Shown here: piece after piece, positions 1 to 37,119 of the stretch
How the letters are laid out: each line of letters opens with the position of its first letter
Numbering within the stretch: the first letter of the stretch is position 1
Source: an uncultured Jatrophihabitans sp.
GTDB lineage: Bacteria > Actinomycetota > Actinomycetes > Mycobacteriales > Jatrophihabitantaceae
DNA length: 37,119 bases
Reading direction: 5' to 3'
Assembly: GCA_964252095.1 (NCBI GenBank)
Contig: CAXUNA010000004.1
Location: 1,788-38,906, forward strand
Notes under the pieces: model-generated
Told to the model about the DNA's origin: nothing
Seen by the model: the letters and a program-made list of their open reading frames with translations, nothing else
Database searches by the model: none
Program-made: the position numbers and the translations under genes

Positions 1-1
1 G

Positions 2-484
2 TGCCCCCCGCCTTTCCCCTGGGTGGGGGGGGGGGGGGGGCTCCCCGCCCGCGCGGAGATCCCCGGGCTGCCCGTGCTGGTCCTGTCGCAGTACGTCGAG
101 CCGCTGTACGCCCGCGAGTTGCTGGCCGACGGTTCCGGCGGCGTGGGCTACCTGCTCAAGCACCGGGTCTTCGACCTGACGCAGTTCATCGGCGCGGTGC
201 GGCAGGTGGCGCACGGCGGCACCGCGATGGATCCCGAGGTGGTCGCCCAGCTGCTGTCCCGGCACGGCGCGGACCGGCCGATCGCCACCCTGACCCCCCG
301 CGAGCGGGAGGTGGTGGCGTTGATGGCCGAGGGCCGTTCGAACGCCGCGATCGCCGGCGCCCTGCACGTCACCGAGAAGGCGATCAGCAAGCACACCAAC
401 TCGATCTTCGGTCGGCTCGGCCTCGCTCAGTCCGAGGACGACAACCGCCGGGTCCTCGCCGTGCTGGCGTACCTGCGGGCCTGA
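2..484 (+). CDS. LuxR/NarL-family response regulator, 5'-truncated at window edge
   Basis: Frame of ORF 23..484. End of receiver domain (PVLVLSQYVEP, GYLLKHRV) followed by a LuxR HTH (TPREREVVALMAEGRSNAAIAGALHVTEKAISKHTNSIFGRLG). Stop TGA at 482-484. The first ~40 nt contain an abnormal G16 tract. Confidence 0.85.
   Translation, partial: CPPPFPWVGGGGGLPARAEIPGLPVLVLSQYVEPLYARELLADGSGGVGYLLKHRVFDLTQFIGAVRQVAHGGTAMDPEVVAQLLSRHGADRPIATLTPREREVVALMAEGRSNAAIAGALHVTEKAISKHTNSIFGRLGLAQSEDDNRRVLAVLAYLRA
25..40. repeat. G16 homopolymer (G3-T-G16 from position 21) inside the response-regulator reading frame
   Basis: Counted directly: positions 25-40 are all G. Translates as GGGGG where a receiver-domain helix is expected. 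Confidence 0.9.
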
Positions 485-495
485 CCGACGCCGCT

Positions 496-523
496 CGGGC
501 CCGACCGTCGCCGGCCGGGCCCG
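496..523. terminator. GC hairpin between convergent genes (possible bidirectional terminator)
   Basis: CGGGCCCG (496-503) and CGGGCCCG (516-523) are self-complementary 8-mers separated by a 12-nt loop, in the 49-nt spacer between the RR stop and the MmpL stop. No U-tract. Confidence 0.25.
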
Positions 524-533
524 TGCGTGGCGA

Positions 534-2735
534 TCAGGCGCCGGTGCCGACCAGTTCGCGGGGTGCCGGACCCACCGCGGGCGGCGGATTCCCCCGTCCC
601 GGCCAGCGGATCCGGTCCCCGAGCAGCACGAGCAGGGACGGCAGCACCACCGCACGGACCAGGACCGCGTCCACGAGCACCGCGGCGGCGAGGCCCACAC
701 CGAGCTGCTTCATCTCGAGCAGGTGCAGCGAGGCGAAGATCGCGAACACCGACACCATGACGACGGCGGCCGCGGTGACCGTCCCGGCGGACCGCCCCAC
801 GCCGACCCGCACCGCCTCGCGCACCGACAACCCCCGCGCGGTCGCCTCGCGGATGCTGTTGACGACGAAGACGTGGTAGTCCATCGACAACCCGAACAGC
901 ACCGTGAAGGTGAACAGCGGGATCCAGTTGATCAGCCGACCGCTGGACTCGTAGCCGAGCAGGCCGTCGGCCCAGTGGTGCTGGAACACCAGGGTCAGCA
1001 TCCCGAACGCCGCACCGGCCGAGAGCAGGTTCATCCCGGCCGTGCAGAGCGCCAGCAGCACCGACCTGAACACGAACGCCGTGAAGAACACCGTCAACGT
1101 CACCACCACGGCGATCACCCACGGCAGCCGACTGCTCAGCTGGTGGTTGGCGTCGACGTCGGCCGCGGTCTCGCCACCGACCGCGAACCGGGCGCCGGCG
1201 ACACCGTCCACCGCGGCGGGTAGGAGGGTCGTGCGCAGCTCGGAGACACCGCCGCGCGCTGCTGCGGATTCCGCATCGGACGGCATCACGAGCTGCAGGT
1301 ACTGCGTGGCGCCGTCCGGTGACGCCGTCAGCACCGGTGGGCCGTCTACGACGAAGTGACCGTCCCTGCGGACCCGGTCGGCGAGCGCGAGCAGGGCGCG
1401 GTGCACCTCGGGCCCGGTGTCGGCCGACGAGCGCACGACCACGTCGGCGGTGGAGTTGGTCTCGGGGAACGCGGTGGTCAGCCGGTCGAGCGTGTGTTTC
1501 GCGGGCAGCGAGTTCGGCAGCGACTCCACGCTGCCGGACATCAGCTGCATCCCCCACGCCGGCAACGCGAGCAGGACGAGGACGCCGGCCGAGACCAGGA
1601 AGGTCCGACCCGGGTGGTCGAGCGAGGGCCGCAGCACCCGCGACCACGTCCTGGACCCGCCGCCGTCGCGCGCGGTCAGCCGCCACAGCAACGGCACCCG
1701 CGGCCGGTCGATCGTGCGACCGAGACCGACCAGCAGGGCCGGCAGCACCGTCAGCGACCCGAGTACGGCGACCGCGACGACGATGACCGACCCGGTGGCG
1801 AGCGACGCGAAGACGATGTTGCCGCTGACGTACAGGCCGAGCATCGCGATCACCACGGCCACGCCCGAGACCAGCACGCTGTGCCCCGAGGTCTCCGCGG
1901 CGATCTCGACCGCGTCCAGCGTGCTGCGCCCGGCCCGTCGTTCGGCCCGGGCCCGCTTGACGTAGAACAACGAGTAGTCGACGCCCACGGCCATGCCCAT
2001 GAGCAGGATGACGCTCGACGTCGAGCCGGAGTCCGGGACGACGTGCGAGGCCAGGGCGGACAACCCGGTCGCGGCACCGACCGCCGAGAGCGCGAGCAGC
2101 ACCGGCACGCCGGCCGCCACGATCGCGCCGAACACGACCAGCAGGATCACCACCGTCACCGGCAGGCTGATCCCCGCCGCCGAGCTCAGGTCGTCGGCCA
2201 CCAGGTCGTCGACGGCGGCGTTCACCGAGGCCGAGCCGGCTTCCTCGATCCGCAGCGTCGGGTTCGCGCGCTGCACGGCCGCCGTTGCATCCAGCAACGG
2301 TCGCACGACCACGTCCGCATCGTCCGCGCGTTGCCGCAGGACGATCTGCACGGTGACGGCCGTCCGGTCCGGGGACGTGATGGGAGCCGATACCCGCGCG
2401 ACCTGCGGCAGCGGCGTCATCCGCGCCGCCACCTGCGCCGCCGCCGTCGCGGCCGCCGCCGGGCCGAGGGCACCGTCCCGCGCGGTGATCAGCACGTTCT
2501 CGGTGGCCGGTGCGGTGAGGTGGGCGTCGTGCAGCCAGCGCATCGCCTGCCCGGACTGGCCCGTGGAGGTGTCGAGTTCGGTGGCCTCCTGCAGGCCGGC
2601 GAGTTGGCCGGCGAGCACGCAACCGGCGACGAACACCAGCCACAGGGCGATGGCACGCCACCGGTGGGTGGCGCTCCACCGGGCGAGGCGGACGGCGACG
2701 GCGCGGCGGGCGGCCGAGGGAGGTTCGGGGTTCAC
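534..2735 (-). CDS. MMPL/RND-superfamily membrane transporter (MmpL-like)
   Basis: Frame of ORF 534..3002. Two blocks of multiple TM helices separated by soluble loops, typical MMPL architecture (GVDYSLFYVKRARAE, GLSMDYHVFVVNSIREA). Start chosen at GTG 2735, preceded by AGGAG (CCGTCAGGAGCAGAC GTG); the upstream part of the ORF is Arg/Ser-rich and non-protein-like. Confidence 0.85.
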   Translation of the reverse strand: MNPEPPSAARRAVAVRLARWSATHRWRAIALWLVFVAGCVLAGQLAGLQEATELDTSTGQSGQAMRWLHDAHLTAPATENVLITARDGALGPAAAATAAAQVAARMTPLPQVARVSAPITSPDRTAVTVQIVLRQRADDADVVVRPLLDATAAVQRANPTLRIEEAGSASVNAAVDDLVADDLSSAAGISLPVTVVILLVVFGAIVAAGVPVLLALSAVGAATGLSALASHVVPDSGSTSSVILLMGMAVGVDYSLFYVKRARAERRAGRSTLDAVEIAAETSGHSVLVSGVAVVIAMLGLYVSGNIVFASLATGSVIVVAVAVLGSLTVLPALLVGLGRTIDRPRVPLLWRLTARDGGGSRTWSRVLRPSLDHPGRTFLVSAGVLVLLALPAWGMQLMSGSVESLPNSLPAKHTLDRLTTAFPETNSTADVVVRSSADTGPEVHRALLALADRVRRDGHFVVDGPPVLTASPDGATQYLQLVMPSDAESAAARGGVSELRTTLLPAAVDGVAGARFAVGGETAADVDANHQLSSRLPWVIAVVVTLTVFFTAFVFRSVLLALCTAGMNLLSAGAAFGMLTLVFQHHWADGLLGYESSGRLINWIPLFTFTVLFGLSMDYHVFVVNSIREATARGLSVREAVRVGVGRSAGTVTAAAVVMVSVFAIFASLHLLEMKQLGVGLAAAVLVDAVLVRAVVLPSLLVLLGDRIRWPGRGNPPPAVGPAPRELVGTGA

Positions 2736-2868
2736 GTCTGCTCCTGACGGGTCGGGGTGACGTGTCGAGCCTCGCGGCGCCCGGGCGACGGCACAGGAGA
2801 GTTGCGTCGCCGACGAGGGTGGACTTTCCTCCACCCCGCCGCCCCTCGCCGTCCGCCACGATGGGCGG

Positions 2869-4002
2869 GTGAGTGTCGACCTCGTGCGCCGTGTGCGCCT
2901 GCTGGCGTGGGCGGGAGCCGCGCTGGCGCTGTCCGCGGTGAGCACGGTGCTCGCGGTGCTGACCCTGACCGCGATCCCGCTGTTCGGGGTGTGGATCGGC
3001 ATCCCGCTGCTGCTCGGGACGGTCTGGGTGACGCGCCGGGTCCTCGGGCTGCACCGTCGGGTCTACGCGGCGCTGTTCGGGTACCGGCTGCCCGCGCCCT
3101 ACCTCGTGCCGGACCGCCCCGGCGTGGTGCCCCTGCTGCGCACGACCCTGCGTGACCCCGCCACCTGGCGCGACCTCGGTTGGCTGCTGCTGGACTCCAC
3201 CGTCGGGTTGACCCTGGCGATCCTCGGCGTGGTCGAGGGAATTCTCGATCTGCTCCTGTGGTTCCTGCCCGCCGGCCTCTCCTTGCGGCTGGCCGCCTGG
3301 CTCGCGGCGCTGCTGCTCGGGCCGACGGAGGCCAGTCGGCTCGCGGTCCGCGTGGGTCAGCTCGGACGGTCCCGCACGGAGACCGTCGACACCCAGGCGG
3401 CGGAACTGCGCCGGATCGAACGCGACCTGCACGACGGCGCCCAGGCCCGGCTCATCTCCGTGGGGTTGAACCTGGCCCTGGCCGAGGCGCAGTTCGACAC
3501 CGACCCCGCGACCGCCCGGGCCCTGATGATCGAGGCGCGGACGGCGAGCGTCACCGCCCTCACGGAGCTCAGCAACCTGGTGCGCGGCATCCACCCACCG
3601 GTGCTCGCCGACCGCGGTCTGGCCGGGGCGGTCGAGGCGCTCGCCGTCACCCTGCCGCGCGGAGTCGAGGCGACCGTCGAGGTGACGGCACGCTTCCCGG
3701 CGGCGGTCGAGTCGGCGGCCTACTTCGCCGCCTCGGAAGTACTGACCAACGCGGTCAAACACAGCGGCGCACAACGGATCGGCGTGCGGGTGGCGTACGA
3801 GCAGGGCCACCTGCGGATCGTGGTGGACGACGACGGCCACGGGGGCGCCGACGCCGACCGTGGCAGCGGACTGCACGGTGTCCAGCGCCGGCTCGGCGCG
3901 TTCGACGGCTCGCTCACGGTCGACAGCCCACCCGGCGGACCGACCCGGGTGACGATGACGTTGCCGTGTGCAGCGGTTTCGCCGGGAGCAGTCGCGCTCT
4001 GA
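2869..4002 (+). CDS. Sensor histidine kinase, HisKA_3/NarL-partner type, multi-TM N-terminal sensor
   Basis: H-box ELRRIERDLHDGAQARLISVG, HPPVLADRGL, and HATPase region (EVLTNAVKHSGA, DDDGHGGAD, GSGLHGVQRR). N-terminus has several TM helices. No response regulator follows it. Confidence 0.9.
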   Translation: MSVDLVRRVRLLAWAGAALALSAVSTVLAVLTLTAIPLFGVWIGIPLLLGTVWVTRRVLGLHRRVYAALFGYRLPAPYLVPDRPGVVPLLRTTLRDPATWRDLGWLLLDSTVGLTLAILGVVEGILDLLLWFLPAGLSLRLAAWLAALLLGPTEASRLAVRVGQLGRSRTETVDTQAAELRRIERDLHDGAQARLISVGLNLALAEAQFDTDPATARALMIEARTASVTALTELSNLVRGIHPPVLADRGLAGAVEALAVTLPRGVEATVEVTARFPAAVESAAYFAASEVLTNAVKHSGAQRIGVRVAYEQGHLRIVVDDDGHGGADADRGSGLHGVQRRLGAFDGSLTVDSPPGGPTRVTMTLPCAAVSPGAVAL

Positions 4003-4314
4003 CCGGGGGTGACCGCGTCCGCGGCCGAGGTGGTGGCGTCACCGCGTCGTGCCGAGCGGAACCGTCGTGGAGCAACCGGGTCGGGTGACGCGGGCTGACG
4101 GCGTGCCTCGCAGCGAGCGGGCGGCGGCCCGGGCGAGCAGGTCGGTGTGCCGCCAGTGGGTGGTGGCCCGGCCGTGGTGCGGCGCGGCCGGAACGAGCGG
4201 CGACCGGACAGGATGACGACGCACACCACCGCACACGACAGGGCCGCAGCCGTCACGAACCGGGGTTCGAGGTCGTTTCCGGAACGGTGGTGACGTCCGG
4301 TCGGCCCTGCGATG

Positions 4315-7300
4315 TCAGGTCGGGACGGCCCACCGACGGGTGGCGTAGCGCGCATCGCAACTGACGAGCGACACCGGGGTGTGCGGTGTGGTCGTCGCCG
4401 GCAGGGCACCGAGGCACAGACTCGAGGCCGGTTGCAGGAGTGTGCCGTCGGCACGCTGCGTCCACCGTTGCCCCTTGGAGCCGTCGCACCCGGCCAGGGC
4501 GACGCCGCCGCCCTTGACCGCGGCGAGGGGTTGCAGGCACCGGCCGGCCGAGGCCAACGACCCGTCCGCGGTGACCACCCACTGCTGGTGGCTCGTGGTG
4601 GTGCAGGCGGCGAGGACCGCGCCGTCGTCCGCCGTCGTCGTCAGGCACGGTCCGGTCGCCGACGTGATCGTCCCGTGGGGCGCGGGCCGGGTGATGACCA
4701 CGTCCCGCACGGTGTGGACGTCGGTCGACCCCCCGGTGCCCGCCGTGAACGCCAGGTAGGCGCGCGGTGGCACGGTCACCGAACCGGTCAGGCTGGTCCG
4801 GCCGTCGACCAGAACGGTGAGCGCGCCCGCGGCGACCGAGACGTCGACGGTGTGGGTGCCCTGCGTGAGCGGCGTCGGCAGGTTGCGTTGGGCGACGTAG
4901 GTGACCTGGTCGGTCGCGGTGTCCGAGCCGGAGCGGCCGATGCCGACGAAGTTCGCCGACACGTCACCGCCGTTCTGGTACGTGTCGAGCGTGACGGCCA
5001 CGCCGTCGAGTCCCGCGAAGCCCAGCGATCCCCCCGTGTTGCCCAACGAGGTCGGCGACGAGGACCCCGCGTCGAGCAGGGCGAACGCCAGGCCGTCGGC
5101 CCCGCTGCCGCCGCTGATCTGCGCCGTGAACGTGACGTGCAGCTTGCTGGTGTTCCACGCGATCGGCGAGACCGCGGAGCCCGCGGCGTTGCCGACCGCG
5201 GGGGTCAGCACCGTGTCGCCGCGGCTCTGCGCCGCGACGCCGTTGAACGTCCAGCCACCTGCGGCCGGCCCCGGCACGGGCAGCGGCGGCCGCGTGGCGG
5301 TGCCGGTCACGGTGACGGTCTGCGCGCCCTGGCCGTCGTCGGAGGTGATGATGTAGCCACCGCTGAAGCTCCCGAGGCTCGTCGGGGTGAAGGCGACCAC
5401 CTGGGTGATCGAGTCACCGGGGGCGAGTTGTTGGCCTTCGGACACGGGGTCGGCGGTGATGAACGGCGCGGCCGGCGGTGCGGCCTTGGAGATCGTCAGC
5501 GTCAGGTTGCCGGTGTTCCTCAGGGTGAACGACTTGCTCCGCGAGGACCCGATCGCGACCTGGCCGAAGGCCAGCGAGGTCGGCGCGATGGTGAGGTGCG
5601 AGGCGCCCGAGACGCCGGTGCCGCTCAGCGGGACGGTCACGGAACCCTGGTCCGACGCGACCGTGAACGAGCTGCTCGCGTCGCCGGTGTGCTGCGGCGC
5701 GAAGGTGACCGGCACGGACACCGAGGCACCCGGCGCCAGCACCGTCCCCGCGGCGGGCAGGCCGGTGGAGGCGAAGTCACCGCCGGCAGCGGTCGCGCCG
5801 GTGATCGTCTCGGCGACGTTGCCGGTGTTGGCGATCCGCGCGTTGAGCGTCGCCCGGCCGCCGACCGGGACGTCGCCGAACGCGAGGCTCGCCGGTGACG
5901 CGCCGAGGCCCGGTTGCACGCCGGACCCGTGCAGGTCGAAGGCGAACTCACCCTGCTTGGTCGTGAACGTGAGGGCCGTGGACGCGGCACCCGGCGCGTT
6001 CGGGGAGAACGTCACCGGAACGGCGAGCTGTTGCCCCGTGACGAGCTTGACCGGCAGGGTCGGTGGCGTCGCACCGAACGGGGCGGACGTGGTGATCGCC
6101 GTGACGGTCACCGAGGTCGTGGCGGTGACGGTCGCCGTCGCGTGCCCGGTCGTTCCCACCGGCACCGCACCGAAGTCGGTGGACGTCCCGGTGACGGCAC
6201 CGGCGGAAGGTCGGCCGAAGCCGAAGAGCTTGCCGTCGCGGCTGCCCACGTAGACCCGACCCCCGGAGGTCGCCGCGACCTGGAACTTCGACGCGTTGCC
6301 GATCGGTGCGCTGAAGCGCAAGCGCAGCACGCCGTCGGTCGGCACGGCGTCGTAGGCGCGCAGCTGCCCGCCCGCGCCGTTCGACCCGGTGGAGTAGACC
6401 GACCACACCAGGGCGGAACCCGCGTCGGTGCCGACCGAGGTGACGACCGGCGAGCCGGAGGTGTAGCCCCACGTCGCCGCCGAGGTGCCGACGGAGGTCA
6501 ACGCGGGTCGGCCGTCTCCCGTCGCGCCCACGGCGAACGCCCGGAGCGGCCCGCCGTTCTCGACGGTGTAGACGTAGCCCGTGTCGCCACCCCAGAAGGC
6601 CGGGTGGCCCCACACCCCGTTGAAGGGTCCGGCCGTCTGCAGGACGTCGTCGGCGCCGCCCGGTCCCTGTCCCGTCCCGCCGAGGTGGTCGCGGTCGAGG
6701 AGGAAGACCCGGCCGTCCTTCCCGACCTCGACGAGCAGGTGCGGGTGCGCGGTGGTCCCGTAGCCGTCGGGGATCGCGAGCGGTCCACCCGAACCGAAGT
6801 CGGTGTCGTCACGGTCGAGGTTGGTGTTGTCCGTCGGGCTGAAGAAGTCCGCCGCCAACAGGTTGCCGTCGGCTCCGACCTGCAGCCGGATGACGGATTC
6901 GGCGAGGGTCGACGGCGGCGACGAACCCGGTCCCGGCGCGGGTGAGACGCCGTTGCCGGTCGCCACGATGATCCGCCCGTCGCCGTCGGACACCAGACCT
7001 CCGCCCGACTGCCAGATCCCGGCCAGGGCGTTCGACGACCCGGCCTCGGTCGACCACATCGTGGTCAGGCCGCCGTGCGCCGCGTCGACCCCGACGATGT
7101 AACCCACGTACGGGCCGTAGTCGCAGTGGCTCGCGAAACCCGCGTAGACCACGCCGTTCAGCAGCAACAGGCCTGGTCGCTGCATGGCGGTGAACGGGTT
7201 GAACGGGTTGGCCGGATCGTTGCTGGGTGCACCGGTGATGGTGGTCGGGAAACCCGCGCGCTCGACGCCGGTGGTGATGTCGACCGCGTGCATGTACCAG

Positions 7301-7801
7301 TGCGGGTGTTGCTGGTCCGGGCCGTCGTCGACCTTGGCCGTGAAGTACGCGGTGCGCGTGGAGGCGTCGTACACCGGGGTAGCCGTGACACCGACGTTCG
7401 GGACCAGGTCACCGCAGCCGATCGCGCCGGCGGGCCAGGCCGGGCCGACGTTGCGGGTCCACCGCACGGCGCCGCTCACCGGGTCCAGCCCGTACACCTC
7501 GTCGTTCTCGGTCGCGGCGAGCAGCGTGCCGGCGGCGACGATAGGCTGGGCGTAGATCTGACCGTCGAGGGGGGTGGCGAACAACCGCCCGAAGTCGGGC
7601 CCCGGCCACCGTGGCGGGCGACAGGTTCGGTTCCGCGCGGTCCCACCCGGTGCGCAACGCGTCCTGCGAGACCGTCGTGACATCGGCGCGGGCCGTGCCC
7701 GCACGGACGAAGCCACCGGACAGGAGTGCGGCGGCGGTCGCGGCGACCGCCACGAACGCGGCCAGCCGGCGGGGGTGGGACGGGCGGAAGGCCTCGGTCA
7801 T
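4315..7801 (-). CDS. Large secreted multidomain protein (signal peptide, PQQ-like beta-propeller, 3 Ig-like 'choice-of-anchor' type repeats, L-type lectin-like domain, ricin-B lectin); reading frame broken by a 1-nt indel near 7596-7606 (possible pseudogene or sequence error)
   Basis: ATG 7801 gives MTEAFRPSHPRRLAAFVAVAATAAALLSGGFVRAGTARA (signal peptide), then ...NLSPATVAG. The continuation DFGRLFATPLDGQIYAQP... is in the frame of ORF 4315..7716. C-terminus has QxW repeats (HQQWVV, GQRWTQ, TRRWAV). Lectin-like block: ADGLAFALLD...GGSLGFAGLDGVAVTLDTYQN. Confidence 0.8.
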
Positions 7802-8149
7802 GGCAACACCTGTCGTGGAGGAGCGGCAGAGCCGGTTCGCAGGACGTGCGGGTGGACGCCGCGCTCGGAGCGCCCGGCGAGACATCCCACACCCGCTGCT
7901 GAGCGGGGATTCGTGGATCGGCGGCGATCCTGCCACAGGATCGGCCCCGTGACCCCGGTCCGACCCCGATGGCGGGATTCGGGTCTCGCGACCGCCGCCG
8001 ACTCCGGGCTGCCTCACGGTGTCCGGGGCTCCGGCCGGACTCCCCTGCGCGTCGGCGCAGGCGGCGCGCGACGGGTGACGCGAGGTCGGCGAGACGTGAT
8101 CGATGCCCTGGGCAACGTTCTCGCGGTCACGACGACCGCCACGTGCGGG

Positions 8150-8341
8150 TCAGGCCACCGCTGAGGGGATCCGGTTCCGGTGCCGTGTGGTCCCGACCCG
8201 CGCCAGCAGTACCTCGTTGAGTTCGTCGACGCCGGCGGGGAGAAGTGCCTCCAGCGTGGCGGCTTCGGCGGCGTCGAACGGTGGCGGCCAGACCTGCCCG
8301 GCGACCGGCAGCGACGGCTCAGGCAGGCTTCGCATGCTCAC
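8150..8341 (-). CDS. Hypothetical small protein (63 aa), weak call
   Basis: ORF with mostly G/C third positions between ndh and the large secreted gene. No recognisable motif and no clear RBS. Confidence 0.25.
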   Translation of the reverse strand: MSMRSLPEPSLPVAGQVWPPPFDAAEAATLEALLPAGVDELNEVLLARVGTTRHRNRIPSAVA

Positions 8342-8483
8342 CGGTCCAGCGTGTCAGCTCGCTTCCCGGGACAGCAACCGGGAATGTGAAGACGACGTAG
8401 GCCGCGGCGGGCAGCCCCACTGAAACGGTGTGTCGCCGGGATCGCCCACGGCACCGGTCAGGATGGGCCGGCAGTCGTCGCGG

Positions 8484-9869
8484 TCAGTCGTAGATGTCGG
8501 TGGCCTGCGCGTGTCCGATCAGGGCGTCTTCGGCGCGGACGTTGTCGAGCTGCACGACGCGGGTGGGGAGCACGCTCGCGTACAACCAGTCGGTGGCGAC
8601 GCGGATCTTCGCGGAGGTCGTCGGGAGTGCGTAGAGGTGGTAACCCCGTGCGACGATCTTGGCGATGGGGCCGGTCAGCGGTATGCCCAGGGGGCGGGCG
8701 ACCGCCGCGCTGCCGCCGAAGTCGGCGACCAGGCCGAGATCGCGGTGGCGGTACGGCACGGCTGAACCGACGCCGAGGCTGGCGGCGACGTTGCGGGCGA
8801 GCGTGACACCCTGCCGTTGCGCGTGCTGGGCCGTCGGTGCGGTGAGGGGTTTCTCCTGTCCCGGAACGGGATGCAGCGTGCTGTCGGGGACGGCGGCGGC
8901 GTCGCCCGCGGCCCAGACGTCGGCGACTCCCGGCACGACGAGGTCCGTGCCGACGACCAGCCGGCCGTGGCTGGTCGGCAGGCCCAGCTGGGCGATCAGC
9001 GGGCTCGGTGCCACCCCGGCGGACCAGACCAGCGTGCGGGTGGGGACGGTGGTGCCGTCGGAGAGCGTCACCGACGTCGAGGTGACCTCGGTGACGGTGG
9101 TCTCCAGCCGGACCTCCACCCCGCGGCGGCCGAGCACCTCGAGGGCGGAACGGCCCAGGGCCGGTCCGAGTTCGGGCAGCACCTGCGGGGCGATGTCGAC
9201 GAGCACCCAGCGGACGTCGTCGGGGTCGATCGAGGTCCACCGTTCGGCGATGCCGCGCAGCAGGTGCTGGGCCTGGGCCACGTACTCGGAGCCGGTGTAG
9301 CCCGCCCCGACCGCAACGACCGTCAGGCGTTCGACCCGCTCCCGTCGGCCCGCGTCGGTGTCGGGCAGCACAGCCGCCCGATCGAGCTGGGCGAGCAGGT
9401 GATTGCGCAGGAACGCTGCCTCCTGCAACGTCTTCAGGCCGTGGGCGTGCTCGGCCACACCGGGGATGTCGAACTCGCGGGTGACCGCACCGGGGGCGAG
9501 CACCAGCCGGTCCCAGGTGACGGTGGTCGTGCCGGCGTCCGGCGACTCGACCCGGACGGAGCGACCGTCGAGATCCACGTCGACGACCCGCCCGTGGACC
9601 TGCCGCACGCCGGGAACGGCCTGCCGCAGCGGCACCGCGATGTCCCGCGGATCCAGCACGCCGGTGGCGACCTCCGGCAGCAGCGGGCTGTACAGCAGGT
9701 AGTCGGTCGGCGACACCAGCGTCACCCGCGCCTGGTTGCCCAGTCGCCGCCGCAGGTGCTTCGCCGCGTAGAACCCGGCGAAGCCGCCACCCACGATCAC
9801 GACCTGCGGGGTGTCGGCCGCGGGCTCGTCGCTGCTCCGCCGCGCACGTCGTCGGCTCGTGTTCGACAT
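8484..9869 (-). CDS. ndh: Type II NADH dehydrogenase (NAD(P)/FAD-dependent oxidoreductase)
   Basis: VVIVGGGFAGFYAAKHL dinucleotide fold, second fold VVAVGAGYTGSE, WAAGDAA motif. Start at ATG 9869 preceded by AAGGGGA; the longer ORF upstream is Arg-rich and non-protein-like. Confidence 0.9.
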   Translation of the reverse strand: MSNTSRRRARRSSDEPAADTPQVVIVGGGFAGFYAAKHLRRRLGNQARVTLVSPTDYLLYSPLLPEVATGVLDPRDIAVPLRQAVPGVRQVHGRVVDVDLDGRSVRVESPDAGTTTVTWDRLVLAPGAVTREFDIPGVAEHAHGLKTLQEAAFLRNHLLAQLDRAAVLPDTDAGRRERVERLTVVAVGAGYTGSEYVAQAQHLLRGIAERWTSIDPDDVRWVLVDIAPQVLPELGPALGRSALEVLGRRGVEVRLETTVTEVTSTSVTLSDGTTVPTRTLVWSAGVAPSPLIAQLGLPTSHGRLVVGTDLVVPGVADVWAAGDAAAVPDSTLHPVPGQEKPLTAPTAQHAQRQGVTLARNVAASLGVGSAVPYRHRDLGLVADFGGSAAVARPLGIPLTGPIAKIVARGYHLYALPTTSAKIRVATDWLYASVLPTRVVQLDNVRAEDALIGHAQATDIYD

Positions 9870-10117
9870 GTCGTCCCCTTGCTGGTCGGTGGTTCGGCCG
9901 CGGACCGCTGCGCGCCCAGCCTGGCACCAGCTCGCACGACGTGCGCGGTTCCGGCGGTCCTCTCCTCCGTGTCGTCGGCGGCGGCCCGGTCCGATACCGT
10001 TCCCACGTCGTTGCAGACGACACCGGGCCGAGGTCGGCACTGCAGCGTCGGCGCCGACAGATCGGGATCCTGTCACCCTCGGGCGCCGGCCGTCCTGGGT
10101 CGCCGGAGGTTCCGGAC

Positions 10118-11017
10118 TCAGATCGCGAGCAGGAACTTGGTGCGCTCGCCGGCCTCGAGGCGGGTGTGAGCGGCCGCGGCGTCGGCGAGCGGGACCGTCG
10201 TGTGGGCCCGCAGGGTGAGGCCGCCGCCCGCCAGCGCGGTCATGGCCTCCTGCAGGGCGGCGGTGGCGCCCACGGGGTCGGGACCCGACAGTCGCACGCC
10301 GTGCTCGGCGGCCGTGTGGTTGCTCAGGGTGATCACCCGTGCCGGACCTCCGGCGATCTGCACCGCAGCGGCGAGGTCGGAACCGGTGGCGGCGTCGAAG
10401 ACCGCGTCGACGGCGCCGACGCCGTGGACCGCGGTGACGAGGCCGGGGCCGTACTCGACCGGTGTGGCACCGAGCTCCTCGGCCGCCCCGAAGTCCCCAC
10501 GACGCACCGCCGCGATGACGCGTGCCCCACGGGCCACGGCGACCTGGGTGGCGATGGTCCCGACCGAACCCGTTCCGCCCAGGATCAGCAGGGTGTCCGA
10601 TGCGGTGACCGCCAGCTGGTTGAGCACCCGCACTGCTGCCTCACCCGAGGCGGGGAGTGCGGCGGCGTCCTCCCACCTGACGTGCTCCGGTTTGCGCACC
10701 CAGAGGTCCGCGAGGACGAGCTCGGCGTAACCGCCCAGGCCGGGCAGGAACGCCGCGACCTCGTCGCCGGGCACGACGTCGCCCACGTCACCACCGACAG
10801 CTTCGACGACCCCGGCGGTCTCGAACCCGAGCACGGTGCCGGGCGGTGTCGGGAAGGCCTTGAGCGAGCCGGCGCGGATGGCGAGGTCGGTGGGTCCGAC
10901 ACCGGACAGCCGTGCCGCGATCCTGATCTGCGACGGGCCGGGTGCCGTGACGGTGACCTCAGCCGGTTGCAGGACATCCGGTCGTCCGAAGCCGGTCAGA
11001 ACGGTGGCGCGGGTCAT
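10118..11017 (-). CDS. NADPH:quinone oxidoreductase / MDR-family zinc-type alcohol dehydrogenase-like protein
   Basis: N-terminal GroES-like fold (GPSQIRIAARLSGVGPTDLAIRAG...GFETAGVVEAVG) and Rossmann motif LILGGTGSVG. ATG 11017 preceded by GAGGA. Confidence 0.85.
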   Translation of the reverse strand: MTRATVLTGFGRPDVLQPAEVTVTAPGPSQIRIAARLSGVGPTDLAIRAGSLKAFPTPPGTVLGFETAGVVEAVGGDVGDVVPGDEVAAFLPGLGGYAELVLADLWVRKPEHVRWEDAAALPASGEAAVRVLNQLAVTASDTLLILGGTGSVGTIATQVAVARGARVIAAVRRGDFGAAEELGATPVEYGPGLVTAVHGVGAVDAVFDAATGSDLAAAVQIAGGPARVITLSNHTAAEHGVRLSGPDPVGATAALQEAMTALAGGGLTLRAHTTVPLADAAAAHTRLEAGERTKFLLAI

Positions 11018-11117
11018 CAGGGTCCTCGGAGTCGTCGGGATGTGGTTACGTCACGCTGGGACCGGGAGGCCAGGGTGGCTCGGTCCCGTCGCGACGACGT
11101 GGTCGAGAAAGGATGTC

Positions 11118-11648
11118 ATGTCACGCAAAGCTTCGGCAAGGGGGTCCGACGACCCCTGGTTGAGCCCGGGGCAGCAGCGGGTCTGGCTCGCGTGGATGCG
11201 GATCTCGCTGCGGATGGATTTCGAGCTCAACCGCGAGCTGCAGGAGGACAGCGACCTGTCCCACTCCGACTACCACGTGCTCGTGGCGTTGGGCGGCACG
11301 CCGGACGGTCGGTTGCAGCTCTCCGATCTCGCCAACACGATCGGGTGGGAGCGCAGCCGGTTGTCCCACCACCTGCAGCGGATGACGGCACGCGGACTGA
11401 CGCGACGAGTGCCCTCGACCACCGACGGCCGGGCCACCGACGCGGTCATCACCCCCGCCGGTCGTCGGGCCCTGACCGCCGTCGCGCCCCGGCACGCCAC
11501 GTTCGTACGCGACCTGTTCTTCGCCGACCTCGACGACGCCGACCTGCCGACGCTCGCCGATCTGCTCGAGCGGGTGTACGACGGTGTGCTGGCTCGCGGA
11601 ACGTTGCCCCCGCCACCGGTTCCCGGCGGATCGGAGGCGGACGGCTGA
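11118..11648 (+). CDS. MarR-family transcriptional regulator
   Basis: Winged-helix core SDYHVLVALGGTPDGRLQLSDLANTIGWERSRLSHHLQRMTARGLTRR...DGRATDAVITPAGRRAL. ATG 11118 preceded by AAAGGA. Divergent from the oxidoreductase at 10118..11017. Confidence 0.9.
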   Translation: MSRKASARGSDDPWLSPGQQRVWLAWMRISLRMDFELNRELQEDSDLSHSDYHVLVALGGTPDGRLQLSDLANTIGWERSRLSHHLQRMTARGLTRRVPSTTDGRATDAVITPAGRRALTAVAPRHATFVRDLFFADLDDADLPTLADLLERVYDGVLARGTLPPPPVPGGSEADG

Positions 11649-11728
11649 CGCGACCGCGGACGGCTGACCGCACCGGTCCTCCGGTCCGACAGCTCGACGG
11701 CGCTGCTGCGGGCGAAGGTCACCCAGGC

Positions 11729-12907
11729 TCAGGTGCCCGGGCGGAACACGGCACGGACGCAGCCGTCGGTCTTGTCGTTGAACATCGCGTACCCCTCCGG
11801 CCCCTGCGACAACGGCATGACGTGGGTGGCCAGGTGCCTGGTCCAGAGCTCACCGCGCTCGAGCCGGCCGAGGATCTCCGGGATGTAGCGATGGCCGTGC
11901 TGCTGGGCGCCACGGAACGTCAGCCCCTTGTTGATGACCGCGCCGAGCGGGAACTTGTCGACCAGCCCGCCGAACACCCCGAGCACGAAGACGCCACCAC
12001 CCTTCCGGCAGGCGTGCACCGCCTGCCGCACCGCGGTGGGCCGGTCGGTCTGCAACCGCAGTTGTTGCTTCACCTGGTCGTAGACCCCGAGCGGCCCGCC
12101 CGGGTGCGCCTCCATCCCCACCGCTTCGATGCACACGTCGGGTCCGCGGCCGCCGGTGCGTTCGCGGAGCGCGACCGACACGTCGACCTCGCTGAGGTCC
12201 AGGGTGTCGACGCCGACGTGCTCGCGGGCCTGGGCGAGACGTTCCGGCAGTCGGTCGATGACGATGACCTCGCCGGCGCCGCGGGTCAGCGCGGCAGCGG
12301 CGGCCATCTGGCCGACGCCACCGGCGCCCCAGACGGCGACGACGTCACCGGGTGCGATGCCGATGAGGTCGGCGCCGGTTCACCCGGTCGCGGCGGCGTC
12401 GGAGGCGAACAACGCGCTCATGTCGTCGACGCCGTCGGGGACGGTGAACGCGCCGTGGTCGGCGAACGGCACCCGGACGTACTCGGCGTGGCTGCCCGCG
12501 AAGCCGCCGAGGGCGTGGGAGTACCCGAAACAGCCGCCGGGCGCGAAACCCCACAGCGCTTCGGTGATCGCCGGCGTGGGGTTGCTGTTGTCGCACAACG
12601 ACCACAGGTCGTGGGTGCAGTACCAGCACCGCCCGCAGCCGATGAACGAGCACACGACCACCCGGTCGCCCACGCGGTGTCGGCGCACACCCGGCCCGAT
12701 CTCGACGACCTCGCCCATGAACTCGTGTCCGAGCACGTCACCCGCACGCATCGCGGGGATGTAACCGCCGAGCAGATGCAGGTCCGAGCCGCATGTCGTG
12801 GTGAGCGTGACCTTCACGATGATGTCGCGGTCGTCGAGGAGGGTGGGCTCGTCGACGTCCTCGACCGCGAGCTTGTTCACGCCGGTCCAGCACAGGGCCT
12901 GCATCAC
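11729..12907 (-). pseudogene. Zinc-dependent alcohol dehydrogenase (formaldehyde-dehydrogenase-like) interrupted by an in-frame TGA at 12380-12382
   Basis: ORFs 12380..12907 and 11729..12307 are in the same frame. Read-through gives ...FASDAAATG*TGADLIGIAPGDVVAVWGAGGVGQMAAAAA..., i.e. catalytic domain (GHEFMGEVVEIG, CGRCWYC) followed by the Rossmann GxGxxG. The stop sits where homologues carry an aromatic residue after the TG, so TGG (Trp) to TGA is a plausible single transition. Confidence 0.8.
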
Positions 12908-13536
12908 AGCACCCCCTGGTCCCGGCCGTGCGCCTGCGCGACGTCGATGGCCCGGCCGGCGAGCGTGCGGGTGCGGCGACCGGCCGGTTGCGGGTCCACC
13001 CGCATCACCTGCCCGGTCTCCAGCAGCTGTTTGGTCTCGCGCAGTGCCTCACGCAACCTGCTCTGGAGTTCCGCCGCGCCGTCGGCCGGGCGCCGCCCGT
13101 CGTGACTCTCGGCGCTCGTGACCAGGCGGGCGGCGATGACGGTCCCCTTGTCGGCGGGCGCGGGACGGACGTCGACCTCGATCCGGTCGCCGAGGTCGGC
13201 GAGCGGGCCGGGCACCCCACCCGCCGCGTCGACGACGCCGCGGTCGACGAGCGCGGTGACGGCGAGCCAACCACCGGGATCGGCTCCCGGTGCCGCGTGC
13301 GACAACCGCGCGCGAATCTCGCGGCCGAGCCGGTCCGCGCCCTGCCGGACGCCGCGCAGGACGGACGGCGGTGATGACGGTGATCCCACGGAGCGGCTCC
13401 CGCCGGTGGTTCCGCGCGCGCTGCACGCGGCCACGAGGTGCCAGGTTGCTCCTGGGCTCGTACGGGGTGCGTACCCGTGTCGGGAGGTGTCGTCCCGTCC
13501 CCGGTCCGACCGGACCGCGACATCGCGCGGCGTCAC
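12904..13536 (-). CDS. SRPBCC (cyclase/dehydrase)-like protein; start uncertain (alternative GTG at 13389)
   Basis: C-terminal half resembles the SRPBCC family (IEVDVRPAPADKGTVIAARL...LREALRETKQLLETGQV). Its TGA overlaps the ADH ATG by 1 nt (TGATG at 12902-12906). N-terminal ~50 codons have poorer third-position GC; GTG 13389 is preceded by GGGAG. Confidence 0.5.
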   Translation of the reverse strand: MTPRDVAVRSDRGRDDTSRHGYAPRTSPGATWHLVAACSARGTTGGSRSVGSPSSPPSVLRGVRQGADRLGREIRARLSHAAPGADPGGWLAVTALVDRGVVDAAGGVPGPLADLGDRIEVDVRPAPADKGTVIAARLVTSAESHDGRRPADGAAELQSRLREALRETKQLLETGQVMRVDPQPAGRRTRTLAGRAIDVAQAHGRDQGVL

Positions 13537-13613
13537 GAACCACGCGCGGTTCCTACTGTGGGCGTGTGCCGCACTCCGAACCGACCCTCACCACCACCGG
13601 GAGCGACGGTGAC

Positions 13614-14771
13614 ATGTGGCGAGCGGCGGCCGAGGCCTCCCACGTGCCGATCTGCCTGTCGGACCCCACCGCCCCGGATCAGCCGCTGGTGTGGGTGAAC
13701 ACCGCCTTCGAACGGGTCACCGGATACCGCGCCGAGGACGCCGTCGGACGCAACTGCCGCTTCCTGCAGGGCGCGGACACCGACCCCGCCGCCGTCGACC
13801 GCATCCGCGAAGCCCTACGCCGGCAGGAGCCGGTGACCGAGACCCTCCTCAACCACCGGCGCGACGGGCGGCCGTTCTGGAACCGGCTCTCCCTCAGTCC
13901 GCTCCGCGACGCGACCGGCCGCGTGGTGCGGTACGTGGGGGTCCAGGACGACGTCACCGCCCAGGTCGACGCCGTGCGGGTCCGTGACGCCGCACTCGTC
14001 GACCTGCGGCACGCCAACGCCGCGCTCGCGGAGCTCTCGCGTCGAGAGCACCAGGCCGCGCTGACGCTCCAGACCGGCCTGCTGCCACGCCTCACCCCCG
14101 TCGACGGCGTGGACGTCGCCGCCCGCTACGTGCCCTCCACGGTCGGAGCCGCGATCGGCGGTGACTGGTACGACGTGGTGGAACTCCCGGACGGCCACGT
14201 CGGCATCGCGGTCGGAGACGTCATCGGTCACGACCTCCGCGCAGCAGCCGCGATGGGACAGCTGCGGTCGATGATGCGGGCTCTCGCCTGGACCCACCGC
14301 GAACCCGCCCGCGTGCTCGAACGGCTGGACGAGCTGTGCCAGGCGGTCGTCGACGTCACCTTCGCCACCGTCTTCTACGGCGTGCTGTCCCCCGCGGCGA
14401 CCCCCGGTCGGGTCGCCACCCTGACGTGGAGCCGTGCGGGCCACCCGCCGCCGCTGCTGCGCGCGCCGGACGGCGGCGTCACCCGGCTCGACTCCGTCGT
14501 CGCCCCGCCGATCGGGCTACTGGCCGGTCGACCCGTCGCCCAGCAGACGACCGGGCTGCCGCCGGGCTCGGCGCTCGTCCTCTACACCGACGGCCTCGTC
14601 GAACACCGCGACCGCGACCTCGAGGACGGCCTCACCGCGCTGAGCGATGTGGTGCGTCGAGCCCCGGCCGGCCGTGACGCTGCCGGGCTGCGAGACGCGG
14701 TCGTCGACGCGCTCGTCCCGCCCGAGCCGGCGGACGACACCTGCGTGCTGGTCGTCGTCCCCGTTCCCTGA
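13614..14771 (+). CDS. LOV (PAS) domain - PP2C/SpoIIE serine phosphatase fusion protein
   Basis: LOV signature PLVWVNTAFERVTGYRAEDAVGRNCRFLQG...LNHRRDGRPFWNRLSLSPL...YVGVQDDVT, with the adduct-forming Cys codon TGC at 13755-13757. PP2C motifs GGDWYDV, VGDVIGHDLRAAAAMGQLR, LVLYTDGLVE. ATG 13614 preceded by GGGAG. Confidence 0.9.
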   Translation: MWRAAAEASHVPICLSDPTAPDQPLVWVNTAFERVTGYRAEDAVGRNCRFLQGADTDPAAVDRIREALRRQEPVTETLLNHRRDGRPFWNRLSLSPLRDATGRVVRYVGVQDDVTAQVDAVRVRDAALVDLRHANAALAELSRREHQAALTLQTGLLPRLTPVDGVDVAARYVPSTVGAAIGGDWYDVVELPDGHVGIAVGDVIGHDLRAAAAMGQLRSMMRALAWTHREPARVLERLDELCQAVVDVTFATVFYGVLSPAATPGRVATLTWSRAGHPPPLLRAPDGGVTRLDSVVAPPIGLLAGRPVAQQTTGLPPGSALVLYTDGLVEHRDRDLEDGLTALSDVVRRAPAGRDAAGLRDAVVDALVPPEPADDTCVLVVVPVP

Positions 14772-14863
14772 GCCGCAGTCGTCGCACGGACAGTGACCGA
14801 CTGGTGCACCACGCAGCGGTCACCGTCCCGGTGCGCAGCCGATCGGACCCCGCAGGAGGCGGC

Positions 14864-15469
14864 ATGGAACTGCTCGACATCTCGCGGGTCATCGGCCCGG
14901 CTCTGGCGATGCCGCCGGGTGGTGCAGCGCCGGGTACGAGCCTGGTCTGTGACATTGGTCCGGACTCGCCGTCGAGGGTGACGCGGCTGGAGAACTGGAC
15001 GACGCACCTCGCCACCCACGTCGACGTTCCCCGTCACTTCCTGCCCGACGGGGAGACGGTCGACGCGGTCGACCTCCGCCGTTTCCGAGGACCCGCGACG
15101 GTCGTCCGCGTCGCCGGCCGCGCCGTCCTCCCCGCTGACGTCCCGCGTGTGCCGGCCGGGCACAACATCCTGTTCGCGACCGGCGGCGATCCCGATGACC
15201 CCGACGTGGGTGGCTACCTGCACCCGGACACCGTCGCAGTCCTTCTCGCCCGCCGGCCCAACCTCGTCGGCATCGACGCCGGCGGCGTCGACCGCCCCGG
15301 CGACCACGCGTGCCCCGCTCACCACGGGCTGCTCGGCGCAGGCGTGCTCCTGCTGGAAGGTCTGGACCTCACCGGTGTCGCACAGGGCGACTACACGCTG
15401 TGGGCGCTCCCCCTGCGTATCGCGGACGGCGACGGCTCCCCCGTCCGCGCCGTGCTCGTCCGCGACTGA
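14864..15469 (+). CDS. Cyclase-family protein (kynurenine-formamidase-like fold)
   Basis: Motif THLATHVDVPRHF matches the HxGTHxDxPxH pattern of the putative-cyclase family. ATG 14864 preceded by AGGAGG. Confidence 0.8.
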   Translation: MELLDISRVIGPALAMPPGGAAPGTSLVCDIGPDSPSRVTRLENWTTHLATHVDVPRHFLPDGETVDAVDLRRFRGPATVVRVAGRAVLPADVPRVPAGHNILFATGGDPDDPDVGGYLHPDTVAVLLARRPNLVGIDAGGVDRPGDHACPAHHGLLGAGVLLLEGLDLTGVAQGDYTLWALPLRIADGDGSPVRAVLVRD

Positions 15470-15826
15470 TCGACCACACCGGTGCGCATCGCGAGACGAC
15501 GCGGCGTTCGTCGACCGTGCCGGCACCTCCACCGGGAGCTCGCTCGTGACCGCAGACGAGGCAGGCATCCGGCGTGAGGCGGCAGGCGCCGGTGCGCACT
15601 CCGCGTCGAGGGCCGCGGCCCGGGTTCTCACCGACAGCACGCGCCGGGACGGTCAGCGGATCGAGAGGTCGTCCACGTACCCCCGGTAGCCGCCCACGGC
15701 TTTCGGGCTGTCGAAGGCGACGAGGATCCTGTCGATGCCCGTCGAATTCCGACACCGCGCACCGGACGGCAACTGCTGCGTCGTGCAACCGTCCGGTCGC
15801 GTGATCGGTCCGAACTGCGGGCGGGG

Positions 15827-16309
15827 GTGGGCCTGGCTCGGACGCCGACAGCCGTCGACCCGTCGCTATCGTCGCGCTGCGTGGACAGCAACGACGTTCC
15901 GGGGCGACGCGTCACCTCGCGCGTGCTGATCGTGTCGGCGGTCGTGATGATCGCCTACTGGGTGCTGTGGTTCGCCGCCCGTGGGATCGTCGCGAGCAAC
16001 AACCGCTCCGCGTACGACGAGTTCGAGAACGCCTTCCCGCTGGCCGACGGGTGGATCACCTGGTGCCTGCTCGCCGCGTGGTGGACGCTGCGGCGCGGCC
16101 GTCCCGTCGCCGTGTTGTGGCTGCTCGCGGGCGGCGGAGCGGGGATCTACCTCTTCGGGATGGACGTGCTGTACGACCTCGAGCAGGGCATCTGGTGGCG
16201 CTCCGGCGCGGGCGGCATCATCGAGCTCGGGATCAACGCGTTGACCCTCGCGGTGTCACTCGCACTGGTGACGTGGACGTGGCGGCACCGCACCGCTCTG
16301 CTCGGCTGA
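15827..16309 (+). CDS. Small integral membrane protein (about 4 TM helices), unknown function; start uncertain (GTG 15827/15881/15923 or ATG 15947)
   Basis: Hydrophobic segments VLIVSAVVMIAYWVLWFAA, WITWCLLAAWWTL, VAVLWLLAGGGAGIYLFGM, IIELGINALTLAVSLALVTW. Good third-position GC. Confidence 0.6.
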   Translation: MGLARTPTAVDPSLSSRCVDSNDVPGRRVTSRVLIVSAVVMIAYWVLWFAARGIVASNNRSAYDEFENAFPLADGWITWCLLAAWWTLRRGRPVAVLWLLAGGGAGIYLFGMDVLYDLEQGIWWRSGAGGIIELGINALTLAVSLALVTWTWRHRTALLG

Positions 16310-16422
16310 CAGCGTCGTCGCGGCGCGGGGTCGTCGCCCGTCGCGGTGAACGGGGTTCGCCGACCCGGACCGGCGGCCCGATCGGGGAGCGGAGCAGGCC
16401 GCGACCCGACGTCGGGGACCCG

Positions 16423-17142
16423 TCAGGACGTCGGCCGACCCTCGTCGCTGATCTCCACCTGCAAGCCGGTCCCGGTCACCTCGACCCGGCACGCCCGCAG
16501 GTCGTGCACGACCAGGTCGGCCTCGGTCAGGTCCTCGATCGGATGTGACGTCGCGACGGCGAGGACCCGGGCTCCGGCGGCCACTCCGGCGCGGACACCG
16601 GCCGGGGCGTCCTCGACGACCAGGCAGCGTCCGATCCGCGCGCGGAGGCGCTCGGCCGCCACCAGGTACCCCTGCGGATCGGGTTTCCCCGCGGTGACGT
16701 CACCGGCGGCGACCAGGACGTCGGGCACGGGCAGTCCCGCCGCCGCGAGGCGCGCCTCCATCAGGGCGCGGGAGCCGGACGTGACGGCGGCCCATCGTCG
16801 TCGAGGGAGGCCGGCGAGCAGTGAGGCTGCCGCGGGCAACGCCACGACGTCGTCGAGATCGTCGAGTTCCGGCGCCTCGTGTTCGGCCAGCGCCGCCGCC
16901 ACGTCCGCCCGGGGAAGGAACTCGGCGATCGTGTCCACGCTGCGACGGCCGTGGGCGACGCGCAGGATCGCGTCGGCATCGAGCCGGTACCGGCCGGCCC
17001 AGGTTCGCCACACCCGCTCGACCACCGGCGTCGAATCGACCAGGGTGCCGTCGATGTCGACGAGCAGGGCGTCGAGGTCCGTCAGCACGTGCGCCACGCC
17101 GACAGTCTCGTCGCCGCCCCCGGGCACGCGGTCGTCGCCCAC
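16423..17142 (-). CDS. HAD-superfamily hydrolase (beta-phosphoglucomutase/sugar-phosphatase-like)
   Basis: HAD motif I LLVDIDGTLVDS, motif II AAVTSGS, motifs III/IV GKPDPQGY...LVVEDAPAGVRAGVAAG. GTG start at 17142 (alternative GTG 17097). Confidence 0.85.
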   Translation of the reverse strand: MGDDRVPGGGDETVGVAHVLTDLDALLVDIDGTLVDSTPVVERVWRTWAGRYRLDADAILRVAHGRRSVDTIAEFLPRADVAAALAEHEAPELDDLDDVVALPAAASLLAGLPRRRWAAVTSGSRALMEARLAAAGLPVPDVLVAAGDVTAGKPDPQGYLVAAERLRARIGRCLVVEDAPAGVRAGVAAGARVLAVATSHPIEDLTEADLVVHDLRACRVEVTGTGLQVEISDEGRPTS

Positions 17143-17195
17143 CGCACCCGCCGATCGTCAGCGGAGCGACTCCGGCCCTGGGCGCGTTTCGCGAA

Positions 17196-17627
17196 CTACG
17201 TCGAACCGACCACTCGGCGCCGGTCAGGTGCGGCCTCGACCACGGGAGCGTCGGTCTCGGCGGCGCGCAGGACGCCGCGTTGAGTGGTCCGTGCCTGTTC
17301 GAACCGCGCACGCCCGGCAGGCGTGATCCGGGTGAAGACCGAGCGACGGTCGTCGACGCACATGGTGCGGTCGACGAGCCCGTCACGTTCCAGCCGCGAC
17401 ACCAGCCGCGACAGGGCGCTCTGGGTCAGGTGGACGTGCCCCGCGAGCTCGTGCATGCGCAGCGAGCCGTCGTCACCGTTGACCGCGAGCTGCTGCAGGA
17501 CCTCGAAGTCACTGCCGGAGATGCCGTGTGCCTGTTCCAGCTCGCGGTCGAGGACGCAGCTGATGCGGTGGTAGCGACCCATCAGCTCGTGCCAGGCACG
17601 GGCGAGGTCGTCGTCGCTCCCTCCCAT
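17196..17627 (-). CDS. MarR-family transcriptional regulator
   Basis: SDFEVLQQLAVNGDDGSLRMHELAGHVHLTQSALSRLVSRLERDGLVDR...DDRRSVFTRITPAGR. Divergent from the MFS exporter. Confidence 0.9.
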   Translation of the reverse strand: MGGSDDDLARAWHELMGRYHRISCVLDRELEQAHGISGSDFEVLQQLAVNGDDGSLRMHELAGHVHLTQSALSRLVSRLERDGLVDRTMCVDDRRSVFTRITPAGRARFEQARTTQRGVLRAAETDAPVVEAAPDRRRVVGST

Positions 17628-17666
17628 GACGTCAGGGTAACACGTGCATGTACATCTGATGCCAGC

Positions 17667-17708
17667 GCATATGATGTTTGCACATTAGTTGCACATGCAT
17701 ATGATGTT
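17667..17708. promoter_or_regulatory. Repeat-rich AT-enriched operator/promoter region between MarR and the MFS exporter
   Basis: GCATATGATGTT occurs twice (17667-17678, 17697-17708). TTGCACAT occurs twice (17678-17685, 17689-17696). This is the only AT-rich patch in the neighbourhood and it overlaps the candidate MFS start codons. Confidence 0.6.
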
Positions 17709-19257
17709 CCGCGTGACATCACTCGATCTCGACACCCGCTCCGGGACCTCCCGGGCCCGTCGTACTCCTTCGACCGTCCGCGGCACCGCGTGGACGCCCG
17801 CCGTGTGGGGGCTGCTCGTGGTGCTCTGCGGCGCGCTGTTCCTCGACGGCCTCGACATCTCGATGGTGGGCGTGGCCCTGCCGTCCATCGGCACCGACCT
17901 GCACATGAGTTCGTCGGCCCTGCAGTGGATCGTCAGCGGCTACGTCCTCGGCTACGGCGGCCTGCTGCTGCTCGGCGGTCGCGCCGCCGACCTCATCGGC
18001 CGGCGCCCGGTGTTCCTCGCGGCCGTGGCCGTGTTCGGCGTCGCGTCGGTGGTCAGCGCCTTCCTCAGCGCGCCCGACGCCATCGTCGCGCTCCGGTTCG
18101 TCAAGGGCGCGGCCGCGGCGTTCACCGTCCCCGCCGGGCTCTCCATCATCACCACGACGTTCGCCGAGGGCCCCGCCCGCAACCGCGCGTTCAGCATCTA
18201 CACCGTCTGCGGCGCCAGCGGTTTCAGCTCCGGCCTGATCTTCGGCGGACTGCTCACCGAGCTCGGCTGGCGGGCGACGTTCGTGCTGCCCGGTCCGATC
18301 GCGCTCGCGCTGCTCGTCGTGGGCTTCCGGGTCATCCCGGTCCACGCCCGGCCGTCGTTCCGCCTCGCACACTTCGACCTCGCGGGCGCGTTCACCAGCA
18401 CGGCGGCGCTGCTGCTGCTCGTGTTCGCGGTCGTCGAGGCGCCCCGGGTCGGCTGGACCGACCCGCAGACGCTCGGTTCCCTCGCGCTGGTGGTCGTGCT
18501 CGCGGCGGCCTTCCTGCTCGTCGAGCGACGGCACGCCAGCCCGCTGCTGCGCCTGGGCATCCTGCGTTCGGGCTCGCTCGTGCACGCGAACCTCGCCGGC
18601 GCCGCGATGTTCGGTTCGTACGTGTCGTTCCAGTTCCTCGCCACGCTCTACCTGCAGAACTCACTCGGGTGGTCGCCGCTGACCATGGCCCTGGCGTTCC
18701 TGCCGACCGGTCTGCTGGTGGTCGCGAGCGCGACCCGGATGGACCGCGTGCTGGCCCGGGTCGACTCGGCCCGGCTGATCCTCGCCGGGCTCGGCGCGTT
18801 CGTCCTGGGCTACCTCCTGTTCCTGCGGGTCGACCCGTCCATGTCGTACTGGAACTTCCTGCTGCCGACGATGCTGTTGCTCGGCGTCGGCTTCGCGCTG
18901 ACCTTCCCGGCCGTGAACGCCCAGGCCACGGCCGGCGTACCGGACGCCGAGCAGGGCCTCGCCTCCGGCCTGGTCAACACCAGCATCCAGATCGGTGGCG
19001 CCGTCGTCCTCGCCGCGACCACCGCGGTGCTCGGCACCGGCAGCGCGGCACGCCCGCACCAGCTGCTCGACGGCATGACCACTGCCATCGCGGTGGTGGC
19101 CGCCGTCGCCGGTGCCGGTCTGCTCGTCACCCTGCTCCGGGTGCTCACGGCCGGTCGACGTGGCACGGCGCCCACCCCGGCAACCGCGCCGGCCGCCGTG
19201 TCCGTCTCGGACGCCGGGCCGGCCGAGGTCGCGGCCACCGACTGCGTCGCCTGCTGA
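17695..19257 (+). CDS. MFS transporter, DHA2 (EmrB/QacA-like, 14-TMS type) drug/proton antiporter
   Basis: LDGLDISMVGVALPSIGTDLHMSSSALQWIVSGYVLGYGGLLLLGGRAADLIGRRPVF (MFS motif A region), with many TM helices across ~520 aa. Start is one of ATG 17695/17701/17704. Confidence 0.9.
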   Translation: MHMMFRVTSLDLDTRSGTSRARRTPSTVRGTAWTPAVWGLLVVLCGALFLDGLDISMVGVALPSIGTDLHMSSSALQWIVSGYVLGYGGLLLLGGRAADLIGRRPVFLAAVAVFGVASVVSAFLSAPDAIVALRFVKGAAAAFTVPAGLSIITTTFAEGPARNRAFSIYTVCGASGFSSGLIFGGLLTELGWRATFVLPGPIALALLVVGFRVIPVHARPSFRLAHFDLAGAFTSTAALLLLVFAVVEAPRVGWTDPQTLGSLALVVVLAAAFLLVERRHASPLLRLGILRSGSLVHANLAGAAMFGSYVSFQFLATLYLQNSLGWSPLTMALAFLPTGLLVVASATRMDRVLARVDSARLILAGLGAFVLGYLLFLRVDPSMSYWNFLLPTMLLLGVGFALTFPAVNAQATAGVPDAEQGLASGLVNTSIQIGGAVVLAATTAVLGTGSAARPHQLLDGMTTAIAVVAAVAGAGLLVTLLRVLTAGRRGTAPTPATAPAAVSVSDAGPAEVAATDCVAC

Positions 19258-19283
19258 GCAGGTCGGTCTCGGCACCACCCACG

Positions 19284-19324
19284 AGGACCCTGCCACCGCC
19301 TTCTCGGGCCGGTGGCAGGGTCCT
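19284..19324 (+). terminator. Strong stem-loop downstream of the MFS gene (intrinsic-terminator-like)
   Basis: AGGACCCTGCCACCG (19284-19298) is perfectly complementary to CGGTGGCAGGGTCCT (19310-19324), with an 11-nt loop. It begins 27 nt after the stop codon and is followed by TCCTTCC. Confidence 0.7.
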
Positions 19325-19402
19325 TCCGGCATACGCTTCGATCCACCAACCGCGCTCTGATCGTTGCACAGGACATCGTCACCGACTGGCGTCTGGTGCC
19401 GG

Positions 19403-19597
19403 AGCGGCAAGCAGGGCGGCGATCCGGCCAAGCTCGCCGCGGCGCTGCTGCAGCTGGTCGGTCGGGGCACGACGGCCCTGCGGTGGCCCGCCGGTGCCGA
19501 CGCCGTCGGAACCCTCGAGCAGAAGGCGAAGACCCTCACCGCCGACGCCGACGCCCACCGCGAGCTGTCCAGCCACGTCGACCACGACGACGCCTGA
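19403..19597 (+). pseudogene. C-terminal remnant of a short-chain dehydrogenase/reductase gene
   Basis: SGKQGGDPAKLAAALLQLV...LRWPAGADAVGTLEQKAKTLTADADAHRELSSHVDHDDA resembles the C-terminal tail of classical actinobacterial SDRs (GDPAK...LRL.LG.DA...). No Rossmann or catalytic part is present upstream in any frame. Confidence 0.5.
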
Positions 19598-19811
19598 CCA
19601 CCGACACCGGGACCCCAGGCTCCGCCGAGTCCGGAACCCACCGTCAGCTCCGACGTCCACGGCGCCGCCCACGAGCCGCGGCACGCCAGGATTGGACGGG
19701 AAGGCAACGAAGGCCGAGCAGATCTCCACCCTGGAGGTGGTCGGCGCGAACGGTCCGTCCCACACCGACGTGCCGGCCGGCGGCATCGTGTGGGTGGCGG
19801 AGGACGAGATG

Positions 19812-20219
19812 TCAGGCGCGGTCGGTGCCGAGGTCCCGCAGCCGCGAGCGGCACTGCTCGGCGACGGTCTCGACCTCGGTCTGGATGCGGCGCAGGTCGG
19901 CGGCGCGCTGCCGGAGGTCTTCCCCGATCTCGCCGAGGCGGCTGAGCAGCAGCTCGAGCTGGCGGCGTTCGGAGGTGGAGGCGCCGTCGTACATCATGAC
20001 GATCTCGCGGATCTCCGGCAGCGACATGCCGAAGCGCTTTCCTCGCAGGATCAGGCGCATCCGGGCGTGGTCGCGCGGGTGGAAGATGCGCGAGGTCCCG
20101 CGCCGCTCGGGCGCGATGAGGCCCTCCGCCTCGTAGAAGCGCAGCGTCCGGGTCGTCACGCCCAGCTCCTCGGCGAGCTCGCCGACCGTCCACGTCCGCT
20201 CTTTCGTTTTCGCCGGCAC
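19812..20219 (-). CDS. MerR-family transcriptional regulator (LiuR-like context)
   Basis: WTVGELAEELGVTTRTLRFYEAEGLIAPERRGTSRIFHPRDHARMRLILRGKRFGMSLPEIREI. GTG start at 20219; the rest of the 435-aa ORF is antisense shadow of the acyl-CoA dehydrogenase. Confidence 0.85.
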   Translation of the reverse strand: MPAKTKERTWTVGELAEELGVTTRTLRFYEAEGLIAPERRGTSRIFHPRDHARMRLILRGKRFGMSLPEIREIVMMYDGASTSERRQLELLLSRLGEIGEDLRQRAADLRRIQTEVETVAEQCRSRLRDLGTDRA

Positions 20220-20231
20220 CTGTCTAGAGTG

Positions 20232-20255
20232 CTTGACGTAGACGTAAAGGTCAAT
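20232..20255. promoter_or_regulatory. Candidate MerR operator/promoter in the 51-bp divergent intergenic region
   Basis: CTTGACGTAGACGTAAAGGTCAAT: TTGAC...GTCAA inverted ends flanking a repeated ACGTA. Followed by AGGGAG and ATG 20271. Confidence 0.45.
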
Positions 20256-20270
20256 CCCAGGGAGCCAGCG

Positions 20271-21425
20271 ATGTCCGCCTTCGAACTGTCCGAGGACCAC
20301 GAGACCTTCCGCAAGGTGGTGCGTGACTTCGCCGAGAAGGAGGTCGCCCCGCACGTCGCCGAGTGGGACCGCGAACACCGCCTGCCGCTCGACGTCGTCA
20401 CCGCGATGGGCGACCTCGGCCTGTTCGGCCTGGCCGTCCCGGAGGAGTACGGCGGCGCCGGAGCGGACTTCACGACGCTGTGTGTGGCCATCGAGGAACT
20501 CGGCCGGGTCGACCAGTCGATCGGCATCACCCTGGAAGCCGGCGTTGGGCTCGGCATCAACCCGATCCTCACCTACGGCAACGAGGACCAGAAGCAGACC
20601 TGGCTGCCCGACCTCGTCGCCGGCCGCGCACTCGCCGGTTTCGGCCTCACCGAACCCGAGGCGGGTTCCGATGCCGGAGCGAGCAAGACCCGCGCCGTGC
20701 TCGACGGCGACCAGTGGGTCGTCAACGGCGCCAAGGCGTTCATCACCAACTCCGGCACCGCGATCACCTCGGTCGTCACCATCACCGCCAAGACCGCCGA
20801 CAACGAGATCTCCAGCATCCTGATCCCGGCGGGCACCGACGGGTTCATCGTCGAGCCGCCGTACTCCAAGCTCGGCTGGCACATCAGCGACACCCACGGC
20901 CTGACCTTCGACAACTGCCGCGTGCCCGAGGCCAACCTGCTCGGTGAGCGCGGCCAGGGCTTCCGGCAGTTCCTCGCCGTCCTCGACGACGGCCGCATCG
21001 CCATCGCGGCGCTGGCCGTCGGGCTCACGCAGGGCTGCCTCGACCTGTGCGTCGACTACGCCAAGAGCCGCGAGACGTTCGGGGTGCCGATCGGCGCGCG
21101 GCAGGGCATCGCCTTCCAACTCGCGGACCTCGCCGTGTCGGTGGAGGCCGCCCGCCTGCTGACCTACAAGGCGGCGGCCCTGAAGGACGCGTCGCGACCG
21201 GCCAAGGAGATCAAGCAGGCGGCGTCGATCGCCAAGCTGTACTCGTCGGAGGCCGCCGTCACCGCAACGAGGGTCGCCACCCAGGTGTTCGGTGGCAACG
21301 GCTTCATGGAGGAGTACCCCGTCGCCCGGTTCTACCGCGACGCCAAGATCCTCGAGATCGGCGAGGGCACCTCGGAGGTCCAGCGGATGCTCATCGCGCG
21401 CGGGCTCGGGCTGCCGGTCCAGTGA
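20271..21425 (+). CDS. Acyl-CoA dehydrogenase (short/branched-chain type)
   Basis: FGLTEPEAGSDAGASKT, WVVNGAKAFITNSG, catalytic end YRDAKILEIGEGTSEVQRMLIARGL. ATG preceded by AGGGAG. Confidence 0.92.
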   Translation: MSAFELSEDHETFRKVVRDFAEKEVAPHVAEWDREHRLPLDVVTAMGDLGLFGLAVPEEYGGAGADFTTLCVAIEELGRVDQSIGITLEAGVGLGINPILTYGNEDQKQTWLPDLVAGRALAGFGLTEPEAGSDAGASKTRAVLDGDQWVVNGAKAFITNSGTAITSVVTITAKTADNEISSILIPAGTDGFIVEPPYSKLGWHISDTHGLTFDNCRVPEANLLGERGQGFRQFLAVLDDGRIAIAALAVGLTQGCLDLCVDYAKSRETFGVPIGARQGIAFQLADLAVSVEAARLLTYKAAALKDASRPAKEIKQAASIAKLYSSEAAVTATRVATQVFGGNGFMEEYPVARFYRDAKILEIGEGTSEVQRMLIARGLGLPVQ

Positions 21426-22945
21426 GCACGACGAAGGACGTCGTCACCGCGAGGGAATCCACGCTCGCGCCGCCGGAACGCGCCGCGGCCAAGCTCGCCG
21501 ACCAGAACAAGCTGTACGTCCGTGAGCGCATCGCGCTGCTGACCGATGAGGGCAGCTTCGTCGAGGACGGCCAGCTCGCGAACGCCCTCGCCGCCGGGTT
21601 GCCGGCCGACGGCGTCGTCACGGGGCAGGCGCTGGTCGACGGCCGCCCGGCGTTGATCGTGGCCAACGACCCCACCGTCAAGGCGGGTTCGTGGGGCGCG
21701 CGGACGGTCGAGAAGATCATCCGGATCACCGAACGGGCGCTGGTCGAGGAACTGCCGATCTTCTGGCTCATCGACTCCGCCGGCGCGCGGATCACCGACC
21801 AGGTCGCGCTGTTCCCGGGCCGTCGCGGGGCCGGGCGGATCTTCCACAACCAGGTGAAACTGTCGGGCAAGGTCCCGCAGATCTGCTGCCTGTTCGGGCC
21901 TTCCGCCGCGGGCGGCGCCTACATCCCGGCCTTCTGCGACGTCGTGATCATGGTCGACGGCAACGCCTCGATGTACCTGGGATCGCCGCGGATGGCCGAG
22001 GTCGTCGTCGGGGAGAAGGTGTCGTTGGAGGAGATGGGCGGCGCCCGGATGCACACCGAGGTGTCCGGCTGCGGCGACCTGCTCGCCACCGACGACGCCG
22101 ACGCCATCGAGCAGGCGCGCCTGTTCTTCTCCTACCTGCCGACCTGCTGGCGCGAACCCGCCCCCGAGGTGGAAGCGGCGGAGCCCTCGGCACTGCTCGA
22201 CGAGAACACTGTTCCCGCCGAGGAGAGCCTGCCGTTCGACATCCACACCGTGCTCGACGGCGTCCTCGACGCCGACAGCTTCTTCGAGATCAAACCGTCC
22301 TACGCCGCCGAGGTCGTCGTCGGGTTCGGCCGCGTCGACGGCAACCCGGTCGGCGTCGTCGCGAACAACTCGGTCGTCCGCGGCGGTGTGCTGTTCGTGG
22401 ATTCCGCCGACAAGAGCGCGCGTTTCATCGAGCTGTGCGACGCCTTCAACGTGCCGCTGCTGTACTTCGCCGACGTCCCCGGCTTCATGATCGGCAGCGA
22501 CGTCGAACGCCAGGGCATCATCCGCCACGGCGCGAAGATGATCACCGCGATGGCGTCGGCGACCGTGCCGCAACTGTCGATCGTGGTCAGGAAGGCCTAC
22601 GGCGCCGGGCTCTACGCGATGAACGGCCCCGGTTTCGAACCCGACATCTGCCTCGCGCTGCCGACCGCGAAGATCGCCGTCATGGGGCCGGACGCGGCGG
22701 TCAACGCCGTCTACGCCGGCAAGCTCGCGACGATCGCCGATCCCGACGAGCGCAACGCGTTCGCCGCGGACCGCCGCGCCGAGTACGAACTCGACGTCGA
22801 CCTGCTGCGACTGGTGTCCGAGCTCGTCATCGACGACATCGTCGAGGCCGCCGATCTCCGACGTCAGATCTCCCACCGGCTCGCCGTGCTCGTCGGCAAG
22901 TCACGGGTGCAGCCGGAGAAGCACCACGGGGTGCGACCGGTGTGA
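21422..22945 (+). CDS. Acyl-CoA carboxylase beta subunit (carboxyltransferase; methylcrotonyl-/propionyl-CoA carboxylase-like)
   Basis: GKLYVRERIALLTDEGSFVE, IVANDPTVKAGSWG, LIDSAGARI, FGPSAAGGAYIPAF, ADVPGFMIGSDVERQGIIRHGAKM. GTG 21422 overlaps the upstream stop (GTGA). Confidence 0.9.
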   Translation: MSTTKDVVTARESTLAPPERAAAKLADQNKLYVRERIALLTDEGSFVEDGQLANALAAGLPADGVVTGQALVDGRPALIVANDPTVKAGSWGARTVEKIIRITERALVEELPIFWLIDSAGARITDQVALFPGRRGAGRIFHNQVKLSGKVPQICCLFGPSAAGGAYIPAFCDVVIMVDGNASMYLGSPRMAEVVVGEKVSLEEMGGARMHTEVSGCGDLLATDDADAIEQARLFFSYLPTCWREPAPEVEAAEPSALLDENTVPAEESLPFDIHTVLDGVLDADSFFEIKPSYAAEVVVGFGRVDGNPVGVVANNSVVRGGVLFVDSADKSARFIELCDAFNVPLLYFADVPGFMIGSDVERQGIIRHGAKMITAMASATVPQLSIVVRKAYGAGLYAMNGPGFEPDICLALPTAKIAVMGPDAAVNAVYAGKLATIADPDERNAFAADRRAEYELDVDLLRLVSELVIDDIVEAADLRRQISHRLAVLVGKSRVQPEKHHGVRPV

Positions 22946-23124
22946 CCGCCACCGACATCGAGGTCCGCGGCACCGACGACCCCGCCGCGATCGCGGTCGT
23001 CGTCGCGCTGCTCGGTCGCCACGAGCCGACGGCTCGGACGCCGACCGGTGTCGCCGCCTGGCAACAGACCCGACGCGCGGCCCTGCGGCGCCCGCATCGA
23101 CGACCCCACCGGGGGGCCGGCTGA
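22942..23124 (+). CDS. Acyl-CoA carboxylase epsilon-subunit-like small protein
   Basis: 60 aa; IEVRGTDDPAAIAVVVALLG resembles the ...VVRG.PT.EE.AAL.AVL... signature of AccE peptides. GTG 22942 overlaps the carboxyltransferase stop (GTGA). Confidence 0.55.
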   Translation: MTATDIEVRGTDDPAAIAVVVALLGRHEPTARTPTGVAAWQQTRRAALRRPHRRPHRGAG

Positions 23125-23265
23125 CCTGGACGAGACCCTCGATGGTGTCGCGGCCGCGGTCGCCGACACTCACCGACGGTCCGTCGCCACCCGTCGAGTG
23201 CTTCGGGTTCCACGCATCCCGTCGCGGCTGATCGACGCGTTGCTGGACCGGGGCGTCCAGACGGA

Positions 23266-24519
23266 TCAGATCGTCCGCTGGGGTCGCCACAGCCCGCCCG
23301 CCACGACGGCGCAGCCGGCGCCGAACAGGGCGACGGCGTGCCACCCCCAGGTCGCGGAGAGCACGCCGGTGACCGCGGAGGCGGCGGCGCTGGTGATGAA
23401 CAGGCTCGCCATGTAGACCGAGTTCAGCCGGGCGCGGGCGTCGGGGCGCAGGGCGTAGACGTCGCGCAGGCTGAGCACCTGGTGCGTCTGCACCGCGAGG
23501 TCGAGCAGGACGCCACCGACCGCCAGCAGCACGACGCTGCCGGCGCCGAACCCGGCGACCGCCATCGCGACCAGCGTGGTGACGATCGCGAGCGCCCGGC
23601 CGCGGACGCCGTGCCCGCGGTCACCGAGTCGCCCGGCGACCGGGGCCGCGGCGGCGCCGGCCGCGCCGATGAGGGCGAACAGTGCGACCTGGGTCTGCGA
23701 CAGTCCGTGGGCGGAGACCAGTTCGAAGGTGACGCCCGTCCAGAACGCGGTGAACGCCGCGAACAGCAGCGCCTGGCTGGCGGCCCGGCGCATCAGCACC
23801 GGCTCCTCGACGACGAGGCGGGCGGTGGACGCGATCAGCCGCGGGTACCGCGCGGTGCTCTCCGGGCGACGCTCCGGCAACAGCTTCCGGATGGCCACGG
23901 CGATGACGATCATCAGCACGGCCGACAGGCCGAAGATCGCGCGCCAGCCCCAGAGCGCGGCGACGAAACTGCTGACCGAACGGGCCAGCATGATCCCCAG
24001 CAACAGGCCGCTGGTGACCCGGCCGACGACCGAACCCCGGCTCTCCGGCGGCGCGAGGTGGGCGGCCAGCGGGACGAGCACCTGGGCGACCACCGAGGTG
24101 AGGCCGACGGCGCCGAGCGCGACGAGCAGGACGGCGAAGTTCGGGGCGAACGTCGCGCCCACCAGCGTCAGCGCCGTGGCGCCGAGGATCGTCGACGTGA
24201 GCCGCCGGTTCTCCACCAGGTCCCCGAGCGGCACGAGCAGGATCAGACCGATCGCGTACCCGATCTGGGTCAACGTCACGAGGAACGCGGCCGACCCGTT
24301 GCCGACGTGCAGGGAACGCCCGATGAGTTCGAGCAGCGGTTGGGCGTAGTAGAGGTTGGCCACGGCCGCGCCGGTGGCGACCGCCAGCAGCAGGACGACG
24401 GCCGTACCGGGCTGCTTCGTGGCGACCCCGCTGGTGTCGGGGGTCGTGCTGGCAGCTGCCGCGACGGGTGCGACGCGCTCGACATGCTCCGTGGAGGACA
24501 CGGTCGTGCTCCTGTTCAT
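23266..24519 (-). CDS. MFS transporter (12-TMS type)
   Basis: NLYYAQPLLELIGRSLHV...TQIGYAIGLILLVPLGDLVENRRL (motif A-like), with hydrophobic helices throughout. First ATG at 24519; the ORF extends to TTG 24534. Confidence 0.88.
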   Translation of the reverse strand: MNRSTTVSSTEHVERVAPVAAAASTTPDTSGVATKQPGTAVVLLLAVATGAAVANLYYAQPLLELIGRSLHVGNGSAAFLVTLTQIGYAIGLILLVPLGDLVENRRLTSTILGATALTLVGATFAPNFAVLLVALGAVGLTSVVAQVLVPLAAHLAPPESRGSVVGRVTSGLLLGIMLARSVSSFVAALWGWRAIFGLSAVLMIVIAVAIRKLLPERRPESTARYPRLIASTARLVVEEPVLMRRAASQALLFAAFTAFWTGVTFELVSAHGLSQTQVALFALIGAAGAAAAPVAGRLGDRGHGVRGRALAIVTTLVAMAVAGFGAGSVVLLAVGGVLLDLAVQTHQVLSLRDVYALRPDARARLNSVYMASLFITSAAASAVTGVLSATWGWHAVALFGAGCAVVAGGLWRPQRTI

Positions 24520-24571
24520 GGACGATGCGTCCAACTAGACGCCACGTCCACAAAGTACACCGGACCCGCGA

Positions 24572-25234
24572 TCATTCCCGCGACCGGATCCCGGCGACGA
24601 GTTGGTCCACGGAGTCGATCGCGAACTGCTCGGTCAGCGGCCGGTGGCCCATGAGCAGGCGGTAGTAGATCGGCGCGAACACGTGGTCCATCGCCACGTC
24701 GACGTCGGTGTCGGCGGCGAACTCGCCGGCGGCGATCCCGGCTTCCACGATCGCGACCACCGAGGTCCGACGCGGCGAGAGCCACTGGTCCCGCAGCGCG
24801 TCGGCGAGCTCGGGCTGGCTCTGCGCCTCGGCCACCAGGCTGCGCATGAGCGCGCCGGCCGGAGAGGTGAACAACCGGACCAACTCCACCGCGAGCACCC
24901 GCAACGCCTCACCGGCCGGCACCCCGGCCGGCACCTGCCCGAGGGGGTCGGCGCGCAGCATGAACCCCTCCATGGCCACCGCACCCCGCGACGGCCACCA
25001 GTTGTAGATCGTCTGCTTGCTGACTCCCGCCCGCCCCGCGATCGCCTCCATGGTCGCGGCCGACAGCCCGCCCTCGAGCATCAGATCGCCCGCCGCGGCG
25101 AGGATCGCCGCGCGGCGGGATTCGTCGCGCGGCCGACCGCGACGCCGGTCGGAACCGTCGACCGAAGCGTGAGAGGGCACCTCGGCATTGTGGCCGCCCG
25201 GGCCACCCTGCGACCGACCGCCTCGCGCGTCCAC
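24572..25234 (-). CDS. TetR/AcrR-family transcriptional regulator
   Basis: HTH region RRAAILAAAGDLMLEGGLSAATMEAIAGRAGVSKQTIYNWWPSRGAV. Immediately upstream of, and co-directional with, the MFS gene. Start GTG 25234 or 25180. Confidence 0.88.
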   Translation of the reverse strand: MDARGGRSQGGPGGHNAEVPSHASVDGSDRRRGRPRDESRRAAILAAAGDLMLEGGLSAATMEAIAGRAGVSKQTIYNWWPSRGAVAMEGFMLRADPLGQVPAGVPAGEALRVLAVELVRLFTSPAGALMRSLVAEAQSQPELADALRDQWLSPRRTSVVAIVEAGIAAGEFAADTDVDVAMDHVFAPIYYRLLMGHRPLTEQFAIDSVDQLVAGIRSRE

Positions 25235-25295
25235 GCCGGATGGCGAGGCGGCAGCGGTCGGCTCCGCCTGCGACGGGCGTCAGCGGTGAGGCGCC

Positions 25296-25967
25296 TCAGG
25301 CGTGCGGTCGGTCAGCGCCGGGTGACGGCGCGGTTCCACGCGAGGTCGACCTCCGGACGGGACGTCGTCGTGGCTTCGGCAACACCCGGTCGGCGAGCGC
25401 CGACGCGAGCAGGGCCTCGGTGGCGTCGTCGACGACGACGTCGGCCTCGGCGCGTGCGAGCCGGCCGGAGGCGACGAGAGCGGCTGCGCCCTGCATGGTG
25501 GCCGCGAACAGCAGCTTGAACCGGGTGCGGCCATCGTCGCCGGTGTCGCCGGCGGCCGGTTCTGCCAGTGCTTCGTCGAGGACCTGGAACAACCGGGCGG
25601 CCGCGTGCTCCACGGGGTCGGACCCGCCGGCGACCTTCGTCGCGAACATCAGCTCCATGAGCGCGGCGTCGTCGACCGCGAAGTCGACGTACGCGTGGCC
25701 GACCAGACGCAGACGCTCCGCCATGTCGCCGGAGCGGGACAGCGCCTCCTCGACGAGGTGGGTGAGCCGCGCGAAACCCTGGACGGCCAGGGCATCGAGC
25801 AACGCCCGGCGGTCGACGAAGTGGGCGCGCGGCGCTCCGTGACTGACGCCGGCCCGCCGAGCGAGATCCCGCAGCGACAACCCGTCGGCCCCCGCCTCGC
25901 GCAGCACCACCTCGGCCTGTTCGAGCAGCACGGCCCGCAGGTTGCCGTGGTGGAACGGTCGGGACAC
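25296..25967 (-). CDS. TetR/AcrR-family transcriptional regulator
   Basis: FHHGNLRAVLLEQAEVVLREAGADGLSLRDLARRAGVSHGAPRAHF. GTG start at 25967. Confidence 0.9.
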   Translation of the reverse strand: MSRPFHHGNLRAVLLEQAEVVLREAGADGLSLRDLARRAGVSHGAPRAHFVDRRALLDALAVQGFARLTHLVEEALSRSGDMAERLRLVGHAYVDFAVDDAALMELMFATKVAGGSDPVEHAAARLFQVLDEALAEPAAGDTGDDGRTRFKLLFAATMQGAAALVASGRLARAEADVVVDDATEALLASALADRVLPKPRRRPVRRSTSRGTAPSPGADRPHA

Positions 25968-26004
25968 ACCGTCATCGTAGAGCGACCTAGACGTTGCCTA
26001 GTTT

Positions 26005-26019
26005 CTAGACAGTGTCTAG
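26005..26019. promoter_or_regulatory. Perfect 15-bp palindrome, candidate TetR operator
   Basis: CTAGACAGTGTCTAG (7-bp arms, 1 central base) lies 10 nt before the SDR ATG. A related CTAGACGTTGCCTAG sits just upstream (25987-26001). CTAG is otherwise rare in this GC-rich DNA. Confidence 0.65.
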
Positions 26020-26028
26020 TCTGGCGTC

Positions 26029-26907
26029 ATGGCCACCTCATCGCCCCTGCCCGACCTGACCGGTCGCACCGTCGTCGTCACCGGCGCGTCCAGCGGGATC
26101 GGCCTCGCCACCGCACGAGCGTTCGGCGCCGCCGGCGCGCGCGTCGTGCTCGCCGTGCGCAACGTGTCGAAGGGCGACGACGCCGCCGCCACCGTTCCCG
26201 GTGACGCCGTCGTGCGTCGGCTCGACCTCGCCGACCTCGCGTCCGTCCACGCCTTCGCCGACGGGTGGGATGACGGCCCGATCGACGTGCTCGTCAACAA
26301 CGCCGGGGTCTCGGTGCCGACGCTGCAACGCACTCGCGACGGTTTCGAGATGCAGTTCGGCACGAACCACCTCGGCCCGTTCGCGCTGACCACCCTGCTG
26401 TTGCCGCACGTCACCGGCCGGGTCGTGTCGCTGTCGTCGCAGGCCGAGCGGGCGGCCCGGCTCGACCTCGACGACCTCAACTGGGAACGTCGGCCCTACA
26501 AGGAATCCGCGGCCTACGCGGTGTCGAAGCTCGCCACCTTGCTGTTCACCGCCGAGCTCCAACGCCGGTTGACCGCGGCCGGGTCGACGGTTCTCGCCAC
26601 GGCTGCCCACCCCGGGCTGGTGGCGACGAACATGACCGGCCAGACCACCGGCCTCGTCGGCCTGCTCACCACGCTGTTGGCGCAGACCCCCGAGGCCGGG
26701 GCGCTCCCCGTGCTCCTCGCCGCCACCGGCGACGTGCCCGGTGGCGCCTTCACCGGCCCGCGCCGCCTGCTGCACATGCGCAGCGGCGCCGAGCTCATCG
26801 GCCGGTCGAGGAAGGCCCGTGACGTCGAGCTGGCGGCGCGGTTGTGGGCGGCGTCGGAGGCGATGACCGGCGTGACATTCGCTCCTGCCGCAACGCGCCC
26901 ACGCTGA
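26029..26907 (+). CDS. SDR-family oxidoreductase (retinol-dehydrogenase-like)
   Basis: TGRTVVVTGASSGIGLATA, NNAGV, catalytic YAVSKLA. Confidence 0.9.
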   Translation: MATSSPLPDLTGRTVVVTGASSGIGLATARAFGAAGARVVLAVRNVSKGDDAAATVPGDAVVRRLDLADLASVHAFADGWDDGPIDVLVNNAGVSVPTLQRTRDGFEMQFGTNHLGPFALTTLLLPHVTGRVVSLSSQAERAARLDLDDLNWERRPYKESAAYAVSKLATLLFTAELQRRLTAAGSTVLATAAHPGLVATNMTGQTTGLVGLLTTLLAQTPEAGALPVLLAATGDVPGGAFTGPRRLLHMRSGAELIGRSRKARDVELAARLWAASEAMTGVTFAPAATRPR

Positions 26908-27105
26908 GCTCCCCGAGCACACCGGGCCGCTCCATCCGCGCGCCGGCGGACCACGCCGGGCGGTCCTCGATCGGATGTGCACCGTGATGCGACTCCGGGC
27001 TTGGCGAGCACCGGTCAGGGGTCCAGATGGCGGCTCGGTGCAGGCCGGCACCAGCGCCGTGGTCGTCGACGTCGCCGCCCGCGAGCCGGGAATGCGGACG
27101 GTGCA

Positions 27106-28470
27106 TCAGGAATCGAAGCGTTCCTCGTGCAGCTGGGCGTCCGGGAGGCCGGCGTCGCGCAGTGCTTTCCGCACGCCGGCCGCGAGGCGTGGTGAGCCAC
27201 AGAGGTAGACGTCACGGTCGCTCAGGTCGGGTGCGAAGCGCCGGAACAGCTGTGGGGTGAACGGCCCGATCCGGTCGCCGAGCAGGTAGTGCACGCGAGC
27301 GCCGCGGGCTCGGGCGATCGCGTCGAGCTCGTGGCCGAAGATCACCTCGTCGGCCGAACGGGCGCGGTACAGCAGCAGCAGGTCCTGACCGGGCGCCAGC
27401 GGCATCGTCTCGAACAACGCCCGCATCGGGGTGATCCCCACACCGCCGGCGACCAGCAGGACGTTGCGGCGGGTGCGCCGTCCGGCCGTCACCGCGCCGT
27501 ACGGACCTTCCGCCATCAACCACGTCCCGGGTTCCAACGCCTGCAGCAGGCGGCTCCCGTCGCCGAGTGACTTCACCGTCAGCCGCAGGTGTGTGCTCGT
27601 CGGCGCCGCGGACAGGGAGAACGGGTGCGCCGTCTGCCAGAGGTCGGGGGTGAGGAACCGCCACCGGAAGAACTGGCCCGATTCCGCCTGCAGGTCGTCG
27701 AGGTCGTGGCCGGTGACATGCACCGAGACCACACCGGGTCCCTCCCGCACCACCGACTCGACCCGCATCCGGTGCCGGGTGGAGTTGCGCAGCGGCGTCA
27801 CGACGCGGTGGAGGACGACGAGGGCGAACACCTGGGTGTAGAGCAGCGCCCAGAGCACCTGGACGATCCGGTGACCGGCGAGGTCGGGACCGGCGAGCTG
27901 GTGCACGAAGCTCAGCGCGACAGCGATGTAGGTGAGCAGGTGGACCGCATGCCACCGCTCGTGGGCGATCCGCTTGCGCGCCAGGCGGATCGACATGCCG
28001 GCCACCACGAGGATCAACACCGTCCCGATCGACGCGGCGATCAACCACGGCATCCGCAGCACCTGCCACAGGGCCGGCCCGACCGACTCACCACGCGCCT
28101 GCGACCAACCCACGACCGCCGCCCAGGCGTGCACGACGATCAGCAGCACCACGGCACGCCCACCGCGGCCGTGCCAGCGGGCGAGCCGGTCCGCGCCGAC
28201 ACCCCTTTCCAGGGCGGGAGTCCTGGACATCAAGCCGATCATCACCACCACCGCGTACCCCGCCAGCATGCCGGCGACGTGCGCGACGAGCGGGGCGGGG
28301 CGGTACGGCGCGGGGAGACTCGCCGCGAGCAGGACCGGCCAGACCGCGACGGCCAGCCCACCGGCTGCGATCGCCAGGAGCACGGCGTCGGGTGACACCC
28401 GTCGGCCCCGGCCGGCGGCTGGAAGGACCGGGTGCGCAACGGGCCGAGCCGTCGCGGTGGGCACGCTCAC
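27106..28470 (-). CDS. Ferric-reductase-like transmembrane flavocytochrome (NOX/FRE family: bis-heme TM domain + FAD- + NAD-binding domains), paralogue 1
   Basis: His pairs WHGRGGRAVVLLIVVHAW and WHAVHLLTYIAVALSFVHQL; FAD motif HPFSLSAAP; NAD motifs VAGGVGITPMRALF and YLCGSP. Start GTG 28470 (GAGGA upstream) gives an N-terminal length matching paralogue 2; the rest of the 633-aa ORF is Arg-rich shadow. Confidence 0.85.
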   Translation of the reverse strand: MSVPTATARPVAHPVLPAAGRGRRVSPDAVLLAIAAGGLAVAVWPVLLAASLPAPYRPAPLVAHVAGMLAGYAVVVMIGLMSRTPALERGVGADRLARWHGRGGRAVVLLIVVHAWAAVVGWSQARGESVGPALWQVLRMPWLIAASIGTVLILVVAGMSIRLARKRIAHERWHAVHLLTYIAVALSFVHQLAGPDLAGHRIVQVLWALLYTQVFALVVLHRVVTPLRNSTRHRMRVESVVREGPGVVSVHVTGHDLDDLQAESGQFFRWRFLTPDLWQTAHPFSLSAAPTSTHLRLTVKSLGDGSRLLQALEPGTWLMAEGPYGAVTAGRRTRRNVLLVAGGVGITPMRALFETMPLAPGQDLLLLYRARSADEVIFGHELDAIARARGARVHYLLGDRIGPFTPQLFRRFAPDLSDRDVYLCGSPRLAAGVRKALRDAGLPDAQLHEERFDS

Positions 28471-28772
28471 CGCCCACGTCCTCGTCCACCACGCGGACCG
28501 GCGACGGCGGGAGCGGTCGGCACGGCTGCCGTCGGACCGGGGGCGGTGCCGGCGGTGACCGCCTCCGTCGTCACGGCGGGTGCGGGTCCCGGTGCGACCG
28601 GCGAGACCGACGGGGCGGTGAGACCGAGCCAGAGCGCGACCCCGGCCGACAGCGAGGTGACGACGACGCTGGTACGGCGTGCGCGGCGACGGCCGTCGGC
28701 GCGTGCCGAGCGATCGGGCGCCGCGGCGAGGTGGGACGGGGACCAGCCGAGAGTGGCGGTGGGACTGACCAT
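28467..28772 (-). CDS. Hypothetical membrane-anchored Pro/Ala/Thr-rich small protein (101 aa), coupled to ferric-reductase paralogue 1
   Basis: ATG 28772 preceded by AAAGGA. RRRARRTSVVVTSLSAGVALWLGLTA looks like an N-in TM anchor followed by a PAT-rich linker. Its stop overlaps the downstream GTG (GTGA at 28467-28470). Low-complexity, so uncertain. Confidence 0.35.
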   Translation of the reverse strand: MVSPTATLGWSPSHLAAAPDRSARADGRRRARRTSVVVTSLSAGVALWLGLTAPSVSPVAPGPAPAVTTEAVTAGTAPGPTAAVPTAPAVAGPRGGRGRGR

Positions 28773-28826
28773 GTCGTCCTTTGTCGCAGCCGCGGCTGGC
28801 ATCGACCCGCCGTACGGCTGGACACC

Positions 28827-28876
28827 ACCTGTCAGAGAGCGGCACCCCGGCCAGGCACTTGCCAGGCACCTGGCAG
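28827..28876. promoter_or_regulatory. Cluster of CCTG(T/G)CA half-sites in the divergent promoter region between the ferric-reductase-1 operon and the response regulator
   Basis: ACCTGTCAG at 28827-28835 and ACCTGGCAG at 28868-28876. GCCAGGCAC at 28850-58 and 28861-69 (11-bp spacing). TGCCAGG-CA-CCTGGCA forms a 16-bp palindrome at 28860-28875. Confidence 0.55.
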
Positions 28877-28936
28877 GTGACGCACAGACGGCGGCGAGCG
28901 GACGCACGGGACAATGGGCCGGGTGAGGACCCCCCG

Positions 28937-29656
<720 letters not shown>

Positions 29657-29657
29657 C

Positions 29658-31187
29658 GTGGCCGCGCGGACGCGTCCGACGGGTCGGGTCCGGGGGTTCA
29701 CCGCGCGGATTCCGCTCCGGGTCAGGCTCGTCGTCGCCGTACTGGGTCTGCTCGTGTTCGCCCTGCTCGCCTCCGGCGTCATCGGTGTCACGACGATGCG
29801 CAGCTACCTCACCGGCCGTGTCGACTCGCAGCTGCGCGCCGTCGCCGAACACCCGGGCGACGACGTCCCGGTGCAGGACGTGACCGGCGGTGGGACCACG
29901 GGCGGTGCTGGAGGCGGACCCGGTGGTGGGCGTGGTGGCCGCGGCGGCCACCAGTTGGCCAGCGCGTTCGTCGTGCAGGTCCTGGGCACCACCGGCGCCG
30001 TCACCTACCAGGCCAGCGACCTCATCGATGCCACCGAACCGCTTCCCCGGCTGCCGACGGTCACCGCGACGACCTCGACGGGGAACGGGTCACGCACCCT
30101 CACCGTCGGCGCCATCTCGGGGAACGGCCAGTGGCGGGTGCTGGTCGAACCCGTAAGGCTGACCGACGGAACGGCCGGGACCCTGCTCGTCGCCCAGAGC
30201 CTCGGCGACGTGACGGGAACCGTGGACCGACTCGCTCTCATCCTGCTCGTCATCGGAGCCGCGACCGTCGTGGTGATGGCCGCGCTCGCGTACGTCATCG
30301 TCCGACGCAGCCTGCGGCCCCTGCGCGCGGTCGAACACACCGCGACCGCGATCGCCGCGGGCGACCTCACCCAGCGTGTGCCGACCAGCGACCCCCGCAC
30401 CGAGGTCGGTCAGTTGGCCGCCGCGCTCAACACGATGCTCGGCGAGATCGAGACCGCGTTCGACCAACGTTCCCGGTCCGAGGCGACCGCGCGCGAATCC
30501 GAGACACGCATGCGTCGCTTCGTCGCCGACGCCAGTCACGAACTGCGCACCCCCCTGACGTCGATCCGGGGTTTCGCCGAGCTCTACCGGCAGGGCGCGG
30601 TGCCGAGTCCCGTCGATGTCGACCGCGTCATGCGACGCATCGAGGACGAGGGGCAACGGATGGGCCTGCTCGTCGAGGATCTCCTGACGCTCGCCAGGCT
30701 CGATCAGCAGCGGCCGTTGACCCGGGTGCCGGTCGACCTGCTCGCCCTCGCGACCGACGCCGTCCACGACGCTCGTGCGATCGCGCCGGACCGATCCGTG
30801 AGCCTCACACTGGGCGCCACCGATCCTCCGCCCATCGTCACGGGTGACGAAGCGCGGCTGCGGCAGGTGGTCGGCAACCTCGTGGGCAATGCGTTGCGGC
30901 ACACGCCGCCCCGAAGTGCTGTTGCCATCGAGGTCGGCGCGACGAGGTCGGGCGACGTCGAACTCGCCGTGGTCGACGACGGTCCCGGCCTCTCGCAGAG
31001 CGATGCCGCACAGGTCTTCGAGCGGTTCTACCGCAGCGACCAGGCCCGCAACCGTGATGACGGCGGTACCGGGCTGGGGCTGTCCATCGTGGCGGCGCTG
31101 GTCGCGGCGCACGGCGGCACGGTGTGGGTGGAGACGGCACCGGGTGCCGGCGCCCGCTTCGTCGTGCGCCTCCCCCTCGCGGTCTGA
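29658..31187 (+). CDS. Sensor histidine kinase (2 TM, extracytoplasmic loop, HAMP, HisKA, HATPase_c)
   Basis: H-box FVADASHELRTPLTSIRGFAELY; N/G boxes VGNLVGNALRHTP, DDGPGL, GGTGLGLSIV. GTG 29658 is 1 nt after the RR stop, with GAGGA upstream. Confidence 0.92.
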   Translation: MAARTRPTGRVRGFTARIPLRVRLVVAVLGLLVFALLASGVIGVTTMRSYLTGRVDSQLRAVAEHPGDDVPVQDVTGGGTTGGAGGGPGGGRGGRGGHQLASAFVVQVLGTTGAVTYQASDLIDATEPLPRLPTVTATTSTGNGSRTLTVGAISGNGQWRVLVEPVRLTDGTAGTLLVAQSLGDVTGTVDRLALILLVIGAATVVVMAALAYVIVRRSLRPLRAVEHTATAIAAGDLTQRVPTSDPRTEVGQLAAALNTMLGEIETAFDQRSRSEATARESETRMRRFVADASHELRTPLTSIRGFAELYRQGAVPSPVDVDRVMRRIEDEGQRMGLLVEDLLTLARLDQQRPLTRVPVDLLALATDAVHDARAIAPDRSVSLTLGATDPPPIVTGDEARLRQVVGNLVGNALRHTPPRSAVAIEVGATRSGDVELAVVDDGPGLSQSDAAQVFERFYRSDQARNRDDGGTGLGLSIVAALVAAHGGTVWVETAPGAGARFVVRLPLAV

Positions 31188-31295
31188 CCAGCCGGTCTCG
31201 GATCCACGCGGGGATCCGCGCCCTCCGAGCAGCGACCGGGTTGCGGCCGTCCCCGCACGTCGTCCGGACCTCTGTCACCCCGGTGCGGCGTGGGT

Positions 31296-31326
31296 TCCTG
31301 TCGGCCACCTGTCAGAAACCTGTCAG
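31296..31326 (+). promoter_or_regulatory. Three direct repeats with exact 11-bp phasing (candidate OmpR-type response-regulator binding site) upstream of the DUF3500 gene
   Basis: TCCTGTCGG (31296-304), ACCTGTCAG (31307-315) and ACCTGTCAG (31318-326). About 100 nt upstream of ATG 31425. Confidence 0.6.
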
Positions 31327-31424
31327 CGGGAACGCCGGATTGCCAGCTTGGCTTGAGGTCCGTTTGAGGAGTGCTCCAGCAGGGTGTTCTGGACCCACAC
31401 GACGACAGAAGGCAGCTTTCACCC

Positions 31425-32642
31425 ATGTTCGACCGTCCTCCCCTCACGCACCTCCCCCGTCCGTACAAGGCTCATCTCAACCGGCGTACCGGCGCGATCG
31501 CCATCGCCTGCGTGAGCGCTGCCGTGATCGCCGGCTGCAGCGCCGCATCGATCACGAGCGAGTCCGCGTCCAGCACGGCGAGCGGTCAGCGCTCGGGCCC
31601 TCCCGGCGGGTTCCCCGGCGGCGGGGCGGGCGGTGGGCTGCAGACCTTCACCGCCGTCGACCTCGACACCGACGGCGCGAACGCCTCCGACGCCAACACC
31701 GCGGAGGTCGTCGCCGCCACCCAGGCTTTCCTCGCGACGCTCGACGCGACGACCGCCGGCAAGGTCGAGTACGACTTCTCCGACAACCAGTCCCGCCAGA
31801 CCTGGTCGAACTACCCGTCGCAGCAGGTGCCCCGCAAGGGCGTCGCGCTGTCCGACCTCACCGACACCTCCAAGGCCGCGGCGTTGGCGGTCGTCAAGAC
31901 CATGTTGAGCGCGCAGGGGTACTCGCAGGTCGAAGCCGTCCAGCAGGCCGACGACTGGCTGAAGGCGAACAGCTCGTCCGGCACCGACAGCTTCGGCTCG
32001 GACACCGACTACTACATCGCCGTCTACGGCACACCGTCGGCGACCGACCCGTTCATGGTGCAGTTCGGCGGTCACCACCTCGCCCGCAACTACACCTACA
32101 AGGGCACCACGGCGTCGATCACCCCGGACTTCACGGGCACCGAGCCGAAGTCCTTCACCGTCGGCAACACCGACGTGGAACCGCTGAAGGAGAAGGCCGG
32201 CACCCTGTTCTCGGTCTTCGACTCGCTCACCGACGAGCAGGACGCGAAGGCGAAGCTCGCGGGAACGATCAACGACATCCTCATGGGCCCCAGTGTCGAC
32301 AGCGGGAAGTTCCCGGCCACCGAGGGGGTGTCCGTCGGCGACCTGTCCGCGGCCCAGCAACAGCTCGTGCTCGCGGCCATCGCGGCGTGGGTGGACGACG
32401 CGGCACCGGCCGAGGCCGCGTCCCTGCTCGCGACCTACGAGGCTGACCTCAGCAAGACCACCATCGCCTACGCCAACAGCACCACGGTCGACGGCGAGAA
32501 CACGTACCTGCGCATCGACGGCCCGCGGGTGTGGATCGAGCTCGTGAACACCCGCAGTCAGAGCACCCCGAACGTCCATTACCACGGGGTGTACCGCGAC
32601 AAGACCGACGACTACGGCAGCACCAACCCCAGCACCCGATGA
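31425..32642 (+). CDS. DUF3500-family lipoprotein (unknown function)
   Basis: N-terminus NRRTGAIAIACVSAAVIAGC has a twin-Arg plus a lipobox (Cys codon at 31533). C-terminal HYHGVYRDKTDDYG matches my recollection of the conserved DUF3500 end; family assignment needs an HMM check. Confidence 0.7.
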   Translation: MFDRPPLTHLPRPYKAHLNRRTGAIAIACVSAAVIAGCSAASITSESASSTASGQRSGPPGGFPGGGAGGGLQTFTAVDLDTDGANASDANTAEVVAATQAFLATLDATTAGKVEYDFSDNQSRQTWSNYPSQQVPRKGVALSDLTDTSKAAALAVVKTMLSAQGYSQVEAVQQADDWLKANSSSGTDSFGSDTDYYIAVYGTPSATDPFMVQFGGHHLARNYTYKGTTASITPDFTGTEPKSFTVGNTDVEPLKEKAGTLFSVFDSLTDEQDAKAKLAGTINDILMGPSVDSGKFPATEGVSVGDLSAAQQQLVLAAIAAWVDDAAPAEAASLLATYEADLSKTTIAYANSTTVDGENTYLRIDGPRVWIELVNTRSQSTPNVHYHGVYRDKTDDYGSTNPSTR

Positions 32643-34015
32643 GCATCTGGTCACGGGCGACGCGAACGGTCGTGATCGGCTCGGCGGCTGTGCTCGCCGT
32701 CCTCGGCTCCGCTCCCCCGGTGGGGGCGCACCCGCTCAACACGTCGGCGGTGCTGCTCGACATCGGGACCGACGCGGTCACCGCCACCATCGAGCTGCCG
32801 CTGGACCAGCTCAGCGTCGCCCGTGACCAGCAGCTCACCGCGACGACCGTTCTGGAGTCGCCGACCCTGACCGGCCTGCGGGCCTACGTCCGGGCCCACG
32901 TGTCGGCGAGCGACGGCTCGGGACGGACGTGGACCACCCAGGTCGTGGGCGGGCACGTGGCGGAGATCGACGGCGCCGACAACCTCGTGCTCGACGCCAC
33001 GCTGAGACCCGACGGCGGAACGGTCGGCAGCTTCGTGCTCCACGACGACGCGGTCGTCGACCTCCTGATCTCGCACCGCATCTTCGTGTCGGCGCGCTAC
33101 GGCGACTCGGGGGACTACACCACCCTCGCCATGCTGTCGTGGCAGACGACGACCGTGCCGGTGGAATCGACCGCTCCGCCGGAGTCGCGAGGCTTCATCG
33201 CCGCGGTGCACCTCGGTTTCCAGCACATCAGCAGCGGCAGCGACCACCTGTTGTTCCTGATGATGCTGTTGCTACCAGCACCCCTCGTCGCCCGCACGAG
33301 ACGGTGGGTGCAGAGGTCGGACAGCGGGTGGACGGGTCTGCGGCGAACGGCGCGGCGGGTCGTGCACGTCGTGTCCGCGTTCGCGCTCGGGCACTCCGTC
33401 ACGCTCGCTCTCGGCGCGCTCGGCTGGGTGGCACTACCCGACCGCCTGGTCGAGTCCGGTATCGCGCTCTCGGTGTTCGTCTCCGCCGTGCACGCGATCA
33501 GGCCACTGGTCCGCCGCGGCGAAGCAGTCATCGGGTTCGGGTTCGGTCTGCTGCACGGGTTGGCCTTCGCCGCTCTCCTCGGACAGCTCGACCTGAGCCG
33601 ACGCGCACTCGTGACGACCCTGCTCGGTTTCAACCTCGGCATCGAACTGACGCAGCTCGCCGTTGTCGCGCTGGTGATGCCGTCTCTCGTGCTGCTGTCG
33701 GCGACCCCGCTCTATCCGAGGCTGCGAGTGCTGACCGCCCTCGTGGGCGCCGCCCTCGCGACCGGTTGGTTCGCCGAACGGGTGGGCGTCATCTCGACCA
33801 ATCCGTTGGAGCCGGTCGGCAACGCCTTGGTCGGACACCCGTTGGCGGTCGCGGGCGTCCTCGCCGGGGTGGCGGCGGTGTCAGGCATCCGGACGCGGCG
33901 AGCGACGTTTCGTGCCCTGCCGACACAGGTGGTGTGGCCGACGTCGGGCAGTGGTGCCGCAGACTGTCCGCCGGACCGTGTCGACCCGGAGCGACTGCTG
34001 GTGCCGGAGACCTGA
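32639..34015 (+). CDS. HupE/UreJ-like (HupE_UreJ_2 type) membrane protein with N-terminal extracytoplasmic domain
   Basis: Signal peptide ending ...PPVGA|HPLN. TM-domain motifs GFQHISSGSDHLLFLMMLLL, FALGHSVTLALG, GFGLLHGLAFA. ATG 32639 overlaps the DUF3500 stop (ATGA). Confidence 0.75.
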   Translation: MSIWSRATRTVVIGSAAVLAVLGSAPPVGAHPLNTSAVLLDIGTDAVTATIELPLDQLSVARDQQLTATTVLESPTLTGLRAYVRAHVSASDGSGRTWTTQVVGGHVAEIDGADNLVLDATLRPDGGTVGSFVLHDDAVVDLLISHRIFVSARYGDSGDYTTLAMLSWQTTTVPVESTAPPESRGFIAAVHLGFQHISSGSDHLLFLMMLLLPAPLVARTRRWVQRSDSGWTGLRRTARRVVHVVSAFALGHSVTLALGALGWVALPDRLVESGIALSVFVSAVHAIRPLVRRGEAVIGFGFGLLHGLAFAALLGQLDLSRRALVTTLLGFNLGIELTQLAVVALVMPSLVLLSATPLYPRLRVLTALVGAALATGWFAERVGVISTNPLEPVGNALVGHPLAVAGVLAGVAAVSGIRTRRATFRALPTQVVWPTSGSGAADCPPDRVDPERLLVPET

Positions 34016-34027
34016 TCCCGATCCGCC

Positions 34028-34052
34028 CTCGACCTCTGGTGCGCGGGTCGAG
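34028..34052 (+). terminator. Hairpin 13 nt after the HupE-like stop
   Basis: CTCGACC (34028-34) pairs with GGTCGAG (34046-52), 11-nt loop. No U-tract. Confidence 0.3.
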
Positions 34053-34150
34053 CTCCGGGGGCCAGGTGCCGACACCCGCCGCCAGCGCGGCCCACCATGA
34101 CTCGCACGTCGAGACCGTGCCGCTCGACCACGAGTCCTCACGGTCACCAC

Positions 34151-34182
34151 GGGCAGCTGCCGGACGTGTCCGGCGCCTGCCC
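34151..34182. terminator. Long GC hairpin in the convergent intergenic region (possible bidirectional terminator)
   Basis: GGGCAG-CTG-CCGGAC-GT-GTCCGG-CGC-CTGCCC: nested inverted repeats giving about 14 paired positions. Lies between the HupE-like stop (34015) and the ApbE stop (34240). Confidence 0.45.
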
Positions 34183-34239
34183 GTTCGGGGCGCACGGCAC
34201 GGCGGCCCAGAAGGCGACCCTGACGGCCACCGTGCTGAC

Positions 34240-35031
34240 CTACCTGGAGTGAGGAGTCGACCCGGGCCGGACGCCCCGCGGCCAGCCGACACTGGCCCGC
34301 CGCCGTCCGGTCCGGTCGACGGTGAGCAACTCGTAGCCGTCGACCGTGTCGATCCAGTCGAAGGCCGCGTCTCCCCGCGCGAAGGCGGCGGTGGCGTAGG
34401 CGTCGGCGAACGTCAGCGACTGCCCGACGACTGTTGCACTCAACAGCGGTCCGGCGACGGGCAGCCGGTCGAACGGGTGGTGGATGTGGTGCCCCCGCTC
34501 GGCCGTCCCCGAGGTCGCGACCGCGCCGTCGGTCAGCGACACCGTCGTGACCGTGCGGGTCCGCTCGCGCGGGTCGACCACACCGATCCGCCACGGCTGC
34601 GCACCCGCGGAACCGCGGACCCGCACGTCGCCGCCGCCGTTGACGCAGTGGTGGGCGAACCCCTTGTCCGCCAGCAACCAGCTCGCGCGTTCGACCGCCC
34701 AGCCCTTGACCAGGCCCGTGGGGTCGATCACGCCGGACCACAGCGGCGTGAACCACCCCTCGGTGTCGGTCCGCGCGGTGGCGCACAGGTCGAGCACGGC
34801 GGCGACGTCGGGATCGGCGTCGGCGAGGCGCAACTCACGCCGCTGCAGGCGGGAGACGTCGCTGTCGGGGCGGTAGGTGCTGAACACGGCGTCGACGTGG
34901 TGCAGCCACGCGACGTCCTCGGCCACCGCCGCCGCGGGCTCGGCGTCGTCGCGGATGTCGATCGAGAAGACCGTGCCCATACAGGGCTCGACGTGCACGG
35001 AACGCCCGGGGACGGCGGTCGGCGAGGTCAC
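34240..35031 (-). CDS. apbE: FAD:protein FMN transferase (ApbE family)
   Basis: ApbE-like N-terminus (EPCMGTVFSIDI), with FSTYRPDSDVSRL and GLVKGWAVE. GTG 35031 overlaps the FMN_bind stop (GTGA). No N-terminal signal peptide or lipobox visible. Confidence 0.8.
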   Translation of the reverse strand: MTSPTAVPGRSVHVEPCMGTVFSIDIRDDAEPAAAVAEDVAWLHHVDAVFSTYRPDSDVSRLQRRELRLADADPDVAAVLDLCATARTDTEGWFTPLWSGVIDPTGLVKGWAVERASWLLADKGFAHHCVNGGGDVRVRGSAGAQPWRIGVVDPRERTRTVTTVSLTDGAVATSGTAERGHHIHHPFDRLPVAGPLLSATVVGQSLTFADAYATAAFARGDAAFDWIDTVDGYELLTVDRTGRRRASVGWPRGVRPGSTPHSR

Positions 35032-35534
35032 AGGCCGGCCTGGTCCAGTGCACTCTGCAACGATGCGATGTACCCCTCGCTCGTGTAGGTGGCGCCCGAG
35101 ACCGTGTCGATGCCGGCGGTGCCGGCGGCCGTCGCCTCGGCGTTCAGCTGTGGCACCGCGTACTGGTTGATCTCGGCGTCGCGCGGGTTGTCCTGCGGGT
35201 ACTCGACGGCCTGAACCGCGGTCACCTTGCCGCCGGTGACCGTGATCTCCACCTGGACGGGGCCGTACCGGGTGTCGGCGGCCGCCCCCGTGTACGTGCC
35301 GGCCGCCGGGGCGGCGGACGACGAGGGGGCGGGCGTCGAGGTCGAGGGAACCGCCGCTGCCGCACTGTTCCCGGTTGTCGGGACCGCCGTGGTCGGCGCA
35401 GGCAGGGTCCCCCCGGTCGGACCGGCCGCCACGGCGGCCGGGAGGGTCGCGGTGGCGAGCGGGTGGGTCTTGAACGACAGCAGCATCACCAGTCCGGTGA
35501 CCGTGCCGACGAGGGCGAACAGGGCGCGTCGCAT
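35028..35534 (-). CDS. Membrane-anchored FMN-binding (FMN_bind) domain protein, predicted ApbE substrate
   Basis: N-terminal anchor MRRALFALVGTVTGLVMLLSF, PAT-rich linker, then an FMN_bind domain with the flavinylation motif IDTVSGATYTSEGY (SGAT codons at 35088-35099). Confidence 0.85.
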   Translation of the reverse strand: MRRALFALVGTVTGLVMLLSFKTHPLATATLPAAVAAGPTGGTLPAPTTAVPTTGNSAAAAVPSTSTPAPSSSAAPAAGTYTGAAADTRYGPVQVEITVTGGKVTAVQAVEYPQDNPRDAEINQYAVPQLNAEATAAGTAGIDTVSGATYTSEGYIASLQSALDQAGL

Positions 35535-35561
35535 GGTGCGGGTCTCGTCTCTCGTGAGGGA

Positions 35562-36959
35562 TCAGAACGTGAACGATTCGTGGTGGATCTGACGACGTGG
35601 GACCTTCGCCGTGCGCAACGCGGCCACCGTCGCGGTGGCCATGCCGTCGGGACCGCAGACGAAGACGTCGTGGTCGCGCAGGCCGGGGACATTCGCCGCC
35701 AGCGACTCCGCCGAGAGCGGGTCGTGGCCCAGATCCCGGCGGTGACCCACCAGGAAGTGCACCCGCGCCCCGCGAGCGCGGGCGATCGCCTCGATCTCGT
35801 GTCGGAAGACGACGTCGTCCTCACGCCCCACCCGGTACAGCAGCGTGAGCTCGCCGGACCGGGCGGGCACGGTCTGGAACAGAGCACGCAGCGGGGTGAT
35901 CCCGATGCCGCCGGCGATGAGCAGGACCTTCTCCCGCCGTCGACGGGCGGCGGTCATCGCGCCGTACGGTCCCTCGGCGAGCACGCGGGTACCGGGCCGC
36001 AGGTCGCGCAACGCGGCACTGTGACCGCCGAGGTCCTTGACGGTGATGCGCAGTTTCCCGGGGATCGGTGCCGCCGAGAGCGAGTACGGGTTCGAGGCCC
36101 ACCACGACCCCCGGGTGAGGAACCGCCACCGGAAGAACTGCCCGGCCTGCGGCGCGAGCTCGTCGACGCGTCGACCGGTCACCACCACCGAGACCACTCC
36201 CGGCCCCTCCACGTCGACGGCGTCGACCCGCATGCGGTGGCGCCAGGCCTGCCGGGCCGGGACGAGCACGCGGTACCAGAGCACCGCCGCGCCCACCGCG
36301 ACGTAGAGCGCGGCCCAGACCACCCTCGCCGCGGGGTTCGCGACGAACTCGGCCCCGGTGGAGAACTGGTGGCTGAACGCCAGCGCCACGGCGAGGTACG
36401 TGTAGAAGTGCAGGTGGTACCAGGTCTCGTACGTCATCCGCCGGCGGGCCGCCCGGGCCGAGACCGCCCCGACCCCGACCAGCAGACCGCCGGCGACCGT
36501 GGCCATGAGGACGTCCGGGTAGCTCAGCAGCAGGGTCCCGGCCTGGTCGAGGATCCCGGCGTGGGCGCTGACCGCGTAGCCCCACGTGATGAGCAGCGCG
36601 TGGGCCACCACCAGCGACACGCTGTAACGCCCGCCCCGCGCGTGCCACACCGCGAGACGGTCCGCGCCGATGCCGCGTTCGAGCAGCGGAATGCGCGCCA
36701 TCAGCGCGATCAGCACCACGACGCCGTAGCCCGCGAGCAACCCCGTGATGCGTCCGGCGTTGGTGAGCCAGTCACCGAGGCCGTGGATCGCCGGCGTGTC
36801 CGTCCACCACAGCGCGACCACGGCGCCGGCACCCGCCACGACCGTGGCCCACACCGCGGAGGGACGGGCGCGGGCCGGTGCCCGGTCCGCCGGACGGGAC
36901 GGCGTGGGCGCCGGAGGACGGTCCGGGTGTGGCCGGGACGTCGCCAGAGTGCTGGTCAC
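35562..36959 (-). CDS. Ferric-reductase-like transmembrane flavocytochrome (NOX/FRE family), paralogue 2
   Basis: His pairs WHARGGRYSVSLVVAHAL and WYHLHFYTYLAVALAFSHQF; NPYSLSAAP; IAGGIGITPLRALF; VFVCGP. GTG 36959 preceded by GGGAGAAAGGA. Confidence 0.9.
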   Translation of the reverse strand: MTSTLATSRPHPDRPPAPTPSRPADRAPARARPSAVWATVVAGAGAVVALWWTDTPAIHGLGDWLTNAGRITGLLAGYGVVVLIALMARIPLLERGIGADRLAVWHARGGRYSVSLVVAHALLITWGYAVSAHAGILDQAGTLLLSYPDVLMATVAGGLLVGVGAVSARAARRRMTYETWYHLHFYTYLAVALAFSHQFSTGAEFVANPAARVVWAALYVAVGAAVLWYRVLVPARQAWRHRMRVDAVDVEGPGVVSVVVTGRRVDELAPQAGQFFRWRFLTRGSWWASNPYSLSAAPIPGKLRITVKDLGGHSAALRDLRPGTRVLAEGPYGAMTAARRRREKVLLIAGGIGITPLRALFQTVPARSGELTLLYRVGREDDVVFRHEIEAIARARGARVHFLVGHRRDLGHDPLSAESLAANVPGLRDHDVFVCGPDGMATATVAALRTAKVPRRQIHHESFTF

Positions 36960-37001
36960 CGGTCCTTTCTCCCGGACGCGGCTCTCACGACCCTCTGCAC
37001 T

Positions 37002-37021
37002 TCCTGTACGCCTGCTGTCAA
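37002..37021. promoter_or_regulatory. Two degenerate CTGT(C/A)A repeats with 11-bp phasing upstream of ferric-reductase paralogue 2
   Basis: TCCTGTACG (37002-010) and TGCTGTCAA (37013-021), 43-62 nt upstream of GTG 36959. Weaker match to the ACCTGTCAG motif seen at 28827 and 31307/31318. Confidence 0.3.
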
Positions 37022-37119
37022 CGTCTCCCGTCCCGACCGCCCCCCGCCGGCCCCGGCCGGCCGCTCAGAGCCGATTCAGCGGCGGCGACGGGCATGCTGG
37101 CCCGGTGACGGGCGGGCAC

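Follow-up and report, generated by a model that had tools for sequence, protein, structure and literature searches.

NOX-family metalloreductases coupled to permeases include yeast Fre1/Fre2 with Ctr1 or Ftr1, and STEAP; in these eukaryotic systems an NAD(P)H-FAD-bis-haem enzyme reduces Cu(II)/Fe(III) outside the cell before import. In bacteria, a bioinformatic study described MsrQ-like flavinylation-associated electron-transfer clusters in 1,468 genomes, most of them actinobacterial, and suggested iron reduction for a subset of the clusters (Méheust et al. 2021, eLife, PMC8238504). PepSY-like/DUF2271/DUF4198 flavinylation clusters are found in Gram-negative bacteria (PMC8238504), and subsequent work identified DUF4198 as an N-terminal-His protein that binds Ni (PMC12537917). 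A class of HupE/UreJ-2 permeases with an N-terminal histidine for metal capture (the 'anglerase' type) was published in 2025 (Nat Commun, PMC12537917), and their Ang domains bind Cu2+ with a Kd of 62-74 nM (PMC12537917). In the light of these MsrQ-like clusters and N-terminal-His permeases, the statement of the sequence-only reading that the present locus fits no characterised system was too strong.

The locus comprises nine genes in about 10 kb of the window, i.e. the whole stretch of 37,119 nucleotides analysed. The gene set was defined by GC3 frame analysis together with ORF calls, which supported every gene listed earlier as real, and families were assigned by Pfam profile search. The features are:

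27106-28470, minus strand: Fre1, a NOX-like NAD(P)H flavocytochrome b (Pfam and motifs)
28467-28803, minus strand: small membrane-anchored ORF of about 101-111 aa, with an alternative start at 28773 (translation and conserved motif)
28828-28888, no strand assigned: candidate operator A of the response regulator (RR), in the divergent intergenic region between RR and small ORF-Fre1
28937-29656, plus strand: OmpR-family RR (Response_reg and Trans_reg_C, Pfam)
29658-31187, plus strand: sensor histidine kinase, HK (HAMP, HisKA and HATPase_c, Pfam)
31194-31223, plus strand: hairpin directly after the HK stop, an inverted repeat with no T-run, probably a terminator or attenuator
31297-31326, plus strand: candidate RR operator B, CCTGTCGGccaCCTGTCAGaaaCCTGTCAG, three direct repeats with 11-bp spacing
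31337-31359, plus strand: promoter-like box GGATTGCCAGCTTGGCTTGAGGT, downstream of operator B
31425-32642, plus strand: DUF3500 lipoprotein (PF12006, E 3e-72; alignment)
32639-34015, plus strand: HupE_UreJ_2 permease whose N-terminal-histidine domain is a beta-sandwich of 'anglerase-like' type (PF13795, E 7e-44)
34149-34184: inverted repeat with 17-bp arms in the gap where HupE and ApbE converge, a likely bidirectional terminator
34240-35031, minus strand: ApbE flavin transferase, short form, 263 aa (Pfam, E 4e-40)
35028-35534, minus strand: FMN_bind protein (Pfam, E 5e-10; flavinylation motif)
35562-36959, minus strand: Fre2, a NOX-like NAD(P)H flavocytochrome b and first gene of the Fre2-FMN_bind-ApbE operon (Pfam and motifs)

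The left boundary of the cluster, beyond which lie genes for an SDR, an MFS transporter and two TetR regulators, is sound, and on the right the window ends 160 nt past the start of Fre2. Three modules make up the locus, for regulation, metal capture and electron export. The profile search bore out the families proposed earlier (Ferric_reduct, FMN_bind, ApbE, DUF3500 and HupE_UreJ_2) with the exception of the two cofactor domains of the reductases: FAD_binding_8 falls slightly under the cut-off in both (19.7 and 21.2 bits against 22), and NAD_binding_6 has no Pfam match in either, while Ferric_reduct and NAD_binding_1 match both above cut-off. Fre1 and Fre2 are paralogues (49% identity), and Fre1 combines a six-TM bis-haem domain with a FAD and a NAD domain. 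The motifs read from the letters were all recovered in the pair, namely the haem His pairs (H100/H114 and H177/H190 in Fre1, H106/H120 and H184/H197 in Fre2), the FAD motifs HPFS and NPYS (Fre1 has HPFS) and the NAD motifs GGVGITP and GGIGITP (Fre1 has GGVGITP). The small ORF, which matches no Pfam family, contains one TM helix and the motif ALWLGLTAPSVSPVAP and is coupled translationally to the Fre1 start by a GTGA overlap; it is real, as had been suspected, and three further genomes (L056, L057, L058) retain it, with the motif WLGLTAP(A/S)VSPV, immediately before their Fre1 orthologues.

Fre2-FMN_bind-ApbE is a standard MsrQ-like flavinylation-associated electron-export cluster, and the earlier proposal of NAD(P)H-driven electron export to a flavinylated extracytoplasmic acceptor fits the published MsrQ-like model (PMC8238504). 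The FMN_bind protein consists of an N-terminal membrane anchor, a Pro/Thr/Ala linker and one FMN-binding domain, and the SGAT motif noted before lies within DTVSGAT at residues 143-149. It matches the S. azureus SaFMN3 domain (8p2a, E 8e-24), which acquires covalent FMN upon co-expression with ApbE (Em -184 mV; PMC10339131). The FMN_bind and ApbE genes overlap by GTGA and the DUF3500 and HupE genes by ATGA, both as first described. The ApbE protein has no signal peptide though its substrate domain is predicted outside the cell, and a stop codon immediately before the gene leaves no room for a longer N-terminus; the homologues of L010, L034 and L038 are likewise short and without signal peptide. 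This feature speaks against a joint reading of the locus.

The permease belongs to the N-terminal-histidine 'anglerase'-type HupE/UreJ-2 class. AxA followed directly by H31-P-L-S-T, and HX5DH (H196...D202 H203), are invariant in 20/20 homologues, and the TM domain shares 36% identity with its counterpart in the RbAng-1a protein. In the AF2 model (pLDDT 81) the predicted fold of the N-terminal domain is matched by Foldseek to Cu-bound Ang-1 (9gce) and to Zn-binding ZrgA/PA4063. As BLAST detects no resemblance of this domain to either Ang-1 or Ang-2, it constitutes a third sequence class.

The sensor kinase has two TM helices and an extracytoplasmic loop, followed by HAMP, HisKA and HATPase_c. 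The RR matches no NCBIfam equivalog at its cut-off, and the likeness of the two-component system (TCS) to MtrAB, CseBC and WalK-type envelope systems equals its likeness to metal sensors (NCBIfam). It lies below the NCBIfam heavy-metal TCS cut-offs, which speaks against the joint reading. Two 11-bp-periodic CCTGTCAG repeat arrays flank the TCS. Candidate operator A consists of one exact CCTGTCAG at 28828-28835 and an 11-bp-periodic array at 28847-28888, including a direct repeat; the array scores 19/24, the second-best in the whole window, and 0/60 simulated windows reached 19. Candidate operator B, 99-128 nt upstream of the DUF3500 ATG, scores 23/24 and is the sole triple array of its kind in 37 kb (0.015 expected). 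It is kept in a near relative (L059), where the GGATTGCCAGCTTGGCTTGAGGT block is also near-identical within an otherwise diverged upstream region, and comparable arrays occur upstream of DUF3500 in other genera (enrichment, Fisher p 4.6e-4). The common CCTGTCAG arrays, to which the RR would be expected to bind, tie the TCS to the DUF3500-HupE and small ORF-Fre1 operons. The Fre2 promoter region holds two weak repeat copies (15/24 by hand count, below the array listing threshold), and co-regulation of the Fre2-FMN_bind-ApbE operon is therefore not supported, an observation also against the joint reading.

The best reading of these data is a putative reductive Cu/Fe acquisition, and it is tentatively proposed, at somewhat short of even confidence, that the three modules cooperate to capture a transition metal reductively at the cell surface, Cu or possibly Fe or Ni. 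The OmpR-type TCS would bind the 11-bp-periodic repeats and thereby control the promoter of its own genes as well as two operons, the divergent small ORF-Fre1 and, downstream, DUF3500-HupE/UreJ-2. The DUF3500 protein, presumably Sec-exported as a lipoprotein with a conserved His4/Glu site, would be made together with the permease, whose tethered N-terminal-histidine domain may, by homology with the published anglerase permeases, capture metal ions for the HupE/UreJ-2 channel. Fre1 and Fre2 would move electrons from cytoplasmic NAD(P)H, by way of FAD and a pair of b haems, across to the outer face of the membrane, and those of Fre2 would continue, if the MsrQ-like model applies, to the membrane-anchored protein carrying FMN attached covalently by ApbE. 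As the connecting step, the exported electrons would reduce Cu(II)/Fe(III) on or close to either DUF3500 or the histidine domain, and the reduced ion would be imported.

The neighbourhoods of 40 close loci (DUF3500 identity at least 50%) were compared over a range of 10 kb. DUF3500 and HupE are adjacent and on the same strand in 40/40, with start/stop overlaps in several loci, and the pair also occurs in Proteobacteria and Bacteroidota, with cases beyond the close loci in Duganella, Mariniflexile and Myceligenerans; no published report of this pairing was found. The two Actinoplanes loci L018 and L033 have RR-HK-DUF3500-HupE as a single overlapping operon. NOX-like reductases are the top recurrent non-regulatory neighbour family of the pair (8 loci, 11 genes). 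Their layouts number six or more and include two kinds of flavinylated acceptor, examples being co-directional Fre2-FMN_bind-ApbE-DUF3500-HupE (L038), and ApbE beside Fre-DUF2271-RR-HK-DUF3500-HupE, with another ApbE substrate (L001). However, a NOX-like gene is absent within 10 kb from 32 of the 40 loci, and the nearest DUF3500 relatives (L059, L060, L003, L004) have neither TCS nor reductase nearby. The idea of one functional unit is thus supported in part, for the inseparable DUF3500-HupE pair and, through the arrays, for the TCS and small ORF-Fre1, with no significant array copy at Fre2-FMN_bind-ApbE. The reductase link is real but optional, given its frequency, its layouts and its two acceptors.

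This pattern can also be explained if the modules are independent neighbours, the TCS with DUF3500-HupE/UreJ-2 serving metal uptake or homeostasis without a dedicated reductase, and Fre1 and Fre2-FMN_bind-ApbE being general-purpose (e.g. in iron or oxygen reduction). The lack of a reductase in 80% of the close loci agrees with this, as do the very widespread Fre1 orthologues (more than 6,000 homologues, 'predicted ferric reductase' in the source annotations), which stand alone, with no DUF3500, FMN_bind or ApbE nearby, in 3/3 sampled cases, the far wider spread of MsrQ-like clusters (about 1,468 genomes) and the lack of a significant operator upstream of Fre2. However, a reductase would be met within 10 kb by chance in about 1% of loci, by our own estimate of roughly 1-3 such genes per multi-Mb genome, against 20% observed, a rate spanning several families, layouts and both flavinylated partners, and the second operator array lies in a promoter region also serving small ORF-Fre1. 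Independence of the modules is considered rather unlikely.

The DUF3500 protein itself is a lipoprotein, as first read, with a lipobox (IAGC) kept across homologues, a Gly/Pro-rich tether and the PF12006 core, in which H217, H218, E372, H385 and H387 are conserved in the alignment. Its sole PDB relative is 9x86, ApmL/Amc20 (hmmsearch E 4e-27; Foldseek E 4e-16, target TM-score 0.84), titled a dehydratase in its entry, and a fungal gallate-pathway DUF3500 protein is a putative ring-cleavage enzyme whose gene deletion leads to build-up of 1,2,3,5-tetrahydroxybenzene (bioRxiv 10.1101/2023.06.06.543907). Judging from their biosynthetic and catabolic roles, both probably act in intracellular pathways. 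Known DUF3500 members are cytoplasmic enzymes and none is a metal carrier, which speaks against metal capture. Pfam family, fold and the HH, E and HxH residues are common to these proteins and the present one, whereas the present one, a lipoprotein on a long Gly/Pro tether, always comes with a permease. DUF3500 might be an extracytoplasmic metalloenzyme (oxygenase- or dehydratase-like) that serves to convert an envelope or environmental substrate, e.g. polyphenols, and not to import metal, with HupE/UreJ-2 supplying or exchanging its metal and the NOX/flavin chain giving reducing equivalents or H2O2/superoxide. Such a role is consistent with the sole characterised or solved members being enzymes, with reduced SaFMN3 reacting with O2 (PMC10339131) and with a locus (L040) where DUF3500 stands beside YHYH and YceI proteins without the permease. 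Its strict association with a membrane protein of permease type fits transport better, however, no substrate-related genes (hydrolases, organic-compound transporters) recur in DUF3500-HupE neighbourhoods, and the oxidase/peroxidase activity of anglerase domains is not substantial (PMC12537917). An enzymatic purpose appears doubtful. An envelope-stress or oxidative-defence unit, with NOX-like enzymes making or consuming surface reactive oxygen and the TCS sensing envelope damage, is very improbable. It is favoured by the NOX-family architecture, by the nearest solved structure to Fre2 (S. pneumoniae NOX, 8qt6/8qq7, E 1.6e-11) and by the TCS, which is as much envelope-like as metal-sensor-like; against it are the absence of protease, chaperone, catalase, SOD and cell-wall genes from the cluster (Pfam; left-flank genes) and a conserved predicted operator whose target is a metal-binding-type operon. 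Reductive metal acquisition is a reasonable hypothesis, now better motivated, and the pairing, the predicted operator and the reductase link point to a testable uptake route.

Most parts of the locus are already described; the DUF3500-permease pairing, the predicted operator and the recurring reductase link are new. With the MsrQ-like systems it shares a gene order in which a PF01794 bis-haem domain fused to a PF00175 NAD domain precedes FMN_bind and apbE, the proposed path from NAD(P)H to an extracytosolic flavin and a mainly actinobacterial distribution. It differs in having two paralogous reductases, Fre1 being accompanied by the small anchored ORF instead of FMN_bind/ApbE, in an ApbE without signal peptide, and in a DUF3500-HupE/UreJ-2 neighbour where those systems have VIT1; neither DUF3500 nor HupE appears in the main text and the accessible part of the supplement of that study (PMC8238504). 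The present permease shares with the anglerase permeases a signal peptide whose cleavage exposes His1, an extracytoplasmic beta-sandwich, and a flexible linker to a membrane domain (PF13795) that carries HX5DH, while its third-class N-terminal domain sets it apart; the reported Ang-2 neighbours are metallophosphatases and DUF916 and not, as here, DUF3500, a family that neither that paper nor its supplements mention (PMC12537917). The PepSY-like/DUF2271/DUF4198 clusters likewise place a flavin-based electron exporter beside a secreted N-terminal-histidine metal-binding protein, and DUF2271 adjoins DUF3500-HupE in L001, but the present locus uses a NOX-like cytochrome and other metal-binding proteins in a different phylum. 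Like yeast Fre/Ctr1/Ftr1 and STEAP, it has an NAD(P)H-FAD-bis-haem reductase that would deliver electrons to the outer face, yet its permease is unrelated to Ctr or Ftr, and the putative coupling of reduction to import would run through a covalently flavinylated mediator and the DUF3500 lipoprotein.

Since the window has a GC content of about 72%, genes were called by third-position GC periodicity and ORF boundaries, and all but the small ORF were also identified by Pfam. Nine genes were placed within 27106-36959:

27106-28470, minus strand: Fre1, NOX-like NAD(P)H flavocytochrome b
28467-28803, minus strand: small anchored ORF
28937-29656, plus strand: OmpR-type response regulator (RR)
29658-31187, plus strand: histidine kinase (HK)
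31425-32642, plus strand: DUF3500 lipoprotein
32639-34015, plus strand: HupE_UreJ_2 protein (permease)
34240-35031, minus strand: ApbE flavin transferase
35028-35534, minus strand: FMN_bind protein with the flavinylation site
35562-36959, minus strand: Fre2, paralogue of Fre1

The gene calls and Pfam matches confirm the cluster and its genes as first seen in the sequence-only reading. All families named there were recovered, with the qualification that the NAD domain is NAD_binding_1 instead of NAD_binding_6 and that FAD_binding_8 falls just below the cut-off, and the haem His pairs, the HPFS/NPYS and GGxGITP motifs, the DTVSGAT flavinylation site and the ATGA/GTGA overlaps were each found in the sequence. 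The small anchored ORF is likewise real and lies 5' of Fre1; another candidate for it, at 26795-27106 (minus strand), was rejected as its translation appears non-coding. The window ends 160 nt beyond the Fre2 start. To the left, an SDR, two TetR regulators and an MFS transporter look unrelated to the cluster. The region 16423-26907 as a whole encodes a HAD hydrolase, MarR, an MFS transporter, a MerR-domain protein overlapping a carboxyl-transferase gene, a second MFS transporter, the two TetR regulators and the SDR, and none of its genes recurs near DUF3500 loci. The 225 nt that separate HupE from the convergent ApbE gene (34016-34239) have a coding-like GC3 periodicity in the ApbE frame, with only a 31-codon ORF, and contain an inverted repeat with 17-bp arms at 34149-34184; this stretch may be what is left of a once longer ApbE C-terminus. 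Scans of the window, at 72% GC, for consensus sigma-70 promoters and intrinsic terminators found nothing, and the hairpins reported here come from a repeat search instead.

The most constant feature of the locus is the pair formed by DUF3500 and the permease. When 55 DUF3500 loci from other genomes (one genome per species; handles L001-L061 denote the fetched loci) were searched with all window proteins, 40 of them showed at least 50% identity in DUF3500, and in every one of these HupE_UreJ_2 lay directly 3' of DUF3500 and on the same strand, the stop and start codons often overlapping; Duganella, Mariniflexile and Myceligenerans also have the pairing. For one class of anglerase-type permeases, DUF3500 is thus the constant partner within the operon. 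The family is seldom mentioned in the literature searched. The pairing is not mentioned in PMC8238504, PMC12537917 or their supplements, nor do the supplements contain a match to DUF3500/PF12006, but as that of PMC8238504 was covered in part this absence proves little. Variations on the pair were seen in single lineages. Winogradskya consettensis carries a tandem duplication with three DUF3500 and two HupE copies (L032, 10001-16219), and one metagenome-assembled genome (MAG) a second, divergent pair (L020, 16548-18632). In the latter locus a 3.6-kb stretch splitting DUF3500 (10900-14500) is almost only A/T (4-25% GC) and was dismissed as an assembly artefact rather than an insertion element. 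Directly 3' of HupE, L005 has a PepSY-domain protein with which related proteins of L009 and L010 cluster (that of L010 without a Pfam match), while L004, L014 and L017 have a DUF347 membrane protein there; a P-type ATPase lies downstream of the pair once (L030, 12502-15081).

From its sequence and structural model, the HupE_UreJ_2 protein is predicted to be such an “anglerase”-type permease, since a signal peptide followed by His1, a beta-sandwich and a PF13795 membrane domain are all present. The histidine immediately after the cleavage site (AxA|HPLST, H31) is invariant in 20 of 20 aligned homologues, and the same alignment shows an HX5DH motif at the first helix of the membrane domain and further invariant His, Glu and Asn residues within that domain. 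The HX5DH motif has a role in Ni transport. PF13795 alone was matched, without a match to PF04955 of the canonical HupE/UreJ nickel permeases, and the annotated part of the window (16.4-37 kb) contains no hydrogenase or urease genes. An AF2 model (pLDDT 81) consists of a beta-sandwich (strands 36-175) followed by a helical bundle (helices 182-425), and the best Foldseek matches of the beta-sandwich are the Cu-bound Ang-1 domain of a HupE/UreJ-2 protein (9gce, E 1.5e-4) and the Zn-binding periplasmic ZrgA and PA4063. Ang-1 domains occur in Pseudomonadota and Ang-2 domains in Actinomycetota; each kind uses a mono-histidine brace to bind Cu2+ (Kd 62-74 nM), and the two are proposed to “fish” metal ions for delivery into the permease (PMC12537917). 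The membrane domain is 36% identical to an Ang-1 protein, and BLASTP against RbAng-1a (X6KU28) and MmAng-2a (T5KLJ9) aligned only the membrane domain or the HX5DH segment; the N-terminal domain of the window protein therefore belongs to a third sequence class with the same architecture.

Sequence evidence makes it very probable that DUF3500-HupE has the two-component system (TCS) as its dedicated regulator. The HK stop is followed by a hairpin (31194-31223) and then, still 5' of DUF3500, by three direct repeats at 11-bp spacing (CCTGTCGGccaCCTGTCAGaaaCCTGTCAG, 31297-31326), a geometry typical of OmpR/PhoB-family sites. This is the sole such triple array in 37 kb (0.015 expected). The exact 8-mer is present three times in the window, counting both strands: twice in this array and once at 28828, in the intergenic region shared by the RR gene and the divergently oriented small ORF-Fre1 operon. 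In a two-strand scan for triplets of spaced copies, 31297 scores highest (23/24) and 28847-28888 second (19/24), a score of 19 being reached by no simulated window in 60 runs, and the TCS thus probably also controls itself and small ORF-Fre1. A shared operator 5' of Fre2 was sought and rejected, as only CCTGTACG and GCTGTCAA are found there, with a non-significant score of 15/24 counted by hand on the sequence. In L059, where DUF3500 is 82% identical and the TCS is not adjacent, the repeat array and the following box (GGATTGCCAG..TGGCTTGAGGT) form the best-conserved upstream block, and arrays scoring at least 18 are located just 5' of DUF3500 in L002 and L060/L061. With the window excluded, arrays of at least 16 precede DUF3500 in 8 of 48 loci compared to 25 of 740 control upstream regions (Fisher p 4.6e-4). 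In two Actinoplanes loci (L018, L033) RR-HK-DUF3500-HupE is one operon of overlapping genes. An Acidimicrobiales MAG (L040, 4972-10165) carries an RR 52% identical to that of the window, an HK and a CCTGTGAGaaaTCTGTGAG array, followed by a YHYH lipoprotein-DUF3500-YceI operon, with no HupE/UreJ-2 gene at the locus; different secreted partners are here found under seemingly the same type of regulator. Orthology of the TCS to named systems was not obtained, as no NCBIfam equivalog reached its cut-off: the CopRS/CusRS-type models (TIGR01386/TIGR01387) gave 207 bits for the HK against a cut-off of 292.6 and 190 against 279 for the RR, and PhoB, MtrA and CseB models score similarly.

Judged by its sequence, the Fre2-FMN_bind-ApbE operon matches feature by feature the “MsrQ-like” clusters of Méheust et al. 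(PMC8238504), in which a bis-haem protein with PF01794, and in most cases with PF00175 at its C-terminus, is encoded beside an FMN-binding gene and apbE. [quoted passage not shown] PF01794 is present in both reductases of the window (E 5e-14 and 8e-14), with haem His pairs 14 and 13 residues apart in Fre1 and Fre2 alike, and PF00175 (NAD_binding_1), the common MsrQ-like subtype, scores above cut-off in both. As in MsrQ-like systems, FMN_bind (DTVSGAT) and ApbE share an operon with Fre2, whereas Fre1, which is 49% identical to Fre2, has neither. The closest solved structure to Fre2 is the NOX of Streptococcus pneumoniae (8qt6/8qq7, E 1.6e-11), and the bis-His haem ligands in two TM helices, the HPFS-type FAD motif (as the variant NPYS in Fre2), GGxGITP and the C-terminal CG[SP] of that family are all present. 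The flavinylated partner suggests an acceptor other than oxygen for Fre2. The FMN_bind domain resembles that of Streptomyces azureus SaFMN3 (8p2a, E 8e-24), which carries covalent FMN when co-expressed with ApbE, has an Em of -184 mV and is reoxidised by O2 (PMC10339131); covalent FMN on the acceptor threonine is predicted from this homology. The FMN_bind N-terminus consists of M-R-R and a TM anchor (N-in) with a linker typical of exported domains, while ApbE, at 263 aa, has no room for a signal peptide, and neither do its counterparts in L010, L034 and L038. More generally, FMN_bind-type MsrQ-like clusters of actinobacteria encode an ApbE without signal peptide or lipobox, yet its substrate domain is predicted outside the membrane. 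Tat export as an explanation found no support: the M-R-R/M-K-R N-termini of FMN_bind proteins run straight into the TM helix with no n-region, L038 has KR, and DUF3500 homologues are often without twin arginines.

Fre1 stands apart as a very common reductase, for which more than 6,000 homologues were found, and has a small partner of its own. A one-helix small ORF with the motif WLGLTAP(A/S)VSPV precedes it in the window and directly 5' of Fre1-type reductases in three sampled genomes (L056, 9765-10001; L057, 9734-9994; L058, about 9800-10000), and FMN_bind, ApbE and DUF3500 were absent near the orthologues in these three. The ORF has no Pfam match, and in the window it overlaps Fre1 by GTGA, a translational coupling; speculatively, its product could be a small enzyme subunit loosely like p22phox. 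In a Jatrophihabitans genome (L057) a TCS is divergent from small ORF-Fre1, the same arrangement as in the window. The Fre1 orthologue of L058 also has an SDR neighbour, probably a coincidence.

When the neighbouring proteins of 48 high-GC loci were clustered, only DUF3500 and HupE recurred more often than OmpR-type regulators (13 loci) and NOX-like reductases (11 genes in eight loci), the remainder being regulators or lineage-specific genes. The eight reductase-bearing loci belong to different families and have different layouts, including the following:

Actinokineospora terrae (L010): convergent, window-like layout
L038: co-directional Fre2-FMN_bind-ApbE-DUF3500-HupE
Actinoplanes (L034): every part present, in another order
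L012 and L030: RR-HK-Fre1-Fre2-FMN_bind a few kb away
Solicola (L005): Fre1 only
Actinomycetota MAG (L001), 4154-12384: ApbE on the minus strand, then NOX-like reductase-DUF2271-RR-HK-DUF3500-HupE/UreJ-2 on one strand

The DUF3500 of L001 is the closest among genome loci to that of the window (83% identical), and DUF2271, another family of ApbE substrates, likely takes the place of FMN_bind there as flavinylated acceptor. Reductase adjacency of 20% compares with about 1% expected by chance, our own estimate from the MsrQ-like counts, which assumes roughly one to a few such reductases per multi-Mb genome. The association is thus real but facultative, and NOX-like/flavin exporters have apparently been recruited beside DUF3500-HupE repeatedly and independently. 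That the ten kb form one functional unit, as they looked to do in the sequence-only reading, is only partly borne out. It is favoured by the reductase recurrence and by a candidate operator joining the TCS to two operons; against it, and in favour of the modules being independent neighbours, a reductase is lacking within 10 kb in 32 of the 40 loci, the closest relatives L059 and L060 included, and Fre2 has no significant operator of this kind. We consider independent neighbours a somewhat unlikely explanation.

The explanation we tentatively prefer, though with less than even confidence, is reduction of Cu or Fe followed by import. By analogy with published homologues, electrons would pass from NAD(P)H to FAD, two haems and an extracytoplasmic covalent FMN, and metal would be captured by the His1 domain and passed through the HupE/UreJ-2 domain; the exported electrons may reduce Cu(II) or Fe(III) at DUF3500 or at the histidine domain before import. 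DUF3500 matches PF12006 (E 3e-72) and has a single solved relative, 9x86 (hmmsearch E 4e-27, Foldseek E 4e-16), whose PDB title names it the dehydratase ApmL/Amc20 of amipurimycin biosynthesis; literature searches for Amc20/ApmL and PF13795 by name gave nothing usable beyond that title. For a fungal member, ring cleavage of 1,2,3,5-tetrahydroxybenzene has been proposed (bioRxiv 10.1101/2023.06.06.543907). The invariant residues H217, H218, E372, H385 and H387, an HH, E, HxH set retained from these enzymes to the lipoprotein subfamily, suggest a metal site. Such conservation would also suit an extracytoplasmic DUF3500 enzyme supplied with metal and electrons, a reading we find doubtful. The studied members are intracellular pathway enzymes; that of the window is a lipoprotein with a permease partner, probably Sec-exported because the lipobox is conserved across the subfamily and the twin arginines are not. 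A role in envelope or oxidative stress is highly improbable.

A bolder form of reductive import, which we regard as unlikely, would make the locus a bacterial counterpart of eukaryotic reductive metal uptake, switched by the TCS, with DUF3500 as terminal cupric/ferric reductase or redox-active metallochaperone. Electrons from Fre2 would travel via the covalently flavinylated mediator, and those from Fre1 perhaps via the small anchored protein, to DUF3500. The lipoprotein would fill the place of the long-missing terminal reductase or metallochaperone and pass the ion, once reduced, on to the HupE/UreJ-2 channel at its histidine-brace domain, the dedicated TCS switching the whole pathway through the CCTGTCAG direct repeats. 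If true, this would be the first physiological function for actinobacterial MsrQ-like systems and secreted DUF3500 proteins.

The original interpretation is partly supported. Two of the three modules are of kinds already described, without physiological characterisation. What is new is that DUF3500 pairs with a permease, that HupE/UreJ-2 carries an N-terminal-His domain of a third class, that an operator and a regulon are predicted, that a small ORF is coupled to Fre1, and that NOX-like/flavinylated exporters have been recruited repeatedly. Few ApbE-linked systems in Actinobacteria are commoner than MsrQ-like clusters, and none of these has an established function; anglerase-type HupE/UreJ-2 permeases were described only in 2025, without known partner proteins. 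The locus offers a concrete and genetically tractable model for a possible coupling, in soil actinobacteria, between NAD(P)H in the cytoplasm and the reduction and uptake of metals outside the cell, and gives secreted DUF3500 proteins a first functional context. In yeast, Fre reductases work with Ctr/Ftr permeases, and the reduction-before-import step envisaged here would be analogous. The PepSY-like/DUF2271/DUF4198 clusters of Gram-negative bacteria likewise place a flavin-based exporter beside a Ni-binding protein with an N-terminal His (PMC8238504, PMC12537917).

Follow-up and report, generated by a model that had tools for sequence, protein, structure and literature searches.

Two-component regulators of the OmpR/PhoB family recognize direct repeats spaced one helical turn apart, to which their winged-helix domains bind head to tail. 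The described system closest to the locus analyzed here is PhoP (Rv0757) of Mycobacterium tuberculosis (Mtb), which binds 7-bp direct repeats, TCACAGC-N4-TCACAGC, with a strict 4-bp spacer, and whose complex with DNA has been solved (PMC4832192). Footprinted Mtb DR1/DR2/DR3 sites include ACGTACAGC, ATGCACAGC, and TGTTTCAGC (PMC4832192; PMC3413638). In the crystal structure, bases and the minor groove are contacted by Asn212, Val213, Glu215, Ser216, Tyr217, Tyr220, and Arg237, and the phosphates by Ser219, Arg222, Arg223, and Tyr241 (PMC4832192). Cryo-EM of PhoP-RNAP complexes shows tandem PhoP dimers that displace the contact between sigma region 4 and the -35 element and that themselves overlap -35 (PMC11825685). 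Two further operators are relevant for comparison, namely the Escherichia coli pho box, CTGTCAT-N4-CTGTCAT (quoted in PMC4832192), and the Streptomyces PHO box, GTTCACC-N4-GTTCACC.

Two gene families that recur in this work have also been described to some extent. In the portion of the survey by Meheust et al. (2021, PMC8238504) on which we draw, MsrQ-like, flavinylation-associated extracytoplasmic electron-transfer systems are proposed to act in iron reduction. A fungal DUF3500 protein is a proposed ring-cleavage enzyme (bioRxiv 10.1101/2023.06.06.543907); the bacterial lipoprotein form of DUF3500, paired with HupE_UreJ_2, is uncharacterized so far.

The repeat array and its gene neighborhood

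We analyzed a 37,119-nucleotide stretch of actinobacterial DNA (the window), in which three short repeats were read directly from the sequence:

31296-31304, repeat 1, TCCTGTCGG
31307-31315, repeat 2, ACCTGTCAG
31318-31326, repeat 3, ACCTGTCAG

Their starts (31296, 31307, and 31318) lie exactly 11 bp apart, a distance made up of a 7-bp motif and a 4-bp spacer, as in PhoP boxes. The original prediction of three direct repeats in 11-bp phase is borne out by these positions. The genes around the array, assigned by Pfam domains unless noted otherwise, are as follows:

27106-28407, minus strand, Ferric_reduct/NAD_binding gene
28467-28772, minus strand, small open reading frame (ORF) 5' of the Ferric_reduct/NAD_binding gene
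28937-29656, plus strand, OmpR-type response regulator (RR), PhoP-like, the presumed binder (Response_reg and Trans_reg_C)
29658-31187, plus strand, PhoR-like sensor histidine kinase (HK; HAMP, HisKA, and HATPase_c)
31425-32642, plus strand, DUF3500 lipoprotein gene (lipobox VIAGC in the translation)
32636-34015, plus strand, HupE_UreJ_2 membrane protein gene
31425-34015, plus strand, candidate regulated operon formed by DUF3500 and HupE_UreJ_2
34240-36959, minus strand, convergent ApbE/FMN_bind/Ferric_reduct operon

The array begins 109 nt past the HK stop codon (31187) and ends 99 nt 5' of the DUF3500 ATG (31425), in agreement with its earlier placement about 100 nt upstream of DUF3500 and directly downstream of the RR and HK genes. 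The Pfam gene map of the window places no phosphate-uptake genes near it.

With both strands counted, the exact 9-mer ACCTGTCAG has three matches in the window (28827, 31307, and 31318) against 0.22 expected, and none of 100 dinucleotide-preserving shuffles reached three. This expectation agrees with the earlier estimate that such a 9-mer should occur well under once by chance. The copy reported at 28827 exists; it is the only recurrence in the window outside the array and is located where the RR gene and the minus-strand small ORF/ferric-reductase operon diverge. Shorter patterns taken by themselves are not significant in the window, with 4 matches versus 1.72 expected for WCCTGTCRG and 11 versus 8.9 for CCTGKCA. 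The phased pattern CCTGKC-N5-CCTGKC, allowing at most one mismatch, has 6 matches versus 1.96 expected, and 4 of the 6 fall in the two intergenic regions flanking the RR-HK pair. Since the short cores are not enriched and the phased pattern is, the significance sits in the phased array. The unit first described as (T/A)CCTGTC(G/A)G does repeat, but its informative core is rather CAG(G/C) inside an 11-bp unit. The unit CTGTCAG is a near-palindrome, and the array consequently scores on both strands. The repeat array is real and non-random.

A PhoPR-type regulator and an associated promoter module

The RR is approximately 72% identical to Mtb PhoP. Across its whole length it matches the Mtb PhoP structures (3R0J, 5ED4, 9JI3-5, and 9KET-V) with E = 2e-108 and 365 bits, compared with 200 bits for PrrA, the next-best solved Mtb regulator. 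Aligned with Mtb PhoP, the RR shows full identity across NVVESYVSYLRRKID in the recognition helix and RGVGYVLR in the wing, and these two stretches contain all of the base, minor-groove, and phosphate contact residues listed above, including wing residues Arg237 and Tyr241. At a related locus from M. colombiense (L016), the RR is essentially PhoP (493 bits), and the accompanying PhoR aligns end to end with the window HK at 46% identity. Because the RR is closest to PhoP and the HK aligns with a PhoR that is partnered with PhoP, the RR-HK pair is, by homology, a PhoPR-type two-component system. The names of the organisms with the best kinase homologues point to a Jatrophihabitans-like actinobacterium as its host. 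We rejected assignment to TcrXY, a name under which the HK appears in some sources ('tcrY'), because the comparison with structure databases places the RR far closer to PhoP than to other solved Mtb RRs and because TcrX is reported to bind a 7-bp mirror repeat, without a regulon consensus (PMC10883919). Identity with an MprA box was also considered and was dropped, as a literature search gave nothing usable.

To define the motif independently of the window, we fetched loci encoding close homologues of the window HK. A contig search with the full-length HK alignment, which used generic HisKA peptide patterns, returned among the matches listed PhoPR-like and other kinases at no more than 54% identity, with no closest relatives; a metagenome contig search with the alignment of the HK sensor domain returned only 13 short contigs. 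In the fetched relatives, the conserved neighbor of RR-HK is a (small ORF)-Ferric_reduct-FMN_bind-ApbE operon, which either follows the kinase gene or diverges from the RR gene; DUF3500-HupE is not a conserved neighbor of RR-HK in the relatives examined. In the intergenic regions of these loci an array recurs that is built of three 11-bp units, or in some cases four, each with nnCAG(G/C) at its core; it precedes both the RR gene and the reductase operon and reads in the sense direction of the gene that follows. From 30 such sites in related PhoPR loci, with the window excluded, we obtained by iterative refinement a 33-nt weight matrix with the consensus GACAGGAAACT CCCAGGTTGTT GGCAGGCAAGA, in which information is concentrated on C-A-G.

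When placed in register, 23 instances from independent genomes have a fixed geometry in common, consisting of three units, 15 nt (in which a weak fourth unit is common), a -10-like element of 7 nt, about 5 nt, and an ATG or GTG. The -10-like heptamer reads GAyAAAn at reductase operons and nAnnCTG at RR genes. This fixed geometry, continued up to the start codon, indicates leaderless promoters in which the array takes the place of the -35 element, a position that agrees with the cryo-EM picture of PhoP-RNAP (PMC11825685). The array architecture recurs at approximately 50 promoters in other genomes.

The matrix was validated on 38 PhoPR-like loci among the matches listed, each with an RR at least 55% identical to the window RR and none used in training; they include loci from Kribbella, Nocardia, Rhodococcus, Mycobacterium, Micromonospora, and Williamsia. 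A site of at least 13 bits was present on the sense strand at most 150 nt 5' of the RR gene in 21/38 of these loci among the matches listed, versus 0.25% of 7124 control 150-nt windows drawn from the same loci. The motif is thus a conserved property of the regulator family that extends beyond the window. Several validation loci carry a further array 27-29 nt ahead of the start codon of another gene, for example a glycosyltransferase gene located directly after the kinase in L001 and L028.

We then scanned both strands of the 37-kb window with this matrix, trained on other genomes only. Background scores in the window had a mean of -27.5 and a standard deviation of 8.6, and first-order Markov simulations of the window gave a maximum of 10.6 +/- 2.3, with 15 bits or more reached in about 4.5% of runs. 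The matches were:

28850-28882, plus strand, RR promoter, 25.2 bits, the best in the window
28861-28893, plus strand, RR promoter in an overlapping register, 18.7 bits
31292-31324, minus strand, repeat array in its minus reading, GACAGGTTTCT (31324-31314) GACAGGTGGCC (31313-31303) GACAGGAACCC (31302-31292), 17.4 bits
31300-31332, plus strand, repeat array in its plus reading, sense to DUF3500, GTCGGCCACCT GTCAGAAACCT GTCAGCGGGAA, 14.9 bits
22130-22162, minus strand, noise-level match, 10.6 bits
36987-37019, minus strand, array of the second Ferric_reduct-FMN_bind-ApbE operon, GACAGCAGGCG TACAGGAAGTG CAGAGGGTCGT, 10.5 bits
28801-28833, minus strand, array of the divergent small ORF-Ferric_reduct operon, GACAGGTGGTG TCCAGCCGTAC GGCGGGTCGAT, 8.9 bits

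The repeat array, whose minus reading is the reverse complement of the three repeats first noted, occupies the third- and fourth-ranked positions and is therefore the second-ranked site in the window, after the RR promoter. The RR promoter array, GCCAGGCACTT GCCAGGCACCT GGCAGGTGACG CACAGACGGCG (28850-28893, plus strand), is followed by the -10-like element GACAAT (28910-28915); it was also found as a direct repeat with 11-bp spacing, and the same arrangement lies 5' of the RR in relatives. Behind the minus-strand array at 36987-37019 come 15 nt, GAGAAAG (36971-36965), GACCG, and a GTG start at 36959, and behind that at 28801-28833 come 15 nt, GACAAAG (28785-28779), GACGAC, and the ATG at 28772. 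Both of these arrays score weakly, but their canonical module geometry validates them. The 9-mer copy at 28827 proves to be the first, promoter-distal unit of the canonical minus-strand module that ends at ATG 28772. All three of these other arrays in the window lie in promoters, at the -35 position, and are oriented toward the downstream gene.

These features allow a direct comparison with the Mtb system. The sites share with those of Mtb PhoP the 7-bp motif and 4-bp spacer, the 11-bp period, the number of units (two to four), and the CAG core; the cognate regulators are closely homologous and agree fully in the recognition helix and in Arg237 and Tyr241; the regulator gene itself is preceded by an array, as expected under autoregulation; and canonical modules of the lineage place the array at -35, as in the PhoP-RNAP cryo-EM complexes (PMC11825685). 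They differ in that the local consensus, nnCAG(G/C), prefers G at its last position (GACAGG), and the minus-strand 7-mers TGACAGG, TGACAGG, and CGACAGG match Mtb TCACAGC at 5/7, 5/7, and 4/7 positions. Most modules in this lineage, unlike the Mtb sites, drive leaderless genes, and the associated genes are Ferric_reduct-FMN_bind-ApbE and DUF3500-HupE rather than pks2/3, aprABC, and mcr7. The 31296-31326 array further departs from Mtb PhoP sites in being near-palindromic, with its better reading facing away from the sole adjacent gene. Judged by spacing, motif, cognate regulator, and cross-genome conservation, though not by promoter orientation, the array is a putative Mtb-type PhoP box. In sequence it is unrelated to the Streptomyces PHO box. 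The site is a predicted operator of textbook OmpR/PhoB type, for a regulator family whose DNA recognition is already structurally solved.

DUF3500-HupE as a candidate target and the orientation of the array

DUF3500 has several hundred homologues, with approximately 73-85% identity across Frankia, Parafrankia, Friedmanniella, Solicola, Actinokineospora, and others. We fetched three independent DUF3500 loci (L105, L106/L107, and L108/L109, the last from Frankia). HupE_UreJ_2 follows DUF3500 wherever the contig extends far enough, in an overlapping operon as in the window (L106/L107) or with a short gap between the two genes (L109). No two-component system was found within the fetched flanks of the three loci, and a plasmid tblastn search for more DUF3500 loci returned only distant, non-actinobacterial homologues of at most 41% identity. 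In each of the three loci, the best matrix match lies just 5' of DUF3500:

L106/L107, 6956-6988, sense to DUF3500, 17.4 bits, GACAGGCCGAT CACAGGTTCCT CGCAGGCACGG
L108/L109 (Frankia), 4174-4206, sense to DUF3500, 9.0 bits, CACAGCGGGCG CACAGCGGACT CACAGGAAACA
L105, 2750-2782, reverse to DUF3500, 15.1 bits, CACAGGCGCCT GACAGACAGTT GCCAGACTGAC

The next-best match in the L106 locus reaches 8.3 bits, and the Frankia L108 site has three CACAG cores at 11-bp spacing, with 18/21 matches to the Mtb consensus. By arithmetic from the locus lengths, the joint chance of the best matches falling there is about 2e-5 if any 250-nt stretch is equally likely, an estimate that is generous because the composition of non-coding DNA differs.

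Pairwise alignment of window positions 31230-31430 with L105 positions 2700-2953 showed that all three units are positionally conserved and that the surrounding non-coding sequence has diverged. The block GGATTGCCAGCTTGGCTTGAGGTCCGTTTGA (31337-31367, plus strand), written GGATTGCCAGnnTGGCTTGAGGTnC..TTGA in the alignment, is conserved with the region upstream of DUF3500 in L105 and may serve DUF3500-HupE as a core promoter or as a second operator. On its left side, L105 carries genes for GtrA-like and PMT_2 proteins, whose homologues directly follow PhoPR at three other loci (L009, L054, and L101); DUF3500 is thus probably near PhoPR in the genome of L105 as well. Taken with the array, these comparisons suggest that the DUF3500-HupE operon is most probably regulated by the adjacent PhoP-like RR.

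The orientation of the array complicates this assignment. Its minus reading has three perfect GACAGG cores, and its plus cores are weaker (GTCGG, GTCAG, and GTCAG); the better-scoring minus reading points away from DUF3500, toward the 3' end of the kinase gene. At 15 nt past the minus-strand array, which is the canonical module distance, lies the -10-like sequence GACAGAG (31270-31276, minus strand), followed by GTCCG GAC GAC GTG; the sole ORF there is a 77-codon frame that is antisense to the HK gene and looks non-coding. Of the two strands, only the minus strand thus has the canonical geometry (three units, 15 nt, and a -10-like box), and there the array has no gene behind it. The plus-strand register ends 92 nt ahead of the DUF3500 ATG, and this reading has no recognizable -10-like element at the canonical distance. 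A scan of 28500-31600 for sigma-70 promoters and terminators found nothing, the empty sigma-70 scan being explained by promoters here that are not of the TTGACA/TATAAT type. We also considered GTG 31371, 27 nt past a register shifted by one unit, as a leaderless start for DUF3500. It was rejected, as the resulting N-terminal extension is not conserved in L105 and no -10-like box accompanies it; the lack of conservation places the DUF3500 start at ATG 31425, ahead of the lipoprotein signal peptide.

In L105, the closest DUF3500 relative, the reverse-oriented arrays comprise eight in-phase 11-bp units; the three proximal units make up the canonical module of a divergently oriented gene, which encodes a 142-aa membrane protein and has its GTG at +27. 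A search of the window and of the other loci gave no homologue of this gene. The array at 31296-31326 could accordingly be a relic, or an antisense promoter, of a lost divergent gene of this type, in which case DUF3500-HupE would not be its target. This gene, with the array as its PhoP-dependent promoter, would have disappeared when RR-HK came to lie beside DUF3500, and the array would now have no effect or would give rise to a short transcript antisense to the kinase 3' end. Such a history would account for the full canonical module on the minus strand (three units, 15 nt, and GACAGAG at 31276-31270), for the higher score of the minus reading (17.4 versus 14.9 bits), and for the reverse orientation of the homologous L105 arrays, in phase with the module of the divergent 142-aa gene; the identical 9-mer at 28827 also works in the minus orientation, within the canonical module that ends at ATG 28772. 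However, the only frame behind the minus-strand module is the 77-codon one that looks non-coding, and neither strand of 31150-31480 has a significant stable RNA fold or terminator (folding z-scores of +1.69, -0.46, and -0.20) or an Rfam match in a search for riboswitches and small RNAs. The three near-perfect units in the window are moreover better kept than those of L105, which points to continued selection, and the L106 and L108 arrays are sense-oriented 5' of DUF3500, showing that a divergent partner is not required. On balance we consider a relic or antisense promoter unlikely.

The simplest history that fits these observations starts from an L105-like ancestor with arrays in a divergent intergenic region; the divergent gene has since gone, and the 3' end of the kinase gene now abuts the arrays. 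That three units are still nearly perfect suggests an array still in use. Its sole adjacent gene is DUF3500, at the head of DUF3500-HupE, and homologues of this operon carry sense arrays; regulation of DUF3500-HupE from upstream is therefore favored, with the array positioned at approximately -65 relative to a putative start in or after the conserved block.

A regulator other than the adjacent RR, whether an OmpR-family paralogue or a PhoB of the phosphate type, is very improbable as the binder of the repeats. On the plus strand, CTGTCAG-AAAC-CTGTCAG does match the E. coli pho box at 6/7 positions in each of two units (PMC4832192), and further OmpR-type RRs are encoded nearby in related loci such as L081. 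The adjacent RR is, however, not a PhoB equivalog, scoring 203 bits against the TIGR02154 cut-off of 296.2 and 365 bits to Mtb PhoP; the motif accompanies the RR-HK orthogroup in many genomes, immediately 5' of the RR gene; and the phosphate-regulon context of the pho box is absent, with no phosphate-uptake genes nearby. A functionless product of chance or slippage, which would fit with the identity of two of the 9-mers, such as might arise from a recent duplication of 11 bp, and with short cores that are not enriched in the window, has a negligible likelihood given the 9-mer count reached by 0/100 shuffles, the rank of the array as second-best window site under a matrix trained elsewhere, the position-by-position alignment of its three units with L105, and an architecture repeated at some 50 promoters of other genomes.

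A predicted PhoPR regulon and its implications

We conclude that the three repeats are best explained as a PhoP-box array, predicted to provide sites for the phosphorylated PhoP-like RR (28937-29656), and we assign this reading a probability of roughly 0.75. The original prediction of an OmpR/PhoB-family operator for the adjacent RR is supported by homology to PhoP, by the foreign-trained matrix, by the validation loci (21/38 among the matches listed), and by the three DUF3500 loci. Binding of the RR to the array, the direction in which it would regulate, and the strand on which the array is read are inferred.

By analogy with Mtb PhoP, each 11-bp unit (7-bp motif and 4-bp spacer) would bind one effector domain, and monomers would line up head to tail on one helix face as cooperative tandem oligomers. 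The arrays would mark a small regulon made up of the regulator's own promoter, implying autoregulation; two Ferric_reduct(-FMN_bind-ApbE) operons, predicted to encode extracytoplasmic electron-transfer systems; and, most probably, the DUF3500-HupE_UreJ_2 operon downstream of the 31296-31326 array. As the better reading of that array faces away from DUF3500, its mode of action may be class-I-like, from an upstream position, or bidirectional.

The Ferric_reduct(+NAD_binding)-FMN_bind-ApbE operons of the window match in gene content the MsrQ-like clusters described in the part of the flavinylation survey considered here (PMC8238504). A link to PhoPR, or a promoter motif, is absent from that part of the survey, and arises here from synteny together with the motif. 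We found no paper tying PhoPR to Ferric_reduct-FMN_bind-ApbE or to DUF3500-HupE within an incomplete coverage of the literature.

A broader reading, which is tentative and on present evidence somewhat doubtful, is that PhoPR, a system familiar from the virulence of tuberculosis, has in environmental actinobacteria an ancestral core regulon of cell-envelope redox and metal modules, and that the 31296-31326 array is bidirectional, with antisense feedback on phoR. The regulon would then comprise a NOX/MsrQ-like Ferric_reduct-FMN_bind-ApbE system and DUF3500-HupE, both controlled through the stereotyped leaderless promoter module. Near-palindromic CTGnCAG units could let a single array work in both directions, activating or repressing DUF3500-HupE and feeding back on phoR by launching antisense transcription into its 3' end.

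For the regulator family, our analysis defines a clear-cut and conserved promoter module of PhoPR systems outside the mycobacteria: three to four CAG(G/C) units, then 15 nt up to a -10-like box and a further 5 nt up to the start codon, which would make the transcripts leaderless. It also provides a computational regulon link from PhoPR to an extracytoplasmic, flavinylation-dependent reductase system and to the DUF3500-HupE_UreJ_2 operon. The array offers sites that would be helpful for giving DUF3500 lipoproteins a function. The inferred regulon and the leaderless module are more useful than the 31296-31326 site itself, and the regulon link may give a clue to the signals of PhoR-type kinases before these were adapted to acid and redox sensing in pathogens.

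Sequences around the RR, kinase, and DUF3500 genes

In the window, a leaderless mini-ORF of five codons (GTG AGG ACC CCC CGG TGA, 28923-28940) begins ~7 nt downstream of the -10-like GACAAT in the promoter of the PhoP-like response regulator (RR) gene, and its stop shares bases with the RR start codon (GTGA, 28937-28940). Comparable short ORFs with a terminal GTGA overlap lie upstream of RR genes in several relatives (L081, L083, and L098, loci fetched from other genomes for comparison), suggesting that phoP-like genes are translationally coupled to a leaderless uORF. Just downstream of the stop codon of the PhoR-like kinase gene lies an imperfect palindrome, GGTCTCGGATCCACG / CGGGGATCCGCGCCC (31194-31223); it might serve as a terminator hairpin, although it folds with no lower energy than shuffled sequence does and lacks a T-run.

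The upstream regions of two DUF3500 (predicted lipoprotein) genes share the conserved block GGATTGCCAGCTTGGCTTGAGGTCCGTTTGA (window 31337-31367; L105, about 2800-2832), placed at unequal distances from the ATG (about 58 nt versus about 130 nt). It matches no Rfam family and looks like neither a PhoP array nor a sigma-70 promoter. An alternative sigma factor may use it as the core promoter of DUF3500; otherwise, it may act as a second operator.

Paired reductase genes and their small ORFs

Two NOX/MsrQ-like genes of the window encode Ferric_reduct and FAD/NAD-binding domains, each with a separate module of PhoP boxes (11-bp direct repeats, the putative RR operator):

27106-28407, -, first paralogue
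35562-36959, -, second paralogue, the only one with FMN_bind and ApbE downstream

The duplication also occurs in L098, where the second operon has the opposite orientation and directly follows the kinase gene. Small ORFs that belong to no Pfam family and share the hydrophobic motif (A)LWLG(L/F)TAPSVSPVAP precede divergent Ferric_reduct genes at three loci:

window 28467-28772, -
L081 4796-5056, -
L098 4934-5167, -

Another small ORF, ~130 aa long and unrelated to these, lies upstream of the Ferric_reduct-FMN_bind-ApbE operon in L082, L098, L099, and L102; it is missing ahead of the second reductase gene of the window.

Putative PhoP-box arrays in other loci

The array of L105 comprises eight consecutive in-phase units:

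L105 2695-2782, -, 88 bp, upstream of a 142-aa membrane-protein gene

The product of this gene belongs to no Pfam family, and the other loci lack a homologue. The start codon annotated for the gene, the ATG at 2691, is probably incorrect: the leaderless module (three units, 15 nt, a -10-like box, and ~5 nt before the start codon) is matched by a GTG lying 24 nt further downstream.

In many other actinobacteria, a GT2/GtrA glycosyltransferase gene lies directly 3' of the PhoR-like kinase gene and is followed by a PMT_2 mannosyltransferase-like gene. A PhoP-box array is found 27 nt ahead of the start codon of this operon:

L001 8402-8434
L028 8539-8571
L009 8840-8872
L054 9592-9624
L101 about 7640

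PhoPR-linked envelope glycosylation therefore seems to be widespread.
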